Shown in pieces: positions 1 to 64,000 of a stretch of DNA of 64,000 nucleotides (within the stretch, counting starts at the first letter, position 1; every line of letters begins with the position of its first letter). The stretch spans positions 12,998 through 76,997 of the forward strand of contig JBBRYW010000002.1 of the NCBI GenBank assembly GCA_038237235.1. The letters are read 5' to 3'. Under the pieces are notes generated by a model, which was given only the letters and a program-made list of their open reading frames with translations, was not told the origin of the DNA and did no database searches. Origin of the DNA: Gaiellales bacterium. GTDB lineage: Bacteria > Actinomycetota > Thermoleophilia > Gaiellales > Gaiellaceae. Both the position numbers and the translations under genes were made by a program.

Positions 1-108
1 GACCGGTGGACGTCGGTCGAGCAGATGTGGGTCGCCGAGCGGGCCTTCCGCTCTGGGCGGGGCTTCTACCCGTGGCCGAACACCGCGCGAGCCTGCGGCC
101 TGATCTAG
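1..108 (+). CDS. 3' end of an Rpf/transglycosylase-like protein (partial, start outside window)
   Basis: Frame 1 reads ...EQMWVAERAFRSGRGFYPWPNTARACGLI then TAG at 106-108. This resembles the C-terminal end of resuscitation-promoting-factor type lysozyme-like domains. Only 35 codons are visible. Confidence 0.35.
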   Translation, partial: DRWTSVEQMWVAERAFRSGRGFYPWPNTARACGLI

Positions 109-139
109 CGCCAAGCCGCCCGTCGTCAGGAGCGTCGGC

Positions 140-159
140 CCCGGGACGCAAGTCCCGGG
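140..159. terminator. Perfect 8-bp GC hairpin between convergent genes
   Basis: cccgggac-gcaa-gtcccggg. It lies between the stop at 108 (+) and the stop at 176 (-). Confidence 0.5.
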
Positions 160-175
160 ACCGGGCCTGGCAGGT

Positions 176-559
176 TCAGGTCGAGAGCAGTCGCTCGAAG
201 AACGAGCGGTAACGCTGCAGCCCGACGCGAAGATCCTCGGTCGAGGCGTCGCCACCGCCGCTCCACTGCGCCTCGAGCGTCTCCCGCTCGGAAGCGAACG
301 TCTGGGCGAGCCGCTGCATCAGCTCGGCCACCAAGGCGTCCGCCTGCTCGACCGACTCGCGCGGAGCATCCACGAATCGCGTCTGAATCGAGCTCCACCG
401 GCCGCGGAAGCTTTCGGCTTCCTCGCCGGGAAGCAGCGACTCGAGGCCGCCGTTTCCTGTATCCGCGGCATCATCGTCGACAACCGCTGCCGAGTCGCTC
501 TCGGCGGCTTGTGGCTGGGCGATGTCAGCGGTGGTCAGGTTTCGATTCTCCTCGGTCAT
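176..559 (-). CDS. Hypothetical acidic protein, paralog of the C-terminal repeat of the next gene
   Basis: 127-aa ORF. It shares ...RFVD.P...V..AD.LV.E.M......F...R......STEDLR..L..YRS.FE.LL with ORF 556-1116. Its start overlaps the upstream stop. Confidence 0.6.
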   Translation of the reverse strand: MTEENRNLTTADIAQPQAAESDSAAVVDDDAADTGNGGLESLLPGEEAESFRGRWSSIQTRFVDAPRESVEQADALVAELMQRLAQTFASERETLEAQWSGGGDASTEDLRVGLQRYRSFFERLLST

Positions 560-1116
560 CGCTCGGCCTCCACACGCTCGGGCGCCCGCGTCTCGAGCAA
601 CTGCTCGAAGAGCGAGCGGTAATGGACGAGTGACTGGCGCAAGTCCTCGGTGGATGCCTCTCCCCGCTGACTCGCGACCGAGACGCCGTGGGCTGCGCGG
701 TAGTTCTCGACGATCTCCGGATGGTCGACCGAGATATCGGCTGCCCTCTGCTCGAAGTCGTCAGTCGGGTAGCCGCGCTCGCGCATGACCTCCTGCACGA
801 GACTGTCGGCGTCGCCGACCGCGCTCCCCGGATCGTCGACGAACCGTGCCTGCGTCTCGCGCCAGCGATCGAAGTACCGGTCGCGCGCCGCAGGCGTGAG
901 CGGCCGGATGTCGAGCTCCTCACGCCGTTTCTCGCGTTGCGCCAGCTCCGACTCGGCCTCCCGGCGGTTCCCTGTCTGCTCGACCGTCCGGTCGTACTCC
1001 GGCCCGAAGCCCTCCTGCAGATGCGCGGTGCGGCGCTTTCGGGTGAGGTTCCACGCGACCAGGCCGAGCACGAGAACGACCGCCGCGACGATCACGATCC
1101 ATACCCAGGTATCCAT
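556..1116 (-). CDS. Membrane-anchored protein with two copies of the same helical repeat
   Basis: 186-aa ORF with an N-terminal TM helix (WVWIVIVAAVVLVLGLVAW). Two repeats follow, each ending in ...TEDLR/...YR.LFE.LL-like motifs. Confidence 0.65.
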   Translation of the reverse strand: MDTWVWIVIVAAVVLVLGLVAWNLTRKRRTAHLQEGFGPEYDRTVEQTGNRREAESELAQREKRREELDIRPLTPAARDRYFDRWRETQARFVDDPGSAVGDADSLVQEVMRERGYPTDDFEQRAADISVDHPEIVENYRAAHGVSVASQRGEASTEDLRQSLVHYRSLFEQLLETRAPERVEAER

Positions 1117-1202
1117 TTTGTTCCTCCTTCTCCCCCGCAGCTCGTTGACCCGCGGGTCAATTGCCGACTGGATACCCCCTGATGGAAGCCGTAAACAGGG
1201 CG

Positions 1203-2654
1203 TCAGCCGAGCTTGGCGCGGAGGAGCTCGTTGACGACTCGCGGGTCGGCCTTTCCTGCGGTCTCCTTCATCACCTGCCCGACGAAGAAGCCGAGCAACC
1301 CCTGCTTGCCGGCCCGGTATGCCGCCACCTGCGATTCGTTCGCGGCCAGCACCCGATCGATCAGCGGCTCGAGCTCGCCCGAATCCGTGATCGACGACTC
1401 GGCCAGGTACCGATCGGCGGAGAACATCGGGTCGCCGCTCGCCGACAGCGCCTCGAGGAACGACGTGCGGGGGATCGTGGCTCGCGCGCCGATCAGCCTG
1501 CCGAGCTCGGTCGCGTCGACGAGCGCGGGATCGACGCTCGCTGCTGCGAGCTCGTTCATGAGTACGTTGGAGGCCGCCTTCGCGTCCGTTCCGGCGGCCA
1601 CGACCTGCTCGAAGAGGGCGGCGGTCGCGGCATTGCCGTTCAGCACGTCGGCGTCGTAGAACGACAATCCGTAGGCGCTCCGGAATCGGTGGACGCGGTC
1701 GCCAGGCAGTTCGGTGAGCTCGGCCCGGACGCTCTCGACGAGCGAGCGTGGCGGCTCGATCGGAACGAGGTCGGGCTCAGGGAAATAGCGGTAGTCCTGC
1801 GCCTCTTCCTTCGAGCGAAGCGGCGGCGCATCCTCGTGAGCCGGGTCGAAGTGGAGCGTTTCCTGCTCGATCTCTCCCCCCGACTCGTAGATCTGGATCT
1901 GCCGTTCGACCTCCCGGGCGATTCCTCGGGCGGCGAAGGCGAAGGAGTTCATGTTCTTCAATTCGGTGCGCGTGCGAAGCTCGGCGGAGCCCTGCGGGCG
2001 CACGGAGACGTTCACGTCGAAGCGAAACGACCCCTTCTCCATCTCCGCATCCGAGATCTCGAGCTCGACGACGGTCTGTCGCAGCAGCTGCAGAAAGCGT
2101 CTCGCGTCGTCCGCCGAGCGTAGATCGGGGCGCGTCACGATCTCGACCAGCGGAGTGCCGCCGCGGTTGAAGTCCACGAGCGTCCGCGTTGCGCCCGCGA
2201 TTCGCCCCTCGCTACCGCCGACGTGAACGCTCTTCGCCGCATCCTCCTCGAGGTGAGCGCGGACGATGCCCACCTCGGCGTCGGCGTCCGGGCCGGGAAC
2301 GACGAAGCGGCCGTTCACGCAAAGCGGCTCGTCGTACTGCGAGATCTGGTAGCCCTTGGGGGAATCGGGGTAGAAGTACGCCTTGCGGTGGAAGAGCGCG
2401 CGGGGCGAGATGTCGCAGCCGAGCGCGAGGCCGAGCCTGATGGTCCACGCGACAGCGCGCCGGTTCGGCACCGGAAGCGCACCGGGGTGTGCGAGGCAGA
2501 CCGGGCAGGTGAGGGCGTTCTCGGCCTCCCCGTAGGCGACGGCGCAGCGGCAGAACATCTTCGTGCGCGTCTTCAGGTGGATGTGGATCTCGAGGCCGAT
2601 CACGGACTCCCAAGCGGTCGTGCCGGGCTCGGCTTCGACCGTCGGGGTCGTCAC
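1203..2654 (-). CDS. gatB: Asp/Glu-tRNA amidotransferase subunit B
   Basis: WESVIGLEIHIHLKT...KMFC, GATRTLVDFNRGGTPLVEIV and a C-terminal GatB/YqeY tail. I place the start at the GTG at 2654, which overlaps the gatA TGA (GTGA). The longer tracked ORF to 2798 runs antisense-free but Arg-rich into gatA. Confidence 0.93.
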   Translation of the reverse strand: MTTPTVEAEPGTTAWESVIGLEIHIHLKTRTKMFCRCAVAYGEAENALTCPVCLAHPGALPVPNRRAVAWTIRLGLALGCDISPRALFHRKAYFYPDSPKGYQISQYDEPLCVNGRFVVPGPDADAEVGIVRAHLEEDAAKSVHVGGSEGRIAGATRTLVDFNRGGTPLVEIVTRPDLRSADDARRFLQLLRQTVVELEISDAEMEKGSFRFDVNVSVRPQGSAELRTRTELKNMNSFAFAARGIAREVERQIQIYESGGEIEQETLHFDPAHEDAPPLRSKEEAQDYRYFPEPDLVPIEPPRSLVESVRAELTELPGDRVHRFRSAYGLSFYDADVLNGNAATAALFEQVVAAGTDAKAASNVLMNELAAASVDPALVDATELGRLIGARATIPRTSFLEALSASGDPMFSADRYLAESSITDSGELEPLIDRVLAANESQVAAYRAGKQGLLGFFVGQVMKETAGKADPRVVNELLRAKLG

Positions 2655-4072
2655 AGGATCGCCTCCGCGAGACGTGGCGGCACGACGTCGAAGCCAAGCG
2701 CGCGCTCGAGCGCGTGGCCGGCTCGAAAGAGCGTGTTCTCCGAGAACTGCGCGCCGACGAGCTGCAGGCCCACGGGTAGTCCGTCCGAGAGCCCGCACGG
2801 GAGCGAGAGGCTGGGAAGGCCGGCCATGTTCGGCGGGATCGCGAGCACGTCCGAGAGATACATGGCGAGCGGGTTCCCGGTCTTCGCGCCGAGGGGGAAA
2901 GCAACCGTCGGGGACGTTGGCGACACGAGCACGTCGAACCGCTCGAGGGCCTCCGCGAACTCGCGCCGGATCACCGTCCGTACCTTCTGCGCCTGCCCGT
3001 AGAAGGCGTCGTAGTAGCCCGCCGAGAGCGCGTAGGTGCCGATCATGATCCGCCTCTTGGGCTCGTCGCCGAAGCCCGCGTCGCGCGTCCCCTCGTACAT
3101 CTCCCGCACCGAGCCATGCGTCTCGGCGCGGAGGCCGTACCGGACGCCGTCGTAGCGCGCCAGGTTGGACGAGGCCTCAGCGGGAGCGATCACGTAGTAG
3201 CAGGGCAGGCCATAATCAACCGACAGGGGAAGCCTGCACTCCCCCACTTCTGCGCCCAGCTCGCGGCAGAGCTCGATCGCCCGCCCGACCGCGGCGCCGA
3301 CGCCGGGCTCGATTCCCTCGACCTCGTTCAGCTCTCGCGGGACGCCGACGCGCAAGCCGCGCAGATCCTCGGCCTCCGGCAGCTCCACCGCCGCGGGCAG
3401 CTCGACCGTGGTCGAGTCACAGGGGTCGCGGCCGGCTATGACCCGGTACAGCAGCGCGCAGTCCCGCACCGTCTTCGCGAGCGGGCCGACCTGGTCGAGA
3501 CTGGAGGCGAACGCGACGATGCCGTAGCGCGAGACAGTCCCGTACGTCGGCCTCAGGCCAACGATCCCGCACAGGGCGGCGGGCTGCTTGATCGATCCGC
3601 CCGTGTCGGAGCCGAGCGCCCAGGGGGCGAGGCCACCAGCGACGGCGGCCGCCGAGCCGCCTGACGAGCCGCCCGGGACGCGTTCGGGATCCCACGGGTT
3701 GCGGGTAGGCCCGTACGCCGAGTTCTCCGTCGACGAGCCCATCGCGAACTCGTCCATATTCGTCTTGCCGATCAGCGGCAGCCCCGCGTCCCCGCAGCGC
3801 GTCGCAACGGTCGCGTCGTAGACCGGCCGGTAGCCCTCGAGCATCCGCGAGCCTGCCGTCGTCTCGATCCCGCGCGTCGAGATCACGTCCTTGAAGGCGA
3901 CGGGAACACCGTCGCCGCTTTGGTATTCGACCGTTCGGAGGTAGGCGTGCAGCTCGCCGTCGCGCTCGTCGATCGCGCTCAGGTAGGCCGCGTGCAGCTC
4001 GGCGGCCGAGATTTCACGTACTGCGATAAGCCGCGCCGCCTCCTCGGCGGTCAGACGTAGCGTGTCGATCAT
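2651..4072 (-). CDS. gatA: Glu-tRNA(Gln) amidotransferase subunit A (amidase signature family)
   Basis: 473 aa with GGSSGGSAAAVA and the KTNMDEFAMGSSTENSAYGPTRNPWD amidase signature. It sits in a gatC-gatA-gatB arrangement. Confidence 0.95.
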   Translation of the reverse strand: MIDTLRLTAEEAARLIAVREISAAELHAAYLSAIDERDGELHAYLRTVEYQSGDGVPVAFKDVISTRGIETTAGSRMLEGYRPVYDATVATRCGDAGLPLIGKTNMDEFAMGSSTENSAYGPTRNPWDPERVPGGSSGGSAAAVAGGLAPWALGSDTGGSIKQPAALCGIVGLRPTYGTVSRYGIVAFASSLDQVGPLAKTVRDCALLYRVIAGRDPCDSTTVELPAAVELPEAEDLRGLRVGVPRELNEVEGIEPGVGAAVGRAIELCRELGAEVGECRLPLSVDYGLPCYYVIAPAEASSNLARYDGVRYGLRAETHGSVREMYEGTRDAGFGDEPKRRIMIGTYALSAGYYDAFYGQAQKVRTVIRREFAEALERFDVLVSPTSPTVAFPLGAKTGNPLAMYLSDVLAIPPNMAGLPSLSLPCGLSDGLPVGLQLVGAQFSENTLFRAGHALERALGFDVVPPRLAEAIL

Positions 4073-4359
4073 GCCGGCGGCACCCGGAAGAAGCCTCCCT
4101 CACGCTCGGGCGCAGTCGAGAGAGCCTCGTCGAGGGCGAGCGACGGCCGAGGATCGTCCTCCCCCCAGACGTTCGATACGGCGAGCGGATGTGAAGTCGG
4201 CTCAACGTCGGAGAGGTCAAGCTCGGCCACCTTCCCCACGGCCTCGAGGATCGCGTTCAGCTCCTCCCCGAAGCGCTCCGCCTCTTCGTCGGTGAGAGCC
4301 AGACGCGCCAGCCGCGCCACGTGAAGCACGTCATCCCTCGTGATCGGCACTTGCATCAC
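4069..4359 (-). CDS. gatC: Glu-tRNA(Gln) amidotransferase subunit C
   Basis: 96 aa with ITRDDVLHVARLARLALTDEEAERFGEELNAILE... It overlaps the gatA start by 4 nt. Confidence 0.9.
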   Translation of the reverse strand: MMQVPITRDDVLHVARLARLALTDEEAERFGEELNAILEAVGKVAELDLSDVEPTSHPLAVSNVWGEDDPRPSLALDEALSTAPEREGGFFRVPPA

Positions 4360-4376
4360 ATCCTTCCAGAAGCGAA

Positions 4377-4399
4377 GCGGGCCCCTGTCCGGGGCCCGC
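4377..4399 (-). terminator. 9-bp GC hairpin downstream of the cold-shock gene
   Basis: gcgggcccc-tgtcc-ggggcccgc. It lies between the csp stop (4423) and the gatC start (4359). Confidence 0.5.
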
Positions 4400-4422
4400 G
4401 GTGCAGTTGGTGCGAACTCGTT

Positions 4423-4623
4423 CTAGATCGGTTGAACGTTCGCCGCCTGCAGGCCCTTGTCGCCCTGCACGATCTCGAACTCGACGCGCTGCCCCTCGGT
4501 CAGAGAGCGGTAGCCCTCGGCCGTGATGGCGGAATAGTGGACGAAGACGTCCTCCGCTCCCTCGCGCTCGATGAAGCCGAATCCCTTGTCGTTTGAAAAC
4601 CACTTGACGGTGCCCTGAGCCAC
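4423..4623 (-). CDS. cspA: Cold-shock protein (CSD, CspA family)
   Basis: [30 protein letters not shown] carries the RNP1/RNP2 motifs. The GTG at 4623 is preceded by GGGAGA, so the tracked upstream extension is unlikely. Confidence 0.9.
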
Positions 4624-4703
4624 CAAAATCTCCCTTCGCTTGCAAAAACACGACGGCCCGGGCACCGAGCCGCCGACCCTGCATACAGCGCGCGAATGCT
4701 ATC

Positions 4704-5555
4704 TCACCGGCTTGGGAAGGCAAGCAAGCCGCGCCGGTAGCGCGCCGCCTGCAGGGTGCTGCGGAGCAACATCGCGATCGTCATCGGGCCGACGCCACCC
4801 GGGACGGGCGTGAGGAAGGCCGCTCGCTCGGAGATTCCCTCGCCGACGTCGCCGACGAGACCGGCGCCGGTGCGCGTCAGGCCGACGTCGACGACCGCCG
4901 CTCCCTTCTTGACCATTCCGGCCGTGATCAGTCCCGGGTGCCCGACCCCGGCCACGAGGATGTCGGCGGCGAGCGTGTGCTGATCGAGATCGCGCGTACG
5001 CGAGTGGCAGACCGTGACCGTCGCGTTCGCATGCAGGAGAAGCATCGCCATCGGCTTTCCCACGATCGCGCTGCGTCCCACGACGACAGCGCGTGCACCC
5101 CCCACCGGGATGCGGTACTCCTCGAGGAGGCGCATGACGCCGAGCGGCGTCGCGCCGACGTGTGTCGGGCGCCCTAGGTAGAGCTGGCCTGCGTTGAGCG
5201 GATGGAGGCCATCGACGTCCTTCACCGGCTCGATCGACCGCATCACCTCGTCCTCGTCGATCTGCGGCGGCAGGGGAGTCTGCACGAGTACGCCGTCGAC
5301 CGAGTCGTCTCGGTTCAGCTCCGCGACGAGCTCGAGCACCTGCTCCTGGGAGGTGTCCGCGCCCAGTCGCTTGTCGAGCGGCCCGATGCCGACTTCCTCG
5401 GCTGCCTCGTGCTTGAGACGGATATAGACCTGCGACGCGGGGTCGTCCCCGACAAGCACCGTCGCTAGCCCCGGGCGACCCAGTTCCTCGACCCGGGCGG
5501 CGACCTCCCGGCGAATTCGCGCGGCAAGCGCGCGGCCATCCATCAGCGTCGCCAT
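4704..5555 (-). CDS. folD: Bifunctional methylenetetrahydrofolate dehydrogenase/cyclohydrolase
   Basis: MATLMDGRALAARIR...VLVGDDPASQVYIRLKHEAAEEVG...VVGRSAIVGKPMAMLL...PGGVGPMTIAML. ATG at 5555. The tracked 400-aa ORF has an Arg/Pro-rich artefactual extension. Confidence 0.92.
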   Translation of the reverse strand: MATLMDGRALAARIRREVAARVEELGRPGLATVLVGDDPASQVYIRLKHEAAEEVGIGPLDKRLGADTSQEQVLELVAELNRDDSVDGVLVQTPLPPQIDEDEVMRSIEPVKDVDGLHPLNAGQLYLGRPTHVGATPLGVMRLLEEYRIPVGGARAVVVGRSAIVGKPMAMLLLHANATVTVCHSRTRDLDQHTLAADILVAGVGHPGLITAGMVKKGAAVVDVGLTRTGAGLVGDVGEGISERAAFLTPVPGGVGPMTIAMLLRSTLQAARYRRGLLAFPSR

Positions 5556-5584
5556 GGTGCGCGAAACGTTAGCCTCTTGCTGCG

Positions 5585-6406
5585 ATGGAGACGGAGGAGC
5601 TCGCGAAGGCGCCGGCCGGAGCCGCCGAGGAAGGCGGCGCCTTTGCCGCCGTGCTGCGCTACTACGAGCTGGCGAAGCGGGCCGAGTGGCAGGTTCGAGA
5701 TCTCCCCTGGGGCGAGATTCCACCGCTCCCGGAGTCGACCGGCTCGCCGCAGAAGGTCGCCCGCCGCGGGGACATCTGGCGGTCGGTGATGACGCAGCAG
5801 CTCCAGGCCGACGAGCTCGCCGTCGAGATGGCGACGCAGCTGTTCGCGGTCGCGCCCGACCCCGAGGCGAGGCTCTACTACACGACGATGGTGCAGGACG
5901 AGGCACGCCACACGGAAGCGTGGCTGAAGCTAGCTGCCGAGACGGGCGGCACGGGAGAGCGCGACCCGCACCTCGACCGGCTCGCGCACATGACGCTCGA
6001 GGCGGACACGCTCGAGGAGAAGGTCCTCGTGATGCAGGTTTTCTACGAGCGGCTGATCATTCCGCGCTTCCGGATGATCGCCCGCAGCTCGCCCGGGACG
6101 GTGCTCGAGGATCTCTGCAACCGACTCACTGTGGACGATGGGATTCACCACCGCGCCGGCATGGCCTATGAGCGCGTCCTGCTCGCAAGAGCCGACAAGC
6201 GGACGAAGGTGCGACTCGTCGAGGCCGCCAACCGGATGCTCCCGGTCTTCGTGCAACACGCGCTGTGGCGCCCGAAGGCGCGCGAGGTGATCGGCCGGCT
6301 GATGCGTGAGACGGACATCCGGATGCTCCACGAGGACATCGAGACCGGCGTCCGCAACGCACAGGCGCTCGGCCTCGACGTGAGCGAGATCAGCCTCAGC
6401 TTCTGA
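5585..6406 (+). CDS. Ferritin-like diiron-carboxylate protein (AurF/R2-like oxygenase fold)
   Basis: 273 aa with two E..H-type motifs (VQDEARHTEAW and VDDGIHHRAG) in predicted helices. The N-terminus is WQVRDLPWGEIPPLPE. Confidence 0.7.
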   Translation: METEELAKAPAGAAEEGGAFAAVLRYYELAKRAEWQVRDLPWGEIPPLPESTGSPQKVARRGDIWRSVMTQQLQADELAVEMATQLFAVAPDPEARLYYTTMVQDEARHTEAWLKLAAETGGTGERDPHLDRLAHMTLEADTLEEKVLVMQVFYERLIIPRFRMIARSSPGTVLEDLCNRLTVDDGIHHRAGMAYERVLLARADKRTKVRLVEAANRMLPVFVQHALWRPKAREVIGRLMRETDIRMLHEDIETGVRNAQALGLDVSEISLSF

Positions 6407-6431
6407 GCGCGAGCGGCAAGGGCAGACCGCA

Positions 6432-7649
6432 ATGGAGCTTCGCCGCTGGCCCCGCAAGAACGACGCCGCCTCGGTTCGGGCGCGGCAGGACGCGCTCCGC
6501 GAACTGACCGCGGACGGCGAGGTCTTCGGCCACGACCTCGAGCCGTTCGCGCGTGCGACCGAGATCGTCACCGGCGTCGCCGTCGTTCCGGTCGCCGTCG
6601 TTCCGCTGCAGGTCGAGCTCGGCGACTACGAGCTGTCCGAGCCCGAGGGAGCTGTCGTCGAGCGCGGCCGCGCGTCCGAGAGCGTCTACGTGCCGCTCGC
6701 CAACACTGAGGGCGGCCTCTCGCTCTCGGCGTACCGCGGCGCGCGAGCCGCGGAGGAATCAGGGGGCTTCCGCACGTACGTGCTGGCGGATCGGATGACG
6801 CGCGCCTGCGCCTTCCTCTTCGCAGATGCCGCAGAAAGCACGGCATTCTCGATCTGGATCGAGGCGCAAGTCGGCGAGATGCAACACTGGCTCCAGGCCG
6901 CGTCGATGGAGGGTCTGTCGAGGCACGCCAGGCTGCGCGAGATCGAGACGCACGTGGTCGGTCCTATGTGCCACGTGATGTACGCCTTCACGACCGGCGA
7001 CGCGGTCGGGCTGAACATGGTGACGCGCAACGCCTACGCGCTGAACCACGGCTTCGTGGCGGAGCGAAGCCCGGTCGAGCCACGCCGCTCGATGCTCGAG
7101 GGGAACATGGGCGGCGACAAGAAGCCGTCCCACCGCTACTTCGAGCGAGGCGGTCACGGCAAAACGGTGATCGCGGAGGCGATCCTGACCGCGGAGGCCG
7201 TCCGCCGCGTGCTCTCCACGTCGATCGACGACCTGCTCGAGCTCGCCTTCATCGGCACGCATGGAGCCGTCGCCTCCGGCATGCAGTCGGTCGCGTTCAC
7301 CCCCGCCACGGCGATCGCCGCGATCTTCACCGCCACGGGCCAGGACATCGGGATGGTCGGGACGAGCTCAATGGCACACGGCACTGCGTACGCGGTCGAG
7401 GGCCGTCTGCACGTCGCGATCCGCCTGCCGGGGCTCGAGGTCGCGACGATCGGCGGCGGCACGACGCTGCCCTACGCGCGCTCCTGGCTGGCGCTGATGG
7501 GCTGCGCCGGAGCGGGGAACGTCTACCGTTTCGCCCAGATCGTCGCGGCGGCCGCGCTGTCGCTCGAGATCTCCGCCTCGGCCGCGATGGCATCGGCCGG
7601 CTCGCGCGAGTTCTTCAGGGCGCACCACACGCTGGGCGGCCTGCGGTAG
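6432..7649 (+). CDS. Class-I-like HMG-CoA reductase family protein (soluble catalytic domain only)
   Basis: 405 aa with PLANTEGGLSLSAYRGARA, TGDAVGLNMVT, GDKKPS, GHGKTVIAEA, ATGQDIG, IGGGTTLP and a C-terminal AHH. These are the positions of the HMGR E/K/D/H catalytic residues. Confidence 0.8.
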   Translation: MELRRWPRKNDAASVRARQDALRELTADGEVFGHDLEPFARATEIVTGVAVVPVAVVPLQVELGDYELSEPEGAVVERGRASESVYVPLANTEGGLSLSAYRGARAAEESGGFRTYVLADRMTRACAFLFADAAESTAFSIWIEAQVGEMQHWLQAASMEGLSRHARLREIETHVVGPMCHVMYAFTTGDAVGLNMVTRNAYALNHGFVAERSPVEPRRSMLEGNMGGDKKPSHRYFERGGHGKTVIAEAILTAEAVRRVLSTSIDDLLELAFIGTHGAVASGMQSVAFTPATAIAAIFTATGQDIGMVGTSSMAHGTAYAVEGRLHVAIRLPGLEVATIGGGTTLPYARSWLALMGCAGAGNVYRFAQIVAAAALSLEISASAAMASAGSREFFRAHHTLGGLR

Positions 7650-7657
7650 CCCGGGCA

Positions 7658-8088
7658 GAGTTCAGGCTCGGGGCGTTCGCCGTCATCTTCGACGACTACG
7701 GGCGAGTGCTCTTATGCCGTCGACCCGATCTGGGGATCTGGAATCTCCCGGGCGGCGGCGTAGAGAGCGGAGAGACGCCCTGGGAGGCAGTCGTTCGGGA
7801 GGGGAAGGAGGAGGTCGGGCTCGAGGTCCGAGTCGAGCGGCTCGTCGGCGTGTACGCGAAACCGAACGCCGGCGAGGTCGTCTTCTCGTTCGGCTGCCGG
7901 ATCGTCGGCGGCTCGCTCTCGTTGACCGAGGAGGCCGATGCGATCGAGTCGTCACGAGCGCTCTCCCGCTGCGGACTGCCCCCAAGCACGCCGAGCGGAT
8001 CCACGGCGCCGTCACGGGCGCTCTCCCGCTGCTCAAGGAGCAACTCGGCCCGCCGTCGCGCACGCTGGTCGAACGGGGCCGCCTGTGA
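7658..8088 (+). pseudogene. NUDIX hydrolase, apparently damaged (no canonical start, frame switch near 7940)
   Basis: - **Nudix box:** GGGVESGETPWEAVVREGKEEVGLEV lies in the frame of ORF 6968-8248.
- **C-terminus:** the typical tail (ALPL.TAPKHAERIHGAV...) lies in the frame ending at 8088.
- **Start:** the first canonical start in the Nudix frame is the GTG at 7706, after the first beta-strand.
- **Alternative call:** an ORF caller could instead report the open frame through 8248. Confidence 0.5.
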
Positions 8089-8244
8089 CGAACCCCGCTC
8101 GCATTCCGTCCTAGCACGACCCGTCTTGCGTGTCCCGCTCGACCATTCCCTCGTAGACCCCGCAAGGCGAAGCCGCCGGCCGGCGGCTCGCCGGCACCTG
8201 AGCCGGTGCCTGGCCGGAAGAGCTGCTCGCGTAGCATCCAGTCG

Positions 8245-9492
8245 ATGACCGGGCGACGGCTAATGCAGGGTCTCATCGTCGCGGCGGCGGGGGCGATCGT
8301 GCTCGGCGCCGGCGGCGCGGCACGCGGAGCCTTCCCGGGCCAGAACGGGAGGATCGCGTACGTCATGGAGGTCGATGCCAACTGGGACGTCTACGTCATG
8401 AACGCCGACGGCAGCGGGCGGCGCCGGCTCACAAGCGAGCGCCTCGCCGACCTTTCCCCCTCGTGGTCCCCGGACGGCAGCAGGATCGCTTTCCGCAGTG
8501 ACCGGGCCGGGAACCCGGAGATCTTCGTCATGAACCCCGACGGGACGCACGTCGTGCGCCTGACGCATCGCAGCCTGGCCGACTCGCGGCCGACGTGGTC
8601 GCCGGACGGCGCCCGCATCGCCTACCAGCGGGGCACACTCGGAGGCACGGGGCTCGATCCTCGACGCACGGACGTGGCCGTGATGAACGCCGACGGAACA
8701 TCCCAGCGAGTGCTGACGAAGGGCCCGTACGACAACGTCAACCCGAGCTGGTCGCCGGACGGACGCCAGATCGTCTTCCGCACGAACCGGGACGGTGACT
8801 GGGAGATCTACCGCATGCGCGCCGACGGCACTCAGGTTCGCCGGCTGACAAGCTCGAAGTCCTTCGACACGCAGCCGAGCTGGTCGCCCGACGGAGCGAG
8901 GATCGCCTTCGCGAGCGACCGCGGCGAGAGTCGCGATTTCGATATCTACGTCATGAACACGAACGGAGGCGAAATTCGGCGCGTGACGACCGACCCGGGA
9001 GCAGACATCGAGCCCACCTGGTCCCCGAGCAGCGACCGGATCGCCTTCACGAGCGACCGGGGGGGCGCTGTCGACATTTACTCAACGGATCTGGCCGGTG
9101 GCGACGTCCGGCAGCTGACGCGCGGGGGCAGCGGCCTGAACCGCACCGCCGACTGGCAGACCTACTGCACGAGGCGCGGAACGGCGCATGGGGACGTGAT
9201 CCGCGGCACGCCGGGCCGTGACGTCATCTGCGGCCTCGGCGGCAACGATACGATCGACGGGCTGGGCGGAAACGACATCATCTTCGGCGGCGACGGCGCC
9301 GACCGCCTTTCCGGCGGCGCCGGAAACGACATCCTGACGGGACAGGCAGGTGCCGATCGGCTCTACGGCGGGCCAGGCGCAGACCTCGTCTCGGCTACGG
9401 ACGGCCGGCGGGGAAACGACCTGGCGAACGGCGGCCCCGGGCGCGACAACTGCGTCGCCGACCCGCGCGATCGCAAAATCGGCTGCCCGTAG
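8245..9492 (+). CDS. Secreted TolB-like beta-propeller protein with C-terminal RTX calcium-binding repeats
   Basis: The signal-like N-terminus is followed by about 7 PD40 repeats (WSPDG.RIAF.SDR.G..EI..MN.DG). Then come GGNDTIDGLGGNDIIFGGDGADRLSGGAGNDILTGQAGADRLYGGPGAD. The start was chosen at the ATG at 8245; 8206 is also possible. Confidence 0.8.
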   Translation: MTGRRLMQGLIVAAAGAIVLGAGGAARGAFPGQNGRIAYVMEVDANWDVYVMNADGSGRRRLTSERLADLSPSWSPDGSRIAFRSDRAGNPEIFVMNPDGTHVVRLTHRSLADSRPTWSPDGARIAYQRGTLGGTGLDPRRTDVAVMNADGTSQRVLTKGPYDNVNPSWSPDGRQIVFRTNRDGDWEIYRMRADGTQVRRLTSSKSFDTQPSWSPDGARIAFASDRGESRDFDIYVMNTNGGEIRRVTTDPGADIEPTWSPSSDRIAFTSDRGGAVDIYSTDLAGGDVRQLTRGGSGLNRTADWQTYCTRRGTAHGDVIRGTPGRDVICGLGGNDTIDGLGGNDIIFGGDGADRLSGGAGNDILTGQAGADRLYGGPGADLVSATDGRRGNDLANGGPGRDNCVADPRDRKIGCP

Positions 9493-9521
9493 GCGGACCG
9501 GGCGAGGCTTGGAGTGCGGGT

Positions 9522-11036
9522 CTACTTGGTGACGCGGGCCTGGTAGTCGAAGCGGCGGTTGTCGTCGATGGGCGTGCCCTCACACGAGAGGCGCGTGCGG
9601 CTTCGGCAGTGAAAGCGCTGGCTCGCGTTGGTCAGGACGAGGATCACCTTGGAGACGGCCCCCCGCCCGAACGGCACGCTCACCGTCGCGTTTCCGCCGA
9701 CGTCGAGCTGCAGCCGCTTGGCATCGAGCTTCCCCGAGCGCTCGAAGGTCAGGAGCGTGGCTTCCGAGCCCTCGGTCACCGGCGGCAAGTCGAGGGTGAC
9801 CGCCAGAGTCGCGTTCGTCTTGAGCCCCGCCCCCGGGACGAGGGCGACGTGCCGATTGGTCAGGTGGTCGAGCGTGAGCTTCTGCGGCCCCGTCTGCATG
9901 CGCTGCGCGGAGAGGGCGAAGGTACGGTCGAGCGGCGAGGCGGGGTAGTTCGCGCCCTCCTGATAGAACGAGCGCGGGGCTGAATTGACTACGCCGAAGG
10001 CGGCGAAAGCGGCACGGAGGCTCGACCCCTTCTCCCGGGCGACAGCGTCGGCCGCTGACAGCGAGTACAGGTCGGGCGCGCCGGCGCTCGCGTCGGCGAA
10101 CTCCCACACGCGCCGGATCACCGTGGGATCGCGCGGCTTCTCAGCCGGCGAGAACAACTCCTCGAAGAAGCGCCAGAAGATCCAGGCGCCATACTGGTAC
10201 AGCTTGCCGGGGGTGTAGTAGTCGACGGGAACTTCCGGATGGACGAGCGGACTGTCGAGCAGGTAGGCGTAGCCCTCGTTGATCGAGTTGTAGACCTCGT
10301 CCTCCATCCAGACCGCCGTGCCCTCGAGCAGCCAGGTGTCGTCCGTGAAGTCGTATCCGAACTGGACCGCGTGGAAGAACTCGTGCGCGACCGTCAGCTC
10401 CAGCTCGACCTTGCCCCCGTAGGAAGGCGGGCCGACCTGCGCGAGCGAGTAGTCGTTGTCGAGCACGCAGTAGCCCGACGAGTCGAACGTCTGGGTGAAC
10501 GGCTCCGGCGCGCAGTAGCCCAGAACGTCGTTGGCGATGTCCTTGAGGTAGACGTCCAGGCGGCCGTCAGGCCCGTGGTCGGGAACGGCGAGGTCGGACT
10601 TCGGAGGTCGGAAGCCGAACTCGACGATCTCCTTCTGCCAGACCTCCTGCAGCACCGCCATCGTCGTCTCCACCCAATCGGGCCTCCCGTTCCCGTTCGC
10701 GTCGCGCGGGGGCGGCGCGTCCGGGCCCTTGGAATCCCAGTGCAGGCAGACGACGGTGCACCAGACCTGGTCGGTGAGCCCGGGGCGCGCCAGCAGAGCG
10801 CTCGCCCGCCGCGCGTCTCCCGCCGACAGCTCGCGGCGGTACTCGGCGAGGTCGCGCAGTGCGAGCGTGGCGTCTCGCCCGTTCGCATGCGGCGCGAACG
10901 CAGCGCGGGCGGCTGAGAGGGCGTGCGCCGCGCGGGCGGAGCTCGCCCGCGTGCCGGTCGCACCGGCCGAGCCCGCAGCGCAGAGCGCGAGAGCGCAAAC
11001 GAGGATCGGCGCGACCCGAGCGAGGAGCATGCGCAC
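9522..11036 (-). CDS. Secreted putative zinc metalloprotease (HExxH)
   Basis: 504 aa with a signal peptide (MRMLLARVAPILVCALALCAAGSAGA), the motif TVAHEFFHAVQFGYD and a C-terminal beta-rich region. Confidence 0.7.
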   Translation of the reverse strand: MRMLLARVAPILVCALALCAAGSAGATGTRASSARAAHALSAARAAFAPHANGRDATLALRDLAEYRRELSAGDARRASALLARPGLTDQVWCTVVCLHWDSKGPDAPPPRDANGNGRPDWVETTMAVLQEVWQKEIVEFGFRPPKSDLAVPDHGPDGRLDVYLKDIANDVLGYCAPEPFTQTFDSSGYCVLDNDYSLAQVGPPSYGGKVELELTVAHEFFHAVQFGYDFTDDTWLLEGTAVWMEDEVYNSINEGYAYLLDSPLVHPEVPVDYYTPGKLYQYGAWIFWRFFEELFSPAEKPRDPTVIRRVWEFADASAGAPDLYSLSAADAVAREKGSSLRAAFAAFGVVNSAPRSFYQEGANYPASPLDRTFALSAQRMQTGPQKLTLDHLTNRHVALVPGAGLKTNATLAVTLDLPPVTEGSEATLLTFERSGKLDAKRLQLDVGGNATVSVPFGRGAVSKVILVLTNASQRFHCRSRTRLSCEGTPIDDNRRFDYQARVTK

Positions 11037-11097
11037 GGATCGAGGATAGCGGCCCCCCGAAGAGACCAGCCTCGCGCGTCCGGGTAAGCTCGCCGGC

Positions 11098-12228
11098 GTG
11101 CCGAGTGCGCTCGTCGTCGGGGCCGGGGTGTTCGGTGTCTCCCTGGCGCACCGCCTCGCACTGAGAGGGTGGAACGTCGACCTTGTCGACCGCTATCCGC
11201 CCGGCCACGTTCGCGCCGCCTCCGGCGGCGAATCCCGGCTGATCCGATACGGGCACGGCACCGACGAGTGGTACACGCGGTCGGCTTGGCGCGCCCGTCA
11301 GCTGTGGCGTGAGATCGAGCAGCAGGCCGGGGTCGAGCTGCTCGTGCAAGTTGGAATGTTGTGGTTCGCCCACGCCGAGAACGGCTGGGAGGCCGAGAGC
11401 GAGCGCGTGCTGCGGCAGCAGCGCATCCCGGTCGAGCGGCTCCCGCCGGATGCTGCCCGCGGCTTCTTTCCGGACGTTAGCGCGGAGGATCTTTCCTTCG
11501 TGCTGCACGAGCCGGAGGCCGGAGTGCTCCGCGCCCGCGAGGCGGTCAGGGCCACGTACCGGCTCGCGCTCGCTGCCGGGGTCAGTTTCATTCCGGGTGG
11601 TGCAGAGCCGGCCGGCTCCGACGCGCTCGTTGACGGTCGGCGGCGCTCGGCCGACCTGATCGTCTGGGCGTGCGGCGCGTGGCTGCCCAGCCTGTACCCG
11701 AACCTGGTCTCGATCCGCGTCACCAAGCAGGATGTCTTCTTTTTCGGCGCGCCGATCGCATGGGAGACGCCACCTCGGCCGGCGTGGGTCGACTACGACG
11801 CCGCCTTCTACGGCCTCGGCGACCTCGACGGTCGCGGGGTCAAGGCGGCGCATGACCTGGAGGGGCCCGACTTCGATCCGGAGGCGGAGCCGCGAGTCGC
11901 GTCGGCTGCAGGCGAGAGCGCCGCTCGCGGCTACCTCGAGGGCCGCTTCCCCTCGCTGGCCGGGACCCCGCTCATCGGCTCGCGCACCTGTCCGTACGCG
12001 CTCACGCCCGACACCCATTTCCTGCTCGCCCCGCACCCCGAGCACGACCGCGTGTGGCTCTTCGGCGGCGGCTCGGGCCATGGGTTCAAGCACGGGCCAG
12101 CGCTCGCGGAGTATGCCGCCGACGTGCTCGAGGGCTCGCAGCCGCTCGAGCCGCGCTTCGCCCTAGGCCCGAGAGCCCTGGGCCGGAGTCTCCGGACGGC
12201 GGGGATCAGCTCTTCGCCTCACGATTGA
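11098..12228 (+). CDS. FAD-dependent oxidoreductase (DAO/sarcosine-oxidase-like)
   Basis: 376 aa with an N-terminal VVGAGVFGVSLAHRLALRGWNVDLVDR dinucleotide-binding motif and a C-terminal GGGSGHGFKHGPA. Confidence 0.85.
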   Translation: MPSALVVGAGVFGVSLAHRLALRGWNVDLVDRYPPGHVRAASGGESRLIRYGHGTDEWYTRSAWRARQLWREIEQQAGVELLVQVGMLWFAHAENGWEAESERVLRQQRIPVERLPPDAARGFFPDVSAEDLSFVLHEPEAGVLRAREAVRATYRLALAAGVSFIPGGAEPAGSDALVDGRRRSADLIVWACGAWLPSLYPNLVSIRVTKQDVFFFGAPIAWETPPRPAWVDYDAAFYGLGDLDGRGVKAAHDLEGPDFDPEAEPRVASAAGESAARGYLEGRFPSLAGTPLIGSRTCPYALTPDTHFLLAPHPEHDRVWLFGGGSGHGFKHGPALAEYAADVLEGSQPLEPRFALGPRALGRSLRTAGISSSPHD

Positions 12229-12258
12229 CGCGGCGCGGGCGCGGGTAAGAAAGCGGCC

Positions 12259-12459
12259 ATGATCGGAACACGAATCGGGCTTGCCGCGACCGGCCACGGC
12301 TGGCGCGAGAAGGCGGCCGACTGGCTTACTGACCCACTCGCGCGGCAACTCCCGCTGTCGGCCGAGCAGGTGAGAGCGCTTCTCGGTCTGCTCTTCGTCG
12401 CCAGCTCGGCTACCTACCTTGCGCGCACCGCGCGACGAGCAAGCAGAGGGAAGGCGTAG
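12259..12459 (+). CDS. Small hypothetical protein
   Basis: 66-aa ORF with one hydrophobic helix (LLGLLFVASSATYL). It abuts the tRNA-Cys. There is no other support. Confidence 0.3.
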   Translation: MIGTRIGLAATGHGWREKAADWLTDPLARQLPLSAEQVRALLGLLFVASSATYLARTARRASRGKA

Positions 12460-12530
12460 AGGCGCGGACCGGAGTCGAACCGGTGTGCGAGGCTTTGCAG
12501 GCCTCTGCCTAACCACTCGGCCACCGCGCC
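12460..12530 (-). tRNA. tRNA-Cys (anticodon GCA)
   Basis: The reverse complement is GGCGCGG-TG-GCC..GGC-A-GAGGC-CTGCAAA-GCCTC-GCAC-ACCGG-TTCGACT-CCGGT-CCGCGCC-T. The cloverleaf is complete and CCA is not encoded. Confidence 0.9.
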
Positions 12531-12583
12531 GTCGAGCCCCGTCATCGTATCGGCGGGCCCCGTACGCCCTCGCCTCGGGCCCG

Positions 12584-13210
12584 TCACGCTCGGCGCACAC
12601 GTACATCCCCGGCCGCGACGTCGATCAGGCCGACTGCGAGGATGACCGATGCGGCTTCGAGCGGCGCGCGGGCGCCCAGGCCGGAGACGGCGAATCCCGC
12701 TCCGAGGGAGCCGGCTCCGATTCCGAGCGCCTCGGCAGTCGTGACCCAGGTCATGGCCTCGACTCCCGCGTCCGGCGCCACCCCGTCGATCAACTCGAAG
12801 AGGGAGATCGTCGCTGGCCCGAAGCCGGCGCCCGCGAGCAGCGCGGCTCCCGCGAGGAGCAGGAGCGGCGGCGCGAGCGGAACCACGGTGAGGCCCCCGA
12901 CGAGCCCGGCCGATGCAAGCCGGTAGCGTCGCCACGGGCTTGCCTCCACTCCCGCCGCGCGAAGAGCACGGCGCTCGCCGCGCTACCGAGCCCGAAGGCG
13001 CCGAGCAGGACGCCGCTCAGCCCACGAGCCTCGTTCGCAATCGCCTCCGCCGGCAAACCGACCTCGATCAGGCCGAGCGCGCCCCCGAGTAGAACCGAGA
13101 GTCCGAGCAACTCGCGAAAGAGACGGCGGCGCAGCAGCGCAGGCGCCGGCTGGTCCTCCCGCCTCGCGGGAGCGACGACTACCCTGCTCGCGCTCACGGC
13201 GGGCCTCCTC
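12584..13210 (-). pseudogene. C-terminal half of an MFS transporter, frameshifted near 12950
   Basis: LFRELLGLSVLLGGALGLIEVGLPA...GVLLGAFGLGSAASAVLFARR lies in one frame. RLASAGLVGGLTVVPLAPPLLLLAGAALLAGAGFGPA... lies in another. No N-terminal six-helix half is present. Confidence 0.5.
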
Positions 13211-13259
13211 GTTCTCGCGGTGCACGGCATTCGCCCGCGCCTCTCCAGATCTCGAAGAC

Positions 13260-13985
13260 TCATCGGGCCTGGCGGCTGTAGTCGGCGAGCACCTCCTCGA
13301 TGACGTGTCGGGCGCTCAGCCGCCATCCGAAGCGGAGGCTGGCGAGGTCTGCCTGGGCGCCGTTCGCCTTCGGGGCCTGGACGAGCGTGATGAGCGCCTT
13401 CCAGAGCGCCCAGCCACGGCCACGCGCCCAGGTCGCATCGTCCACGGGAAGCCGGTCCCGGAACGCCTCTCGGCTGTCGCCGAAGAAGAACGTCCACGCG
13501 ACGGTCAGGTCGCAGGCCGGGTCGCCTACTCCCGAGCATCCGAAGTCGATGACGGCACTCAGGCGGCCGTCGACGACGAGCAGGTTGGCGGCAGTGACGT
13601 CTCCGTGGATCCACACCGAGGGGCCGTGCCATGTCGATGCGAGGGCTACTTCCCACACCTCGGTCGCAGCGTCCTTGTCGATCTCCGCCTTCAGGCGAGA
13701 GATCGCCTCTCTCACCTCGCTGTCGTAGGTGGGTAGCTCGCGCGCGACGAGGTGCTGACCTTCGAGGCGGCCCTCCACGAAAGAAGTTGTGCTTGCCGGG
13801 CTCCGTACCGCCTGCGGGATCGACTTTGTAGAGGGCGGCGAGGAAGTCGGCCATGTCGGTCGCGAACCGGTCGAGATCCCCGACTCGATCCGTCGTCGCG
13901 TGCTCGCCCGCGAGCCACTGGTATACGGACCACGGCCTCGGGAACCCGCTCCCGGGGTTCCTGCCCGACCCGCCGCCGTCGCTTC
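13260..13985 (-). pseudogene. Aminoglycoside/phosphotransferase (APH) family gene, 5'-truncated and frameshifted
   Basis: FPRPWSVYQWLAGEHA...MADFLAALYKVDPAGGTEPGKHNFFRGG is in one frame. LPTYDSEVREAI...WIHGDVTAANLLV...IDFG is in the next, with the shift near 13770. An in-frame TGA near 13990 cuts the gene and the ATP-binding N-lobe is absent. Confidence 0.6.
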
Positions 13986-14004
13986 AAAGCGAGGAGTGGG
14001 TTGA

Positions 14005-14741
14005 CGCGTTACCAGATCAAGGCTTACGGCGCAGCGAATAGCAGCTTGCGCAGCGGCGACGAGACGAACGTCGCCAGGTTTTGGTCCGCGAACGTCGTCC
14101 GCCAGTACAACCGGGTCGGACGCGACATCGCCGGCGCGCGCAGTGCCGGCTCGCTCGAGACGGCGCGGCTACTGGCGATGGTCAATGTCATCGGCGCCGA
14201 TGCGCTGATGTCGGGCTTGCACGCCAAGTATCACTTCCTGTTCTGGCGGCCGGTCACGGCGATCGACCCGGCCGCCGTCACCGCGGACGGCTTCGGCCCG
14301 GTACCGGGCTACAACGACGGTAAGCCGGCCACGGCGGAGCAGACGGGCTGGCGGCCGCTCCTGCCGACGCCCAACCATCCGGAATACCCGGCTGCACACG
14401 GCGTCATCACGTCGGCGATGGCCGAGGTGTTCAGCACCTTCCTCGGCACCAACCAGATCGACCTGGACATCCACGGCTTCGAGCCCGCCGGGCCGGCTGG
14501 AAACCTGAACGCGGCGCGGCACTTCAACATGCCCAACGACCTTCTCCAAGAGATCATCGACGCCCGACTCTGGGCAGGGCTGCACTACCGCTTCTCGAGC
14601 GTCGCCGGTGTCGTCCTCGGTCGGAACGTCGCGAAGTACGACCTCAGGCACGCCTTCCACAGCCGGAACGGTGTAGGACGCACCCGTGGGCGCGCCCACA
14701 TGGGCGCGCCCCGATGCCCGACACTCGATTCCACGCTCTGA
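14005..14741 (+). pseudogene. PAP2/vanadium-haloperoxidase-like protein, 5'-truncated
   Basis: ARFWSANVV...HFLFWRPVTAI...NHPEYPAAHG...ARLWAGLHYRFS are the acid phosphatase/haloperoxidase motifs. The expected N-terminal 150 aa or more are missing and no start is present. Confidence 0.55.
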
Positions 14742-14762
14742 ACGTCGACCTCGGGACGGCAG

Positions 14763-14975
14763 ATGACCTCTTCCACGTGGGCCGCATCGTTCGAGGCAGC
14801 AGACATCTCGGCTATGCAGATCTACGAAGACGTGCTCGTGCCGAGGCTCTTCACGCCCTGGGCCCGGCTGCTCCTCGACCGTCTCGACCTAGGGCCGGGT
14901 GAGGCGGTTCTCGACGTTGCGTGCGGACCCGGGTCCGTGACCCGCCTTGCCGCGATCGAAGTCGGCCGTTGCGGC
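14763..14975 (+). pseudogene. N-terminal fragment of a class I SAM-dependent methyltransferase
   Basis: YEDVLVPRLFTPWARLLLDRLDLGPGEAVLDVACGPGSVTRLAA contains motif I. The sequence then degenerates into Arg/Ser-rich text with no post-I motifs. Confidence 0.45.
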
Positions 14976-15280
14976 CGGCGGTCGACGACGCGTTACATGC
15001 CGAGGCCGTCGCGCACCTCGCCTTCGCCCGCCGCGCTCCCTACGCAGCGACGAGAGCAGCTCGTCCTTGCGCTCGAACGAAGGCTCGCGGGCGCGTAGGA
15101 TGTCGCGGTTCTCAAGCGCACGGCCACGCTGTGTTGCCTAGCTCGACACCATCCCGACTACACGCGTACTACACTGGCTGTGCGGGGTGGCAGTCGGTCG
15201 TAGCCGGTTCGCTCGGCGGCGAAACGCCCGCTCCAGCGGGTAATTCCGGGTCGCAGCCGGCTGTAGCGGTTGAGCTTGTA

Positions 15281-15327
15281 TCGGTCTGTCACGCCGGAGG
15301 TCGCGGGTTCGAGTCCCCTCGCTCCCG
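15281..15327 (+). other. tRNA-Asp-like 3' fragment (anticodon arm to acceptor end), not a complete tRNA
   Basis: TCGGT-CTGTCAC-GCCGG-AGGTC-GCGGG-TTCGAGT-CCCCT-CGCTCCC-G. There is no complementary 5' acceptor strand or proper D-arm upstream, and the T-stem has one mismatch. Confidence 0.35.
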
Positions 15328-15645
15328 GAAAGTCCCTGCAAATTTGCTTGTTGTGTTGTTGTGCTGTCGCTTCAGACGCCAGATCGGAGCCGACCACACC
15401 GACTGTCGATCGAGGCAACCCGAAGACGATTTCACAGCCGAATTCGCCCGAGCCGACGGCGACCTCGAAGCGCAACGTGGTCCCGTTGTCGACGCAGGCA
15501 CCACCTCCGCCACACACCTGCCACACGCCCTCTGCCGCGCGGCAGCCCGGTCAGAGCCAGTTCGGTTCGGCAGCGAAACGCCGGCTGTTGCCGGTAGCCA
15601 GCACCACGGCGCTGGGACAAGTCTTGGGACAAAGTTGCGTTTCTA

Positions 15646-15663
15646 GTTCTCAAAATTGAGAAC
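15646..15663 (-). terminator. 7-bp hairpin just beyond the leftmost tRNA-Gly 3' repeat
   Basis: gttctca-aaat-tgagaac is AT-rich relative to its surroundings. It is positioned as a terminator downstream of the (-)-strand tRNA 3' end. Confidence 0.35.
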
Positions 15664-15689
15664 TGAACAGCTTGGTTTGCAGGTCTTTT

Positions 15690-15733
15690 AGAGCGGATGA
15701 AGGGACTCGAACCCTCAACCTTCTGCATGGCAA
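15690..15733 (-). repeat. att-type direct repeat 1: copy of the 3' 44 bp of tRNA-Gly(GCC), one mismatch
   Basis: agagcggatgaagggactcgaaccctcAaccttctgcatggcaa. It is identical to 41542-41585 and 59962-60005 except for A at 15717. Confidence 0.85.
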
Positions 15734-15986
15734 CTCGTCCGGGGCCAGTCGGATTGACGCTACAGCCGCATGGTTGGGCCACTGTTCGTTCAGATACGTC
15801 AGGCTAGATCTGCCTATGCGGGGACAAAGTTCGGGACAAATTACGTTAGCTCCTCTGGCAACTGAGATTCTTGCCGCCTGCGCTGTCGGGGAGCCCGTAC
15901 GCCCCAGTGAAGCGCCCTCGACTCCGGTATCAAGGGCGCCGTGACGGAAGGAGGCGTCGAGTCGCGCCAAGGCCTGGCGGGCTCGT

Positions 15987-17222
15987 TCACACCGGGACCG
16001 CGGCCTCGCGCAGTAGCGCCTCTCTCACCCACTGTTCGTCCGGCTGGCCGGTAATGCCAAGGTCGGTTTTGAAGACGCGGCATGAGAGGGCGAAGTCGTC
16101 ACGCTGGTCGGTTTGCGGGTCGACGTCGACGCCGCCGATACGGATCGTCGGCGAGCCGAGGAAGCGCAGCTCCTGCGCCTTCCTCTGATCCGAGACGTTG
16201 ACGAGCTCGATCCGCGGCTCGATCTCGAGCTCGGCACTCACGCGCTCGACGAGTGCGATTGCAGGATAGTGATTCGGGCAGCCGTCGAAGTAAAGGATCT
16301 CGACGAGCGGGCCGCCGCGTTTCGAGCTGGCGGCCTCTGTTACGAGATCGGCTGGTGGGCAGCAGTCGTGGCTCAAGGCATTCTCCTCGTTCGTGTCGGG
16401 GTTCGTAGTTGCGACTCGCGCATGACCAGACGCGATGGCATGACGACGGCGGGCGGAGCGGTCAGATGCGAGCGCCGCTGCTGCGACGATCGCTGTCGCT
16501 GCGACGGCGATCGCCGATCGGACGGCGAGGCTCTGTTCGCTGTGTCCGAGGCTCACGGCCGCCAGGCCGATTTCGCGGGCCAACAGAACGACGGCAGCGG
16601 CGAGCACGACAGCGCCGGCGAGCCGCGGGACGATGCGAATGATCGGTCGCAGCCGCTGTGCTCCTTCACCGGTGATCGCGGCGGCGAGCGCGACGAGCGC
16701 GAGTACCGTTCCCATCCCGAGTGCGAAGCCGACGAAGCCGCCGATGCGGGTCAGCCACGGCTCGCCGGCCGCGATGCCGAGCGTGAGGATGAAGACCGGC
16801 AGCACGCATGACAGCGAGCCGAGCGCGTAGGCGACACCGAAGCCGAAGACGGTCGAGACGCCGCTGCCAGTGCTCACACGACGGCCGACGTTGATGCCCG
16901 GCGCGTGTCCGGCGGCGAGAAGCACCGTCCCCAGCCAGGCAAGGACGAGCGCAATCAGCATCCCGGCGATCGGCAGATACTGGCCAAGCGCGGAAAAGCC
17001 GAGGCTGAACACGACACCGGCGATGCCGAAGACGGCAAGAAACGCCAGCGTCGCGACGCCTCCCGCCTTGAGCGCGCGCAGCAGGCGCGCCAGCAGGTCG
17101 TCGCCTGAGCCTTCCCCTGTGACGAGCACGGCCGCCCAGCCTGGAAGGAGCGCGAAGCCACAGGGATTGAATGCTGCCAGAGCCCCCGCTGAGAAGGCGA
17201 CGGAAACCGCGCCGCCGCTCAC
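15987..17222 (-). CDS. CcdA/DsbD-type thiol-disulfide transporter fused to a C-terminal thioredoxin-fold (GCPNH) domain
   Basis: 411 aa with TM cysteines in FNPCGFALLP and GSLSCVLPVF. The C-terminal domain is ILYFDGCPNH...FLGSPTIRIGGVD. Confidence 0.7.
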   Translation of the reverse strand: MSGGAVSVAFSAGALAAFNPCGFALLPGWAAVLVTGEGSGDDLLARLLRALKAGGVATLAFLAVFGIAGVVFSLGFSALGQYLPIAGMLIALVLAWLGTVLLAAGHAPGINVGRRVSTGSGVSTVFGFGVAYALGSLSCVLPVFILTLGIAAGEPWLTRIGGFVGFALGMGTVLALVALAAAITGEGAQRLRPIIRIVPRLAGAVVLAAAVVLLAREIGLAAVSLGHSEQSLAVRSAIAVAATAIVAAAALASDRSARRRHAIASGHARVATTNPDTNEENALSHDCCPPADLVTEAASSKRGGPLVEILYFDGCPNHYPAIALVERVSAELEIEPRIELVNVSDQRKAQELRFLGSPTIRIGGVDVDPQTDQRDDFALSCRVFKTDLGITGQPDEQWVREALLREAAVPV

Positions 17223-17830
17223 GACCGGTTGAGAGCGCTCCTGATTTGGTCGGTGCTCAAGCCGATCCCGTGACCGACCTCGCGCCCGCGGGCGTCGAAG
17301 ATCAGATAGCTTTCGATCTGGCGGATGCCGAAGGCGGCGGCGGTGCGCTGGCCTGGGTCGGCCGCGTAGAGAATGCCGTTGCCCGCATGCACGTCATGGC
17401 CGAACGCAGCCAGGCTGGTCGCTGCCGCTACCGGATTCCTGCCCGGCGGCACGTTGAGGTTGATCGCGACGGTGCGAACCCCGTTCTTGCGGAGCGCAGC
17501 CAGCGTGTGAAGCGTGTTCACGCAGCTCGTGCAGTCCTCGATCACGAAGGCTGCGACCGTCGGTTGGCCGACGAGGTCTCGACTGCTGAAGGACGCTCCG
17601 TTCGCGAGCACCGTGCGGAAGCGGCCCGACGCTTGGAGCGCGGCGACCGGCGTCTGCGCTTTCTCGACCTTGCCGCGTCCGCCGAAAGCGACGACGGCGA
17701 CGACGGCGGCCGCACCGAGAGCCAAAGCGATGATCGCGACAGAGAGCAGACGCCGCCGATTCGTGGTCGAGCCGGTTACCTTCTCCGCGATCCCCTGCTG
17801 CTGCTCGCGGCGGCTCTTCTTTGCACTCAT
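17219..17830 (-). CDS. Membrane-anchored TlpA/ResA-like thioredoxin-fold protein (CTSC)
   Basis: Start at the ATG at 17830 (MSAKKSRREQ...), one TM helix, then FVIEDCTSCVNTLHTL. It overlaps the downstream gene by 4 nt. Confidence 0.7.
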   Translation of the reverse strand: MSAKKSRREQQQGIAEKVTGSTTNRRRLLSVAIIALALGAAAVVAVVAFGGRGKVEKAQTPVAALQASGRFRTVLANGASFSSRDLVGQPTVAAFVIEDCTSCVNTLHTLAALRKNGVRTVAINLNVPPGRNPVAAATSLAAFGHDVHAGNGILYAADPGQRTAAAFGIRQIESYLIFDARGREVGHGIGLSTDQIRSALNRS

Positions 17831-17843
17831 CGCGAACCCTCCC

Positions 17844-18041
17844 TCAAGACGCACTCTTCGGGCGCGTTCGGCGCCGTAGGACAACGAACGAGAAGGCCGC
17901 AATCGCGACGACCGCGCCGACGACAAGACCTCCCCAGGCAAGCGCCGCGAGGCTGATGCTGGCGGCGACGAGCAGGGGTAGAGCGGCGCAGCAGACGACC
18001 GCAAGAGAAGCTAGGCCGACGGCTCCGAGACTCGCCCGCAT
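17844..18041 (-). CDS. Small two-helix membrane protein with vicinal Cys pair (MerF/MerT-like putative Hg(II) importer)
   Basis: 65 aa with VVCCAALPLLVA inside TM1. It lies directly downstream of the ArsR-type regulator in the mer-like operon. Confidence 0.5.
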   Translation of the reverse strand: MRASLGAVGLASLAVVCCAALPLLVAASISLAALAWGGLVVGAVVAIAAFSFVVLRRRTRPKSAS

Positions 18042-18419
18042 CTACGCCTTCTCCTTGATCCGGCAGCAGGCGGCAACGTGCTCCTCGTTGTCCTCGAGCA
18101 GCGCATTTGCGAGGTCGAGCATCTTCACGACCCGCTGGTCGGCGATCCGGTTGTAGACCGTCCGGTGCTCGCGCCGGGCCTCGATGAAGCCGCACCAGCG
18201 CAGACAGGCGAGATGGTTGGAGACCTTCGGCTGCGGCTCACCGAGCCGCTCGACAAGCTCCCCAACCGTCAACTCACCCTCCGCCCGCAACAGCGCCAGG
18301 ATGCGCAGTCGGGTCGGGTCGCCGAGACCCCGGAAGTACTTCGCAACGAGGTCGGCTCGCTCAGGAGCGGCCGGCAAGCGGAACGGGGCCTCGAGCGTCG
18401 ACACAGCTGCTCCCTTCAT
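18042..18419 (-). CDS. ArsR/SmtB-family metalloregulator
   Basis: LGDPTRLRILALLRAEGELTVGELVERLGEPQPKVSNHLACLRWCGFI is the wHTH. C-terminal cysteines are in HVAACCRI. Confidence 0.85.
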   Translation of the reverse strand: MKGAAVSTLEAPFRLPAAPERADLVAKYFRGLGDPTRLRILALLRAEGELTVGELVERLGEPQPKVSNHLACLRWCGFIEARREHRTVYNRIADQRVVKMLDLANALLEDNEEHVAACCRIKEKA

Positions 18420-18440
18420 ATCTAGACTATCTTATATCAG
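18420..18440 (-). promoter_or_regulatory. AT-rich operator/promoter motif abutting the arsR-type start codon
   Basis: On the minus strand, CTGATATAAGATAGTCTAGAT sits directly before the ATG. It shares ATAT..AGTCT(T)AGAT-ATG with the site at 21450-21472. No Shine-Dalgarno is present. Confidence 0.35.
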
Positions 18441-18498
18441 AAAGGGTCGGTGCCTGACTCCTAACGAATCCTTGTTGGGTGTCGCTCCTGACCCCTCT

Positions 18499-19860
18499 TC
18501 ATGAAGTCGTGTTCTTCGGAAGCTGCCGCAGCGCGCTCACGTAGGCCTCGCTGAAGGTCGGGAACTGCGCGATCGTGTCTTTGAGCACCGCGACCGGGAT
18601 CTCGGCGCGGATCGCGAGCACCGCCTGGTGGATCCACTCGCCTGCGAGTGGCGCAACCGCCCAGGCGCCTACAACAAGCTCTCGGTCGCGGTCGACGAGC
18701 AGCCCGAACGAGCCGCGCGGGGTCTCCTCGTAGGTGTACGGCCGCGCGATCGCGTTCGGAAGGTCGAGCGTCACTTCGTCGACCGTGAGCCCCTGCTCCT
18801 TCACTTGCGCGGCGGTCAGTCCGACCGCCGCCACCTCCGGGTCGCAGAAGACGACGCGGGGGACGGCGCGGTAGTCGGCGACGGCGTCTTCGCCGAGGAT
18901 GTTCGCCGTTGCCACCCGCGCCTGGTACTTGCCGACGTGGGTGAAGAGCGAGACACCGGTCGCATCGCCGATCCCCCAAACGCCCGTTGCGGCGCGGCAG
19001 TGCTCGTCGATCGGGATGCCTCGCTTACCTGTGTCGACTCCGACGGTCTCGAGGCCGAGGCCCTGGACGCGCGGCCGCCGCCCGGCGGCGATCACGAGCG
19101 CTTCGCCGCGAACCTCGCTGCCGTCGTCGAGCTCGACGACCCGCTCGTCGCCCTCGAGCCGGACACGGATCGCGCGCCTGCCGAGCGCAAGCTGGACACC
19201 GTCGGCCGCAAGCTCTGCGCCGATCAGGCGGCCGATCTCCGGATCCTCGCGGTTGAGCAACGCGTCGGCGCCCTGGACGATCGTGACGTTCGAGCCGAAG
19301 CGGGCGAGCATCTGTCCGAGCTCGACCCCGACCGCGCCGCCGCCGATGAAGACGGCGCTCTTCGGGATCTCCTTCAGCGTCGTCGCCTCCCGGTTTGTCC
19401 AGTAGCCGGCTTCGGCGAGACCCTCGATCGGCGGTATCAGGGGGTCGGAGCCGGTGGCGACGATCACGTGCCCTGTCTCGATCACCTGCCCGTCGACCTC
19501 CACCCGTCCCGGCCCGGCGAGCTTGCCGGAGGACTTGAAGACGGTGACCCCCTGCTCCTCGTAGCCGGCGACGGCACCGGAGTCGTCGAAGTGGCGGATC
19601 ATCCAGTCGCGGTAGGCAGCGACCTGCTTCCAGTCGAGCTCCGGCTCCGACACACCGGCGATCGCAGCACTCTCGTGCCTTGCCTCCGTCGGCCGCAGAA
19701 GCGTCTTCGACGGAATGCAGGCCCAATAGCTGCACTCGCCGCCGACAAGCTCACGCTCGACCAGCGCGACCTTCAGTCCCGCCTCGGCCAGGATTCCCGT
19801 CGCGACCTCGCCGGCAGGCCCCGCGCCGAGGACGACCGCGTCGTAGCGTCCGTTACTCAT
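18499..19860 (-). CDS. Class I pyridine nucleotide-disulfide oxidoreductase (mercuric/mycothione reductase-like paralog)
   Basis: AVVLGAGPAGEVATG and the redox-active GGECSYWACIPSK, plus a dimerisation domain. The ATG at 19860 overlaps the merA stop (ATGA). There is no C-terminal CC pair. Confidence 0.85.
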   Translation of the reverse strand: MSNGRYDAVVLGAGPAGEVATGILAEAGLKVALVERELVGGECSYWACIPSKTLLRPTEARHESAAIAGVSEPELDWKQVAAYRDWMIRHFDDSGAVAGYEEQGVTVFKSSGKLAGPGRVEVDGQVIETGHVIVATGSDPLIPPIEGLAEAGYWTNREATTLKEIPKSAVFIGGGAVGVELGQMLARFGSNVTIVQGADALLNREDPEIGRLIGAELAADGVQLALGRRAIRVRLEGDERVVELDDGSEVRGEALVIAAGRRPRVQGLGLETVGVDTGKRGIPIDEHCRAATGVWGIGDATGVSLFTHVGKYQARVATANILGEDAVADYRAVPRVVFCDPEVAAVGLTAAQVKEQGLTVDEVTLDLPNAIARPYTYEETPRGSFGLLVDRDRELVVGAWAVAPLAGEWIHQAVLAIRAEIPVAVLKDTIAQFPTFSEAYVSALRQLPKNTTS

Positions 19861-21449
19861 GCTGCGCAGCACGACAGCTTCGAGACGTCGCGCGTGAAGA
19901 TCTGCGCGGCGAGCTTGAAGCCCTCGCTCATCGTCAGGTACGGCGCCCACGTGTGGGCCACCTCGTCGGTCGTCAGCTTGAACTGCACCACATAGACCGC
20001 GGCGAGAATCACGTCGCCGGCGTTCTCGGCGACGGCGGTTGCGCCGACGATGCGGCCAGATTCACCTTCGGCAACGATCTTCACGAAGCCGCGCGCATCG
20101 AGGTTCACCGCCGCGCGCGGAACCGCGTCGAGCGGCAGCGTGCGCACCTCGACGTCGAGCCCGCCCTCCTGCGCCTGCGCCTCGGTCAGCCCGACAGCCG
20201 CGACCTGCGGGTGTGTGAACGTGACGCGCGGCAGCGCCGTGTAGTCGAGCCGCTCATCGCCGTCTGCAAGCGCGTTCCTCGCCGCGGTCGCGCCCTGCGC
20301 GGCGGCGACGTAAACGAACTGCGGCGACGGTGTGCAGTCGCCCGCGGCGAAGACGCGCGGCTTCGTCGTCCGCTGCGTGTCGTCGATCTTGATCGCGCCG
20401 CGCTCGTCGAGCTCGACACCCGCGCGGTCGAGCCCTAGTTTGTCAGTGTTCGGCCGCCGGCCGGCGGCGATCAAGATCTCGTCACCCGAAAAGATCTGCT
20501 CCTCGCCATCGACGATCACGGCCAGCGTCTTCTGGTTCCCGTCGCGGCCGGCACGCACGACCTTGGCGCCGGTGACGATCGTGATGCCCTCGGCCTCGAA
20601 GATCCCGGAGAGCGTCTCCGCGACGTCCGGCTCCTCGAGCGGCGAGATCCGCTGCAGCATCTCGAACAACACCACCTCCGAGCCGAGGTGCGCGTAGAGC
20701 TGCCCCAGCTCCAGGCCGATGTAGTTGCCGCCAACGACCAGCAGCCGCGCCGGCAACTCTTTCAGCTCAAGGCCGCTCGTCGAGGTGACATAACCCGCGT
20801 CCTCGAGTCCCTCAATCGGCGGGATCGCCGGACGAGCGCCGCTCGCGACCAGATAGCGCCGCGCACGGACTGGCTCCCCGTCCACGACCAGCGTCTCCGA
20901 ATCCGCGAACTCGGCGTGACCCTTGACGAGCTTCCAGTCGTACTCGTCGATCAGGTCGCAGTACTTCTCCTCGCGCATCTGCTCGACGAGCTCGTCCTTC
21001 TGCGCGACGAGCGCATCGAGGACGACCAGGCCCGTCGAGGTTGGCGCGCCGCGGTGCGGATTTCGCCGAGCCGAGTCGTAGATCTCGCCGGCGCGCAGCA
21101 TCGCCTTCGAAGGCACGCAGCCGATGTTCACGCACGTGCCGCCGACTGTCCCGTGCTCGATCATCACCACCCGAGCGCCCCGCTCGGACGCCTGGATCGC
21201 CGCGGCGAACGCCGCCGCACCGGCCCCGACGATCGCGAGGTCGTACTCGAACTCGCCGTCTTCGCCGACGATGTCCTCTACCCGCTGCGGGGCACCGTCG
21301 CCCTCGATCGGCAGCGGCTTGCCCAACTCGTAGCCCGCGCCGCGCACGAACTCCCGCGCCTTCTCCAGATCCACCCCTTCCGGGTCGAACTCGCCAAAGC
21401 CACGCCGGTAATCGACAAACACACCCGTCGCGCCCACATCCTCCAACAT
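19857..21449 (-). CDS. merA: Mercuric reductase
   Basis: GGTCVNIGCVPSK active site and the diagnostic C-terminal ...VSKLSCCAA. About 75 aa of N-terminal extension lack a GMTCxxC HMA motif. Start chosen at the ATG at 21449 next to the AT-rich motif. Confidence 0.85.
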   Translation of the reverse strand: MLEDVGATGVFVDYRRGFGEFDPEGVDLEKAREFVRGAGYELGKPLPIEGDGAPQRVEDIVGEDGEFEYDLAIVGAGAAAFAAAIQASERGARVVMIEHGTVGGTCVNIGCVPSKAMLRAGEIYDSARRNPHRGAPTSTGLVVLDALVAQKDELVEQMREEKYCDLIDEYDWKLVKGHAEFADSETLVVDGEPVRARRYLVASGARPAIPPIEGLEDAGYVTSTSGLELKELPARLLVVGGNYIGLELGQLYAHLGSEVVLFEMLQRISPLEEPDVAETLSGIFEAEGITIVTGAKVVRAGRDGNQKTLAVIVDGEEQIFSGDEILIAAGRRPNTDKLGLDRAGVELDERGAIKIDDTQRTTKPRVFAAGDCTPSPQFVYVAAAQGATAARNALADGDERLDYTALPRVTFTHPQVAAVGLTEAQAQEGGLDVEVRTLPLDAVPRAAVNLDARGFVKIVAEGESGRIVGATAVAENAGDVILAAVYVVQFKLTTDEVAHTWAPYLTMSEGFKLAAQIFTRDVSKLSCCAA

Positions 21450-21472
21450 ATCTAAGACTGATGATATGTCAT
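21450..21472 (-). promoter_or_regulatory. AT-rich operator/promoter motif abutting the merA start codon
   Basis: On the minus strand, ATGACATATCATCAGTCTTAGAT sits directly before the ATG. It contains the inverted ATATC..GATAT and is similar to the site at 18420-18440. Confidence 0.35.
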
Positions 21473-21520
21473 AACGCGCATACGTGGTGGCACCTTTCCG
21501 ATGCGCGAGGCCCGGAAACC

Positions 21521-21895
21521 TCACGCTCGTAGGAGACCTCGCGACCCAGCGCGGAGCAGACGCGCAAGGATGCCGCGCCCGGAGCTGTTTGTGTGCGACC
21601 GCTCCTCTTCGGTCGGGACAACCTTCACGCCGCGCCAGAACGCGATGCGACCGCGCACGGCCTCAGCGGCAGGCTTCGGCTCGGGGTAGTACCAGGCGGC
21701 GTCAACGTTGCTCGCTCCGCCAATCTCGAGCGTGTAGTAGTTCGCCCTGCCCTTCCAGGGACAGACGGTCTGTCTGTCACTCTCGACGAGATACTCGCTC
21801 TTGACGGACTCGAGCGAGAAATAGTGGTTTCTTTCGACGACGACGGTGTCGTCACTCTCGGCGATCACCGCGCCGTTCCAGATCGCTCTCGGCAT
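21521..21895 (-). CDS. DUF427-family protein
   Basis: 124 aa with IWNGAVIAESDDTVVVERNHYFSLESV...CPWKGRANYYTLEIGG...DAAWYYPEP...IAFW. Confidence 0.7.
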   Translation of the reverse strand: MPRAIWNGAVIAESDDTVVVERNHYFSLESVKSEYLVESDRQTVCPWKGRANYYTLEIGGASNVDAAWYYPEPKPAAEAVRGRIAFWRGVKVVPTEEERSHTNSSGRGILARLLRAGSRGLLRA

Positions 21896-21944
21896 GCTGA
21901 AATGTGACCCCTCTCTTGATTCGTTGACGTTCTCGATGCGTTAG

Positions 21945-22304
21945 ATGAGGACGTCGGCGGCGGAGATTCTCGCGGGTGCTCACGACGTGAGTCCGCTCGG
22001 TCCATTGCCTGCATCGCTTCTGGCCTCGACCCCATCCAAGAAGACTGTGAGGCCAATGATCTTGCAGGGCTCGTGTGAGGAGACCGCCGAGTTGATGTCG
22101 GAGCACCTCGAAGACACGCTACGCGGCCTGCCTCGCTGGCGTGTCCTCCGTCACCTCGCTCGCTGCGTCCACTGCCCGGAGGTGCTGCGAAGCTTGCGCG
22201 CGACGATCGATGTCCTGCAACGGATCGGGCGCCACCAAGCGGCTGCTGACCCGTCTATCGCGGACGCGATCGTCGAGCGCCTAAGGAGGGAAGGCGACCT
22301 CTGA
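21945..22304 (+). CDS. Putative zf-HC2 anti-sigma-factor-like protein (no sigma partner adjacent)
   Basis: LMSEHLEDTLRGLPRWRVLRHLARCVHCPEVLRSLRATIDVL carries the H-x3-C-x2-C pattern. The start is uncertain; an internal M at MILQG is possible. Confidence 0.45.
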   Translation: MRTSAAEILAGAHDVSPLGPLPASLLASTPSKKTVRPMILQGSCEETAELMSEHLEDTLRGLPRWRVLRHLARCVHCPEVLRSLRATIDVLQRIGRHQAAADPSIADAIVERLRREGDL

Positions 22305-22480
22305 CGCCGCCGGTGCGTCGTTACATCGCGTTCATGCGACTTGGCCCAACGGCGCGGACGTGCGCCGCCGCGAGCGCGTCGTTCGCGGAGGCGCCGGATT
22401 TGCTGCCTGAGGCGAAGACAGCACTCCTGCATCTAACCGGCATGTAGTCGACGCCGACAGCGCGAGCGAAGGGAGACGGG

Positions 22481-24010
22481 ATGGCGACGGTGGAGGGACC
22501 GACGAAGGTCGATCGGAACGAGGTCTTTCTCGAGTACACGAAGTCGATCTGCCCGGTCTGCAAGACGGTGATCGATGCGGAGGTGAACATCCGCGAGAAC
22601 CGGGTGATCATGCGCAAGCGCTGTGCCGAGCATGGCCTGTTCGAGGCGCTCGTCTACTCGGACGCCGAGCTGTACATGGCGCAGCAGCGGTTCAACAAGC
22701 CGGGGACGTTGCCGCTCGAGTTCCAGACCGAGGTGAAGGACGGCTGCCCGCTCGACTGCGGCCTGTGCCCGGAGCACAAGCAGCACTCGTGCCTGGGCAT
22801 CATCGAGGTGAACACCGCCTGCAACCTCGACTGCCCGATCTGCTTCGCCGACTCGGGCCATCAGCCGGACGGCTACGGGCTGACGCTGGAGCAGGTGGAG
22901 TACATGATCGACGTCTTCGTCGCGGCGGAGGGCACTCCGGAGGTGATCCAGTTCTCGGGCGGCGAGCCGAGCATCCATCCGCGGATCGTCGAGTTCATCG
23001 AGGCCGCGCAGGCGCGCGGGATCGGCACGGTGATGCTGAACACGAACGGGATTCGGCTCGCCAAGGACCGCCGCTTCGTCGCCGAGCTCGAGCGGCTGCA
23101 GCCGCACATCTACCTCCAGTTCGACGGCTTCGAGCAGGCGACGCACCTGGCGATCCGAGGCAAGGACCTGCGCGAGCTGAAGGAGCGGGCGCTCGCGAAC
23201 TGCGCCCAGGCCGGGTTGAAGGTGACCCTGGTGGCGGCGATCGAGCAGGGCGTGAACGAGCACGAGGTAGGCGCGATCGTGCGCTACGGCGTGACACACG
23301 AGGCGGTCAAGTCGATCGTCTTTCAGCCGGTCACGCACTCCGGCCGCCATGTCGAGTTCGATCCGTTGAACCGGCTCACGAACGCGGACGTGATGAAGCT
23401 GGTCTGCGCGCAGCTGCCGGAGTGGTTCCGGCTGAGCGACTTCGTGCCGGTGCCGTGCTGCTTCCCGACCTGCCGCTCGATGAGCTACATGCTCGTCGAC
23501 GGCGACGGAGTGATCCCGTTCACGCGTCTGCTCGACGTCGAGGACCACCTCGACTACGTCGCGAACCGGATCAACCCCGACCCCGCGGTGCGGGGCGCGC
23601 TCGAGAAAATGTTTTCCTCGTCGGCGACGCCGGGGGCCGAGCAGGCGCTCGTCCTGTGCGAGTCGTGCGGGATCGACCTGCCCGAGGCGCTGCGCGACAT
23701 TCAGAGCCACTTCTTCATGCTCGTCGTCCAGGACTTCCAGGATCCCTACACGCTGAACGTGCGTCAACTGATGAAGTGCTGCGTCGAGGAGATCACCCCG
23801 GACGGCCGGCTGATCCCGTTCTGCGCCTACAACTCGGTCGGCTACCGCGAGCAGGTACGGGCGCAGATGTCCGGCGTCGCCGTCGATCCGGTCGTGCCGA
23901 ACGCGACGCCCCTGCAGCCGCTGCTGCACCCGACCCGCTACGGCTCACGCACGGCGAACGGGAACGGCGGCGGCCGCCGTGACGCGACGAACGTGGGGCG
24001 ACGGCTGTGA
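22481..24010 (+). CDS. Radical SAM enzyme with N-terminal zinc-ribbon, MJ0619/tetraether-synthase (Tes)-like architecture
   Basis: 509 aa with CPVCKTVIDAEV...RKRCAEHGLFE, then CPLDCGLCPEHKQH, then the IIEVNTACNLDCPICFADSG CxxxCxxC radical SAM core. GGEPSIHP follows. Confidence 0.8.
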   Translation: MATVEGPTKVDRNEVFLEYTKSICPVCKTVIDAEVNIRENRVIMRKRCAEHGLFEALVYSDAELYMAQQRFNKPGTLPLEFQTEVKDGCPLDCGLCPEHKQHSCLGIIEVNTACNLDCPICFADSGHQPDGYGLTLEQVEYMIDVFVAAEGTPEVIQFSGGEPSIHPRIVEFIEAAQARGIGTVMLNTNGIRLAKDRRFVAELERLQPHIYLQFDGFEQATHLAIRGKDLRELKERALANCAQAGLKVTLVAAIEQGVNEHEVGAIVRYGVTHEAVKSIVFQPVTHSGRHVEFDPLNRLTNADVMKLVCAQLPEWFRLSDFVPVPCCFPTCRSMSYMLVDGDGVIPFTRLLDVEDHLDYVANRINPDPAVRGALEKMFSSSATPGAEQALVLCESCGIDLPEALRDIQSHFFMLVVQDFQDPYTLNVRQLMKCCVEEITPDGRLIPFCAYNSVGYREQVRAQMSGVAVDPVVPNATPLQPLLHPTRYGSRTANGNGGGRRDATNVGRRL

Positions 24011-24738
24011 TGCTCGCCGCTGAAGAGGTCAAGGCCTGCTGCGCAACCGCCTACTCGAGCACCGCAGCATGGTTCCTGCTCGGCGACTCCTTCCACCCAG
24101 GCGGGGCGGCGCTGACCTCACGGCTGATCGCAGCGCTCCAGGTCGGGCCGGGACAGACAGTCGTCGACGTCGCAAGCGGCCCCGGCTCGAGCGCGCTCCA
24201 GCTCGCGCGCGAGACCAGCTGCGACGTGATCGCAGTCGACCTCTCGCCAAGCGCGGTAGACGACCCACGCGTGCGCGTGGTCGTCGGCGACGCCGAGGCC
24301 CTGCCGCTCGACGACGCATCGGTCGACGGCGCGCTCTGCGAATGCGCGCTTTGCACCTTCCCCGACAAGGAACGCGCGGCCGCCGAGCTAGCGCGTGTGC
24401 TCCGGCCGGGCGCACGCCTGGCGCTCTCGGACATGCTCGTCGAGGGGCCCCTGCCGACAGAGCTGACCTCGCTGCAGGCCTGGGTCGCCTGCATCGCCGA
24501 CGCACGACCGCTCGAAGAGGTCGCAACGCTCCTCGAACGCAGCGGCCTCACCGTCGAACAGACCGTGCGGCACGACGACGCGCTCGCCACCCTGCTAGAG
24601 CGCGTACGCGCCCGGCTGCGCGTCGCCCGCTTCCTCTCACCCGACGGGGCGCGCCGCGGGATCGAGCTCATCGACGCCGCGCGCGCCGCGTACGAAGCGG
24701 GTTTGCTCGGCTACGGTTCGATCATCGCGCGCCGGTGA
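24007..24738 (+). CDS. Class I SAM-dependent methyltransferase with N-terminal CC motif
   Basis: VKACCATAYSS...SFHPGG, then motif I VVDVASGPGSSALQLA. The start overlaps the radical SAM stop (GTGATG). Confidence 0.8.
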   Translation: MMLAAEEVKACCATAYSSTAAWFLLGDSFHPGGAALTSRLIAALQVGPGQTVVDVASGPGSSALQLARETSCDVIAVDLSPSAVDDPRVRVVVGDAEALPLDDASVDGALCECALCTFPDKERAAAELARVLRPGARLALSDMLVEGPLPTELTSLQAWVACIADARPLEEVATLLERSGLTVEQTVRHDDALATLLERVRARLRVARFLSPDGARRGIELIDAARAAYEAGLLGYGSIIARR

Positions 24739-25535
24739 ACGAAGGCGACGCCTGGACGGCCGAGGTGCTCGCCCAACTCAAGGCCGGGCACTTCTCCCCG
24801 CGCGCTTGGTCGAGCTTCCTCGCCCGCTCGTTCGCGCGGGCGCGCGAGGCGCGGGCCGAGCGGCGCCACGAGCATCGGCAAACACTCGCGCTCGGCGCGC
24901 TCGGCCTCGCGGCCTGGACGGGAGTGGCGCTCGCCGGCCGGCCCTGGCTCGCGCTCGTGGGCGTGCTCTGGTGGGTGCTCGTGACACTGATGCTCGACTG
25001 GCACCTCGGGATGCTCGACGAGCAGCACCGACTCGGGCTCGCGAACATGCTCTCGATTCTGCGCGCCGGAGTCATTCCGGTCCTGCCCGTGCTCCCGCCG
25101 GCGCTGCTCGCAGCGGTGCTGATCGCGGCCGGGGTGCTCGACGGGCTCGACGGGCCGATCGCCCGCGCCCGCGGCGAGACGACGCGGCTCGGGCACTGGC
25201 TCGACGGCGGCGTCGACGGCCTCGTCCTCGGCGCCGCGGCCGTCGGCGCCGCCCGCGGCGGCGTCCTGCCGCTCTGGGCCGCCGCCCTCGTGCTGGCCCG
25301 GCACGGGCTGCAATGGCTGGTCGTGGCCGCGGCCTACTTCGCGCAAGCCCGTCCGCCCGCCCTCGACGCGGTCGTCCCCGGGAAGCTGCCGGGGCTCGTC
25401 CTCTTCGCAGGACTCGCGCTCGCCGCTCTCCACCTGCCGGGCGCCACGGCGCTCGTCGCGCTCGGCTCGCTCGGAGGGCTCGCAACGTTCGCGCTCACCC
25501 TGCTCCGCTCCCGCCCGGCGGAGGCGGTCCCGTGA
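24735..25535 (+). CDS. CDP-alcohol phosphatidyltransferase family membrane protein
   Basis: DGLDGPIARARGETTRLGHWLDGGVDGL matches D-G-x2-A-R-x8-G-x3-D-x3-D, with multiple TM helices. The GTG at 24735 overlaps the upstream TGA. Confidence 0.75.
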   Translation: MNEGDAWTAEVLAQLKAGHFSPRAWSSFLARSFARAREARAERRHEHRQTLALGALGLAAWTGVALAGRPWLALVGVLWWVLVTLMLDWHLGMLDEQHRLGLANMLSILRAGVIPVLPVLPPALLAAVLIAAGVLDGLDGPIARARGETTRLGHWLDGGVDGLVLGAAAVGAARGGVLPLWAAALVLARHGLQWLVVAAAYFAQARPPALDAVVPGKLPGLVLFAGLALAALHLPGATALVALGSLGGLATFALTLLRSRPAEAVP

Positions 25536-25645
25536 CCTGGCTCGTGCTCGCGCTGGTGGTAGCGCTCGCGTTCGCGAACGGCGCCAACGACAACTTCAAA
25601 GGCGCCGCGACGATCCGCCTCGGCTTCTATGTGATCCTCGGCTGA
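25532..25645 (+). pseudogene. 37-codon N-terminal fragment of a PiT-type anion/phosphate permease
   Basis: VTWLVLALVVALAFANGANDNFKGAAT... followed by a premature stop. The GTG overlaps the upstream TGA. Confidence 0.4.
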
Positions 25646-26031
25646 GTGCTCGCACTCTTCGTCCACGTCCCGACGAGCGTCGGCTACTGGCTCGTCTTCC
25701 TGCTCGTGACGGGTGAGACCGCCGCGGCGAGGAGTTCTTCGAGCGGCACGGGCCGAAGGCCGTCTTCCTCGCCCGCTGGATCCCCGGCCTACGCCTCGTC
25801 GGCGCCTGGTTTGCCGGCGCCGCGCGGATGCGCTGGCGTACGTTCCTGCCGTGGAACGCGCTCGGCGGCATCTGCTGGTCGGCCTCGATCTCCGGCAGCG
25901 CGTACCTGGTCGGACACACGGCCGGCGGCGTCTTCGCCGCAATCGGCGCGGCGCTCAGCGTAGCCATCGTGCTCGCCGTCGCACACCGGTTCTGGCGTCG
26001 CCGGGGCGACGGTGGGATGCCGCGGCGGTGA
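25646..26031 (+). pseudogene. DedA-family membrane protein with internal deletion/frameshift
   Basis: The N-terminus GYWLVFLLVTGETAA lies in one frame. FERHGPKAVFLARWIPGLRLVGAWFAGAARMRWRTFLPWNALGGICWS... lies in another. About 80 central residues are missing. Confidence 0.5.
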
Positions 26032-26153
26032 AGCTGTACCGCTGCAAGGCGCCGACCGACCGGCTCTGCCCCTGCGGTGAGTTGCGCGGGGAGCTGAAGG
26101 CTGCCGGGCATGAGTTCGAGGTCGAGCGGATGCGGGCCGGCCATCCCGGCTGA
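26028..26153 (+). pseudogene. Truncated glutaredoxin/GST-N-like fragment
   Basis: VKLYRCKAPTDRLCPCGELRGELKAAGHEFEVERM, then a stop after 41 codons. The usual second half of the fold is absent. Confidence 0.35.
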
Positions 26154-26214
26154 GCAGGCGCGCGAGGCTCATCGCCTGTGTGGCTGCTGCCGACAACGAG
26201 CATCTTCCCGCACG

Positions 26215-27639
26215 TCAGTCTACTTCGGCCAGCAGCCGCCCGAGCGGCGAAATCTGCGACTCCGCCTGCTGCACGGCGAGACCCATCGTCGGATAGGCGT
26301 GGATCGTCTGCGCGAGCCGGCCGGCGAAGCAGCGCGTCCGCATCGCGAGCGCGCACTCCTGGATCAGCTCGCCCGCGCGCGGACCGACGATCTGCGCCCC
26401 GACCAGCACGCCGCCACCGAGGCGGCCCAGCACGAAGCGACGCGCAGAAACGAGTTTCACGAAGCCGGCCGGCCGCTCCATGATGCGTGCCCGGTCGACG
26501 TGGCTCATCGGGAAGACGTGCACCTCGACGTCCTTGTGTTGCTCGCGTGCCTCCGCCTCTTTCAGGCCGACATGGGCGACCTCTGGATCGGTGAACGTGA
26601 CCCACGGAACGACACGCTCGTCCTTCTTCGCACGCCCGCCGGCGGCGTTGCGGCCGGCGACGATCCCCTCGTGCGAGGCGACGTGCGTGAACTGGAGCCC
26701 ACCTGTGATGTCGCCTGCGGCATACATGTGCGACAGGCTCGTGCGGCAGCGCTCGTCGACCTCCACGCAGCCGCGGTCGAGCTCGAGCTCGAGCCCCAAT
26801 CCCTGGGCGGAGCTCTTGCGCCCGGCTGCGACGAGCAGCGCGTCGCAGACCACCTCGTCGCCGTTCAGCCGGAGCACCGTCTCGCCCTCGCGTCGCGCGA
26901 CAGACTTGACCCCGGCGCCGAGCCGCAGGTCGAGGCCCTCCTCGCGCAAGGCCTGCGCGACGAGCTCGCCCGCCTCGGGCTCGTCCCTTGGCAGCAGGCG
27001 CTCGAGCAGCTCGACCACCGTCACCTCGCTGCCAAGGCGGCAGAACGCCTGCGCGAGCTCGAGCCCGATCGGCCCGCCGCCCAGGACGGCGAGCCGCCGC
27101 GGCAGCCGCTCGAGTTCGAAGATCGTCTTGTTCGTGAGGAACGGCACCTCCGCCAGGCCGTCTACCGGCGGCACCGCCGGCAGACTGCCGGTCGCGAGCA
27201 CGAAGCGCCGCCCCCGAAGCGTCCGTTCCCCGACCTCGAGCCTGTGCTCGTCGGCGAAGCGGGCGCCGCCGTGGACGACCTCGATCCCGGCCCTCGTGAA
27301 GCGCTCGTCGCGCTCGTCGCGCGCGATCGCCTCGACGATCCGCGCCCGGCGGCGCATGATCGCCGCGAAGTCGAGCTCCGGGACGCTGCCGATGATCCCC
27401 TCGGCCGCGGCGCGGCGGGCGTCCTGTGCGAGCTGGGCGACCTCGATCAGCGCCTTCGAGGGCACGCAGCCATAAAAGGTGCAGTCGCCGCCGATCCTCG
27501 GCTCCTGCTCCACGAGCGCGACCGAGGCGCCCTCGTGCCGGGCCGCAAGCGCAGCAGTCAGACCGGCGGTGCCCCCGCCGACGACGATCACGTCGAAGCT
27601 CACGGTCGTTAGATGCGCTCGTACAGCGGTTGGATTCAT
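26215..27639 (-). CDS. Class I pyridine nucleotide-disulfide oxidoreductase (third paralog in island 1)
   Basis: ATG at 27639 with FDVIVVGGGTAGLTAALAA and GGDCTFYGCVPSK. The tracked 551-aa ORF has an artefactual N-terminal extension. Confidence 0.85.
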   Translation of the reverse strand: MNPTAVRAHLTTVSFDVIVVGGGTAGLTAALAARHEGASVALVEQEPRIGGDCTFYGCVPSKALIEVAQLAQDARRAAAEGIIGSVPELDFAAIMRRRARIVEAIARDERDERFTRAGIEVVHGGARFADEHRLEVGERTLRGRRFVLATGSLPAVPPVDGLAEVPFLTNKTIFELERLPRRLAVLGGGPIGLELAQAFCRLGSEVTVVELLERLLPRDEPEAGELVAQALREEGLDLRLGAGVKSVARREGETVLRLNGDEVVCDALLVAAGRKSSAQGLGLELELDRGCVEVDERCRTSLSHMYAAGDITGGLQFTHVASHEGIVAGRNAAGGRAKKDERVVPWVTFTDPEVAHVGLKEAEAREQHKDVEVHVFPMSHVDRARIMERPAGFVKLVSARRFVLGRLGGGVLVGAQIVGPRAGELIQECALAMRTRCFAGRLAQTIHAYPTMGLAVQQAESQISPLGRLLAEVD

Positions 27640-27745
27640 CGTCTCTGTCAGCGTTCCCCCCGTGCCGCACACACTCCGCCGCTCACGTGTTCTCCGCGCA
27701 CGAGCCGGGCAGGCTCGAGCCAACCGACAAAAAGGAGGCCGATCG

Positions 27746-28426
27746 ATGGCCCGTCCGGCGCTTGTCATCTTCGACGTCAACGAGACGCTCTCCGACCTGG
27801 AGCCGCTGCGCGCCCGCTTCGAGCATGTCGGCGCGCCGGGACAGCTGCTGGAGGTGTGGTTCGCGAGCACGCTTCGCGACGGCTTCGCGCTCGCCGCAGC
27901 CGGCGCCTACGCCGGTTTCCGCTCGGTGGCGGCGGCGGTGTTGCGCGGACAGCTCGCGCAGGTCGACGCGCTGCAAAGACCGACCGAAGACGCTGTGGAG
28001 TACGTGCTCGACGGCTTTGCCGAGCTCGATGTCCACCCCGACGTGGCAGAGGGTATGCGCCGGCTCGCGCAGGCCGACGTGCGGATGGTGACGCTGAGCA
28101 ACGGAGCCGCCGAGATCGCCGCGAGGCTGCTCGAGCGCGCCGCCCTCGCCGACCTGGTTGAGCGCTGCCTGTCGGTCGACGAGGTGCGCCGCTGGAAGCC
28201 GGCCCCGGAGCGCTGCCTGCACGCCGCCAGCGCGTGCGGCGTCCCACCTGAGCGGTGCGCGCTCATCGCGGTGCACCCGTGGGACATCGACGGCGCAAAG
28301 CGAGCCGGGCTGAAGGCGGGCTGGCTGAACCGGCGGAACAGCCCTTACCCGACAGTCTTCCGGCCGCCGGACGCGAGCGGCGAATCGCTCGGCACGCTCG
28401 CCGACGCTCTCCTTCTGTCGGCGTGA
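27746..28426 (+). CDS. HAD-superfamily hydrolase, haloacid dehalogenase type II-like
   Basis: AAGGAGG lies 7 nt before the ATG. Motifs are LVIFDVNETL (DxD/N motif I), TLSNG and WKPAPE...VHPWDIDGAKRAG. Confidence 0.85.
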   Translation: MARPALVIFDVNETLSDLEPLRARFEHVGAPGQLLEVWFASTLRDGFALAAAGAYAGFRSVAAAVLRGQLAQVDALQRPTEDAVEYVLDGFAELDVHPDVAEGMRRLAQADVRMVTLSNGAAEIAARLLERAALADLVERCLSVDEVRRWKPAPERCLHAASACGVPPERCALIAVHPWDIDGAKRAGLKAGWLNRRNSPYPTVFRPPDASGESLGTLADALLLSA

Positions 28427-28445
28427 AAGCGGCCCGGCAGCCGTC

Positions 28446-29021
28446 TCACTGGTCGTGCTCCCAACGTTCGAGAGCCTCCCTCAGCTGCATGCGCCCGCGG
28501 TGGATCCTGCTCTTCGCCGCTGCGAGGGAGATCTCGAGTGCCGTGGCGACCTCTTCGTTCGAGAGGCCTTCGACGTCTCGCAGCACGACCGCCGTTCGAT
28601 AGTCGATCGGTAGCTGGCGCAGCCGCTCGATCAGGAAGGCGCGCGCGCCTGCGGCCGCGTACGCGTCCTCTCCGCCCGCGACCATCGTCTCCTGGAGCTC
28701 GCTCGTCGGAAGCGTCTTGCGTCTGCGGCGCATCAGTGCCTCGTTGACGGCGATCCGGTACAGCCAGGTGTAGGGCGCGGCGTCGCCGCGGAAGCGCTCC
28801 AGGTTTCGCCACGCCTGCATGAACGTGTCCTGCACCGCTTCGTCGACATCCCGCGCGTCGTCGAGCAGCCGGTAGAGAACGGTGCGGATCCGTCGCTCGA
28901 AGGTGCGCACGAACTCGGCGAAGGCCTCGAGGTCGCCGTCCTTCGCCTGCTCAAGCAGTTCGCGTTCTGTCAATGCCACGGCTGGACGATCGTAGTGGCG
29001 GAATCGTTCGCGCCCGACCAC
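28446..29021 (-). CDS. ECF-type RNA polymerase sigma factor
   Basis: 191 aa. Region 2 is VQDTFMQAWRNLERFRGDAAPYTWLYRIAVN. Region 4 is VLRDVEGLSNEEVATALEISLAAAKSRIHRGR. Confidence 0.85.
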   Translation of the reverse strand: MVGRERFRHYDRPAVALTERELLEQAKDGDLEAFAEFVRTFERRIRTVLYRLLDDARDVDEAVQDTFMQAWRNLERFRGDAAPYTWLYRIAVNEALMRRRRKTLPTSELQETMVAGGEDAYAAAGARAFLIERLRQLPIDYRTAVVLRDVEGLSNEEVATALEISLAAAKSRIHRGRMQLREALERWEHDQ

Positions 29022-29044
29022 GCATCTACGATGAAGAGGACCGG

Positions 29045-29311
29045 ATGAGATCGCTGATGGACATGATGGTCGGGTCGTGCATGGAGACGCGCGAGCAGCT
29101 CTCGGCTCATCTCGAGGGAGAGCTGACGGGTCTGCGCCGCCTGCGCGTGCGTCTCCATCTCGCCGGTTGCTCCGTCTGCTCGGCTGGCGCCCGGTCGCTG
29201 CGCAAGACGATCGAACGGTTGCATCAGCTCGATCAGGCCTTCGCGCCGGGCCCGTCGCCGTCGGTCGTCCCGGCCGTCCTCGAGCGGATTCGCGAATCCC
29301 GCCAGGAGTGA
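29045..29311 (+). CDS. zf-HC2 anti-sigma factor, divergent from the ECF sigma gene
   Basis: CMETREQLSAHLEGELTGLRRLRVRLHLAGCSVCSAGARSL. Start chosen at the ATG at 29045. Confidence 0.6.
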   Translation: MRSLMDMMVGSCMETREQLSAHLEGELTGLRRLRVRLHLAGCSVCSAGARSLRKTIERLHQLDQAFAPGPSPSVVPAVLERIRESRQE

Positions 29312-29376
29312 TCTCGGCTGATCACCCCGGCGAAGGACGCCCGCGGGGGAGAGTCATCGAGGGGATCGCTTTCTGC

Positions 29377-29583
29377 ATGGAGCGGCCGAACCTGCGGCGC
29401 ACCTGCACGATCGCTCTGATCGTCGGTTGTGTCCTCACCTTGATCAACCAGGGTGACATCTTGATCGAAGGCCGTGCGACGGCTGGAACGGCGGTCAAGA
29501 TCGTCCTCAACTTCTGCGTCCCCTTCATCGTCTCGAACCTGGGCGTCATCACGGGCAGCCGCACGGTCTCCGGTCCGCGATGA
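29377..29583 (+). CDS. NrtS-like small membrane protein
   Basis: 68 aa with RRTCTIALIVGCVLTLINQGDILI...KIVLNFCVPFIVSNLGV. Confidence 0.5.
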   Translation: MERPNLRRTCTIALIVGCVLTLINQGDILIEGRATAGTAVKIVLNFCVPFIVSNLGVITGSRTVSGPR

Positions 29584-29614
29584 TCAGTAGATACAGACGC
29601 GGGGCGGAGATCGG

Positions 29615-30165
29615 ATGCCACTGAGTGGGGCCCCTTCTCTCGGCGAGTACGCGTTTCCGCTCGAGCTCCGCGACCTGCGCGGCAACCTGGCCCGGCTGGA
29701 GGACCTGCGGGGACGGGCGGTGCTGCTCGTCTTTCTTCGTCATGCCGGCTGACTGATCTGCCGCGCGCACCTCGTGAAGGTGCTCCACTACCGGCACCAA
29801 ATCGATGCTCTCGGCACCGTCCTCTTCGTCTCCTTCGACGAGCCGGAGCAGCTCCGGCGCACGCTCCTGCGCGGGCTGGAGCTGCCCTACGCGCTGCTCG
29901 TCGATCGCGATCGCGCCGCCTATCGCGCCTGGGGCTCGAACGGGGGTCCGTCCTCCGCGTCTGGGGCGACCCGCGTGTCTGGCTGCGCTACGCCGGTGAG
30001 ATCGCGCGTGGCGAGCGACTCCCTTGGGGGGGGCGACACGCTGCAGCTGGGGGACGACTTCGTCGTCGATCCCGACGGGACCGTCAGCTATCGCGGCCGC
30101 CGCAGCGCGACGACCGGCCGCCCGTCGCCGAGCTCGTGCGCGCGCTCGAGCGGGCCGCCGGGTAG
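29615..30165 (+). pseudogene. AhpC/TSA-type thioredoxin-fold protein with in-frame TGA at the first CxxC cysteine and three frame switches
   Basis: VLLVFLRHAG-TGA-LICRAHL, with the TGA at 29750-29752. Conserved text continues in shifted frames after the G4 run at 29931, the G8 run at 30026 and about 30100. It ends DDRPPVAELVRALERAAG-TAG at 30165. Confidence 0.55.
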
Positions 30166-30213
30166 AGCCGCGCTACGGGAATCGGATGCGACCGCCCGTG
30201 CGTCAAAAGAGGC

Positions 30214-31197
30214 ATGAAGCATCTGGCGCTTGCCGCGGCGGTTACGGCGCTTGCGCTCGCGGCGGCCGCGCAGGCGGCCGATCCCGCACTCACGAGAGGC
30301 TGGAGGACGGATTTCTCCCGCCACCTGGTACCGCTGTCCGAGTTCCAGGCCGGAGGACCGGACAAGGACGGCATCCCGGCGCTCGACCATCCGCGCTTCG
30401 CGTCCGCCTCGTCGATCGGCTGGCTCGCTTCCCGCGAGCCGGTGATCGAGCTCGCGGTCGGCCGGGACGTGCGCGCGTATCCGCTGCAGATCCTGATCTG
30501 GCACGAGATCGTCAACGACCGCATCGGCGGCGTCCCAGTCGCCGTCACTTTCTGCCCGTTGTGCAACACGGCGCTCGCGTTCGACCGGCGCATCCGCCGG
30601 CGCACGCTCTCGTTTGGCACCACGGGCAACCTGCGCGATTCGGATCTGGTCATGTACGACCGCCAGAGCGAGTCGTGGTGGCAGCAGTTCGGCGGCCAGG
30701 CCTTGGTCGGTCGCTACGCCGGTACCAAGCTGCGTCAGCTGCCGGCGCGGATCGTCGCCTGGCGCACGTTCGCGCGTCTTCATCCGCGCAGCCTCGTGTT
30801 AACTCGCGCCACCGGCTTTTCCCGCCCCTACGGGAAAAACCCTTACACAGGCTATGACGATGCCTCAAGCCCGCCGTTCTTCCCCACCGCGCACTCCGGC
30901 GACCACCGGCTCCAGCCGAAGGAGCGCGTCGTCTTCCTGGAGCGCGGCGACGAGGCAGTCGCGGTTCCATTCACGCTGCTTCGGCGCAGGCACGTGATTC
31001 ACGTCACGGTGGGCAGGCATCACCTTGTCGTGCGCTGGCGGGGAGGTGTTGCGTCGGCGCTCGACTCAGGGCGGATCCCGCGCGGACGCGACGTCGGCTC
31101 GGCCAGCGTCACCGAGAAGGGCAAGCCGGTCGCCTTCGACGAGCCGTTCTGGTTCGCGGTCGCGGCCTTCCGACCGCGTACGCGGATCGTCCGGTAG
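30214..31197 (+). CDS. Secreted DUF3179-family protein
   Basis: Signal peptide, then DGIPALDHPRF, WHEIVNDRIGGVPVAVTFCPLCNTALAFDRR and GNLRDSDLVMYDRQSESWWQQ. Confidence 0.8.
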   Translation: MKHLALAAAVTALALAAAAQAADPALTRGWRTDFSRHLVPLSEFQAGGPDKDGIPALDHPRFASASSIGWLASREPVIELAVGRDVRAYPLQILIWHEIVNDRIGGVPVAVTFCPLCNTALAFDRRIRRRTLSFGTTGNLRDSDLVMYDRQSESWWQQFGGQALVGRYAGTKLRQLPARIVAWRTFARLHPRSLVLTRATGFSRPYGKNPYTGYDDASSPPFFPTAHSGDHRLQPKERVVFLERGDEAVAVPFTLLRRRHVIHVTVGRHHLVVRWRGGVASALDSGRIPRGRDVGSASVTEKGKPVAFDEPFWFAVAAFRPRTRIVR

Positions 31198-31791
31198 GGC
31201 GCTCCAGCGGGGGTGATGGCGGCGCGCCCATCGTTCGTCGACCGTGCCGCGGGTGATGCCGCTGAGCGCGTGCCGGGTCGCCGGGTGGATGAGCGAGAGG
31301 TAGAGATGGCCGGCGAGCAGAACCAGCGCGACGTACATGAGCCCGTCATGGAGGAGCAGCGCGTTGGCGAGCCGGAAGCGGGTGTCGCGCTCGCCGTACC
31401 AGAGCAGGAAGCCTGAAACGGAGAACAGCACCGCGAACGCTGCCGTTGCGATCGCATTCAGCTTCTGGCCCGCGTTGAAGCGCCCAGGCTGCCCGCCGCG
31501 CTGTAGCAGCCAGCGCCGGTCTTCGGCGTCGAAGCGGTCGAGCTCCCGAATCGTCTTCATCAGTCCGGTGCGGGCGCCGACCGCGCCGAGAAGCGTCATC
31601 GCCACCGCCCAGGCGAGCGCCGTATAGAGGTGTACCTGTTTCACGAGCTGCCGGCGCGCGACGAGCTCGGACAGCCGCGGCACGTACAGCACGAGCCCGG
31701 AGCCGACCAAGACAAAGAAGGCGCTTGCGTGCACCCAGTGCAGAGCGCGCTCGGTGCGCGAGAAACGCTGGATCCTCACTTCAGGCGTCAT
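31066..31791 (-). CDS. Di-haem cytochrome b membrane subunit (FdnI/MsrQ-like)
   Basis: RFSRTERALHWVHASAFFVLVGSGL...FNAGQKLNA...LLHDGLMYVALVLLAGHLYL. ATG at 31791. The 3' end overlaps the convergent DUF3179 gene, so the true stop may be effectively earlier. Confidence 0.65.
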   Translation of the reverse strand: MTPEVRIQRFSRTERALHWVHASAFFVLVGSGLVLYVPRLSELVARRQLVKQVHLYTALAWAVAMTLLGAVGARTGLMKTIRELDRFDAEDRRWLLQRGGQPGRFNAGQKLNAIATAAFAVLFSVSGFLLWYGERDTRFRLANALLLHDGLMYVALVLLAGHLYLSLIHPATRHALSGITRGTVDERWARRHHPRWSALPDDPRTRSEGRDREPERLVEGDRLALLGDAGRADVASARDPP

Positions 31792-32467
31792 GGCCGTTGG
31801 AGTGGCCGACCCAGGCGTCCCGGTCGTAGCCGAGCTTCTCCCAGAACCCGTCGGCCGCGCGCGGGACGAGCTCGATCCGCTCGACCCATTTGACATTCTT
31901 GTAGCCGTACATCGCCGGCAGCACGACTCGGACCGGCGCGCCGTGGGGGCGGGAGAGCGGACGGCCGTCCATCGCGTGGGCGAGCATCGCGTCCGAGCGC
32001 AGCGCCTGTTCGAGGGTGAGCGTGTCCTCGTAGGGGACCTCGCCCGAGACGAACCGCACTGCGTGCGCTGCCGGGAGTGGCCGCGCCAGTGCGAGCAGAT
32101 CCTGGAAGCGGACGCCGGCCCAGCGGACGTTGTTGACCGTCCAGCCCGTCACGCAGTGGAAGTCCGAGGTCTGCTCGGCTCGCGGCAGTCGCAACAGCTC
32201 CTCGTAGCGCAGTTCCTGCGGCTGCCTGACGAGCCCGTCGATCCGCAGCCGCCAGGTCAACGAGTCGAAGCGTGGCATCGAGTCGCCGATCGTGTAGATC
32301 CGCCAGCCCCGTGAAGGAAGTAGCCCTCGCGCGCCAGCGGGCAGTACGGAGTCGATCAGTCTGAGGGCCGGCGAGGCCCAGGCGAGCGAGGAAAGGCCGC
32401 CGGCGACGAGCAGCAGGAAGCCGCGACGGCCGTACGGCTTTCCGTCGGGCTCAGGTTGTTGCGACAA
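31781..32467 (-). CDS. Molybdopterin-dependent oxidoreductase (sulfite oxidase/MsrP family), Tat-exported
   Basis: GRRGFLLLVAGGLSSLAWA is the Tat signal. FHCVTGWTVNNVRWAGVRF...PVRVVLPAMYGYKNVKWVERIELV follows. Start proposed at the TTG at 32467. Confidence 0.75.
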   Translation of the reverse strand: MSQQPEPDGKPYGRRGFLLLVAGGLSSLAWASPALRLIDSVLPAGARGLLPSRGWRIYTIGDSMPRFDSLTWRLRIDGLVRQPQELRYEELLRLPRAEQTSDFHCVTGWTVNNVRWAGVRFQDLLALARPLPAAHAVRFVSGEVPYEDTLTLEQALRSDAMLAHAMDGRPLSRPHGAPVRVVLPAMYGYKNVKWVERIELVPRAADGFWEKLGYDRDAWVGHSNGHDA

Positions 32468-33020
32468 CGGCGTTCGGCTGACCTGGAGGCGTGACCCAAA
32501 AGCGCGACCAGTTCCGTCCGCCCGGGAGGTTGAAGCGGGCACGGCAGGCTCCGCTCGGGTCGACCATGAAACGGCCGACAGTCGTCGCCGACTGTCCGTC
32601 GCCTTCTGCCCACAGTACGTAGACATTCGCATGCCGGCGGGGCAGTCCGCGCGCAACGAGCGAGAGCGACGTGTTCTCGGCGTCGGCACGCGCCAGAACC
32701 GCCTGGCCGATCGATTGTCCCGAGGCCGTTCGCAAGGTGAACTGCCCGGCACGGTTGCTGTGGGGGAAGAAGAGCACCAGCAGCGCGACGGCGGCGACGG
32801 CGACGAGCCCGGCGGGGAGACGCAGCCGGCGGCCCCTGCTGGCCCGGCGGCGTTCCCTCCGGCGTGCGGGCGCGGCGTCGCGGAGCATCCGATCGACGCG
32901 GCCGAGCAGGAAGAGTTGCCTTTGACAGTCGTGGCAGCCGGCCAGGTGAACGAGCAGCGCCGGCTCGTCGCGATCCTCGAGCAGGTCGGGCAGCCGCGTC
33001 CAGGCGTGCTCGTGCCTCAC
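32451..33020 (-). CDS. Anti-sigma factor (zf-HC2 N-terminus, one TM, RskA-like extracytoplasmic domain)
   Basis: LLVHLAGCHDCQRQLFLLGRVDRML, TM GLVAVAAVALLVLFF and C-terminal YVLWAEGDG...GRFMVDPSG. It overlaps the sigma gene stop by 4 nt. Confidence 0.7.
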   Translation of the reverse strand: MRHEHAWTRLPDLLEDRDEPALLVHLAGCHDCQRQLFLLGRVDRMLRDAAPARRRERRRASRGRRLRLPAGLVAVAAVALLVLFFPHSNRAGQFTLRTASGQSIGQAVLARADAENTSLSLVARGLPRRHANVYVLWAEGDGQSATTVGRFMVDPSGACRARFNLPGGRNWSRFWVTPPGQPNAVVATT

Positions 33021-33631
33021 CCCGGCTCCTCTCCGAGCAGCGTCGCGAGTCGGCTGAGGCCGCGGCGCGTCCAGCTCTTCACCGAGCCGAGAGGGACGTC
33101 CAGCTCCGCCGCGATCCGGCTCTGGCTGAGGTCGTCGAAGTACGCGAGCTCGATCACCAGCCGCTCGCGCTCGGGCAGCCGCTCGAGCGCAGCGTCGAGC
33201 CAGAAGCGCTCGATGTCCGGCGGCTCGACCGCGCCCGCTTCGTCCGGCAGCTCGACCGGTAGCGGCACCCGCCGGGCCTGCCGCAGGTTGAGCGCCGTTC
33301 GCCGCGCGAGCGTCAGCAGCCAGGCAGGGGCGCTGCCCCGGTCGCGGTCATAGAGCGGCGCCTTGCGCCAGATGCGGACGAAAACCTCCTGCGCGCAGTC
33401 CTCCGATTCGGCGCCGACGATCGCGCGGCAGGCGCGCTCGACCGCGCGGCGGTAGCGGTGGCGAAGCTCTTCGAAGGCAGGCTCGCTTCCCCGGCCAATC
33501 GCGTGCAGCAGGTCGGCGTCAGTCGCGTCGGCGCGAGCTGCCGCGTCTGTGTTGGGTGGCGCCTCGAGCTGCTGCGGGATCACATCAGGAGGTACAGGCG
33601 CCATCACCCACTTGGATGCGGCGACGCGCAC
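33017..33631 (-). CDS. ECF-type RNA polymerase sigma factor
   Basis: AQEVFVRIWRKAPLYDRDRGSAPAWLLTLARR... and ELAYFDDLSQSRIAAELDVPLGSVKSWTRRGLSRL. Confidence 0.85.
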   Translation of the reverse strand: MRVAASKWVMAPVPPDVIPQQLEAPPNTDAAARADATDADLLHAIGRGSEPAFEELRHRYRRAVERACRAIVGAESEDCAQEVFVRIWRKAPLYDRDRGSAPAWLLTLARRTALNLRQARRVPLPVELPDEAGAVEPPDIERFWLDAALERLPERERLVIELAYFDDLSQSRIAAELDVPLGSVKSWTRRGLSRLATLLGEEPG

Positions 33632-33686
33632 GATCGGAGCAGGCCAGTTGGGCCGAACGTCGGTGCGGCCCCAAATGGCGCCGCAG

Positions 33687-34493
33687 CTACTTGATGCTCA
33701 CCGTCACGGAAGACTGAGCGCCGATCGTCGGCGCGTGCGTGTTGTCCTCAAGGATTGCGATGAACTTGTGCTGGCCGGGCTTGATCCCGGCGAGGGAGAC
33801 GTGGACGGAACTTCCGCAGCTCATCCCGAGCATCGTCCCCATCCCCATCATCCCCATCGATGTCGTGTCGACGTTAGCGTGCCAGTGGCCGTAGCCCTTT
33901 ACGTTCGCCTTCCCGTAGAGGTCGCAGGAGAGCCGGAAGTTCTTCGCGGCGACAACGAGGTCGAACCCTCCGTGGACCGTCGCGCCCGGCTTGGGCGAGA
34001 CGACGCTGATCGACGGCTTACCGGCGAAGCTGAGCGGCTTCACCGCCGGCAGCGGATGCGCGGGCTTGTAGGTGAAGCTGATCTGCTTCATCGCCTTCAC
34101 GTCGTCGGCGTGGTCGTTCGCCGCCGGGATGAACTGGACCGTGTGCTTGCCCGGCTTGACGTCGAGCATGCTGATGCTCGAGCGGGGCCTGCAGATCATG
34201 TTGATCAGCGACCTATCCAGCTCGATGTGGTAGTGGCCGATCCCCTTACGGTTCGCGGTGCCCCCATACCGGCAATCAGTCTTGAAGCGCGTGATCGAGA
34301 CGCGCGTGCTCAGCGTGTTGCCGGTCAGCGTCGTGCCAGTCTTCGGCGTCAGCACCTTCAGCTTCGCTCCCGTGTGAGCCATCATCATCGGCGGCGGCGG
34401 CGCACCGAGCGCGACCGCGGCCCCGTACACGACGCTCAGCACCGCGATCGCTGCAACACCTATCCTGGCTTTGCTCCAACGCATCTGCATCAA
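33687..34493 (-). CDS. Secreted Met/His-rich protein with two DUF4399-like domains (putative copper binding)
   Basis: Signal peptide. The motifs GIGHYHIELD and GYGHWHANVD are duplicated. Met clusters are PPPPMMMAHTG and TSMGMMGMGTMLGM. Confidence 0.65.
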   Translation of the reverse strand: MMQMRWSKARIGVAAIAVLSVVYGAAVALGAPPPPMMMAHTGAKLKVLTPKTGTTLTGNTLSTRVSITRFKTDCRYGGTANRKGIGHYHIELDRSLINMICRPRSSISMLDVKPGKHTVQFIPAANDHADDVKAMKQISFTYKPAHPLPAVKPLSFAGKPSISVVSPKPGATVHGGFDLVVAAKNFRLSCDLYGKANVKGYGHWHANVDTTSMGMMGMGTMLGMSCGSSVHVSLAGIKPGQHKFIAILEDNTHAPTIGAQSSVTVSIK

Positions 34494-34592
34494 CCCTCCT
34501 TGACGACGTGACCGAAGGCGCGCGTGGCGCCAAGGCCGCTTTGGCCTTATCCGGAGGTACAGCCGCGGTCCGCAGTTCGGATGCAGACGCGT

Positions 34593-34958
34593 TCAGGAAA
34601 CGGTGAAGCTGCCGTGCATGATCGTCAGGTGCGGATCGCAGCGATAGCGGTAGAAGCCCGGCTTCAGCCGGACCGTCCAGGTCGTGCTGCCAGTGCCCTG
34701 CACCGAGGTCAGCGTGTGCACGCCAGGACCGAACAGGTGGAAGTTGTGAATCGGCGAGAGATCGCGAATCCGGATCGTGTACGTGCCGGCCTTCAGCTTC
34801 TTGACGACAGCCCCCTGCGTCTTGAGCGCGATCGTGAAGCCTGGCCCGACGGTGCCACTGAGCGCCGCGGCTTGCGCCGCTGCGCTGCTACGTCTCGGCA
34901 CAGCGAGTACGGCGAAAAGCAACACCGGCGGCAGGGTCAGAGCGATGATGCGTTTCAT
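34593..34958 (-). CDS. Secreted cupredoxin-fold (blue-copper-like) protein
   Basis: 121 aa with a signal peptide, IHNFHL and the YRCDPHLTIMHG ligand pattern (H...C..H....M). Confidence 0.65.
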   Translation of the reverse strand: MKRIIALTLPPVLLFAVLAVPRRSSAAAQAAALSGTVGPGFTIALKTQGAVVKKLKAGTYTIRIRDLSPIHNFHLFGPGVHTLTSVQGTGSTTWTVRLKPGFYRYRCDPHLTIMHGSFTVS

Positions 34959-35522
34959 CCTGAAAGTCCTTTCGTCCGGTGACCTCGAAGAGCGGCCGTG
35001 TAGCCGCCACGAGGAGATACAGCCCGCTGGTTGGCGGTGGATGTCGGCACCCAGGATCTCGAGCAGCGGTCCTTGCCGAACCGCGTCGGAACCGGCGCGA
35101 GCTGCTCCGGAGCCGCAGCGAGCCCGATCGTCACCTGCGCACCCGCAACCGCCAGACGGCGGGCGGCGACCAGGCCACCCCTCCGTTCCCCGCCCAGCCC
35201 GGCCAGCACCCCGATCGAGGGCCTGCGCGCGTCACCCCCGAGCAGATGCCGGGCGAGCTGGGCCCGGGTTGCGGCCGGGGTTCTCCATCATCCGCACCAG
35301 CAAGATGCCGAGCTCGTGAACATCACCCGGCCGACCTCGCGCATCTGCTCGACCGACAATCATGGCACCGAACCAGACTCGACCGTCGGATCGGCTCTCT
35401 TCCGATCGTCGTTATCGTCTTCCTCCTCTCTGCGCTCGTCGACGGGAATCGGATCGGCGTCCGCTGGTCATCTAACCCGACAGAGCAAGAACATCCAAAC
35501 CAGGACAGCGAGGGAGACTTCC

Positions 35523-35879
35523 ATGTTGAAGGCGGCGATCATCGTGCTCGCGGATACCGAAACGCATGGCGAGCTCGGACGGCTGGTCAATGCGCTCTCG
35601 ACCGCGGACGAGTTCCGCGAGCACGGCGACGAGGTGACGATCATCTTCGATGGCGCCGGTGTGCGCTGGGCGGCGGAGCTCTCGAACCCCGAGCACCGCC
35701 TGCACGAGACGTTCGAGCGCGTCAGGGACAAGGTCGCAGGCGCCTGCCACTACTGCGCGGGCGCGTTCGAGGTGCGCGACGAACTGGAGCGGATCGGATT
35801 CCCTCTGCTCCGCGAGCGCAAGGGACACCCGAGCCTACGCTCGCTCGTCCACGACGGCTACGAGGTGATCACGTTCTGA
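35523..35879 (+). CDS. DsrE/DsrF-like family protein
   Basis: 118 aa with KAAIIVLADTETHGELGRLVNAL...VTIIFDGAGVRW...GACHYCAGAF. Confidence 0.65.
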   Translation: MLKAAIIVLADTETHGELGRLVNALSTADEFREHGDEVTIIFDGAGVRWAAELSNPEHRLHETFERVRDKVAGACHYCAGAFEVRDELERIGFPLLRERKGHPSLRSLVHDGYEVITF

Positions 35880-36593
35880 TGCGTCGTCGTCTCTGATCCG
35901 GCGGTCGATCTGATCGAGGAGCGCGGCGGCCGCCTCTACGTCTGGCTGAAGAAGGGCCGCTACTGTGGCGCGTTGAGGACGCTTGCGACCTCGAGCGAGC
36001 CTCCGGGAGGGAAGGAGTTCTCCCGCGCCGCGGCCAATGAACGCTTCGAGCTCTACGCTCCTGCGGGACTCGCCCGGCTCCCGGCCGCCATCGACCGGGG
36101 AGATCCGGCAGCTTCGTGTGAGACCCCTGACTGCCATGACCGCCGACAGTGCGAGCAGCGCAATCGACGCGAGGCTGAGCGGCAGGAACCACCGATGCAC
36201 GGCCAGATTGACGCTGAGGGCAGTCGTGCCGCTAGCCCCCAGAAGTCCGGCGAGGGCGGGCACGAGAAGAGGCGAACAGCACGAGACCGCAGCCAGCCCG
36301 GTGAAGGAGCTGACGGCGAGCCCGGCGCCGGCTCGGGCGCGCGCCGCCGCCCGCAGTCGTCGTAGCGCCGCAAGCTGAAGTGGGACGACGAGGCTGAACT
36401 CGAGGCTCATCGCACAGATGGCGGCTGCCCGTGATGGTTGAAGGTCCCAGTAGAGGCCACCGATCGGGGAGCGCACGACAACCTGTCCCGCCCACGACAG
36501 CAAGACTGCGCTTCCCGCAGCGACGACACCGGCGAGGGCCAGGTTGAACGGGTCTCGGAAGACCTCTGCGGCAGTGCTTGGGGAGGGTCTCAC
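35835..36593 (-). CDS. Polytopic membrane protein with TM vicinal-Cys motif, coupled to the DUF929 gene
   Basis: The GTG at 36593 overlaps the DUF929 TGA. It has several TM helices, one with AAVSCCSPLLVPALAG. The 3' 200 nt are doubtful because a better-looking (+) ORF lies at 35889-36090. Confidence 0.45.
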   Translation of the reverse strand: MRPSPSTAAEVFRDPFNLALAGVVAAGSAVLLSWAGQVVVRSPIGGLYWDLQPSRAAAICAMSLEFSLVVPLQLAALRRLRAAARARAGAGLAVSSFTGLAAVSCCSPLLVPALAGLLGASGTTALSVNLAVHRWFLPLSLASIALLALSAVMAVRGLTRSCRISPVDGGREPGESRRSVELEAFIGRGAGELLPSRRLARGRKRPQRATVAALLQPDVEAAAALLDQIDRRIRDDDASERDHLVAVVDERA

Positions 36594-37450
36594 GACAACT
36601 GGTTCTGGAGGGCGGTAACAGTCGTCGCGGAGCAGACCGCTGCCGGCTTTTCGCCGGTCAGCTTGCACAGCAGCGCCGTGATCGCGTCGGCCTCCGCGTC
36701 GATCGCCTTGACGGTCGGGTTGCGGACGCCTGCCGCCAGCGCTTGGCGGAGCTTGTCGAAGCTCTGACCCTTGAGCAGTCCGGGCGAGAACGCCAGCCCG
36801 ACCGTGTACTGACCGCCCGACCCACTGGCGACGGTGAACGGAATACTGCCCCCGGGGTCGTAGCTGTTCACGAGGCCGTTCTCGAGGCCGTCGAGCGACT
36901 CGAGCTTGTTGCCGGAGACGTCCGCGACCTCCTTGTGGCGCAGGGAGATGAGATCGCTTCGGTAGTGGGCGCCCGCGAGATCGTAGGTGGGAAGGCTGGC
37001 GAAGCCGTCGACGCCGCCCTGGCTCTGGAGAGAGCGCAGGTTGGTCCAGGTGCCGAACCGAGAGGTGGCCCTGACAAACGCCCATCGATCCGCCGCGCAG
37101 AACGGGCAGAACTGGCCGCCCATGAAGAACACGACCGGCTTTCCCGCCTCCACCAAGGGCGCGTCCGAAACCCGCTGGATCGCGCCGAGCGCGCGAGAGG
37201 CGTCACCGGCCGAGGAGGCCAGGGGGCCGCCCTTGCTGTGGAATGCACTGGCGCTCTCGACGCCCCCGCCGCCCCGGCCGATCACGGCCAGCGCCCCGAC
37301 GACGACAGCTGCCGCAGCGGCCACCACGAGGGCCCAGGCCCAGAGGGAGTGGCCAGCAGCGATTCCCGGGCGGCGCTCGGTGTCCTTCGCACCCCGCTGC
37401 GCCTGCGCACGCATCTGCTGCCGCGCCTGTTTTGCCTTCCGCTGACTCAC
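36590..37450 (-). CDS. DUF929-family thioredoxin-like membrane-anchored protein
   Basis: GGAAGGAG lies 7 nt before the GTG at 37450. There is one TM helix, then PVVFFMGGQFCPFCAADRWAF...SLPTYDLAGAHY. Confidence 0.75.
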   Translation of the reverse strand: MSQRKAKQARQQMRAQAQRGAKDTERRPGIAAGHSLWAWALVVAAAAAVVVGALAVIGRGGGGVESASAFHSKGGPLASSAGDASRALGAIQRVSDAPLVEAGKPVVFFMGGQFCPFCAADRWAFVRATSRFGTWTNLRSLQSQGGVDGFASLPTYDLAGAHYRSDLISLRHKEVADVSGNKLESLDGLENGLVNSYDPGGSIPFTVASGSGGQYTVGLAFSPGLLKGQSFDKLRQALAAGVRNPTVKAIDAEADAITALLCKLTGEKPAAVCSATTVTALQNQLS

Positions 37451-37576
37451 CGACCGGCTCCTTCCTCGTTGTGCGATCCGGGAGATCCGACGCCCACATC
37501 CATCAGATGCAATCCACCGGGCGATCGATTCCAGCCGCCGCAGCGCAGCCGAAACTCTGCGACTAGCCTCCTGAGG

Positions 37577-38446
37577 ATGTTGTTCAGCTCGGCGCGTCTT
37601 CTTGTCGGCTTCGCCGCCCTCGCGATTGCCCTGGTACAGGGTGCACCAGCCGCTGACGCCGGTTTCGTGATCGAACGAAACCTCGTCTACCGACACGTCG
37701 GGAGTAGGACGCTGGCGCTCGATGCGTACGTACCATCGGCCGCGCACGGCCTGCGAGCTGCAGTCATGTTCGTCCATGGCGGCGGCTGGCAGGCCGGCGA
37801 CAAGACGACCTTCGCGCCAGGACAGCGACCTTTCGCCCCGACAGCGCTTCAACTCGTACGCGCGGGCTTCGCGGTCTTCTCGATCGACTATCGGCTCGCA
37901 CCGAAGGACCGGTTCCCCGCTGCCGTCTCCGACGTCGGCGCGGCGGTGGAGTGGCTGCGTACGCATGCGGCGAGGTTCCATGTCGACCCGCGCCGGCTCG
38001 CGCTCTTCGGCGCCTCCGCCGGGGGAAATCTCGCCGCCCTCGCCGCCACCGAACGACACGGACGCCTTGACCGCGGCGCGCGCGTACGTGCGGCCGTGTC
38101 GTGGTCCGGACCGATGGATCTCCGCCGCTTCGACGCCGAACTTGGTGGCCCGACGCGCCGCCCGTTCGTCGAGAGCTATCTGGGCTGTCCGCCTACGATC
38201 TGTCCCGGCCGATACAAGGCTGCCTCTCCCGTCACACACATCGACTCCACCGACCCGCCAACCCTGATCGCGAACAGCACCCACGAGATCGTTCCACTCG
38301 CCCAGGCAGAAGAGATGGCCAGGCGGCTAGCCGACGCGCACGTCCCGCACCAGCTCCTGATCATCCAGGGCAGCCGCCACGCCGCCGACTATCAAGCCGA
38401 AGCCTGGGCCGCGACCGTCCGCTTCCTGCGTCGCTATCTACACTGA
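37577..38446 (+). CDS. Secreted alpha/beta-hydrolase (esterase/lipase, HGGG type)
   Basis: Signal peptide, VMFVHGGGWQAGDK, the nucleophile elbow LFGASAGGNLA and C-terminal GSRHA. Confidence 0.8.
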   Translation: MLFSSARLLVGFAALAIALVQGAPAADAGFVIERNLVYRHVGSRTLALDAYVPSAAHGLRAAVMFVHGGGWQAGDKTTFAPGQRPFAPTALQLVRAGFAVFSIDYRLAPKDRFPAAVSDVGAAVEWLRTHAARFHVDPRRLALFGASAGGNLAALAATERHGRLDRGARVRAAVSWSGPMDLRRFDAELGGPTRRPFVESYLGCPPTICPGRYKAASPVTHIDSTDPPTLIANSTHEIVPLAQAEEMARRLADAHVPHQLLIIQGSRHAADYQAEAWAATVRFLRRYLH

Positions 38447-38477
38447 AGAAGAACAGCCACGCACGGCGACCTGCGGA

Positions 38478-38925
38478 TCAGCTCGCGCGCCGGAGCCGAA
38501 GCACCGGACGACACATACGTTGCCGCCGCCGCCCGATCTGGAGTGTGATCGAGAGAAGGAGAGCGCCGAGTCCGGCGTAGAACGTGATCGGCTCGGCCCG
38601 CGCCGCGGTGTGAGCATGGTTCATCGCCATCATGGTCATCGAGTCGCTGCCACCGCCGCCGAGTTCGAACATGCTCAGGTAAAGCAGCAGGCTGCCGACG
38701 GCAGCAAGCAGGGCGACGACGCGGGAGCAAGCAAGCGCGCCGGCGATCAGCAGGATCGCCGAGACGATAAAAGAGTGGCTGCGCCGCACCGGCGAAGGCG
38801 CCCGAGCCGCTGATCCCGACCGCCCCGACCGCGCCGGCAAAGCCAGTGGGGAGCGAGGTGGCCATCGCCGCGCAGCCCAGGGCCGTACCGGCTGTCCCGA
38901 ACATCGTCAACAGCGGTCTCGGCAT
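38478..38925 (-). pseudogene. Small polytopic membrane protein, apparent frameshift near 38790
   Basis: MPRPLLTMFGTAGTALGCAAMATSLPTGFAGAVGAVGISGSGAFAG is in one frame. SFIVSAILLIAGALACSRVVALLAAVGSLLLYLSMFELGGGG... is in the next. Confidence 0.4.
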
Positions 38926-38954
38926 CGCAGGGCCAGGGTAGCCTCGGGAGCGAG

Positions 38955-39707
38955 ATGGAGCCAACAACTGACCTCGAGCGCGGCAGCGCGGCGCTCGCCG
39001 TGGAGCGGCTGACAAAGATCTACGACGACGGAACGACGGCGCTCGACGAACTCGACCTGCGTATCCCCGTCGGCTCGTTCTTCGGGCTACTCGGCCCGAA
39101 CGGTGCCGGGAAAACGACGCTGATCGGTGCAACCGCCGGGCTCGTCCGTATCCCCGCGGGACGCATCTTCGTGTTCGGCCACGACGCCGCAGTCGACCTC
39201 AGATCGCGTCTGCTCCTCGGCGTCGCGCCACAAGAGGTGCGCCTCGACCGATTCCTGACCGCGCGCGAAGTCCTTACCTATCACGGGCGCTATTTCGGGA
39301 TGCCGAAGCTCGAGGCCGAGCAGCGCGCCGACCACCTGCTCGAGGCCTTCGACCTGAACGTGAAGGCGAAGACGAAGCCGAACCGGCTCTCCGGCGGCAT
39401 GCGGCGGCGGCTGCTGATCGCCCGTGCGCTTGTCCATCACCCCCGGCTCGTCATCCTCGACGAGCCGACCGCAGGAGTCGACCTCGAGCTCCGTTACGAG
39501 CTCTGGCGCTATCTGCGCAGCCTGCACGTCGAAGGCGCAACGGTGCTGCTGACGACGCACTACATCGAGGAGGCCGAAGCGCTCTGCGAGCGGGTCGCCT
39601 TCATCCGCGCCGGCCGGATCATCTCCGAGGGCGCCCCGACCGAACTGATCGACCGCTACGGCGGCGACCGGCTCGAGGATGCCTACCTCGAGGCGATGCG
39701 GCTATGA
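38955..39707 (+). CDS. ABC transporter ATP-binding protein (ABC-2/DrrA-like)
   Basis: Walker A GLLGPNGAGKTT, signature LSGGMRRRL and Walker B LVILDEPTAGVD. Confidence 0.9.
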   Translation: MEPTTDLERGSAALAVERLTKIYDDGTTALDELDLRIPVGSFFGLLGPNGAGKTTLIGATAGLVRIPAGRIFVFGHDAAVDLRSRLLLGVAPQEVRLDRFLTAREVLTYHGRYFGMPKLEAEQRADHLLEAFDLNVKAKTKPNRLSGGMRRRLLIARALVHHPRLVILDEPTAGVDLELRYELWRYLRSLHVEGATVLLTTHYIEEAEALCERVAFIRAGRIISEGAPTELIDRYGGDRLEDAYLEAMRL

Positions 39708-40486
39708 GCACCGCAGAGCTGCGGATCCGGCAGCGTCGCGCTACGGCCGCGCTCGCGGGCCGCGAGACGCGACGCGTCCTCGCGCTCTGGACGCAGACGA
39801 TCCTCCCACCGGTCCTCACCGCGATCCTCTTCCTCGCCGTCTTCGGCGGTGCGCTCGGAAACCGCATCCACCACGTCGAGGGACTTCCCTACCTGAGCTT
39901 CATCCTTCCCGGTCTCCTCGTGATGACCGTGGCGGCACAGTCGTTCGCGAACTGCTCGACGAGCCTCTTTCAAGCAAAGAACGAGGGCTACATCGAAGAC
40001 ATCCTCACCTCACCGCTCCGGCCCTGCCAGCTCGTCCTCTCCTACCTCAGCGGCGGCCTCGTCCGCGGCCTCCTGGCCGCTCTCGCCGTCGCGCTCCTCG
40101 CGCTGCCGTTCGCGCACGAGTCCCGCCACCCCGCGCTCACCACACTCGCGCTGCTGCTGACCGGGCTCGTGTTCTCCTCCCTCGGAGTGATCACCGGGAT
40201 CTGGGCCGAAACGTTTGACCAGCACGCCTTCGTCGCGAACATCGTGATCACGCCGCTCGCGCTCGTCGGCGGCGTCTTCTACTCCGCGCGCACCCTTAAC
40301 CAACCGTGGGCCACCCTCACACGGATCGACCCCCTCTACTACCTCGTCGACGCGACGCGGGCAGGACTCACCGGCTTCAACGAAGCAACCATCTGGGTCT
40401 CGATTCTCGTCACAGCCGCAGTAGCAGCCGGAGCGTTTCTCATCGCCACCACGGCGATCACCCGCGGCTGGCGGCTGAAGCCGTAG
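39704..40486 (+). CDS. ABC-2 type transporter permease
   Basis: 260 aa with six predicted TM helices. It overlaps the ATPase stop by 4 nt. Confidence 0.85.
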   Translation: MSTAELRIRQRRATAALAGRETRRVLALWTQTILPPVLTAILFLAVFGGALGNRIHHVEGLPYLSFILPGLLVMTVAAQSFANCSTSLFQAKNEGYIEDILTSPLRPCQLVLSYLSGGLVRGLLAALAVALLALPFAHESRHPALTTLALLLTGLVFSSLGVITGIWAETFDQHAFVANIVITPLALVGGVFYSARTLNQPWATLTRIDPLYYLVDATRAGLTGFNEATIWVSILVTAAVAAGAFLIATTAITRGWRLKP

Positions 40487-40668
40487 CTTACTTTCCTCAT
40501 TCGTCTGCTTGGTCTGTAAATCAGCGGGCGTGCGCCAATAGTCCGGACCAACCGTAGTCCGGACCAACCGCACACGCTGACCTTGGCCGCGTCGCACTCG
40601 CTTCACGGGTCTGAGAAAGCGAGATTTCGCTCAAGAGAGAGCACGCCAGCTAGCGTAGGCGAGAGCTG

Positions 40669-41273
40669 TCAGCCAAAGACATCCGAAAGCGCCTTTGCGT
40701 CGAGCAGGAGTGTCCCGGCGATCCCGAGGGCGATCACGGCGTAGCCGGTGCGTGGCCTGCGGCGCACTGTCGGTGGTGTCAGGCGGTCGATCAAGGCTGC
40801 CCCGGCAACGCCGGAGAGGAAGAACACGATCGCAAACAGGCAGACGCTGAGCAGCCTGGGAACGATCGCGAAGTCTTCCTTGTTTCCCTCGATGGTGATC
40901 GCAGTGGCGCCCAGAGCGACCAGTGCGCCGAAGCTTGCGGCCCGAGGGCCGGGCCTTCGCGGCAGCCATGGTCTGAGCACGACGTAGGCCAGCCCGAAGA
41001 GAGATCCGAGAAACGCGCCCGCCAGCATTACCCCGGTCAGGGTTCCCCGGTGGTAACTCGCCCGACTGTCGCGCCGGAAGCGGTGGTGAAACCAAATCTC
41101 GACCGGTCTGCGAGAGCGATGATGCGCATCGCGATTCGCGATCCGCCGCCGGCAACGAGGAATCCGGTGGCCGCACCGCCGACAATGCCCATTCCTACCC
41201 GCCGAAGGCCGGCCATCCTGGCAAGGGACGTCTGCGATCTCGTCACTCGCAAGCCACTCATCGCAACTAGCAC
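40669..41273 (-). pseudogene. Membrane protein, apparent frameshift near 41040
   Basis: MGIVGGAATGFLVAGGGSRIAMRIIALADRSRFGFTTASGATVGRVT is in one frame. LTGVMLAGAFLGSLFGLAYVVLRPWLP...TM helices are in another. The switch is at a C-run. Confidence 0.4.
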
Positions 41274-41541
41274 ACGTACCCCCGCAACGAAGCTCGGTCA
41301 AGTCCCAACCCGACCGAATCGTCCATCGCGCGCTGATTCGCGTCTTTTCGTGAGACGAACACTGACCCAGGCCGAGGAGAAGACCCCCCAAGTGGGCGTC
41401 TACGCGCTACCGGGGTCCGGGTCTCACGAATTCTTCGCAACGCCGCAGGGACGCGACCCCGCCACAGGCCGCATCTTGGGACAAAGTTGCATTTCTCGTT
41501 CTCAGATCTGCGTACTCAACATCAGTTTTTGCAGGCCTTTT

Positions 41542-41585
41542 AGAGCGGATGAAGGGACTCGAACCCTCGACCTTCTGCATGGCAA
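41542..41585 (-). repeat. att-type direct repeat 2: exact copy of the 3' 44 bp of tRNA-Gly(GCC)
   Basis: agagcggatgaagggactcgaaccctcgaccttctgcatggcaa. It is identical to 59962-60005. Confidence 0.9.
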
Positions 41586-41706
41586 AACTCGACGGCGCGT
41601 CTGCGCGGCCGACCGTTCTTGCCTGAAAAGCGCTACTGAGCAGGGATGTCTAGGCTCGCTCGTCTGGGTTGATCTGCGCCCGAAAGTGGCCTTCTGCGCC
41701 TCTGCT

Positions 41707-41725
41707 GTACCATCCACGTACCATG
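41707..41725 (+). repeat. Terminal 19-bp repeat of island 2 (left copy), candidate integrase arm-type site
   Basis: gtaccatccacgtaccatg, versus gtaccacccacgtaccatg at 59883-59901. Same orientation, one mismatch. Confidence 0.6.
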
Positions 41726-41816
41726 GAGTTGTCGCCTGTTTAGCTAACAGGCAACACTCTTTCGCACCTTGGTGCATATGCGTCTCGGCGCTGGTCGGTG
41801 CCGGATTGGAGCCAGC

Positions 41817-44681
41817 GTGCTGAGCGTGGCGAAGCTGACGGTGGGCCAGGAGACCTACTACGAGCAGCAGGTCGCGGCTGGGCTCGACGACTACTACGCT
41901 GGCCGCGGCGAGTCGCCGGGGATCTGGTCCGGCCGCGGGGCCGAGCTACTCGGCCTTGGGGGCGTGGTCGAGGAGGGCGAGCTCGGCACGCTTCTTCGCG
42001 GCGTCGACCCAGCGAGCGCGGCGCGGCTGCGGACTCCGGTGCGCGAGCGGACGATCACCGTTCGCGTGCTCGACACTGAGAGCGGCGAGTGGCGGGAGGA
42101 GACGAAGCGGCTCGCGCCGGTCTCGGGTTTCGACCTCGTCTTCTCGTGCCCGAAGAGCGTCAGCATCCTGCACGCGCTCACCGACGACGAGCGTGTGCGC
42201 CAGGAGATCAGCGAGGCGCACGAGGCGTCGTGGCAGGCGGCGCTCGGCTATCTCGAGCGCGAGGCCTGCGTCGTGCGTCGCGACCGCGGCGGCGCGATCC
42301 GGGAGCACGGCGGCGGCTTCGTCGCGGCCGCCTTCCGGCATCGCACGAGTCGGGCACAGGATCCCCACCTACACACGCACGCGATCGTGGCGAACGTGGC
42401 CCGCTCCGCCGACGGCGAGTGGCGCGCGCTCGACGGCGAGGCGATCCTGCGGACGTACCGGCTCACCGCCGGCTACCTCTACGAGGCGAACCTCCGCCAC
42501 GAGCTCGCGCAGCGGCTCGGTGTCGGCTGGACGCAGCCGGTCAAGGGCATGGCCGAGCTCGAGGGCGTCCCCGAGGAGGCGATGCGCGCCTTCTCGACTC
42601 GGCGGCAATCGCTGCTCGAGCACATGGAAGCGCGCGGGTCGGAAGGCTTCGCGGCTAGCCGAGTCGCCGCGCTCGCAACGCGGGAGGCGAAGGAGCAGGT
42701 TGATCTTCCTCGGCTGCGGGAGGAGTGGACGGCGCGAGCCGCCGAGCACGGGCTCGGCCGTCGCGAGTTGCGCGCACTCGCGGGTCCACCCCGCCCCGAT
42801 CGAGCGATCGACCTCGGCGACGCCGCGGAGCAACTACTCGGCCGCGACGGCCTCACAGCGAAGCAGACGACGTTCACGATGCCAGAGCTCGTCTACGCCG
42901 TCGCCGGCGCGGTCCGCCACGGCGCCAGCACCGAAGATGTGCTCGGGACGGCGGAGAAGCTGTCGGCGTTCCCGAGTGTCGAGCTGGTCGAGCCCGAGTG
43001 TGCGCCAGGACGGCCCGCTCGATTCACGACGCGCGAGTTGCTCGAGGTCGAACGGGAGGCTCTCGAGATCGCACTGGCCGGTCGCAACGTTGATGCACCT
43101 CGCGTAGCTCCGGGCGGCGTCCCGATCGAACAACGCGCCGAACTCACGGACGAGCAGCGGATCCTCGTGCGCGAGGCGTGTGTGAGCCGCGACCGTATCG
43201 TCTGCGCCGTCGGTGTCGCGGGCTCAGGAAAGACAACCGCCCTTCGCGTCCTCGGCGCGGCCTACCGCCAGGCAGGCATCCCAGTCCTCGGCGCCGCGCC
43301 CAGTGGCCGGGCCGCCGACGAGCTCGCAACCGCGACGGGCATCCGCAGCACGACCATGCACCGGCTCCTCGTGGACGCGCAGCATCAAGGCGGTCTGCCG
43401 CGCGGCTGCGTCGTGGTCGTCGACGAGGCGGGCATGGCCGAGACGCGCGTTCTCACGCCGCTTCTCCGGCTGATCGACGATGTCGGAGGGAAGGCGATCC
43501 TGGTCGGCGACCCCGGCCAACTTCCGGCCGTCGGCGCCGGCGGACTCTTCCCCGCCCTCTGTGACCGCCTCGGCGTCATCGGCCTGTCGGAGAATCACCG
43601 CCAGCACGACCCGGTGGAGCGCGACGCGCTCGCGCAGCTCCGCTCCGGCGACCCCAAGCCGTACCTCGCCCATGCTGTGTCGAGCGGACGGCTGCACCTC
43701 GAGGACGACGCGACCTCGGCCAAGAGCCGACTCCTCCAAGACTGGTGGCGGGCGGCGGAGCGCGACCTTGACGGAACGGTCATGCTCGCCTACCGGCGCG
43801 ACGATGTCCGCGAGCTCAACGACGCCGCCCGCGACCTGATGCTGAGCGCCGGTCGGCTCGGACCCGAGGCGCTCCAGTTCGACCGCCGCGAGTTCCGTGC
43901 CGGTGATCGCGTCATCTGCCGGCAAAACGATGCGCGCTGCGACGTCCGGAACGGCACGCGCGGGACGGTTGTCGATCTGGATGTCGCGGGCGAGACCCTC
44001 CTGCTTCGGACGGACGCCGGCGCCCTAAGCCACATCAGTTCCCTGTACGCAGCCGAGCACCTTAACCACGCCTACGCCCTCACGGGCCATGCTTCCCAGG
44101 GCGCGACCGTCGACCGCGCCTTCGTGCTCCTCAGCGACGAGGGCGTGCTCCGCGAGTGGGGCTACGTCGCCTGTTCCCGCGCACGTGAGGAGACGCGCCT
44201 CTACATCGCCAGCGACGCGCACGAACGAGAGACGCACGGACGCGACCTCGAGCCGACGCACGCTTCGGTACGGATCGCCCGTAGGCTGACCGCACCGTCG
44301 TGCGAGCAGCTCGCGCTCGAAAGCGCAGCGGTTCCTTCGCCTAGCGATGCCAGCCTCCTTGCCCTCGCTCACCGCCGGGAACAGCTGGAACGCCCGCGTT
44401 GCCGAGCCGAAGAACGCCTCACCGAGGCCGAGACGAAGCTCGAGCAGCTCGGCTGGCGTGGCCGCCGGAGACATGGCGCCGAACTTCGAGCCGAGATCGG
44501 CTTTCAACGCGCGGCGTTCAGCATCGCGGCCAAGCAACTCGCGGAGATCCCGTCCGTCCCTCTACCGCCGACCTCGCGACGAGCCGATCAGGCCCCCGAC
44601 CGGGCCACGTCTCGTGAGCATGCATTCGTGAACCATCACACGCCGGCGCCGGAACCGCGCGGACTCGACCTAGGGCTCTGA
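41817..44681 (+). CDS. MobF/TrwC-type conjugative relaxase fused to RecD-like helicase
   Basis: The GTG at 41817 follows GGAG. Motifs are LSVAKLTVGQETYYEQQVAAGLDDYY, FDLVFSCPKSVS, HRTSRAQDPHLHTHAIVAN (3-His), Walker A GVAGSGKTT and VVVDEAGM. Confidence 0.9.
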   Translation: MLSVAKLTVGQETYYEQQVAAGLDDYYAGRGESPGIWSGRGAELLGLGGVVEEGELGTLLRGVDPASAARLRTPVRERTITVRVLDTESGEWREETKRLAPVSGFDLVFSCPKSVSILHALTDDERVRQEISEAHEASWQAALGYLEREACVVRRDRGGAIREHGGGFVAAAFRHRTSRAQDPHLHTHAIVANVARSADGEWRALDGEAILRTYRLTAGYLYEANLRHELAQRLGVGWTQPVKGMAELEGVPEEAMRAFSTRRQSLLEHMEARGSEGFAASRVAALATREAKEQVDLPRLREEWTARAAEHGLGRRELRALAGPPRPDRAIDLGDAAEQLLGRDGLTAKQTTFTMPELVYAVAGAVRHGASTEDVLGTAEKLSAFPSVELVEPECAPGRPARFTTRELLEVEREALEIALAGRNVDAPRVAPGGVPIEQRAELTDEQRILVREACVSRDRIVCAVGVAGSGKTTALRVLGAAYRQAGIPVLGAAPSGRAADELATATGIRSTTMHRLLVDAQHQGGLPRGCVVVVDEAGMAETRVLTPLLRLIDDVGGKAILVGDPGQLPAVGAGGLFPALCDRLGVIGLSENHRQHDPVERDALAQLRSGDPKPYLAHAVSSGRLHLEDDATSAKSRLLQDWWRAAERDLDGTVMLAYRRDDVRELNDAARDLMLSAGRLGPEALQFDRREFRAGDRVICRQNDARCDVRNGTRGTVVDLDVAGETLLLRTDAGALSHISSLYAAEHLNHAYALTGHASQGATVDRAFVLLSDEGVLREWGYVACSRAREETRLYIASDAHERETHGRDLEPTHASVRIARRLTAPSCEQLALESAAVPSPSDASLLALAHRREQLERPRCRAEERLTEAETKLEQLGWRGRRRHGAELRAEIGFQRAAFSIAAKQLAEIPSVPLPPTSRRADQAPDRATSREHAFVNHHTPAPEPRGLDLGL

Positions 44682-44730
44682 GGCGCCGCGCAATATTCAG
44701 CGACCTCTGTTCACGAGCCAAACCGGCCTG

Positions 44731-45474
44731 TCAATCGTGGAGGATCGATAAGCAGAACTCCCCGCGCTCGAGATTGAGGTCGCGTGTTGGCAGCCGCTGC
44801 TCCGCGCGCCAATCATCGAATGCACGGGCTGGGTAGAGCGCTGCGAGCAAGAGCTGGAGCTGGGCGAGCCCGGTCGTGTCACCGAAGACGGCGACGTAGG
44901 TCTCCTCGAGCGTCTCGACGACGTGGACGACGAGCCCGACGGGCTGCGTCGTGCCGATCACACGCCGCTCCTCGACGCCGGGCTGGGCACGGGCGGCAGC
45001 GAGAAGATCCTGAGTCTCGACGCTGACGACAGCGGCGAACCGTTCGGCCCGGTCGTCGCGGAGCGCCTCATAGTCGGCGGCCGTAGGACGCACGAGCCCC
45101 GCCCCGATCAGCTGCGGAAATCGTTCGAAGGCGTCGGAGGGCTCCCCGGAGCGGTGGCGCGCGTAGGCACAGAGCCAAACGACGTTCTCCTCGGCGTCGA
45201 ACCAGGTCGCGCCGCGGTGATGGTGGCCGTAGCGCAGAACCCATAGCGTGTCGTCGCCGGCGGCGGGGCCGACCGTGTCCGTCCCGTGAACGACGGTGTG
45301 GCGCTGGTTGCGGAGCGCCCTGACCATCTCGTGGCGCAGGAGCGTGTCGAAGTCCGTATCGCGGCCGAACCCTAGATCGTCGACGACGCACCGCTCGGTG
45401 ACGCGCAACTCGTGCCCGGCCCGGCAGACGAACGATCGCAGATGGCATTCCCCGATGTTGCGGTTGCCGGGCAA
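44731..45474 (-). CDS. Hypothetical protein, second gene of the unit divergent from the Ubl operon
   Basis: 247-aa ORF with normal composition (WVLRYGHHHRGATWFDAEENVVWLCAYARHRSGEPSDAFERF...). It lies 25 nt downstream of the wHTH gene. I recognise no motif. Confidence 0.55.
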   Translation of the reverse strand: MPGNRNIGECHLRSFVCRAGHELRVTERCVVDDLGFGRDTDFDTLLRHEMVRALRNQRHTVVHGTDTVGPAAGDDTLWVLRYGHHHRGATWFDAEENVVWLCAYARHRSGEPSDAFERFPQLIGAGLVRPTAADYEALRDDRAERFAAVVSVETQDLLAAARAQPGVEERRVIGTTQPVGLVVHVVETLEETYVAVFGDTTGLAQLQLLLAALYPARAFDDWRAEQRLPTRDLNLERGEFCLSILHD

Positions 45475-45499
45475 TCGGACCCGACTGTAGCGGCGGGTG

Positions 45500-46369
45500 C
45501 TACTTACTCAGGCGGGCGGCGCGGGCCTCGGCCTGCTTCTTCGAGTACCGCTTCGAGAACCGCGCCAACTCGTCCTTGTCGCCGCTCTTGATCGCAGCGC
45601 GCAGGGCGTCGTGGTCGGCGGCGAGCTGATCCTTGTGGGTGTCGAGGAACTCGTGCCACGCCGAGGCGAGAAGCGCTCCCGGCTCGCTTCCCTGCATGCC
45701 GGCGAGTGCCTTGACGTCGCTCCGCAGAGGCTGCGGCAGCGAGAAGTCGCCGCTCGTCGGGTCAGCGGGATCCTCTTTCGGCGTCCCGGCCCGCGGGTCG
45801 ACGAAAAGGAGTCCCTCGCGGCGCGGTCGCTCGACGCGGTGGACGAAGCCCTTCTGGAAGACGTTGACGAGGCGGTTTGTCGCGGCGCTCGGCTCGAGCC
45901 CGGTCGCCTGCGCAAAGTTCGCGACGGTCACGCGGCCGCCGAGGCGCCGAAGAACGTCGAGCGTCTCATGCTCTGTCGGCGTCAGCGAGCCGAGTGGCTC
46001 CGCCTCTGACAACCGTTCGACGGAGGGAGCGACGAAGAGGGCGAGGTCGTAGGTCTGGGCGAGCGAGCGAAGTACCTCGCGCATCCCCTCGTCCTCGGTG
46101 CAGAGAACGACCGCCAGCGGCCCGAGCGTGCGGCCGCGCGCCGCTTGGCCGAGCGGAACGACGAGCTCTAGAAGGACTGACGCCGAGGGGAACCTTCCCT
46201 CGAGGTTCAAGGCCAGCACCGTTGGCTCTCTGACGCCACTTGGCAACAGCCACTTGCGGAAGCGCGCCATGAGTCCCCGATCGAGGAGAGGCCCGGCCGT
46301 GCCGTCCGGTGTGAACGGAGCACGCAGCTCGAGGAGTGGAAGGCGATGAGAGTGGAGCAGGGAGTTCAT
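45500..46369 (-). CDS. Winged-helix DNA-binding protein with unknown N-terminal domain and helical C-terminus
   Basis: ATG at 46369 (MNSLLHSHRLP...). The central MarR-like wHTH is LTPTEHETLDVLRRLGGRVTVANFAQATGLEPSAATNRLVNVFQKGFVHRVERP. It is divergent from the Ubl gene. Confidence 0.65.
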   Translation of the reverse strand: MNSLLHSHRLPLLELRAPFTPDGTAGPLLDRGLMARFRKWLLPSGVREPTVLALNLEGRFPSASVLLELVVPLGQAARGRTLGPLAVVLCTEDEGMREVLRSLAQTYDLALFVAPSVERLSEAEPLGSLTPTEHETLDVLRRLGGRVTVANFAQATGLEPSAATNRLVNVFQKGFVHRVERPRREGLLFVDPRAGTPKEDPADPTSGDFSLPQPLRSDVKALAGMQGSEPGALLASAWHEFLDTHKDQLAADHDALRAAIKSGDKDELARFSKRYSKKQAEARAARLSK

Positions 46370-46379
46370 AGAGAGGCCA

Positions 46380-46489
46380 TATCGGCAGAAGCGGAGCCTG
46401 ACACAAATAGCAGCCGAGTGTGTGGTGCCATCGGTTACTTCTGCTATATTCACTGAGTTCAGTGAAGTTACTGTGGAACTCTGCCGATA
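46380..46489. promoter_or_regulatory. Divergent promoter/operator region with nested symmetry
   Basis: TATCGGCAGA (46380-46389) and its exact complement TCTGCCGATA (46480-46489) lie 100 bp apart. The perfect palindrome TTCACTGA-GT-TCAGTGAA is at 46449-46466, flanked by GTTACT direct repeats. The region is AT-richer than its surroundings. Confidence 0.45.
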
Positions 46490-46501
46490 AGGAGGAAGGA
46501 C

Positions 46502-46762
46502 ATGCCCCCGAAGCAGATCGAGATCGCAATCGTCGTCAACGGCCAGCCGACGGTCGTCCACGCCAACCCCAACTCGCCCCTCAAGACGGTGATTCCGAAG
46601 GCGCTCGAGGCGACCGGGAATACCGGTCAACCGCCTGAGAACTGGGAGCTCCGCGACGCAAATGGCACGCTCCTGGACACTTCGAAGAAGATCGGGAGCT
46701 TCAACTTCCCGGCCGGCATGCGTCTGCTCCTGAACCTGAAGGCCGGGGTGGGCGGCGCGTGA
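46502..46762 (+). CDS. Ubiquitin-like beta-grasp protein (multiubiquitin-type), C-terminus ...GVGGA
   Basis: 86 aa. AAGGAGGAAGGA lies before the ATG. The sequence is IEIAIVVNGQPTVVHANPNSPLKTVI...WELRDANGTLLD...GMRLLLNLKAGVGGA. The stop overlaps the next start. Confidence 0.75.
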   Translation: MPPKQIEIAIVVNGQPTVVHANPNSPLKTVIPKALEATGNTGQPPENWELRDANGTLLDTSKKIGSFNFPAGMRLLLNLKAGVGGA

Positions 46763-47379
46763 GCACGTCCCCGCAGCTCGCCGACCCCCAGGTTTCGCGC
46801 ACGAAGTTCGCCCGCGAAGTCGAGGAGTTCCGGCAGCTCGCCGGCGACTACTCTCGCCGCGGATGGCTACTGGTCGAAGCGGAGTTCCCGCGCATCTTCG
46901 TCATCATGGCCGCGCCGCAGCTCAAACCGTCGCCGATCGTCACCGGCCTTCTGCTGGACTACACCGACTATGACCTAAGGCCGCCCTCAGTCCAGCTCGC
47001 CGATCCGTTCAGCCGCGCGCCCTACAAAGCCGGCCAGCTCCCGACGAACCTGCTGCGCCAGGTCGAGACCGACGCGGTGCCGATCGGGCTGGCGCTTCCG
47101 CCCGGCTTCGCCGCGCCGCGGGTGATCCAGCAGCAGCCGCTCATGCAGAGCTATGGGCCTGAAGAGCTTCCGTTCCTGTGTATTGCCGGCGTCCGCGAGT
47201 ATCACGAACACCCCGCCCACTCCGGCGACCGCTGGGAGCTCCATCGCCGAGATGGCGCCGGCAGGCTCGTGCGCATCCTCGAAATCATCGACACCTACGG
47301 CGTCCGTCCGCTGAATGGCTACGGCGTCACCCTTGTCCCACAGGTGTCAGGACTGACACAAGGCGAGGTACCGGCGTGA
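46759..47379 (+). CDS. Prokaryotic E2-like (UBC-fold) conjugating enzyme
   Basis: 206 aa. The only cysteine lies in PFLCIAGVREYHEHPAHSGDRWELH. The gene is coupled by GTGA overlaps on both sides. Confidence 0.75.
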   Translation: MSTSPQLADPQVSRTKFAREVEEFRQLAGDYSRRGWLLVEAEFPRIFVIMAAPQLKPSPIVTGLLLDYTDYDLRPPSVQLADPFSRAPYKAGQLPTNLLRQVETDAVPIGLALPPGFAAPRVIQQQPLMQSYGPEELPFLCIAGVREYHEHPAHSGDRWELHRRDGAGRLVRILEIIDTYGVRPLNGYGVTLVPQVSGLTQGEVPA

Positions 47380-47849
47380 CGCTGGAGGGGGTCGAGAAGT
47401 TCTCCGTCCCCGAAGACGTCGTCGCGAACACCGAGCGCAGCCTGCGCCGAGCCGGGCGCGATGGCTACGAGCTATTCGTCCTCTGGAGCGGCATGCACAA
47501 GAACTCCTCGTTCCGGGTCAGCACGGCTCACGTGCCCGAACAGAGCTCCTACCGCTTGAAGGGCGGGCTCTGCGTCCGTGTCGAGGGCGAGGCGCTCCAC
47601 AAGCTGAACGTCTGGCTGTTCGAGAATGAGGAGACGCTCGGCGTGCAGGTACACGCCCACCCGACCGACGCCTACCACTCCAACACCGACGATACCTACC
47701 CGATCGTCACCATCCTCGGCGGGCTCTCTCTCGTCGTCCCCGACTTCTGCCACGCCGGGCTCTTCGCCCGCAGCGCCGCCTACCGGCTCTCGCGCGACGG
47801 CTGGCACGAGGACTCAAGACCCGTGACCCAGCTGATCGAGGTCGTCTGA
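47376..47849 (+). CDS. JAB/MPN (JAMM) metalloprotease
   Basis: 157 aa with YELFVLWSG (Glu) and VQVHAHPTDAYHSNTD (HxH...S..D). The GTG at 47376 overlaps the E2 stop. Confidence 0.8.
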   Translation: MTLEGVEKFSVPEDVVANTERSLRRAGRDGYELFVLWSGMHKNSSFRVSTAHVPEQSSYRLKGGLCVRVEGEALHKLNVWLFENEETLGVQVHAHPTDAYHSNTDDTYPIVTILGGLSLVVPDFCHAGLFARSAAYRLSRDGWHEDSRPVTQLIEVV

Positions 47850-49339
47850 TGCTCGCCGACTACTACCTGCGCAACGCCGCCGCCGCCGCCCAAGTCCTCT
47901 CGGGCTTCGACGAGGAGCTGTTTCGCTCGCGGCTCGAATCGACGCCGGTCGGGATCTCGCTCGGCGCCGACGTGGAATCAGGCGAGGGACGCGCGGTCGC
48001 CGACCTCCTCGTCCGCCTCAGCGCTCGGCTCTACCCCACGCTGGCCCTCATCGGTGAGCCAGCCACGGTAGCCCCGCTCGCCGAACTCGCTAAGGCGATC
48101 AACCCAATGATCGACCTCGTCGACGAGGCGACCATTGGCGTCGCCGTCAGCGACGGCAACGCCTTTCAAACGACGATCTACGCTGGCTCAGATGGCTGGG
48201 ACGGGTTCGTGAGCGCGACAGAGCCGCAGAGTCTCGGCGCGAGCGACAACCCGTTCGGCGCCGGGGTCGCGGCCTGCCTCGCCGCCGCCGGCCTCTTCCG
48301 CGCTGTCTTCCTGCCCGACTGGAAGGAGCGCGTCGACGAGCGCGCGCGCTTCTCGGCCCTCGCAGGCGACGCTGTCGAAGCCGCGACCAACTCTCCCTCC
48401 ACACCTTGGCGCCTTGAAGAAGATGCCGTATTGGTCGGCGCCGGCGCTGTCGGCCAAGGCGCCCTCTGGGCTCTCTCCCGGGCGCCCTTGAGCGGGCGGC
48501 TGCATGTCGTCGACATGGAGGTCCTCGAGCTCAGCAACCTGCAGCGCTACGTCCTTACCGAGCGCACCGACGAGATTCGCGACAAGGTCGAGATCGCGGC
48601 CACGCTCGACTCCACCCTCGAACTCGTCCCGCACGCGGAAGACCTGGCCGCTTTCCTTGCGAAAAACGGCTACCGCTGGAGCGCGATGCTCCTCGGGCTC
48701 GACAGCGCCCGCGACCGTGTCAGCGCGCAAGCGTCTCTGCCGCGCTTCGTCGCCAACGCCTGGACGCAACCTGGCGATCTCGGCGTCGCCGCTCACTCGC
48801 GCTTCGGCGGCGAGGGGGCCTGCGTCGCCTGCTTCTATCTTCCGGAGGCGCGCCTCAAGAACGAGGACGAGCTCGTCGCCGAGACGCTCGGCGTGTCGCA
48901 GTTCCTCATGCAAGTGCGTACGTTACTGGCAACCGGTGAGCCAGTCGACCGCGGATTCTTGGAGGCGGTTGCCCAGGCAGTCAGCCAACCTTTGGAGGCG
49001 CTCTTGCCCTTCGAGGGCAGGACAGTCCGCGAGCTCTACGTCGAGGGCTTTTGCGGCGGCGCAGTGATCCCGATCGGCAGGGCCGGCAAGCTCCACCAGG
49101 TTGCGCAGGAAGTGCACGTCCCGCTCGCGCACCAGTCTGCCCTCGCCGGCGTCCTCCTCGCCGCCGCGCTCGTCCGCCACGCTATCGCGGGCGAGGAGGA
49201 GCTGACGCACGTCACGCGGCTCGACGTCTTAAAGCCGGTCGGTCAGTTCCTGCGACAACCGCTACGCGCGCGGCGCGATGGACGCTGCATTTGCGACGAC
49301 GCTGACTTCGTCACGGCTTACGCGGCGAAGTACGACTGA
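47849..49339 (+). CDS. E1-like ThiF/MoeB-family adenylating enzyme
   Basis: 496 aa with VLVGAGAVGQGALWAL, HVVDMEVLELSNLQRY and paired Cys motifs GACVACFY and DGRCICDD. The ATG overlaps the JAB stop (TGATG). Confidence 0.85.
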   Translation: MLADYYLRNAAAAAQVLSGFDEELFRSRLESTPVGISLGADVESGEGRAVADLLVRLSARLYPTLALIGEPATVAPLAELAKAINPMIDLVDEATIGVAVSDGNAFQTTIYAGSDGWDGFVSATEPQSLGASDNPFGAGVAACLAAAGLFRAVFLPDWKERVDERARFSALAGDAVEAATNSPSTPWRLEEDAVLVGAGAVGQGALWALSRAPLSGRLHVVDMEVLELSNLQRYVLTERTDEIRDKVEIAATLDSTLELVPHAEDLAAFLAKNGYRWSAMLLGLDSARDRVSAQASLPRFVANAWTQPGDLGVAAHSRFGGEGACVACFYLPEARLKNEDELVAETLGVSQFLMQVRTLLATGEPVDRGFLEAVAQAVSQPLEALLPFEGRTVRELYVEGFCGGAVIPIGRAGKLHQVAQEVHVPLAHQSALAGVLLAAALVRHAIAGEEELTHVTRLDVLKPVGQFLRQPLRARRDGRCICDDADFVTAYAAKYD

Positions 49340-49388
49340 TCAGGTCCAGCCCGTGTCTGCCGGCCGCGGCTGCTCGTAGCTTTGCGCT

Positions 49389-49712
49389 ATGCAGATCTCG
49401 AAGCGGACCAGGTTCAAGTTCGGCGAGTTCGCCACCGCGTACGCCGTCTTACGCCAGATCGATCTCGTCTTCATGAGCGAGGATTTCGAACACGTCGTGG
49501 AGTGGCTAGACCTCGATTCCGGCATGCGCCGAAGCCTCGTATCTGGCTACCACGCCGCGATCGACTTCTCTGATCCGGTGCAGCTCGGACGGCTAATCCG
49601 CGTCTACGCGGATGCCATCACCTCCTGGGGCCGTGACGAGCACGGCGACCTGGTTCCAACCATGATCCGACCTGAGATCGGGCTGCCCGGGGGATTGTTC
49701 CGTTCGACTTAG
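49389..49712 (+). CDS. Hypothetical 107-aa protein downstream of the E1 gene
   Basis: The ORF starts 50 nt after the E1 stop in a lower-GC stretch. Its composition is protein-like (FEHVVEWLDLDSGMRRSLVSGYHAAIDFSDPVQLGRLIRVYADAITSW). I recognise no motif. Confidence 0.4.
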   Translation: MQISKRTRFKFGEFATAYAVLRQIDLVFMSEDFEHVVEWLDLDSGMRRSLVSGYHAAIDFSDPVQLGRLIRVYADAITSWGRDEHGDLVPTMIRPEIGLPGGLFRST

Positions 49713-49841
49713 TTCCGTCCGACTTGGCTAGGCGGCCCGAGCTGGCGCCTGACACCGGAGGTTCTCGGCTTCATTCTGCGTCGTGCGGATGCACGACATC
49801 GCCGGCCTCCTCGGAGTGAGCACCGACTGTGCCTGCCGAAC

Positions 49842-50627
49842 CTATGCCTCGAACCGGCTGATCCGCTCGAGCAGCGCCTCGGGGTCGACGCCCGTCGGCA
49901 CCTCGACCTCGTCGACGATCCGGCCGTCGAGGATCCGAACGACCCGGTCGCAGCGGCTCGCGATCACCGGGTCGTGGGTGGCGACGACGACGGTCATCCC
50001 GTGCCGCTCGCGCAGGTCGAGCAGAAGCTGCATCAGCTCGAGCGCCGTCTGGGAGTCGACGTTGCCGGTCGGCTCGTCGGCGAGGAGCAGGATCGGGTCG
50101 TTGATCAGCGCGCGCGCGATCGCAACCCGCTGCTGCTGCCCGCCCGACATGCGAGAGGGAAGGGATGCCTCGCGCCCTTCGAGGCCGACCGCGGCGAGCA
50201 GCTCGCTCGCTCGCGCGAACTTGTCGAACTCGGTCTTGTAGGGCAGCAAGGGCGCCGCCACGTTGTCGAGCGCGGTCAGCACGGGCAGCAGGTGGAAGCG
50301 CTGAAAGACGAAGCCGATCCGGCGCCGGTAGGCGACCTGGCGCTGGCCGCTGAGCGCGGTGACCTCCTCGCCGGCGACCGTGATCCGTCCCTCGTCGACG
50401 ACGTCCATTGCGCCGACCACGTGCAAGAGCGTCGACTTCCCCGAGCCCGAAGGGCCGGTGATCGCAACCACCTTGCCGGGCTCGACCACGAGGCTGACGC
50501 CGTCGAGCGCCGTGATCGTCGCCTCGCCGAGCCGGTAGCGCTTACCGACGTCCTCCAGCTCCACCCGCGCGCCGGGGGCTTGTTGGCCGTTCTTGCTGCT
50601 GCGAAGATCCATCTGGCCGGCTAGCAT
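49842..50627 (-). CDS. ABC transporter ATP-binding protein (MacB/LolD/FtsE-like)
   Basis: Walker A GPSGSGKST, signature MSGGQQQRVAIARAL and Walker B ILLADEPTGNVD. Confidence 0.9.
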   Translation of the reverse strand: MLAGQMDLRSSKNGQQAPGARVELEDVGKRYRLGEATITALDGVSLVVEPGKVVAITGPSGSGKSTLLHVVGAMDVVDEGRITVAGEEVTALSGQRQVAYRRRIGFVFQRFHLLPVLTALDNVAAPLLPYKTEFDKFARASELLAAVGLEGREASLPSRMSGGQQQRVAIARALINDPILLLADEPTGNVDSQTALELMQLLLDLRERHGMTVVVATHDPVIASRCDRVVRILDGRIVDEVEVPTGVDPEALLERISRFEA

Positions 50628-50668
50628 ACATTGCGGCCATGCAGAAGCTAACTCGCTAAGGAAATCGC

Positions 50669-51274
50669 GTGCCGATCCAACATGCAGTGCTCGCCCTGCT
50701 CGCCACGGGCCCCGCCCACGGCTACGGCCTGAAGGCGAGCTTCGAGGACTCGATCGGCCCGCAGTGGGGCGAGCTCAACATCGGCCACCTCTACCAGGTG
50801 CTCGAGCGCCTGATCCGCGACGAGCTCGTGACGAAGCGCGTCGTCGCGCAGTCGGATCGGCCGGACAAGAACGTCTACCGCCTGACCGAGGCCGGCCGCG
50901 CCGAGCTCGAGCGCTGGCTGGAGACGCCGTTCGTGCGCCAGGGCGGCTACCGAGACGACTTCTTCCTCAAGTTGTTCGCGGCCGCCCGACTCGGCGAGGA
51001 GGAGCTCAGGGGCGTAATCCGCGTCCAGCGCCAGGCTTACATGGGGGAGCTGTCGGCGCTCGCCGAGCTCCGGCTCGAGCACCGCGAGGAGCCGCTCGTC
51101 CGCCTCCTGATCGAGGCGGCGGCCAAGCACGCTGAGGCGAACCTGCAGGTCGTGGAGCTGGCGGAGGTGGCGGCGGCCGAGCTGGTGGCCTCGCAGAGGG
51201 CGCTTCGGGTCGAGGAAGGCTCCGAAGACGAGCTCAGGCCCGAGGCAGCCGGCGAGCGCCACCAGCGAACCTAG
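50669..51274 (+). CDS. PadR-family transcriptional regulator
   Basis: IQHAVLALLATGPAHGYGLKASFEDSIGPQWGELNIGHLYQVLERLIRDELV. It is divergent from the ABC ATPase gene. Confidence 0.85.
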   Translation: MPIQHAVLALLATGPAHGYGLKASFEDSIGPQWGELNIGHLYQVLERLIRDELVTKRVVAQSDRPDKNVYRLTEAGRAELERWLETPFVRQGGYRDDFFLKLFAAARLGEEELRGVIRVQRQAYMGELSALAELRLEHREEPLVRLLIEAAAKHAEANLQVVELAEVAAAELVASQRALRVEEGSEDELRPEAAGERHQRT

Positions 51275-51313
51275 ATTGCCTCTTACATCGTCGCAAGGTA
51301 TGCTTCACTAATC

Positions 51314-51826
51314 ATGGGCCGCGCTCGCACAGTGACCGCGATCATCGTTGCCAGCTGCCTGGTCGTTGCGGCCGACGCAACCGCGACAGTGCGGCTGAAC
51401 AAGGGGATCGGGCGAGTCAACCTCGGCATGACCTCGAGTCAACTGATTCGTACGTTCGGCAAGCCGCTGGGCATTCGCACTGGCGGCCTCTCGCCGGTCG
51501 CCAGACGCTTCTCCACCGATCGGACCTACGTCGAGTACGAGTACTTCTCGAAGAACGGCTACACGGTCGGGCTTGCGAGGCGGAGCGGCAAGATGCGCGT
51601 GGTCTTGGTCGCCGTCTACATCAGCGGGCAGCGCACGCCTCAGGGGATCGGCGTGGGCTCCTTGGCGGGCGACGTCCGCGTCAAGTATCCGAGCGTGCAC
51701 TGCGGACTCCTCGACGAGGTGAGCCAGTCTTGCGTCCTGCCGAGCCGCGCCAAGGCGGAGACGGTCTTCGTCGTGGACACGCTCAGGTCGCGCGTGAGCG
51801 CGGTCGCGGTGCGCGCGCGCACGTGA
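51314..51826 (+). CDS. Secreted hypothetical protein
   Basis: 170 aa with a signal-like N-terminus (TAIIVASCLVVAADATA). It lies between padR and the permease gene. Confidence 0.5.
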   Translation: MGRARTVTAIIVASCLVVAADATATVRLNKGIGRVNLGMTSSQLIRTFGKPLGIRTGGLSPVARRFSTDRTYVEYEYFSKNGYTVGLARRSGKMRVVLVAVYISGQRTPQGIGVGSLAGDVRVKYPSVHCGLLDEVSQSCVLPSRAKAETVFVVDTLRSRVSAVAVRART

Positions 51827-51842
51827 GCTGTGCCTCGCGGGC

Positions 51843-54566
51843 GTGCTGAGATTCCTCGCCGCGAACCTCCGCCACCGCCCAAGCCGTGCGGTGGCTTTCG
51901 GCGCAGCCATCCTCGTCGCCGCAGTCTCTTTCGTGCTCCTCACCTCGGCGGCCAAGACGTCCGACCTCCGCGTGCGCGGCTCTGTCACGCAGAACTTCCG
52001 AAACGCCTATGACATCCTCGTACGCCCGCGCGGCTCCTTCACCAAGATCGAGCGCGAGAGCGGGCTTGTTCAGGCCAACTACCTGAGCGGCATCTTCGGT
52101 GGGATCACGCTGAGGCAGTACGGCGAGGTCAAGCAGATCCGCGGCGTTCAGGTAGCGGCGCCAATCGCCAACGTCGGCTACATCTTCCCCTTCGTCAACA
52201 AAGCGGTTCTGATCGACGATCTCGTCTCTGGCGCTCCCGCGCAGATGTTCCGACTGAAGCAGTCGTACGTCGCTCAGCGCGGCCTGTCTCGCTACCCAGC
52301 GAACGACTGGTACGTGTACTACACGACGCGCGACCGCCTGCTCTACGACCAGGGCGGCCTGCACCAGGTCCTGCCGGATGGACGCATGGCCGACGTCTGC
52401 AAGAGCTTCGCGAACGAGATTCCCTCTGAAGGCGGCCCATTCCGCCGCCCCTCCTACATGAGCTGCTACTCCCGGCGCTCACCGGGGGAGGACTCCTCAG
52501 CATACAACAGCGATTTCCCAGTCGGTCGGCCCAGCGCGGTGATTGGATTCTACTTTCCGGTACTGCTCGCGGCGATCGACCCGGTTCAGGAGGCTCGATT
52601 GACGAATCTCGACCGCACGATTACCGCCGGGCGGTTCCTGAAGCCTCACGAGCGACCTCGGGTGGGACGCTTCGGGGGTAATTTCGTACCCATCATTGCG
52701 AGCGCGCGACCCTACCTCGACGAGCACCTTTCGATCGAGGTGTCGCGATTGCCAGTCCTCCCTGCAACACCGTTCGCCCTTCGGGTCGGCGGGCCGGACG
52801 CGTACCGCTTCGTCACCCACCTGCCGGCGGGCAAGCTCCTGGCCACGAAGAGAGTCTCGCTCGTTCGCGCCTACGAGCGACTCCTGAGAAGCCGCTTATT
52901 CTCCGATATCTATTGGACACCTTCGAACGTGCGCTACCGCCGAGCTACTGGCGGTCGGCTCTCGGCTATCACGACAGCCAATCCAGAGTCAATCTGGAAA
53001 TCACATATCTACACAGGAGGCTACTTCGCCCCGCCGCACGACAACGCGGACGCACAGTTTCGACGTCTTTACGCCTACAACGGGCGGAATACGTTCGACA
53101 ACCGCGGCGTCTACCGAACCCCGGCTTTTCGGCTTCGAGGCCGCTACGACCCCGCCAAGCTCCCCGGCTTCAGCCCGCTCTCGCGCCTGCCGATGGAGAC
53201 TTACTACCCGCCGCTTGTCGAGGGCGGCGATGCCCGCAGCAGGCGCCTGCTGAAGGGAAAGCCGCTCCTGCCGACGCAGAACGTCGGCGACTACATCCAG
53301 CAGCCGCCGCTGTTTCTGACGACGCTCGAGGGAATGCGGCCGTTCCTCAACCCGGAGTTCTTCCCGGGCGCGAGCGCGAGGGCGCCGATCTCGGTGATCC
53401 GGATCCGCGTTGCTAACGTCAAAGGCCCCGACCCCGAGAGCCGCGCGCGCATCAAGGCGGTCGCGCTCGAGATCCGCGACCGAACCGGCCTCGACGTCGA
53501 CATCACGGCCGGCTCCTCGCCGCGCGAGCTCTTGATCGACCTGCCGGCGGGCAAGTTCGGCCGCCCGGAGCTGCTCTTGAAGGAGGGCTGGGTGAAGAAG
53601 GGCGTCTCGGTCACTTTCTTGAAAGCGCTCGACCGTAAGCGCCTTTTGCTCTTGGCGCTGATCCCGCTCACCTGCGGCTTCTTCCTCATCAACGGTGCCT
53701 TCGCCGCCGCACGGGCGAGGAGACGGGAGCTGGGGACGCTGCTCTGCCTCGGCTGGCCGCGGCGGGCGATCTTCACCGCTCTACTCGGCGAGCTGGCGCT
53801 CGTCGGGCTCGTCGCTGGGTTGCTCGGAACGGCGGTCGCGGCAGCGATCGTTGAGGGCTTCTCGCTCGATGTCTCGCTCGCTCGCACCTTGCTCGTCGTC
53901 CCGCTCGCGCTCGTCCTGCCCATGCTGGCGGGGCTGGTGCCGGCGCTTCGCGCCTCACGCGAGGCGCCGCTCGCCGCCGTGGCGCCGCCGGTCGTCGCCT
54001 CGACGAGCGTCCGCTCAGTGCGAAATCTGCACGGGCTCGTCCTCGCAAACCTCGCCCGCGTGCCGCAGCGGACGCTGGTCGGCGTTCTCGGCATGGTCGT
54101 CGGCGTCGCGGCGCTGACGCTGATCGTCGGCATCGACCACGCCTTCCAGGGCACGCTCGTCGGCACCCTGCTCGGCGACGCGATCCTGTTTCGGATCTCG
54201 GGGCTCGACTTCGTCGCCCTGGGAGTGACGATCGCGCTTGCCGCCTGCTCGCTGGCCGACGTTCTCTTCCTCAACCTGAGCGAGCGCTCAGCCGAGCTCG
54301 TCACCCTGCGTACGCTCGGCTGGCGCCAGCGCCACCTGGCGCGGGTAGTCGCGCTCGAGGCGGTTGGGATGGGCCTCATCGGCGCGCTCGGCGGGGCGCT
54401 GCTGGGCCTCGCGCTCGGGGCGGCGCTTGGGATCTCGCTCCTGCCCTTGCTGGCCGCAGCCGGGCTCGCGGGGGCGGGAGGCCTCCTCGTCAGCCTCGTC
54501 GTCAGCCTGCTGCCGCTGACCCGGGTGGCGGGACTAACGGCACCGGTGGTGCTTGCAGAGGAATGA
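51843..54566 (+). CDS. Large FtsX/MacB-type ABC transporter permease
   Basis: 907 aa with an N-terminal TM helix, a long extracytoplasmic domain and two C-terminal FtsX-like four-helix bundles. Confidence 0.8.
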   Translation: MLRFLAANLRHRPSRAVAFGAAILVAAVSFVLLTSAAKTSDLRVRGSVTQNFRNAYDILVRPRGSFTKIERESGLVQANYLSGIFGGITLRQYGEVKQIRGVQVAAPIANVGYIFPFVNKAVLIDDLVSGAPAQMFRLKQSYVAQRGLSRYPANDWYVYYTTRDRLLYDQGGLHQVLPDGRMADVCKSFANEIPSEGGPFRRPSYMSCYSRRSPGEDSSAYNSDFPVGRPSAVIGFYFPVLLAAIDPVQEARLTNLDRTITAGRFLKPHERPRVGRFGGNFVPIIASARPYLDEHLSIEVSRLPVLPATPFALRVGGPDAYRFVTHLPAGKLLATKRVSLVRAYERLLRSRLFSDIYWTPSNVRYRRATGGRLSAITTANPESIWKSHIYTGGYFAPPHDNADAQFRRLYAYNGRNTFDNRGVYRTPAFRLRGRYDPAKLPGFSPLSRLPMETYYPPLVEGGDARSRRLLKGKPLLPTQNVGDYIQQPPLFLTTLEGMRPFLNPEFFPGASARAPISVIRIRVANVKGPDPESRARIKAVALEIRDRTGLDVDITAGSSPRELLIDLPAGKFGRPELLLKEGWVKKGVSVTFLKALDRKRLLLLALIPLTCGFFLINGAFAAARARRRELGTLLCLGWPRRAIFTALLGELALVGLVAGLLGTAVAAAIVEGFSLDVSLARTLLVVPLALVLPMLAGLVPALRASREAPLAAVAPPVVASTSVRSVRNLHGLVLANLARVPQRTLVGVLGMVVGVAALTLIVGIDHAFQGTLVGTLLGDAILFRISGLDFVALGVTIALAACSLADVLFLNLSERSAELVTLRTLGWRQRHLARVVALEAVGMGLIGALGGALLGLALGAALGISLLPLLAAAGLAGAGGLLVSLVVSLLPLTRVAGLTAPVVLAEE

Positions 54567-54585
54567 AAAGGTCATCACTTCGCAC

Positions 54586-54635
54586 GAATCCGCGCCGCGC
54601 GGATCCGAACACGTTTCGGAATCCGCGCCGCGCGG
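54586..54635. terminator. Two copies of a 17-bp hairpin-forming repeat between convergent genes
   Basis: GAATCCGCGCCGCGCGG occurs at 54586-54602 and 54619-54635. Each contains a CCGCG/CGCGG stem. Confidence 0.4.
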
Positions 54636-54689
54636 TAACTCGGCATGATTTGGTGATCTGTGGGCCGTACGTCGTATGACCCACCTACG

Positions 54690-54971
54690 TCATCGGCATC
54701 GGCAGATGACTGTCCGGCACGGCTCCGTGTTCGCGAGGCACACGCAGCACTCGTCGTTGATGCAGCTGTCGTAGCAGCGGTACTTGTTGTAACCCTGTGC
54801 GCACGTGTTCGTACACGTGTCGTCGCGGCAGCACGCGTCAGCAGCGGACGCGGAGCTCGCTGTAAATAGCGCCATCCCCAAACCTACCGCTGCGAGTTTG
54901 CCCAGACGCCTGAGAAAGTGCGCGCGATTCTCCTGAGAGGTGGACTCGTTCTTTGCCTCGAACTCGTTCAT
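54690..54971 (-). CDS. Tat/Sec-signal precursor of a 12-cysteine small peptide
   Basis: 93 aa. The leader FLRRLGKLAAVGLGMALFTASSASA is followed by ADACCRDDTCTNTCAQGYNKYRCYDSCINDECCVCLANTEPCRTVICRCR. AAGGGAG lies before the ATG. Confidence 0.6.
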   Translation of the reverse strand: MNEFEAKNESTSQENRAHFLRRLGKLAAVGLGMALFTASSASAADACCRDDTCTNTCAQGYNKYRCYDSCINDECCVCLANTEPCRTVICRCR

Positions 54972-55020
54972 GAGGTCTCCCTTGATATCGGCCTCGGTCT
55001 CAACGGTGGTGCTGCGATCG

Positions 55021-55051
55021 CTCCCTTTCTTTCCCCCTTCCTTTCCTTCCT
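55021..55051. repeat. 31-nt pure polypyrimidine (+) / polypurine (-) tract
   Basis: ctccctttctttcccccttcctttccttcct. It lies between the thioredoxin-like stop and the Cys-rich peptide start. Confidence 0.7.
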
Positions 55052-55586
55052 ATCGCTTTGCCAAGTTCTGGATACTTTCGACTGAACCAGGAACGACGCT
55101 GTCCTGGACGACGCCACCGACACCCACGACATACGCCTGCGGGGTCGCGAGGTTGGTGAACGCGGCGGAGACTGCTCCTTCTGCCTGGTAGAGAACCTCG
55201 ATGGTGCTCGGCAGATTGATCGCACGGCCGATCGGCGAGTCTTCCATGACGATGTACAACGGAAGCCCATCCGTTGAAGCGCCTTCGCGCTCGAGCTCGG
55301 CGGCGAGGTTCGCGCACGGCTCGCAGCCAGGCTCCATGAAGAGATACATCGCGGGGGAGCGAAGGAGGTCCGTCGACGAAACGGGCGTGCCGTCACGTCG
55401 ACGCGCAACGAAGTTGCCGACCTTGTCACCCGGCGCCGCGCCGAGGTGCGTTGGGCGCGAAGCCAGCCGCGCCTCAACCCGCTCGAGCACAAGCGTCGCC
55501 CGGCGCAAGAAGCCGAGCTCAACCACGACCGATGTGAGAACAACCACCCAGAGAGCCGCGAACGCCCCGATCCACGGACCGCTCAC
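55050..55586 (-). CDS. Membrane-anchored thioredoxin-fold protein (MauD/TlpA-like, CEPC)
   Basis: 178 aa with an N-terminal TM helix and YLFMEPGCEPCANLAAEL. The GTG overlaps the MauE-like stop (GTGA). Confidence 0.7.
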   Translation of the reverse strand: MSGPWIGAFAALWVVVLTSVVVELGFLRRATLVLERVEARLASRPTHLGAAPGDKVGNFVARRRDGTPVSSTDLLRSPAMYLFMEPGCEPCANLAAELEREGASTDGLPLYIVMEDSPIGRAINLPSTIEVLYQAEGAVSAAFTNLATPQAYVVGVGGVVQDSVVPGSVESIQNLAKR

Positions 55587-56212
55587 GAGGCTCGCCCGGG
55601 TGGCGCGGCGATCAGGTTTCGGAAGCGCATGGCTGCGCGGGTGAGGCTGATGACGGCAAGAGATGCCGTGGTAGCGATCACCAGTGCAAGCGAGTCAGCG
55701 CTCGACATACCGCCGTAGCCGCCGATCAGTGCGTGGTCGAGCGAGAGAGGATTGGCCGAAGCCCAGACGACGACGAGCGCCGCAACTATCAGGACGAGAT
55801 TCCGCGCGACCGTCAACCGAGTGATACGCCTCGGTCCGGCGGCGCCGAGGCAGCCGCAGTCGATCTCGCGCCCGCGTGCGAGGTTGAGAGCAACAGCCGC
55901 GGTGAAGACGAGGAGCACGACGGCGAGCGCTCCGGCGACTCCGCGTGTCGCAAGGCCAAAGGCCAGGGCAAGCCCGCAGACGAGTTCGAGCGGAGGCAGG
56001 AGGCGCGCAATCACGCTCGCGACCCGCGCTGAGACGAGATCATAGGCGCGCACGGTTTTCTCGAACTCGCGCCGCCGTCCCAGTTTGGACGCGGCGGCCG
56101 TCAGGAACACCGTCGCGAGGACAACGCGGCACACGAGTGAAATCACCGTCACAGCCGACCTCCGGGGCGGCGCCGCGAACAGACGCGCCCCACGCCACGA
56201 GGCCGACGACAA
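55583..56212 (-). CDS. MauE/DoxX-family redox-associated membrane protein
   Basis: 209 aa with four TM helices, FLTAAASKLGRRREFEKTVRAYDLV and a CGCLG motif. Confidence 0.7.
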   Translation of the reverse strand: MSSASWRGARLFAAPPRRSAVTVISLVCRVVLATVFLTAAASKLGRRREFEKTVRAYDLVSARVASVIARLLPPLELVCGLALAFGLATRGVAGALAVVLLVFTAAVALNLARGREIDCGCLGAAGPRRITRLTVARNLVLIVAALVVVWASANPLSLDHALIGGYGGMSSADSLALVIATTASLAVISLTRAAMRFRNLIAAPPGRAS

Positions 56213-56542
56213 GCCGCAGATCGCGCAGAGTCGTGCCCTGCCACGCTGCCTCCCTACTTTCGGAGCCGGAACTCCGCTGGATGATACGGGTTCGCCTGCA
56301 TTGCGTCAACTCAGGCGGACTGCGTGGTCGCGCCGCGTTTGCAGCGGCGGCGCACCGAGCGGTCATTTACGCTTCCGGAGCGGCCGACGACGCCTCTTGG
56401 AGCCGGAACTCCGGGGTTCGTTCGTCGGCCGCGTTTATTGCGAGCGCGTTTCTTCCGGCACGGTGGGGTTCGGTGTGCAGACGATCTGGGATATCACCCG
56501 GCAGCGCGCTCGGGAGGGATCTTCGAGCCGCATCACACGCTC

Positions 56543-57463
56543 TCAGCTCATCGAGGAACTACACGAGTGTTCGCCATGCAAGACGAGGCCGCGGCGCGGC
56601 GGCGGCGGACCAGCTCGACGCCGCAGAGCTCCGGCACAGCCCGCCGTCGGGCGAAGGTGGGCCAGATCAGGCCGTCGTAGGGCCGGCCAGATCAGCTCGT
56701 CGCGCCCACGAGGAGGGAAACCGTCAGAACGCCCGCCTCCGGCCCCTGCGTCTACACCGCGCCAGCAAGCGCCCTCGGCGAGTTGCGTTATGCCCTTGGC
56801 CGGCTGTGAGGCCGTCCTCGATAACCCCGTTTCCGTCGTGAGCTCTGCGTCGCTCACCTTCGGAGGCGAGGAAACGGTCGATTGCGTCGAGCGCGGCGTC
56901 GGCGGGTCCGTCGACATCGAGCCATTCGATCTCGACATCGTCGCTCTCCGCATGTTTCCCACGCGCGGGTGGAGCCGCGTCCTCCTCGCTGCGCCTTGCC
57001 AACGATTTCGAGGAAGGCAGCGGTAAGAAGTCCTCCGAGACGGTTTTGCGAGCGCCTCGGAAGTGAAGCAGGAGGTCGGACCGAGGTCGGCGCGCAGCGT
57101 CTCATGCGGCACGGACATCGCCTCGATACGAGCGTCCAAGTGGACCGGTCGCGAGACCAGGGATACCTCGAGCAAATCCGCTTGTGTGACGACGCTGACG
57201 CAGAGCTGGCCGGTGTAGAGGCGACCGCGGATGTGCGGGCGGCCGTGGCGAGTCTTCCCACAGACCAAGCAGTGACGCTCACGCGCGACGTAGGCGACAC
57301 TCATGCCGACGCGGACATGCGCGAGCGCCACCGGGCAGCGCTGCTTGTACTCCCTGCCCTCGCGGTGCAGCTCCCAGCCCAACGTGCGGCGGACATACTC
57401 GCCGGGCGAGGTCGGTACCTGGTGCGCCTCCTCGAACTCGGGCAAGTCCTCGAGCCAGTCCAT
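56543..57463 (-). CDS. Hypothetical protein, boundaries very uncertain
   Basis: Only the segment MDWLEDLPEFEEAHQV...CLVCGKTRHG...LLEVSLVSRPVHLDARIEAM looks protein-like. The distal part of the open frame is Arg/Pro/Ser-rich and may be non-coding. Confidence 0.25.
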   Translation of the reverse strand: MDWLEDLPEFEEAHQVPTSPGEYVRRTLGWELHREGREYKQRCPVALAHVRVGMSVAYVARERHCLVCGKTRHGRPHIRGRLYTGQLCVSVVTQADLLEVSLVSRPVHLDARIEAMSVPHETLRADLGPTSCFTSEALAKPSRRTSYRCLPRNRWQGAARRTRLHPRVGNMRRATMSRSNGSMSTDPPTPRSTQSTVSSPPKVSDAELTTETGLSRTASQPAKGITQLAEGACWRGVDAGAGGGRSDGFPPRGRDELIWPALRRPDLAHLRPTAGCAGALRRRAGPPPPRRGLVLHGEHSCSSSMS

Positions 57464-57707
57464 TGCGCGGCGGAGCGTCGCCAGAGCGTCGCGGCCGTGG
57501 CACTCCACGTCGCGGCGCGAGTGGCGGCGACGGAGCAGGAACTCGATCTCTCCGATCTCGCGGCGGCCCTCTGCGTAGGAGCGTGCGGCCGCGCTCAAGC
57601 CGGGCCGCCGCGAAGGCGTACCGCCCCGGTACCGCGGTCGATCGCCCCGCTCCGCCCTCGCTGCAATCCCGCCGCGCGGTCTTCGGCTCAGTAGGCCCAA
57701 GCGGCGC

Positions 57708-58205
57708 TCAAAGGTCAAGGCCAACCCCGCGGTCGAGCTCAACGACGCGGCGCATCGTCTCCAAGGTGATCGCGTCGGCGGCGCCGTCGGCTTCGAGCAT
57801 GCGGACGAGGTCGCCGGCGCTGGCCACCTCAGTGCGCAGGCCGTCGCCGAGGGATTCTCTCCGCGCTCGGTGGCGCAGGTCTTCGTAGCCTCGGGTGCCG
57901 GTGGGTCGCGCGACGATCTTGATCTCGCCGGCGTCGCTCTCCAACAGGACGACCGGCTCCCGATCTGAGTCGAGCTCGCGGACGTCGAGCGCCTTCCCAT
58001 CCGGGCGGCGAGCGTTCAGGTTCTCGAGCGCCTCTCGGAGCTTCTCGAGGTTCTGCGGCCGCAGCGACGGGCTTAGGTCGAGGCCGCGGGTGACCTCGTC
58101 CGAGCCTTGGATCACCCGCGCGAGCGCTCCGATCACGACGAAGTAGACGCGGGCCTCCTGGAGCTCGCGTAGGACCGCGTACGGATCGAAACGGGTCGAG
58201 CTCAC
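57708..58205 (-). CDS. Minimal nucleotidyltransferase-fold-like protein paired with an XRE HTH gene
   Basis: 165 aa with FVVIGALARVIQGSDEVTRGLDLS. This resembles the G.xA...G..R.T.D.D motif, but the first Asp is replaced by Gly. It overlaps the upstream HTH gene by 4 nt. Confidence 0.5.
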   Translation of the reverse strand: MSSTRFDPYAVLRELQEARVYFVVIGALARVIQGSDEVTRGLDLSPSLRPQNLEKLREALENLNARRPDGKALDVRELDSDREPVVLLESDAGEIKIVARPTGTRGYEDLRHRARRESLGDGLRTEVASAGDLVRMLEADGAADAITLETMRRVVELDRGVGLDL

Positions 58206-58495
58206 TGTCCCTCGATCCGGTCGACCATCGCGCGAAGCCGCTCCTGAGGCGTCAGCCGACTCACCTCCTGAATCCGGGCGTCGCGTTCGAGGTCACGCTC
58301 GAACGGGACCAGTGCGAGCGAGAGGTCGAAGCCGCACGCCTGAAGGACGCGGCGCAGCGTCGAAAAGCCCGGCTCGACAGAGTCCGTCTCCCAGCGGGCG
58401 ATCGAACTCCGCGGCACGCCAAGCTTCTCTGCGAGCTGTTCCTGCGAGAGCTCGGCGCGCAGCCTAGCCGAGCGCATGAGATCGCCGGTCGTCAT
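58202..58495 (-). CDS. XRE-family helix-turn-helix protein
   Basis: LMRSARLRAELSQEQLAEKLGVPRSSIARWETDSVEPGFSTLRRVL. Confidence 0.8.
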   Translation of the reverse strand: MTTGDLMRSARLRAELSQEQLAEKLGVPRSSIARWETDSVEPGFSTLRRVLQACGFDLSLALVPFERDLERDARIQEVSRLTPQERLRAMVDRIEGQ

Positions 58496-58572
58496 CGACC
58501 GGCGAGGACCCGCCGCTTGGGACGCATCTTTAGTACGTGTCGCACTTCTGCTATCATAGCCGCTCGAGGCGA

Positions 58573-58779
58573 ATGACGACCTTGCCGACCTTTCTCACCG
58601 CCGATGAGCTCGCAGCGATCCTGCGCTGCCAGCCCGAGAAGGTCTACCGACTCGCCGCTCACGGAGAGCTTCCCTCCTACAAAGTTCAGGGTCGGCGACT
58701 GTTCGACCACGACGAAGTCGCGCGGTGGCTCGAGGGGCGTCGCGCCGGCGTGCGCTTCGGGGCCCGCGGAGCTGCCTGA
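58573..58779 (+). CDS. xis: Excisionase-family (MerR-like HTH) DNA-binding protein
   Basis: LTADELAAILRCQPEKVYRLAAHGELPSYKVQGRRLFDHDEVARWL. It lies immediately upstream of the integrase. Confidence 0.75.
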   Translation: MTTLPTFLTADELAAILRCQPEKVYRLAAHGELPSYKVQGRRLFDHDEVARWLEGRRAGVRFGARGAA

Positions 58780-58789
58780 GGGGAAGGCT

Positions 58790-59902
58790 ATGGCGTCGAT
58801 CCGCTCCTATCGGACCGCAGGTGGTGACCGCCGCTACTCCGTCCGCTACCGCGACCAGGCCGGGAGTAACCGCTCCCAGACGTTCTCGCTCCACAAGGAC
58901 GCGCAGGCGTTCAAGCTCGATGTCGAGCGCCGCCATCAGGCCGGCCTCCTCTACCAGGCGCCGCCCGAACGCTTCGAGGATGTCGCGCAGGCGTGGCTCG
59001 AGCGGTTCGTGATCGGCGCTGCCGGCCGTGTTCGCCCCCGCCCGAAGACGATCCGCGTCGCCGAGGACTGTCTGCGCTACCTCTCGCCGCTCAACGACCT
59101 CGCGATCGAGCGCATTCGCCGGCCGGTGGTCGAAGATCTCCTCGCGAGCATCGCGACCCATGCGCCGCGCCGCGCGGAGATGACGCTCACGCTGCTCAAG
59201 CGGATCCTCAAGGCAAGCGAGGAGCGCGGCCAGCAGGTCGACCGGACTGTGTACGGGACGCGCATCGCACGGGCGGAGGAGCGCGAGCCGCGCTTCCTCA
59301 CCTGGGACGAGGTGCTCGAGCTCCAGTCCTGGATGCCGGAGTACGTCTCTCGGATCGTCCCACTCGCCGTCCTGACGATGCTGCGCCGCGGCGAGATCCT
59401 CGGCCTTCGAGACGTCGACGTCGACCTCTCGAGCGGCTCGATCTCCGCTTTCTCGCAGCGCCAGGATGGCAAGCGCGTCCAGATGAAGACGCGCGCGGGA
59501 CGGCGAACAGTCGACGTCGGACCGGTCGCCGTCAACCTCCTGCGCGAGCAGCTACTCGCCCGGACGCCGACCGCCGAGGGCTACCTCTTCCCCGCTCCCG
59601 CGGGCGCGGCCTTCGACGGCGACAACTTCATGTCGCGCGTCTTCAAGCCGGCCGCCCGCCACGCCGGTATGCCCGAGCTCACCTTTCACGACCTCCGCCA
59701 CACGGGCGCCTCGCTGATGATCGCCGCGAGCTGTCACGTCAAGGTGATCGCGGAGCGGATGGGTCACTCGGACGGTGGGACGCTTGTCCTCAGACGGTAT
59801 GGACACCTCTACAAGGGCGCAGGCCGACAGGCGGCGATTGCGCTGGAATCGCAGGTTTTCGCCGGAATTGAAAAATTCCGCCGTACCACCCACGTACCAT
59901 GA
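58790..59902 (+). CDS. int: Tyrosine-type site-specific integrase
   Basis: The ATG at 58790 follows GAGGGGAAGG. The N-terminal SAM-like domain is YSVRYRDQAGSNRSQTF. The catalytic region is MLRRGEILGL...HDLRHTGASLMI...MGHSDGGTLVLRRYGHLY. It ends 60 nt from the tRNA. Confidence 0.9.
   Translation: MASIRSYRTAGGDRRYSVRYRDQAGSNRSQTFSLHKDAQAFKLDVERRHQAGLLYQAPPERFEDVAQAWLERFVIGAAGRVRPRPKTIRVAEDCLRYLSPLNDLAIERIRRPVVEDLLASIATHAPRRAEMTLTLLKRILKASEERGQQVDRTVYGTRIARAEEREPRFLTWDEVLELQSWMPEYVSRIVPLAVLTMLRRGEILGLRDVDVDLSSGSISAFSQRQDGKRVQMKTRAGRRTVDVGPVAVNLLREQLLARTPTAEGYLFPAPAGAAFDGDNFMSRVFKPAARHAGMPELTFHDLRHTGASLMIAASCHVKVIAERMGHSDGGTLVLRRYGHLYKGAGRQAAIALESQVFAGIEKFRRTTHVP
59883..59901 (+). repeat. Terminal 19-bp repeat of island 2 (right copy)
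   Basis: gtaccacccacgtaccatg inside the last codons of int. Its partner is at 41707-41725. Confidence 0.6.
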
Positions 59903-59961
59903 ACTGCGACTCTGGTAACAGTCTAGAAAACACGAAACCGCCCAGTTGCGGCGATTTCATC

Positions 59962-60005
59962 AGAGCGGATGAAGGGACTCGAACCCTCGACCTTCTGCAT
60001 GGCAA
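59962..60005 (-). repeat. att-type direct repeat 3 (within the intact tRNA-Gly)
   Basis: The same 44 bp as at 41542-41585. It spans the acceptor 3' strand, the T-arm and the 3' half of the anticodon arm. Confidence 0.9.
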
Positions 60006-60037
60006 GCAGACGCTCTAGCCAACTGAGCTACATCCGC
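59964..60037 (-). tRNA. tRNA-Gly (anticodon GCC)
   Basis: The reverse complement is GCGGATG-TA-GCTC-AGTTGGCTA-GAGC-G-TCTGC-TTGCCAT-GCAGA-AGGTC-GAGGG-TTCGAGT-CCCTT-CATCCGC-T. The cloverleaf is complete. Confidence 0.9.
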
Positions 60038-60330
60038 CGGGCGCGGCCAGTATAGCCGGCGCGCGACGCAAATCGAGGCACAGTCCGCGCGGCCTGTGCG
60101 CCTGGCGGTGCAGCTTGGTTACGCGCTCTGCTCGGCCAGGCAGTACTCGACGAGCGCCCCGAGTGCCCTTGCCGCGCATCCAACGCCACCCGCGCTCAAC
60201 CTAGCTTCTGGCTGGCCCTGCCGCCCGGGCTCTCTAGCGTGCCGATCACCTCGCTCCCCGACCGCAGCTCGAGGCGACGGCGATCGACTTTGGCGAGCTC
60301 GAGGGTCTCACCCACGCGCACCAGCTCAAC

Positions 60331-60744
60331 CTACCGCCGCGGCGAGCTCGCCGCGTCCAGAGCCTCGTTGACGAGCCGGTCGGCGAGCTCGTTGTGCTCG
60401 CGGCGAACCGCCCGGTAGGTCACGCGGCCGATCTGCCGCGCGACCGCGGCTGCTGCGAGCGAGAGAGCGCGAAGCGCTTCGTTTCTCACCCGGTATTCGC
60501 CTCGCATCTGCTTCACGATCAGCTCCGAGTCGGAGACGACCTCGAGCTCCGTGACGCCGAGCTCGCGTGCCCGCTCGAGTCCGGCCACGAGCCCGCGGTA
60601 CTCGGCGACGTTGTTCGTGGCCGTACCGATCGCCTCACCCTGCGCCGCCAGGACGTGGCCGTCGTCGGCTTCGAGTACGAAGGCGAACGCGGCCGGCCCT
60701 GGGTTGCCGCGCGCGCCGCCGTCGGTGGAGAGACGCGCCCTCAC
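60331..60744 (-). CDS. rnhA: Ribonuclease H (RNase HI family)
   Basis: DGGARGNPGPAAFAFVL...ATNNVAEYRGLVAGLE...LEVVSDSELIVKQM...REHNELADRLVNEAL carries the DEDD residues. Confidence 0.85.
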   Translation of the reverse strand: MRARLSTDGGARGNPGPAAFAFVLEADDGHVLAAQGEAIGTATNNVAEYRGLVAGLERARELGVTELEVVSDSELIVKQMRGEYRVRNEALRALSLAAAAVARQIGRVTYRAVRREHNELADRLVNEALDAASSPRR

Positions 60745-61061
60745 TCCACCGGCTCGGCCAGCACGTAGAGGTCGAACGCAGGCTCCTCGTACGGATGCGC
60801 TCCGCGGAGGGCGCCCACGATCTCCGCTTCGCGCTCGACCGGGTAGACGGTCTCGAGCCGCAGCTCGGGAACGCGCTCCTCGCGGCCGGCCATGCCAACA
60901 GCCGGCGACGCGCCTTCACCGCCGAGGAAGGTGCCCGTCCCCTTGGCATACCAGGAGCAGCGCTCGTACCCGCCGATCCGGCCGGCACCTGCCGCGAAGA
61001 GCGCCGAGCGGACGCCCTCGAGTGCGCCCGCCGGCACGAAGACGACGAGCTTTCGGTTCAC
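60741..61061 (-). CDS. Stand-alone NIF3/YqfO-insert-like (PII-fold) domain protein
   Basis: 106 aa with KLVVFVPAGALEGVRSALFAAGAGRIGGYERCSWYAKGTGTF...HPYEEPAFDLYVL. Confidence 0.55.
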   Translation of the reverse strand: MNRKLVVFVPAGALEGVRSALFAAGAGRIGGYERCSWYAKGTGTFLGGEGASPAVGMAGREERVPELRLETVYPVEREAEIVGALRGAHPYEEPAFDLYVLAEPVE

Positions 61062-61096
61062 GTTTTGGCACCACTCCGCGCGGGAATCGGATCACC

Positions 61097-61474
61097 GTGC
61101 CGAAGCTCGAGGTCCAGCCAAGGAAAACGCCCGAGGAGCGGGACGACGCGCTTGTCTCGGTCGAGGTCGATGAGGCTCTCGCGGGCAACGCCGAGATCGT
61201 CGAGGACTGGGTCGCGCCACGCCAGAACTGGGAGTTTGTGCTGCGTGAAGGTCACGACTTCGGCCGGGAGAACAACGTCGAGGGCCGCATCCTCTTCGCG
61301 GCAGGCGAGCAGACGTCCTCGTTCTCTTTCCGGCTCGACCAGCTGGACGCCGCGCTCGACACGGGCGACCAGCTGCTGCTGCGCTTCGAGGAGCGCGACG
61401 GCATCGCCAAGGTCGCCTACCTGAGCGAGAACGGGCTGGACGTCGAGCTGTTCCACATCCTCACCTTTACATAA
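61097..61474 (+). CDS. Hypothetical acidic protein
   Basis: The GTG at 61097 opens 125 aa (VSVEVDEALAGNAEIVEDWVAPRQNWEFVLREGHDFGRENNVEGRILF...). The antisense ORF 61058-61456 looks like a shadow frame. Confidence 0.4.
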   Translation: MPKLEVQPRKTPEERDDALVSVEVDEALAGNAEIVEDWVAPRQNWEFVLREGHDFGRENNVEGRILFAAGEQTSSFSFRLDQLDAALDTGDQLLLRFEERDGIAKVAYLSENGLDVELFHILTFT

Positions 61475-61495
61475 GCAAGCGTTTGGAAGCGGCGG

Positions 61496-62428
61496 TCACC
61501 GGCCACGCTCTCGTGACTCGCGCCACACGACAAACGCGACCGCCGCCACGATCACGACTGTCGCAAGGAGAACCGTAAGGGTCAGCTCCTCCGAGAGGAT
61601 CGCCCAACCGAGGACGACGGCGACGAGTGGATTGACGTAGGCGTAGGTCGCGACGGTGGAGAGCGGCGCATTCTGCAGCAACCAGACGTAGGCGGTGAAA
61701 GCGAGCAGGGAGCCGATGAAGATCAGGTAGGCGAGCGCGAGGAGCGAGCGGCTGGAGAAGCTGGAGACGTGGAACCTCGACCCCTCTCCGGCCGCGAGCC
61801 CCGAGGCGAGCATGATCGCGCCTGCAGTGATCATCTGGGCCGCTGTCGACACGAACGGATCGGCGGGCAGGCGAACCCGGGTCGACGCGAACGAGCCCGA
61901 CGCCCAGAGCGAGGCCGCGATGACGAGCAAGAGCAAGCCCCAGAGCGGCGCAGAGCCTGGCCGGTCTCCAGGCAGGACGAGGATCGCCACCCCGCAGAAC
62001 CCGACCGCGACGCCGCCGAGGGTCGCGCCTCCGATCCGCTCTCGCGCCGCAAGCCGCAGCAGGATGACCCAGAGCGGGATCGACGCGAAGATGAGTGCGG
62101 CGAGACCCGACGGAACGTCCTGCTCGGCCACCGACACGAGGCCGTTGCCCCCGAGCAGTAGGAGCGTCCCGACGACGGCCGCGCCCAGCAGCTCGCCACC
62201 GGAGATCGGAAGCAGGACCCGCCGGCGACGGAGAGCGAGCAGCACGTAGAAGATCGCGCCCGCCAGGAAGAAACGGGCGCCGGCGCCGAGAAGCGGGGGC
62301 ATCGTCTCGACCATGATGCGAATCGCCAGGTAGGTCGAGCCCCAGACGAGGTAGACCGTCCACAGGGCGAGCCAGAAGAGTCCGGAGCGGGCGTGAGCCG
62401 CCGGGCGTGGAAGCGCGACGACCCGCAC
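61496..62428 (-). CDS. EamA/DMT-family transporter
   Basis: Ten TM helices with LFWLALWTVYLVWGSTYLAIR. The GTG at 62428 lies just after the upstream TAA. Confidence 0.8.
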   Translation of the reverse strand: MRVVALPRPAAHARSGLFWLALWTVYLVWGSTYLAIRIMVETMPPLLGAGARFFLAGAIFYVLLALRRRRVLLPISGGELLGAAVVGTLLLLGGNGLVSVAEQDVPSGLAALIFASIPLWVILLRLAARERIGGATLGGVAVGFCGVAILVLPGDRPGSAPLWGLLLLVIAASLWASGSFASTRVRLPADPFVSTAAQMITAGAIMLASGLAAGEGSRFHVSSFSSRSLLALAYLIFIGSLLAFTAYVWLLQNAPLSTVATYAYVNPLVAVVLGWAILSEELTLTVLLATVVIVAAVAFVVWRESRERGR

Positions 62429-62429
62429 C

Positions 62430-63182
62430 TTACAACTCGTACCGCAGCCCGTCTCGGCCGACCTCGGAGGCGGCGAATCGCCCGCGCGCAAAGCGGAGCA
62501 GCTCCGCGTCGTCGCGCTGCCGCGGGTTGATATGGATCAGGCAGAGCTGCTCGACGCCGGCGGCCGCCGCGATCCGTCCCGCCTCGCCGGCGGCGCTGTG
62601 TCCCTCGTCATCCGTGCGGTCGGCGGCGACGAACGCCTCGTGGAGGAGCAGCGGCGCGCCGACAGCGAAGGCCGCGTTCCCCTCGTCGTAGGCCGTGTCC
62701 GTGCAGTAGGCGAGGCGGCCGTCGACCGAGAGGGCGAGCGTCGGGTCGGGATGGCGGTTCTGCACCCGCCCCTGCAAACGAAAGCGGCCGACGGGGACTT
62801 CCGCGACGGCGAGCTCGTGCACCTCGGCGACGTACTGTTCGAGGTCTGAGGGGCGGCGCAACAGGAAAGGCGGGCCGAGCAGCCGCTCGAGCAGATCGAC
62901 TGCAGGGGCTCCGCCGAGCAACGCTCCTGGCGCCCAGACGTGCGGTCGCACCGGCAGCGCCGGCAGGAAGAGAAGCCCCATCACGTGGTCGAGGTGGAAG
63001 TGCGTCAGCACGATGTCGACCCGCCGCACGCCGTCCAGGAGGGTCGCGTCGGTGACGAGCCGTCGAAGCCCGGTTCCCGCGTCGATCAGCAGGACATCGT
63101 CATCCCGGCGCACGTAGAGGCAGCATGTCTCGCGCTCCCCGGTGGGGACGAACCCGCCGCTGCCCAGCAGCCGCACCTCCAT
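62430..63182 (-). CDS. MBL-fold metallo-hydrolase
   Basis: 250 aa with LTHFHLDHVMGL, LLIDAGTG and CTDTAY. Confidence 0.85.
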   Translation of the reverse strand: MEVRLLGSGGFVPTGERETCCLYVRRDDDVLLIDAGTGLRRLVTDATLLDGVRRVDIVLTHFHLDHVMGLLFLPALPVRPHVWAPGALLGGAPAVDLLERLLGPPFLLRRPSDLEQYVAEVHELAVAEVPVGRFRLQGRVQNRHPDPTLALSVDGRLAYCTDTAYDEGNAAFAVGAPLLLHEAFVAADRTDDEGHSAAGEAGRIAAAAGVEQLCLIHINPRQRDDAELLRFARGRFAASEVGRDGLRYEL

Positions 63183-63799
63183 CTTCGGGCCCGTGGCCGC
63201 CCGTCGACCCGGCGTATCCAGGCCTCGATCCGCGAGTGATCGCTCCGGAGCACGAGGAACTCTCGTAAGATGTCGTGAAACGGCTCGTCGTCGGACTGGT
63301 TGCGGTCGAGCGCGTACTTCAGGAACGGAAAGGCCGCACAGTCGGCGGCCGAGAGCACGCCGAAGAGGTAGTCCCTCCCGTCGAGCAGGCGCTCGAAGCG
63401 ATCGAGCGTGTCGGCCAGCTCACGACCGAGCACCGCGACCCGGTCCTCGTCCACGTCGTGCTTCGTCCGCTCGGCCTCGATCTCGTTCGGGGGCCACTTC
63501 CACACCCGGTCGAACCAGTCGAGGAAGACATCGAGCTCGGCCCGACGCGCCTGGTGGCGGGGAAAGAGGGGCGGCTCCGGAAAGCGCTCCTCGAGGAAGC
63601 GGAGGATCGCGGTCGAGTCGGCGAGGACGTGCCCGTCCTCGACGAGCACGGGAACGAGATCCTGTCCGCTCAGGTCGTGCACGACCCGCCGATCGATGGG
63701 ATCGACCTCGACCCATTCCACCTCGGCGTGCTTGTGGGCGAGCGCGAGGGCCACCCGCTCGACGTTGGTCGAGTAGGGAATCCGGAAGACGCGGATCAC
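63086..63799 (-). CDS. Glutathione S-transferase family protein
   Basis: The GTG is at 63799. The N-terminal thioredoxin-like domain is FRIPYSTNVERVALAL...VPVLVEDGHVLADSTAILRFLEERFP, followed by a helical C-domain. The last about 30 codons overlap the MBL start and are Arg/Cys-rich. Confidence 0.75.
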   Translation of the reverse strand: MIRVFRIPYSTNVERVALALAHKHAEVEWVEVDPIDRRVVHDLSGQDLVPVLVEDGHVLADSTAILRFLEERFPEPPLFPRHQARRAELDVFLDWFDRVWKWPPNEIEAERTKHDVDEDRVAVLGRELADTLDRFERLLDGRDYLFGVLSAADCAAFPFLKYALDRNQSDDEPFHDILREFLVLRSDHSRIEAWIRRVDGRPRARRWRCGCWAAAGSSPPGSARHAASTCAGMTMSC

Positions 63800-64000
63800 T
63801 ACTCGACCGTGTCGATCTGGGCTCTTTGCAGCCTGCCGGAGTAGTCGACGTAGATCGACTTCCACTCAGTGAAGACGTCGAGCGCAGCCTGCCCGGCTTC
63901 CCGATGGCCGTTGCCGGTGTCCTTCGTCCCGCCGAACGGCAGGTGCACCTCGGCGCCGATCGTTCCGGCGTTCACGTACGTGATGCCCGTGTCGAGATCC
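63799..64000 (-). CDS. 3' end of an aldehyde dehydrogenase family protein (partial)
   Basis: ...[61 protein letters not shown], then TAG at 63799-63801. Confidence 0.7.

What the first reader, a model, noticed from the sequence alone, without database searches (positions are those of the whole stretch)
46502..49339. Complete ubiquitin-like conjugation operon (Ubl-E2-JAB-E1) carried by a tRNA-Gly integrative element
Four + strand genes are translationally coupled: GTGA overlaps at 46759 and 47376, TGATG at 47849.

- **Ubl:** an 86-aa protein with the size and alternating pattern of a beta-grasp domain (IEIAIVVNGQPTVVH...MRLLLNLKAGVGGA). It ends Gly-Gly-Ala, so one residue must be removed to expose a GG terminus.
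- **E2-like:** a 206-aa protein whose only cysteine sits in PFLCIAGVREYHEHPAH, the kind of motif seen in prokaryotic UBC-fold E2-like proteins.
- **JAB:** a 157-aa JAMM protease (E...HAHPTDAYHSNTD).
- **E1-like:** a 496-aa ThiF-family enzyme (GAGAVG, LSNLQRY, CVAC plus CIC zinc-site-like cysteines).

The content and order match the bilABCD-type antiphage ubiquitination operons. They also match the Ubl/E2/E1/JAB neighbourhoods predicted earlier by comparative genomics.

What seems little explored here is the setting. The host is a GC-rich actinobacterium, the Ubl has a single domain, and the operon rides on a mobile element. Three further linked genes (44731-46369 and 49389-49712) could supply regulation, a target or an effector.
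Basis: partly seen in the sequence, partly recalled or inferred. Interest (0 to 1): 0.9.

Follow-up and report, generated by a model that had tools for sequence, protein, structure and literature searches.

The report
Type II Bil ubiquitin-like conjugation cassette
This is a genuine bacterial ubiquitin-like protein-tagging operon of an already characterised kind (Type II BilABCD), carried on a small integrative element, and it travels with a dedicated repressor and a toxin-like partner gene that I did not find described in the literature I could search.

Summary
The four overlapping + strand genes exist exactly as described. All four are clear homologues of the crystallised Ensifer aridi Type II BilABCD proteins: E1 3e-95, E2 6e-45, DUB 8e-34, Ubl 1e-26. 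Every catalytic residue is conserved. The operon lies in an 18.4-kb element bounded by exact 44-nt repeats of the tRNA-Gly 3' end, with a tyrosine integrase and a TrwC relaxase.

The features it called little explored are not:
- A single beta-grasp Ubl is the majority, crystallised form.
- Actinobacterial examples are in the original catalogue.
- Rhizobial members sit on conjugative plasmids.

What I did not find described is the conserved unit, a six-gene cassette (44723-49339).
- **Repressor:** a divergent regulator (alpha/beta domain plus MarR-like winged helix) accompanies the operon in 33 of 54 related loci. A palindromic operator overlaps the bil promoter.
- **Partner:** here the regulator carries an antitoxin-like tail and is followed by a 247-aa protein with a RelE-like predicted fold. 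Sister clades swap in other tails with YafQ or GNAT-like partners.
- **Not linked:** the downstream 107-aa gene is not conserved with the cassette.

The biological role of Type II Bil remains unknown.

The parts
41542..41585 (.). Distal att copy: an exact 44-nt repeat of the tRNA-Gly 3' part. It is the left boundary of the 18.4-kb element.
41769..44681 (+). TrwC-type relaxase fused to a RecD-like helicase (970 aa). It belongs to the element's mobilisation machinery, not to the Bil cassette.
   Evidence: Pfam TrwC 3.3e-78 and AAA_30 2.9e-50. It is not conserved next to Bil elsewhere: 4 of 54 loci, with weak matches.
44731..45474 (-). 247-aa partner protein with no Pfam family. Predicted layout: a RelE-like domain (about residues 20-125), a long helix, then a C-terminal alpha/beta domain. 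It is a candidate toxin or effector.
   Evidence: AlphaFold2 pLDDT 91.4. The best Foldseek PDB hits are RelE, HigB2 and YoeB, with E 0.03-0.3, probability up to 0.99 and TM 0.65. It is adjacent to the regulator in 10 of 54 loci and in L056 and L058. Neither Pfam nor PDB gives a sequence match.
45500..46369 (-). 289-aa divergent regulator. It has an N-terminal alpha/beta domain (12-126), a MarR-like winged helix (129-190) and a C-terminal antitoxin-like helical tail (about 211-288).
   Evidence: MarR or MarR_2 is hit by 20 of 28 family members. AlphaFold2 pLDDT 83.7. Foldseek finds MarR-family structures. It is conserved divergently upstream of the Ubl gene in 33 of 54 loci. The tail is homologous to a free-standing 86-aa protein that precedes a stand-alone homologue of the 247-aa protein.
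46444..46466 (+). A -10-like TATATT followed by the palindromic operator TTCACTGAGTTCAGTGAA (46449-46466). The operator ends 36 nt before the Ubl start codon.
   Evidence: The palindrome is unique in the window, against 0.05 expected. The same TTCAC-N8-GTGAA lies at the same place in L001 (with a compensatory change), L008, L023 and L026. A related CCCAC-N8-GTGGG occurs in the short-form clade. Overall, 12 of 34 loci with the regulator carry such a palindrome, against 0 of 16 without it.
46502..46762 (+). BilA: an 86-aa single beta-grasp Ubl (DUF2604). The reactive glycine is Gly85, capped by Ala86.
   Evidence: Pfam DUF2604 3.2e-28. PDB 8TYX/8TYZ Ubl(BilA) 1e-26, aligned through to the C-terminal ...KAGVxGA.
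46759..47379 (+). BilB: a CEHH-type E2 of 206 aa. The catalytic residue is Cys141, with Glu147, His149 and His154.
   Evidence: Pfam Metal_CEHH 2e-54. PDB 8TYZ_C E2(BilB) 5.7e-45. Residue mapping.
47376..47849 (+). BilC: a JAMM/JAB peptidase of 157 aa (E32, H93, H95, S102, D105).
   Evidence: PDB 8TYX_B DUB(BilC) 7.8e-34. PADLOC BilC 2.6e-8. Pfam Prok-JAB reaches only 14 bits, below its cut-off.
47849..49339 (+). BilD: an E1 of 496 aa. It has an inactive adenylation domain (the Pfam Prok-E2_C region, about 44-154) and an active ThiF-type domain (GAGAVG 197-202, R233). The CYS-domain cysteine is Cys402. Cysteine pairs C325/C328 and C480/C482 are conserved.
   Evidence: PDB 8TYZ_A E1(BilD) 3e-95 over residues 2-495. 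Pfam hits. Invariant residues.
58604..59902 (+). Tyrosine recombinase (integrase) of the element, 432 aa.
   Evidence: Pfam Phage_integrase 2.9e-15. It ends 60 nt before the tRNA-Gly gene.
59962..60037 (-). tRNA-Gly(GCC) gene (59963-60037). Its 3' 44 nt (59962-60005) form the proximal att copy.

Best explanation
**What it is.** Genes 46502-49339 are a Type II BilABCD (CEHH/6C) ubiquitin-like conjugation operon.

**How the enzymes work.** This is shown for the E. aridi orthologues and inferred here from conserved residues.
1. The JAMM peptidase BilC removes Ala86 from the 86-aa beta-grasp protein BilA, exposing Gly85.
2. The E1 BilD adenylates Gly85 at its ThiF-type active domain (R233) and takes it as a thioester on Cys402.
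3. BilA passes to Cys141 of the CEHH-type E2 BilB. BilB ligates it to lysines of target proteins.
4. BilC can also remove the tag.

**The wider unit.** This part is inferred from comparative genomics. The operon belongs to a six-gene cassette (44723-49339).
- A divergently transcribed protein (45500-46369) has an alpha/beta domain plus a MarR-like winged helix. It most likely represses the bil promoter by binding, as a dimer, the palindrome TTCACTGAGTTCAGTGAA next to the -10 element.
- Its C-terminal tail is an antitoxin-like module. It is paired with the next gene (44731-45474), a protein with a RelE-like predicted fold.

**The carrier.** The cassette is cargo of an 18.4-kb integrase- and relaxase-bearing element inserted in tRNA-Gly. 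The host is a member of the Thermoleophilia; the closest named relatives are Gaiellaceae and Solirubrobacteraceae.

**Likely role.** Defence against phages or other mobile DNA is the most likely role. It rests on analogy with Type I Bil and on defence-island neighbours, and has not been shown for any Type II Bil.
For: **Identity of the four enzymes**
- phmmer against the PDB hits only the E. aridi Type II Bil chains strongly: E1 3e-95, E2 5.7e-45, Ubl 1e-26, DUB 7.8e-34.
- Pfam gives DUF2604, Metal_CEHH, and Prok-E2_C plus ThiF, all above their cut-offs.

**Catalytic residues map one to one**
- E1 C417 to C402 and R246 to R233.
- E2 C138/E144/H146/H151 to C141/E147/H149/H154.
- DUB E33 and D106 to E32 and D105.
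- Ubl G97-A98 to G85-A86.
- The published biochemistry and structures are in 10.1101/2023.09.26.559546.

**Operon and cassette**
- The Ubl, E2 and JAB genes accompany the E1 in the same order in 50-51 of 54 loci.
- Nucleotide synteny with three relatives (88%, 71% and 65% identity) runs from 44723-44743 to 49300-49339, that is, the six genes.

**Regulator**
- It is present in 33 of 54 loci from several phyla.
- It has a MarR-like winged helix.
- The operator palindrome is conserved in position, with a compensatory change in L001. A distinct half-site goes with the short-form clade.
- Such a palindrome occurs in 12 of 34 loci with the regulator and 0 of 16 without it. The background is 17 hits per megabase, 12 of which are these sites.

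**Tail and partner**
- The helical tail occurs in all 10 loci that carry the 247-aa protein. One further locus, L019, has the tail but no detected partner.
- The tail is homologous to a free 86-aa protein that precedes a stand-alone homologue of the 247-aa protein: BLASTP 1e-16, hhalign 98.5%.
- Foldseek finds RelE-family folds for the 247-aa protein.
- Sister clades carry other tails, followed by a YafQ toxin (96 bits) or a GNAT-like protein.

**Context**
- Element boundaries.
- Defence neighbours elsewhere: type I restriction-modification, and Mrr plus an integrase.
Against: - No experiment exists for this locus.
- No antiphage phenotype and no physiological target is known for any Type II Bil (PMC11601603).
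- The RelE-like fold rests on weak Foldseek E-values (0.03 or worse) from a predicted model. There is no sequence support.
- In two loci (L005, L009) the homologue of the 247-aa protein is convergent with the regulator, not co-directional. That is unusual for a toxin-antitoxin operon.
- The regulator's N-terminal domain has no identified relative, so the signal it senses is unknown.
- Only 12 of 34 loci have a perfect palindrome of the tested class. The rest have imperfect or different ones.
- No recognised defence genes lie next to the cassette in this window. Its neighbours are an ABC transporter, PadR and an FtsX-type permease.
Confidence: 0.85

Rival explanations
1. The cassette serves the mobile element, not host antiviral immunity. 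It might tag or neutralise proteins of competing plasmids or ICEs, tag host factors during transfer, or act with the toxin-like pair as a stabilisation (addiction) module.
For: - Type II Bil sits on 12 rhizobial plasmids, 9 of them predicted conjugative.
- Here it lies beside a relaxase inside an integrative element.
- A VapC/StbC pair lies divergently upstream on pNGR234a and on a S. numidicum plasmid.
- No phage phenotype is reported for Type II Bil.
Against: - Other members neighbour restriction-modification, Mrr, or TIR and caspase-like genes.
- The published catalogue reports defence-island association.
- The cassette's flanks differ between close relatives, so it is not tied to one element type.
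Confidence: 0.25
2. The 247-aa protein is not a toxin. It is a working part of the conjugation pathway, for example a substrate, a target-recognition adaptor (E3-like), or a sensor. The regulator's tail merely tethers it.
For: - It has no sequence similarity to any toxin family.
- It carries an extra C-terminal alpha/beta domain and a long helix that RelE toxins lack.
- No E3 is known for Bil systems.
Against: - A stand-alone two-gene version (small tail-like protein plus homologue) exists without any Bil genes.
- A phage-like contig has a regulator homologue plus the N-domain of the 247-aa protein, without Bil.
- The equivalent position in sister clades holds a YafQ toxin or a GNAT-like protein.
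- About two thirds of regulator-bearing loci lack it altogether.
Confidence: 0.25
3. It is a Type I (ISG15-like) Bil system of the kind shown to tag phage tail fibres.
For: - The gene order is the same.
- PADLOC's BilB, BilC and BilD models give weak hits.
Against: - The Ubl has one beta-grasp domain and matches DUF2604, not the two-domain form. PADLOC's Bil models give no hit for it.
- The E2 keeps the full CEHH motif, whose Glu and His are reported as not conserved in Type I.
- Matches to the Type II structures are tens of orders of magnitude stronger.
Confidence: 0.03
4. It is a ThiS/MoaD-type sulfur-carrier pathway (ThiF/MoeB adenylyltransferase with a beta-grasp carrier) and does no protein conjugation.
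For: NCBIfam gives only weak, partial ThiF and MoeB hits to the nucleotide-binding loop of the E1.
Against: - All those hits fall far below their cut-offs and cover about 60 residues.
- An E2 with a catalytic Cys and a JAMM peptidase are present.
- The orthologous system makes lysine isopeptide conjugates.
Confidence: 0.01

Closest known systems
Type II BilABCD (CEHH/6C) operon of Ensifer aridi TW10 (PDB 8TYX, 8TYY, 8TYZ, 8TZ0; Chambers et al., 10.1101/2023.09.26.559546)
   Same: - Same four proteins in the same order.
- Single beta-grasp Ubl ending Gly-Ala.
- CEHH E2, JAMM DUB, and an E1 with an inactive plus an active adenylation domain and a CYS-domain cysteine.
- All catalytic residues are conserved.
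   Different: - Sequence is well diverged: E2 41% identical, rhizobial BilD homologues 37-38%.
- The host is a Thermoleophilia actinobacterium, not a rhizobium.
- Here the operon comes with a dedicated divergent winged-helix regulator and a toxin-like partner. The rhizobial plasmid loci I inspected lack both.
Type I Bil (Collimonas sp. OK412; Hor et al., 10.1101/2023.09.04.556158)
   Same: Same Ubl-E2-JAB-E1 logic and gene order. This branch has a demonstrated antiphage role, through tagging of the phage central tail fibre.
   Different: - Type I has a two-domain, ISG15-like Ubl.
- Its E2 lacks the Glu and His of the CEHH motif.
- Its clades are separate for all four proteins.
- PADLOC's Bil models detect this locus only weakly.
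Bub operons (Type I/II; 10.1101/2024.11.21.623953)
   Same: Bacterial E1, E2, Ubl and peptidase operons, often with damage-responsive regulators.
   Different: According to the paper's abstract, Bub enzymes work through oxyester (serine) intermediates and use a serine protease; the companion paper names the extra bubE gene DUF6527. Here the catalytic cysteines are present and the peptidase is a JAMM enzyme.
Regulators of defence operons: CapH/CapP and CapW/BrxR
   Same: A separate transcription factor next to a conjugation or defence operon. CapH/CapP accompanies 15% of catalogued Type II Bil operons.
   Different: No homology was detected. The regulator here combines an uncharacterised alpha/beta domain with a MarR-like winged helix, sometimes with an antitoxin-like tail. 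Its layout resembles Csa3 only loosely.
Type II toxin-antitoxin modules of the RelE superfamily (RelBE, DinJ-YafQ, HigBA)
   Same: - A DNA-binding protein whose C-terminal tail pairs with an adjacent RelE-fold protein.
- A bona fide YafQ toxin occupies the equivalent position in Bryobacterales and Terriglobia loci.
   Different: - The 'antitoxin' is fused to the repressor of a neighbouring operon.
- The 247-aa protein is 2.5 times the size of RelE and carries an extra domain.
- Toxicity and neutralisation are untested.
- Similarity of the YafQ-linked tail to DinJ was tested and not found.

Membership tests
Type II BilABCD (CEHH/6C) | Four genes in the order Ubl, E2, JAMM peptidase, E1 | tested here: met
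   Genes at 46502-49339 have overlapping stops and starts. The order is the same in 50-51 of 54 related loci.
Type II BilABCD (CEHH/6C) | E2 of the CEHH family with a catalytic Cys and the adjacent His | tested here: met
   Pfam PF14455 scores 184 bits against a cut-off of 25. 8TYZ_C matches at 5.7e-45. The residues are C141, E147, H149 and H154.
Type II BilABCD (CEHH/6C) | Multidomain E1: inactive adenylation domain, active ThiF-type domain with the catalytic Arg, and a CYS-domain cysteine | tested here: met
   8TYZ_A matches at 3e-95 over residues 2-495. R233 aligns with R246 and C402 with C417. Pfam finds PF14459 and PF00899.
Type II BilABCD (CEHH/6C) | JAMM deubiquitinase with Glu, His-x-His and Asp active-site residues | tested here: met
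   8TYX_B matches at 7.8e-34. E32 aligns with position 33 and D105 with D106. The HAH motif is at 93-95.
Type II BilABCD (CEHH/6C) | Beta-grasp Ubl with a conserved C-terminal Gly followed by 0-9 residues | tested here: met
   Pfam DUF2604 at 3.2e-28. 8TYX_A matches at 1e-26 and aligns to the last residue. Gly85 is followed by Ala86.
Type II BilABCD (CEHH/6C) | Groups with Type II, not Type I, sequences | tested here: met
   Scores against the Type II structures are far stronger than against PADLOC's Bil models: BilD 2e-12, BilB 5e-6, BilC 3e-8, and no hit for the Ubl. No explicit tree was built.
Type II BilABCD (CEHH/6C) | Forms thioester intermediates and lysine isopeptide conjugates, and the DUB trims the Ubl | not testable with these tools
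   Shown only for the E. aridi proteins.
Type I Bil (ISG15-like) | Ubl with two beta-grasp domains | tested here: not met
   The 86-aa protein is a single DUF2604 domain.
Bub operons | DUF6527 serine protease, and serine (oxyester) chemistry in the E1 and E2 | tested here: not met
   No such gene is present in the cassette. The catalytic cysteines are conserved.
Type II toxin-antitoxin module (regulator tail plus the 247-aa protein) | Adjacent genes that also occur as an autonomous two-gene unit | tested here: met
   L057 has an 86-aa tail homologue immediately upstream of a homologue of the 247-aa protein, with no Bil genes.
Type II toxin-antitoxin module (regulator tail plus the 247-aa protein) | The toxin belongs to a recognised toxin fold or family | tested here: inconclusive
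   Foldseek finds RelE, HigB2 and YoeB with E 0.03-0.3. Pfam, PDB and hhalign give no sequence match.
Type II toxin-antitoxin module (regulator tail plus the 247-aa protein) | The toxin arrests growth and the antitoxin neutralises it by direct binding | not testable with these tools
   No complex prediction or experiment was possible.
Integrative mobilisable element at a tRNA gene | Tyrosine integrase next to a tRNA 3' end, direct att repeats, and a relaxase | tested here: met
   No type IV secretion or FtsK-type translocase was recognised among the ORFs scanned, so self-transfer is not established.

The most novel reading that the evidence does not exclude
In this branch of Type II Bil, ubiquitin-like conjugation is wired to a toxin. 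One protein both represses the bil operon and, through its interchangeable C-terminal tail, holds a RelE-fold, YafQ or GNAT-type toxin in check. Loss, cleavage or Ubl-modification of that protein during infection or stress would then do two things at once: switch on the conjugation machinery and release the toxin. That would give the first handle on what Type II Bil systems do. It would also be a new way of coupling a defence operon to an abortive-infection effector.
Probability: 0.25. Interest if true: 0.7.

Novelty: new variant of a known kind. Interest (0 to 1): 0.4.

Why it matters
**The operon itself.** It adds one more member, from a poorly sampled actinobacterial class, to a family whose enzymology and structures are already solved.

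**The added value.** The companions suggest a way in, because the literature states that the targets and biological consequences of Type II Bil conjugation are unknown.
- A dedicated repressor with a recognisable operator gives an experimental switch.
- A partner whose identity swaps between clades (RelE-like fold, YafQ, GNAT-like) suggests a testable link between Ubl conjugation and growth arrest.

**Practical points.**
- PADLOC's current Bil models barely detect this branch.
- RefSeq still names BilD 'E2 ligase fold family C protein' and BilB 'putative metal-binding protein'.

Tried and rejected
- **Downstream 107-aa gene (49389-49712) as part of the system.** It has no homologue in 54 related loci and no Pfam hit, and synteny ends at the E1 stop.
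- **DinJ-like nature of the tail in the YafQ-linked regulators.** BLASTP against an E. coli DinJ sequence recalled from memory gave E = 35. phmmer of the tail against the PDB gave nothing.
- **Sequence-level link between the 247-aa protein and RelE/YafQ.** hhalign probability was 0.1%. PDB profile and Pfam scans found nothing.
- **Foldseek of the 247-aa model against viral structures.** Only uncharacterised, low-TM hits.
- **Identity of the regulator's N-terminal domain.**
  - Pfam and a PDB profile search gave no hit outside the winged helix.
  - Csa3 (CARF plus winged helix) appears only weakly: Foldseek probability 0.69, PADLOC and NCBIfam hits confined to the winged helix.
  - STAS-like or CARF-like folds are therefore not established.
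- **Bil E1 in IMG/VR viral contigs.** None found with the patterns used.
- **The sigma-70 consensus scan.** It did not call the bil promoter. The -10-like TATATT was read directly from the sequence and from its conservation.
- **A second integrase for the distal att-bounded segment.** None found.
- **Organism name of the window's own contig.** The protein collection gives none.

Full report
**Observation.** The four + strand ORFs are present at the stated coordinates.
- They are 46502-46762 (86 aa), 46759-47379 (206 aa), 47376-47849 (157 aa) and 47849-49339 (496 aa).
- The stated 4-nt, 4-nt and 1-nt overlaps are there, and a strong ribosome-binding site precedes the first gene.
- Third-position GC of 0.78-0.87 marks them as coding in this 68% GC window.
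- All quoted motifs are real. Cys141 is the only cysteine of the 206-aa protein. The JAMM motif is E32/H93/H95/S102/D105. The E1 has GAGAVG, LSNLQRY and two conserved cysteine pairs.

**Identity.** Pfam assigns the four proteins as follows.
- DUF2604: 98 bits.
- Metal_CEHH: 184 bits.
- Prok-JAB: 14 bits, below its cut-off.
- Prok-E2_C plus ThiF: 62 and 34 bits.

A search of all PDB sequences returns one system as the strong hit for each protein, the Ensifer aridi TW10 BilABCD proteins.
- E1(BilD) 3e-95 over the whole length.
- E2(BilB) 5.7e-45.
- Ubl(BilA) 1e-26.
- DUB(BilC) 7.8e-34.

That system is the founding Type II BilABCD operon, earlier called CEHH or 6C (10.1101/2023.09.26.559546). The paper shows four things.
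- The 'metal-binding CEHH protein' is the E2.
- The DUB removes the residue after the conserved glycine.
- E1 and E2 together make lysine isopeptide conjugates.

Every residue that paper mutated or highlighted is conserved here.
- E1: R233 and C402.
- E2: C141, E147, H149 and H154.
- DUB: E32 and D105.
- Ubl: Gly85 followed by Ala86.

PADLOC's Bil models hit weakly, between 5e-6 and 2e-12, and miss the Ubl. Membership in Type II Bil is therefore met on every sequence criterion. Type I Bil, Bub and sulfur-carrier pathways are excluded.

**What is not new.**
- In the published catalogues, 105 of 134 Type II Bil Ubls (78%) have a single beta-grasp domain (PMC11601603), and that is the crystallised form.
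- Supplementary Table 1 of the first paper already lists Rubrobacter, Geodermatophilus, Blastococcus and three Saccharothrix strains.
- tblastn against PLSDB finds BilD homologues on 12 rhizobial plasmids, 9 of them predicted conjugative. They include pNGR234a and R. etli p42a.
- The family is large. At least 1311 E1 homologues score E <= 1e-10.
- A pattern-seeded scan of one genome per species returned 54 loci. They come from Actinomycetota, Acidobacteriota, Chloroflexota, Pseudomonadota and other phyla.
- The closest named relatives are a Gaiellaceae MAG (88% E1 identity) and a Solirubrobacteraceae MAG (70%). The host is therefore most likely a member of the Thermoleophilia.

**Mobile element.**
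- The 44 nt at the 3' end of tRNA-Gly(GCC) (59962-60005) recur exactly at 41542-41585, and with one mismatch at 15690-15733.
- Between the two exact copies lie 18,376 bp. They hold a tyrosine integrase abutting the tRNA and a TrwC relaxase-helicase at the far end.
- The same interval holds the Bil cassette, a PadR / ABC ATPase / FtsX-permease group and several unassigned ORFs.
- I recognised no mating-pore or FtsK-type translocase. 'Integrative, probably mobilisable element' is as far as the evidence goes.

**The conserved unit is six genes.**
- I ran tblastn of the window's proteins against the 54 loci.
  - The Ubl, E2 and JAB genes occur in 50-51 loci.
  - The 289-aa upstream protein occurs in 33.
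  - The 247-aa protein occurs in 10.
  - The downstream 107-aa protein occurs in none.
  - The relaxase and integrase are essentially absent.
- Nucleotide synteny with the three closest loci runs from the stop of the 247-aa gene to the stop of the E1 gene (44723-49339), and the flanks are unrelated.
- Two more distant contigs that encode homologues of the 247-aa protein show the same six-gene layout. One lies next to a type I restriction-modification system. The other lies next to Mrr and an integrase.

**The 289-aa protein is most likely the bil repressor.**
- Family members hit MarR-type winged-helix models: 20 of 28 members, best E 1.7e-7.
- A confident AlphaFold2 model (pLDDT 83.7) shows three parts.
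  - An N-terminal alpha/beta domain (12-126).
  - A winged helix (about 129-190) that Foldseek matches to MarR proteins.
  - C-terminal helices (213-288).
- The 132-bp divergent intergenic region contains TATATT followed at once by the perfect palindrome TTCACTGAGTTCAGTGAA (46449-46466). It ends 36 nt before the Ubl start and is unique in the window.
- The same TTCAC-N8-GTGAA lies at the same place in four independent loci. In L001 both arms have changed so that the symmetry is preserved (TTCACGG...CCGTGAA).
- Loci whose regulator is the short, 191-200-aa form carry (T)TCCCAC-N8-GTGGGA(A) directly after a TATAAT-like hexamer.
- A perfect palindrome of this class occurs upstream of the Ubl in 12 of 34 loci with the regulator and in 0 of 16 without. 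Only 17 occur in 1 Mb of locus sequence, and 12 of those are these sites.
- The position, the symmetry and the co-variation with regulator clade are what a dimeric repressor's operator should show. Binding itself is inferred.
- I could not identify the N-terminal domain, which is presumably the sensor.

**The tail and the 247-aa protein look like an antitoxin-toxin pair.**
- The long-tailed form of the regulator is present in all 10 loci that carry the 247-aa protein. One further locus, L019, has the tail but no detected partner.
- One contig holds a homologue of the 247-aa protein with no Bil genes. It is preceded by an 86-aa protein that aligns to residues 211-286 of the regulator: 38% identity, BLASTP 1e-16, hhalign 98.5%. 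The tail is thus an independent module whose partner is the 247-aa family.
- The 247-aa protein matches no Pfam family or PDB sequence.
- Its model is confident (pLDDT 91.4).
- Its best PDB fold matches are RelE, HigB2 and YoeB: E 0.03-0.3, probability up to 0.99, TM 0.65 on the target. This is weak evidence taken alone.
- Context strengthens it.
  - In Bryobacterales and Terriglobia loci the regulator homologue has a different tail and is followed by a bona fide YafQ toxin (PF15738, 96 bits).
  - In two actinobacterial loci a third tail is followed by a GNAT-like protein, marginally above the Pfam cut-off.
  - Short-form regulators have no tail and no toxin-like neighbour.
- Tail class therefore tracks partner class, as expected for cognate antitoxin-toxin pairs grafted onto a common regulator.
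- Two loci have the partner in convergent orientation. This does not fit a simple operon.

**Mechanism and its status.**
- Shown elsewhere and inferred here by orthology: trimming of Ala86, adenylation, the two thioesters, lysine conjugation and deconjugation.
- Inferred here from comparative evidence: repression through the palindrome, and tail-partner pairing.
- Speculative: that loss or modification of the regulator both derepresses bil and frees a toxin.
- Unknown for the whole family: the targets and the physiological role.
- I found no mention of this regulator or of toxin-like partners in the searchable literature. Subscription-only papers are not covered by that search.

**Verdict.**
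- The four-gene operon is a new member of a known, structurally characterised kind, so the interest score of 0.9 is not warranted.
- The six-gene form is a variant that I did not find described.
- Its accessories are a repressor with a recognisable operator, an antitoxin-like tail and a RelE-fold partner.
- This variant gives concrete experiments on an open question, which justifies a moderate score.

Noticed in passing
window 15690-15733, 41542-41585, 59962-60005 (also 15622-15689 versus 41474-41541): There are three copies of the tRNA-Gly att core. A second att-bounded segment of 25.8 kb (15734-41541) therefore lies in tandem with the Bil element. It carries a pyridine-nucleotide disulfide oxidoreductase, a redoxin, ABC-2 transporter genes and DUF929, but no recognisable integrase. 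About 70 nt to the left of the two distal copies are 87% alike. This looks like accretion of an integrase-less island at the same site.
   Followed up: partly
L063 (IMG/VR contig IMGVR_UViG_3300046115_000122), 4893-7527: A phage-like contig has a terminase, a ParB-like gene, a DAM-like methylase plus GNAT gene, and a DNA ligase. It encodes a homologue of the Bil regulator (38% identity, tail included). This is followed by a 516-aa ORF whose N-terminus matches the 247-aa protein. No Bil genes lie within 5 kb. It could be a phage-borne toxin-antitoxin-like pair or a decoy repressor.
   Followed up: partly
L057 4443-5473: A stand-alone two-gene module: an 86-aa homologue of the regulator's tail plus a 246-aa homologue of the 247-aa protein. 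It lies near smpB, with no Bil genes on the 12 kb available.
   Followed up: yes
L029 6498-7532; L030, L032, L034; L023 3941-5248; L026 7252-8544: In other clades the Bil-linked regulator carries different C-terminal tails. It is followed by a YafQ-family toxin (Bryobacterales, Terriglobia) or by a GNAT-like protein (two Actinomycetota MAGs).
   Followed up: partly
L059 (pNGR234a) 2534-3210; L062 1483-2159: On two Sinorhizobium symbiosis plasmids, a VapC toxin / StbC antitoxin pair sits divergently upstream of the Type II Bil operon. That is the position the regulator and toxin-like pair occupy here. It may be coincidence or a recurring theme.
   Followed up: no
L060 (R. etli p42a) 6259-7617: A TIR-domain gene and a caspase-family gene lie directly downstream of the Type II Bil operon. 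This suggests a defence-island setting there.
   Followed up: no
window 47849-49339 and plasmid hits H1-H12: Annotation lag. RefSeq names BilD 'E2 ligase fold family C protein' and BilB 'putative metal-binding protein'. The Pfam Prok-E2_C region is in fact the E1 inactive adenylation domain. PADLOC 2.0 Bil models detect this branch only at E 5e-6 to 2e-12 and miss the Ubl.
   Followed up: yes
window 49842-54566: Other cargo of the element: an ABC ATPase (minus strand), a PadR-family regulator, a 170-aa unassigned protein and a 907-aa FtsX-type permease. This looks like a MacB-like export or resistance module. It is not conserved with the Bil cassette.
   Followed up: partly
window 8385-9048 (inside ORF 8206-9492): Five to six direct repeats with a period of 132-153 nt lie inside one ORF. 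They probably encode tandem repeats of a protein domain.
   Followed up: no
window 12459-12530: A tRNA-Cys(GCA) gene on the minus strand, unrelated to the finding.
   Followed up: no
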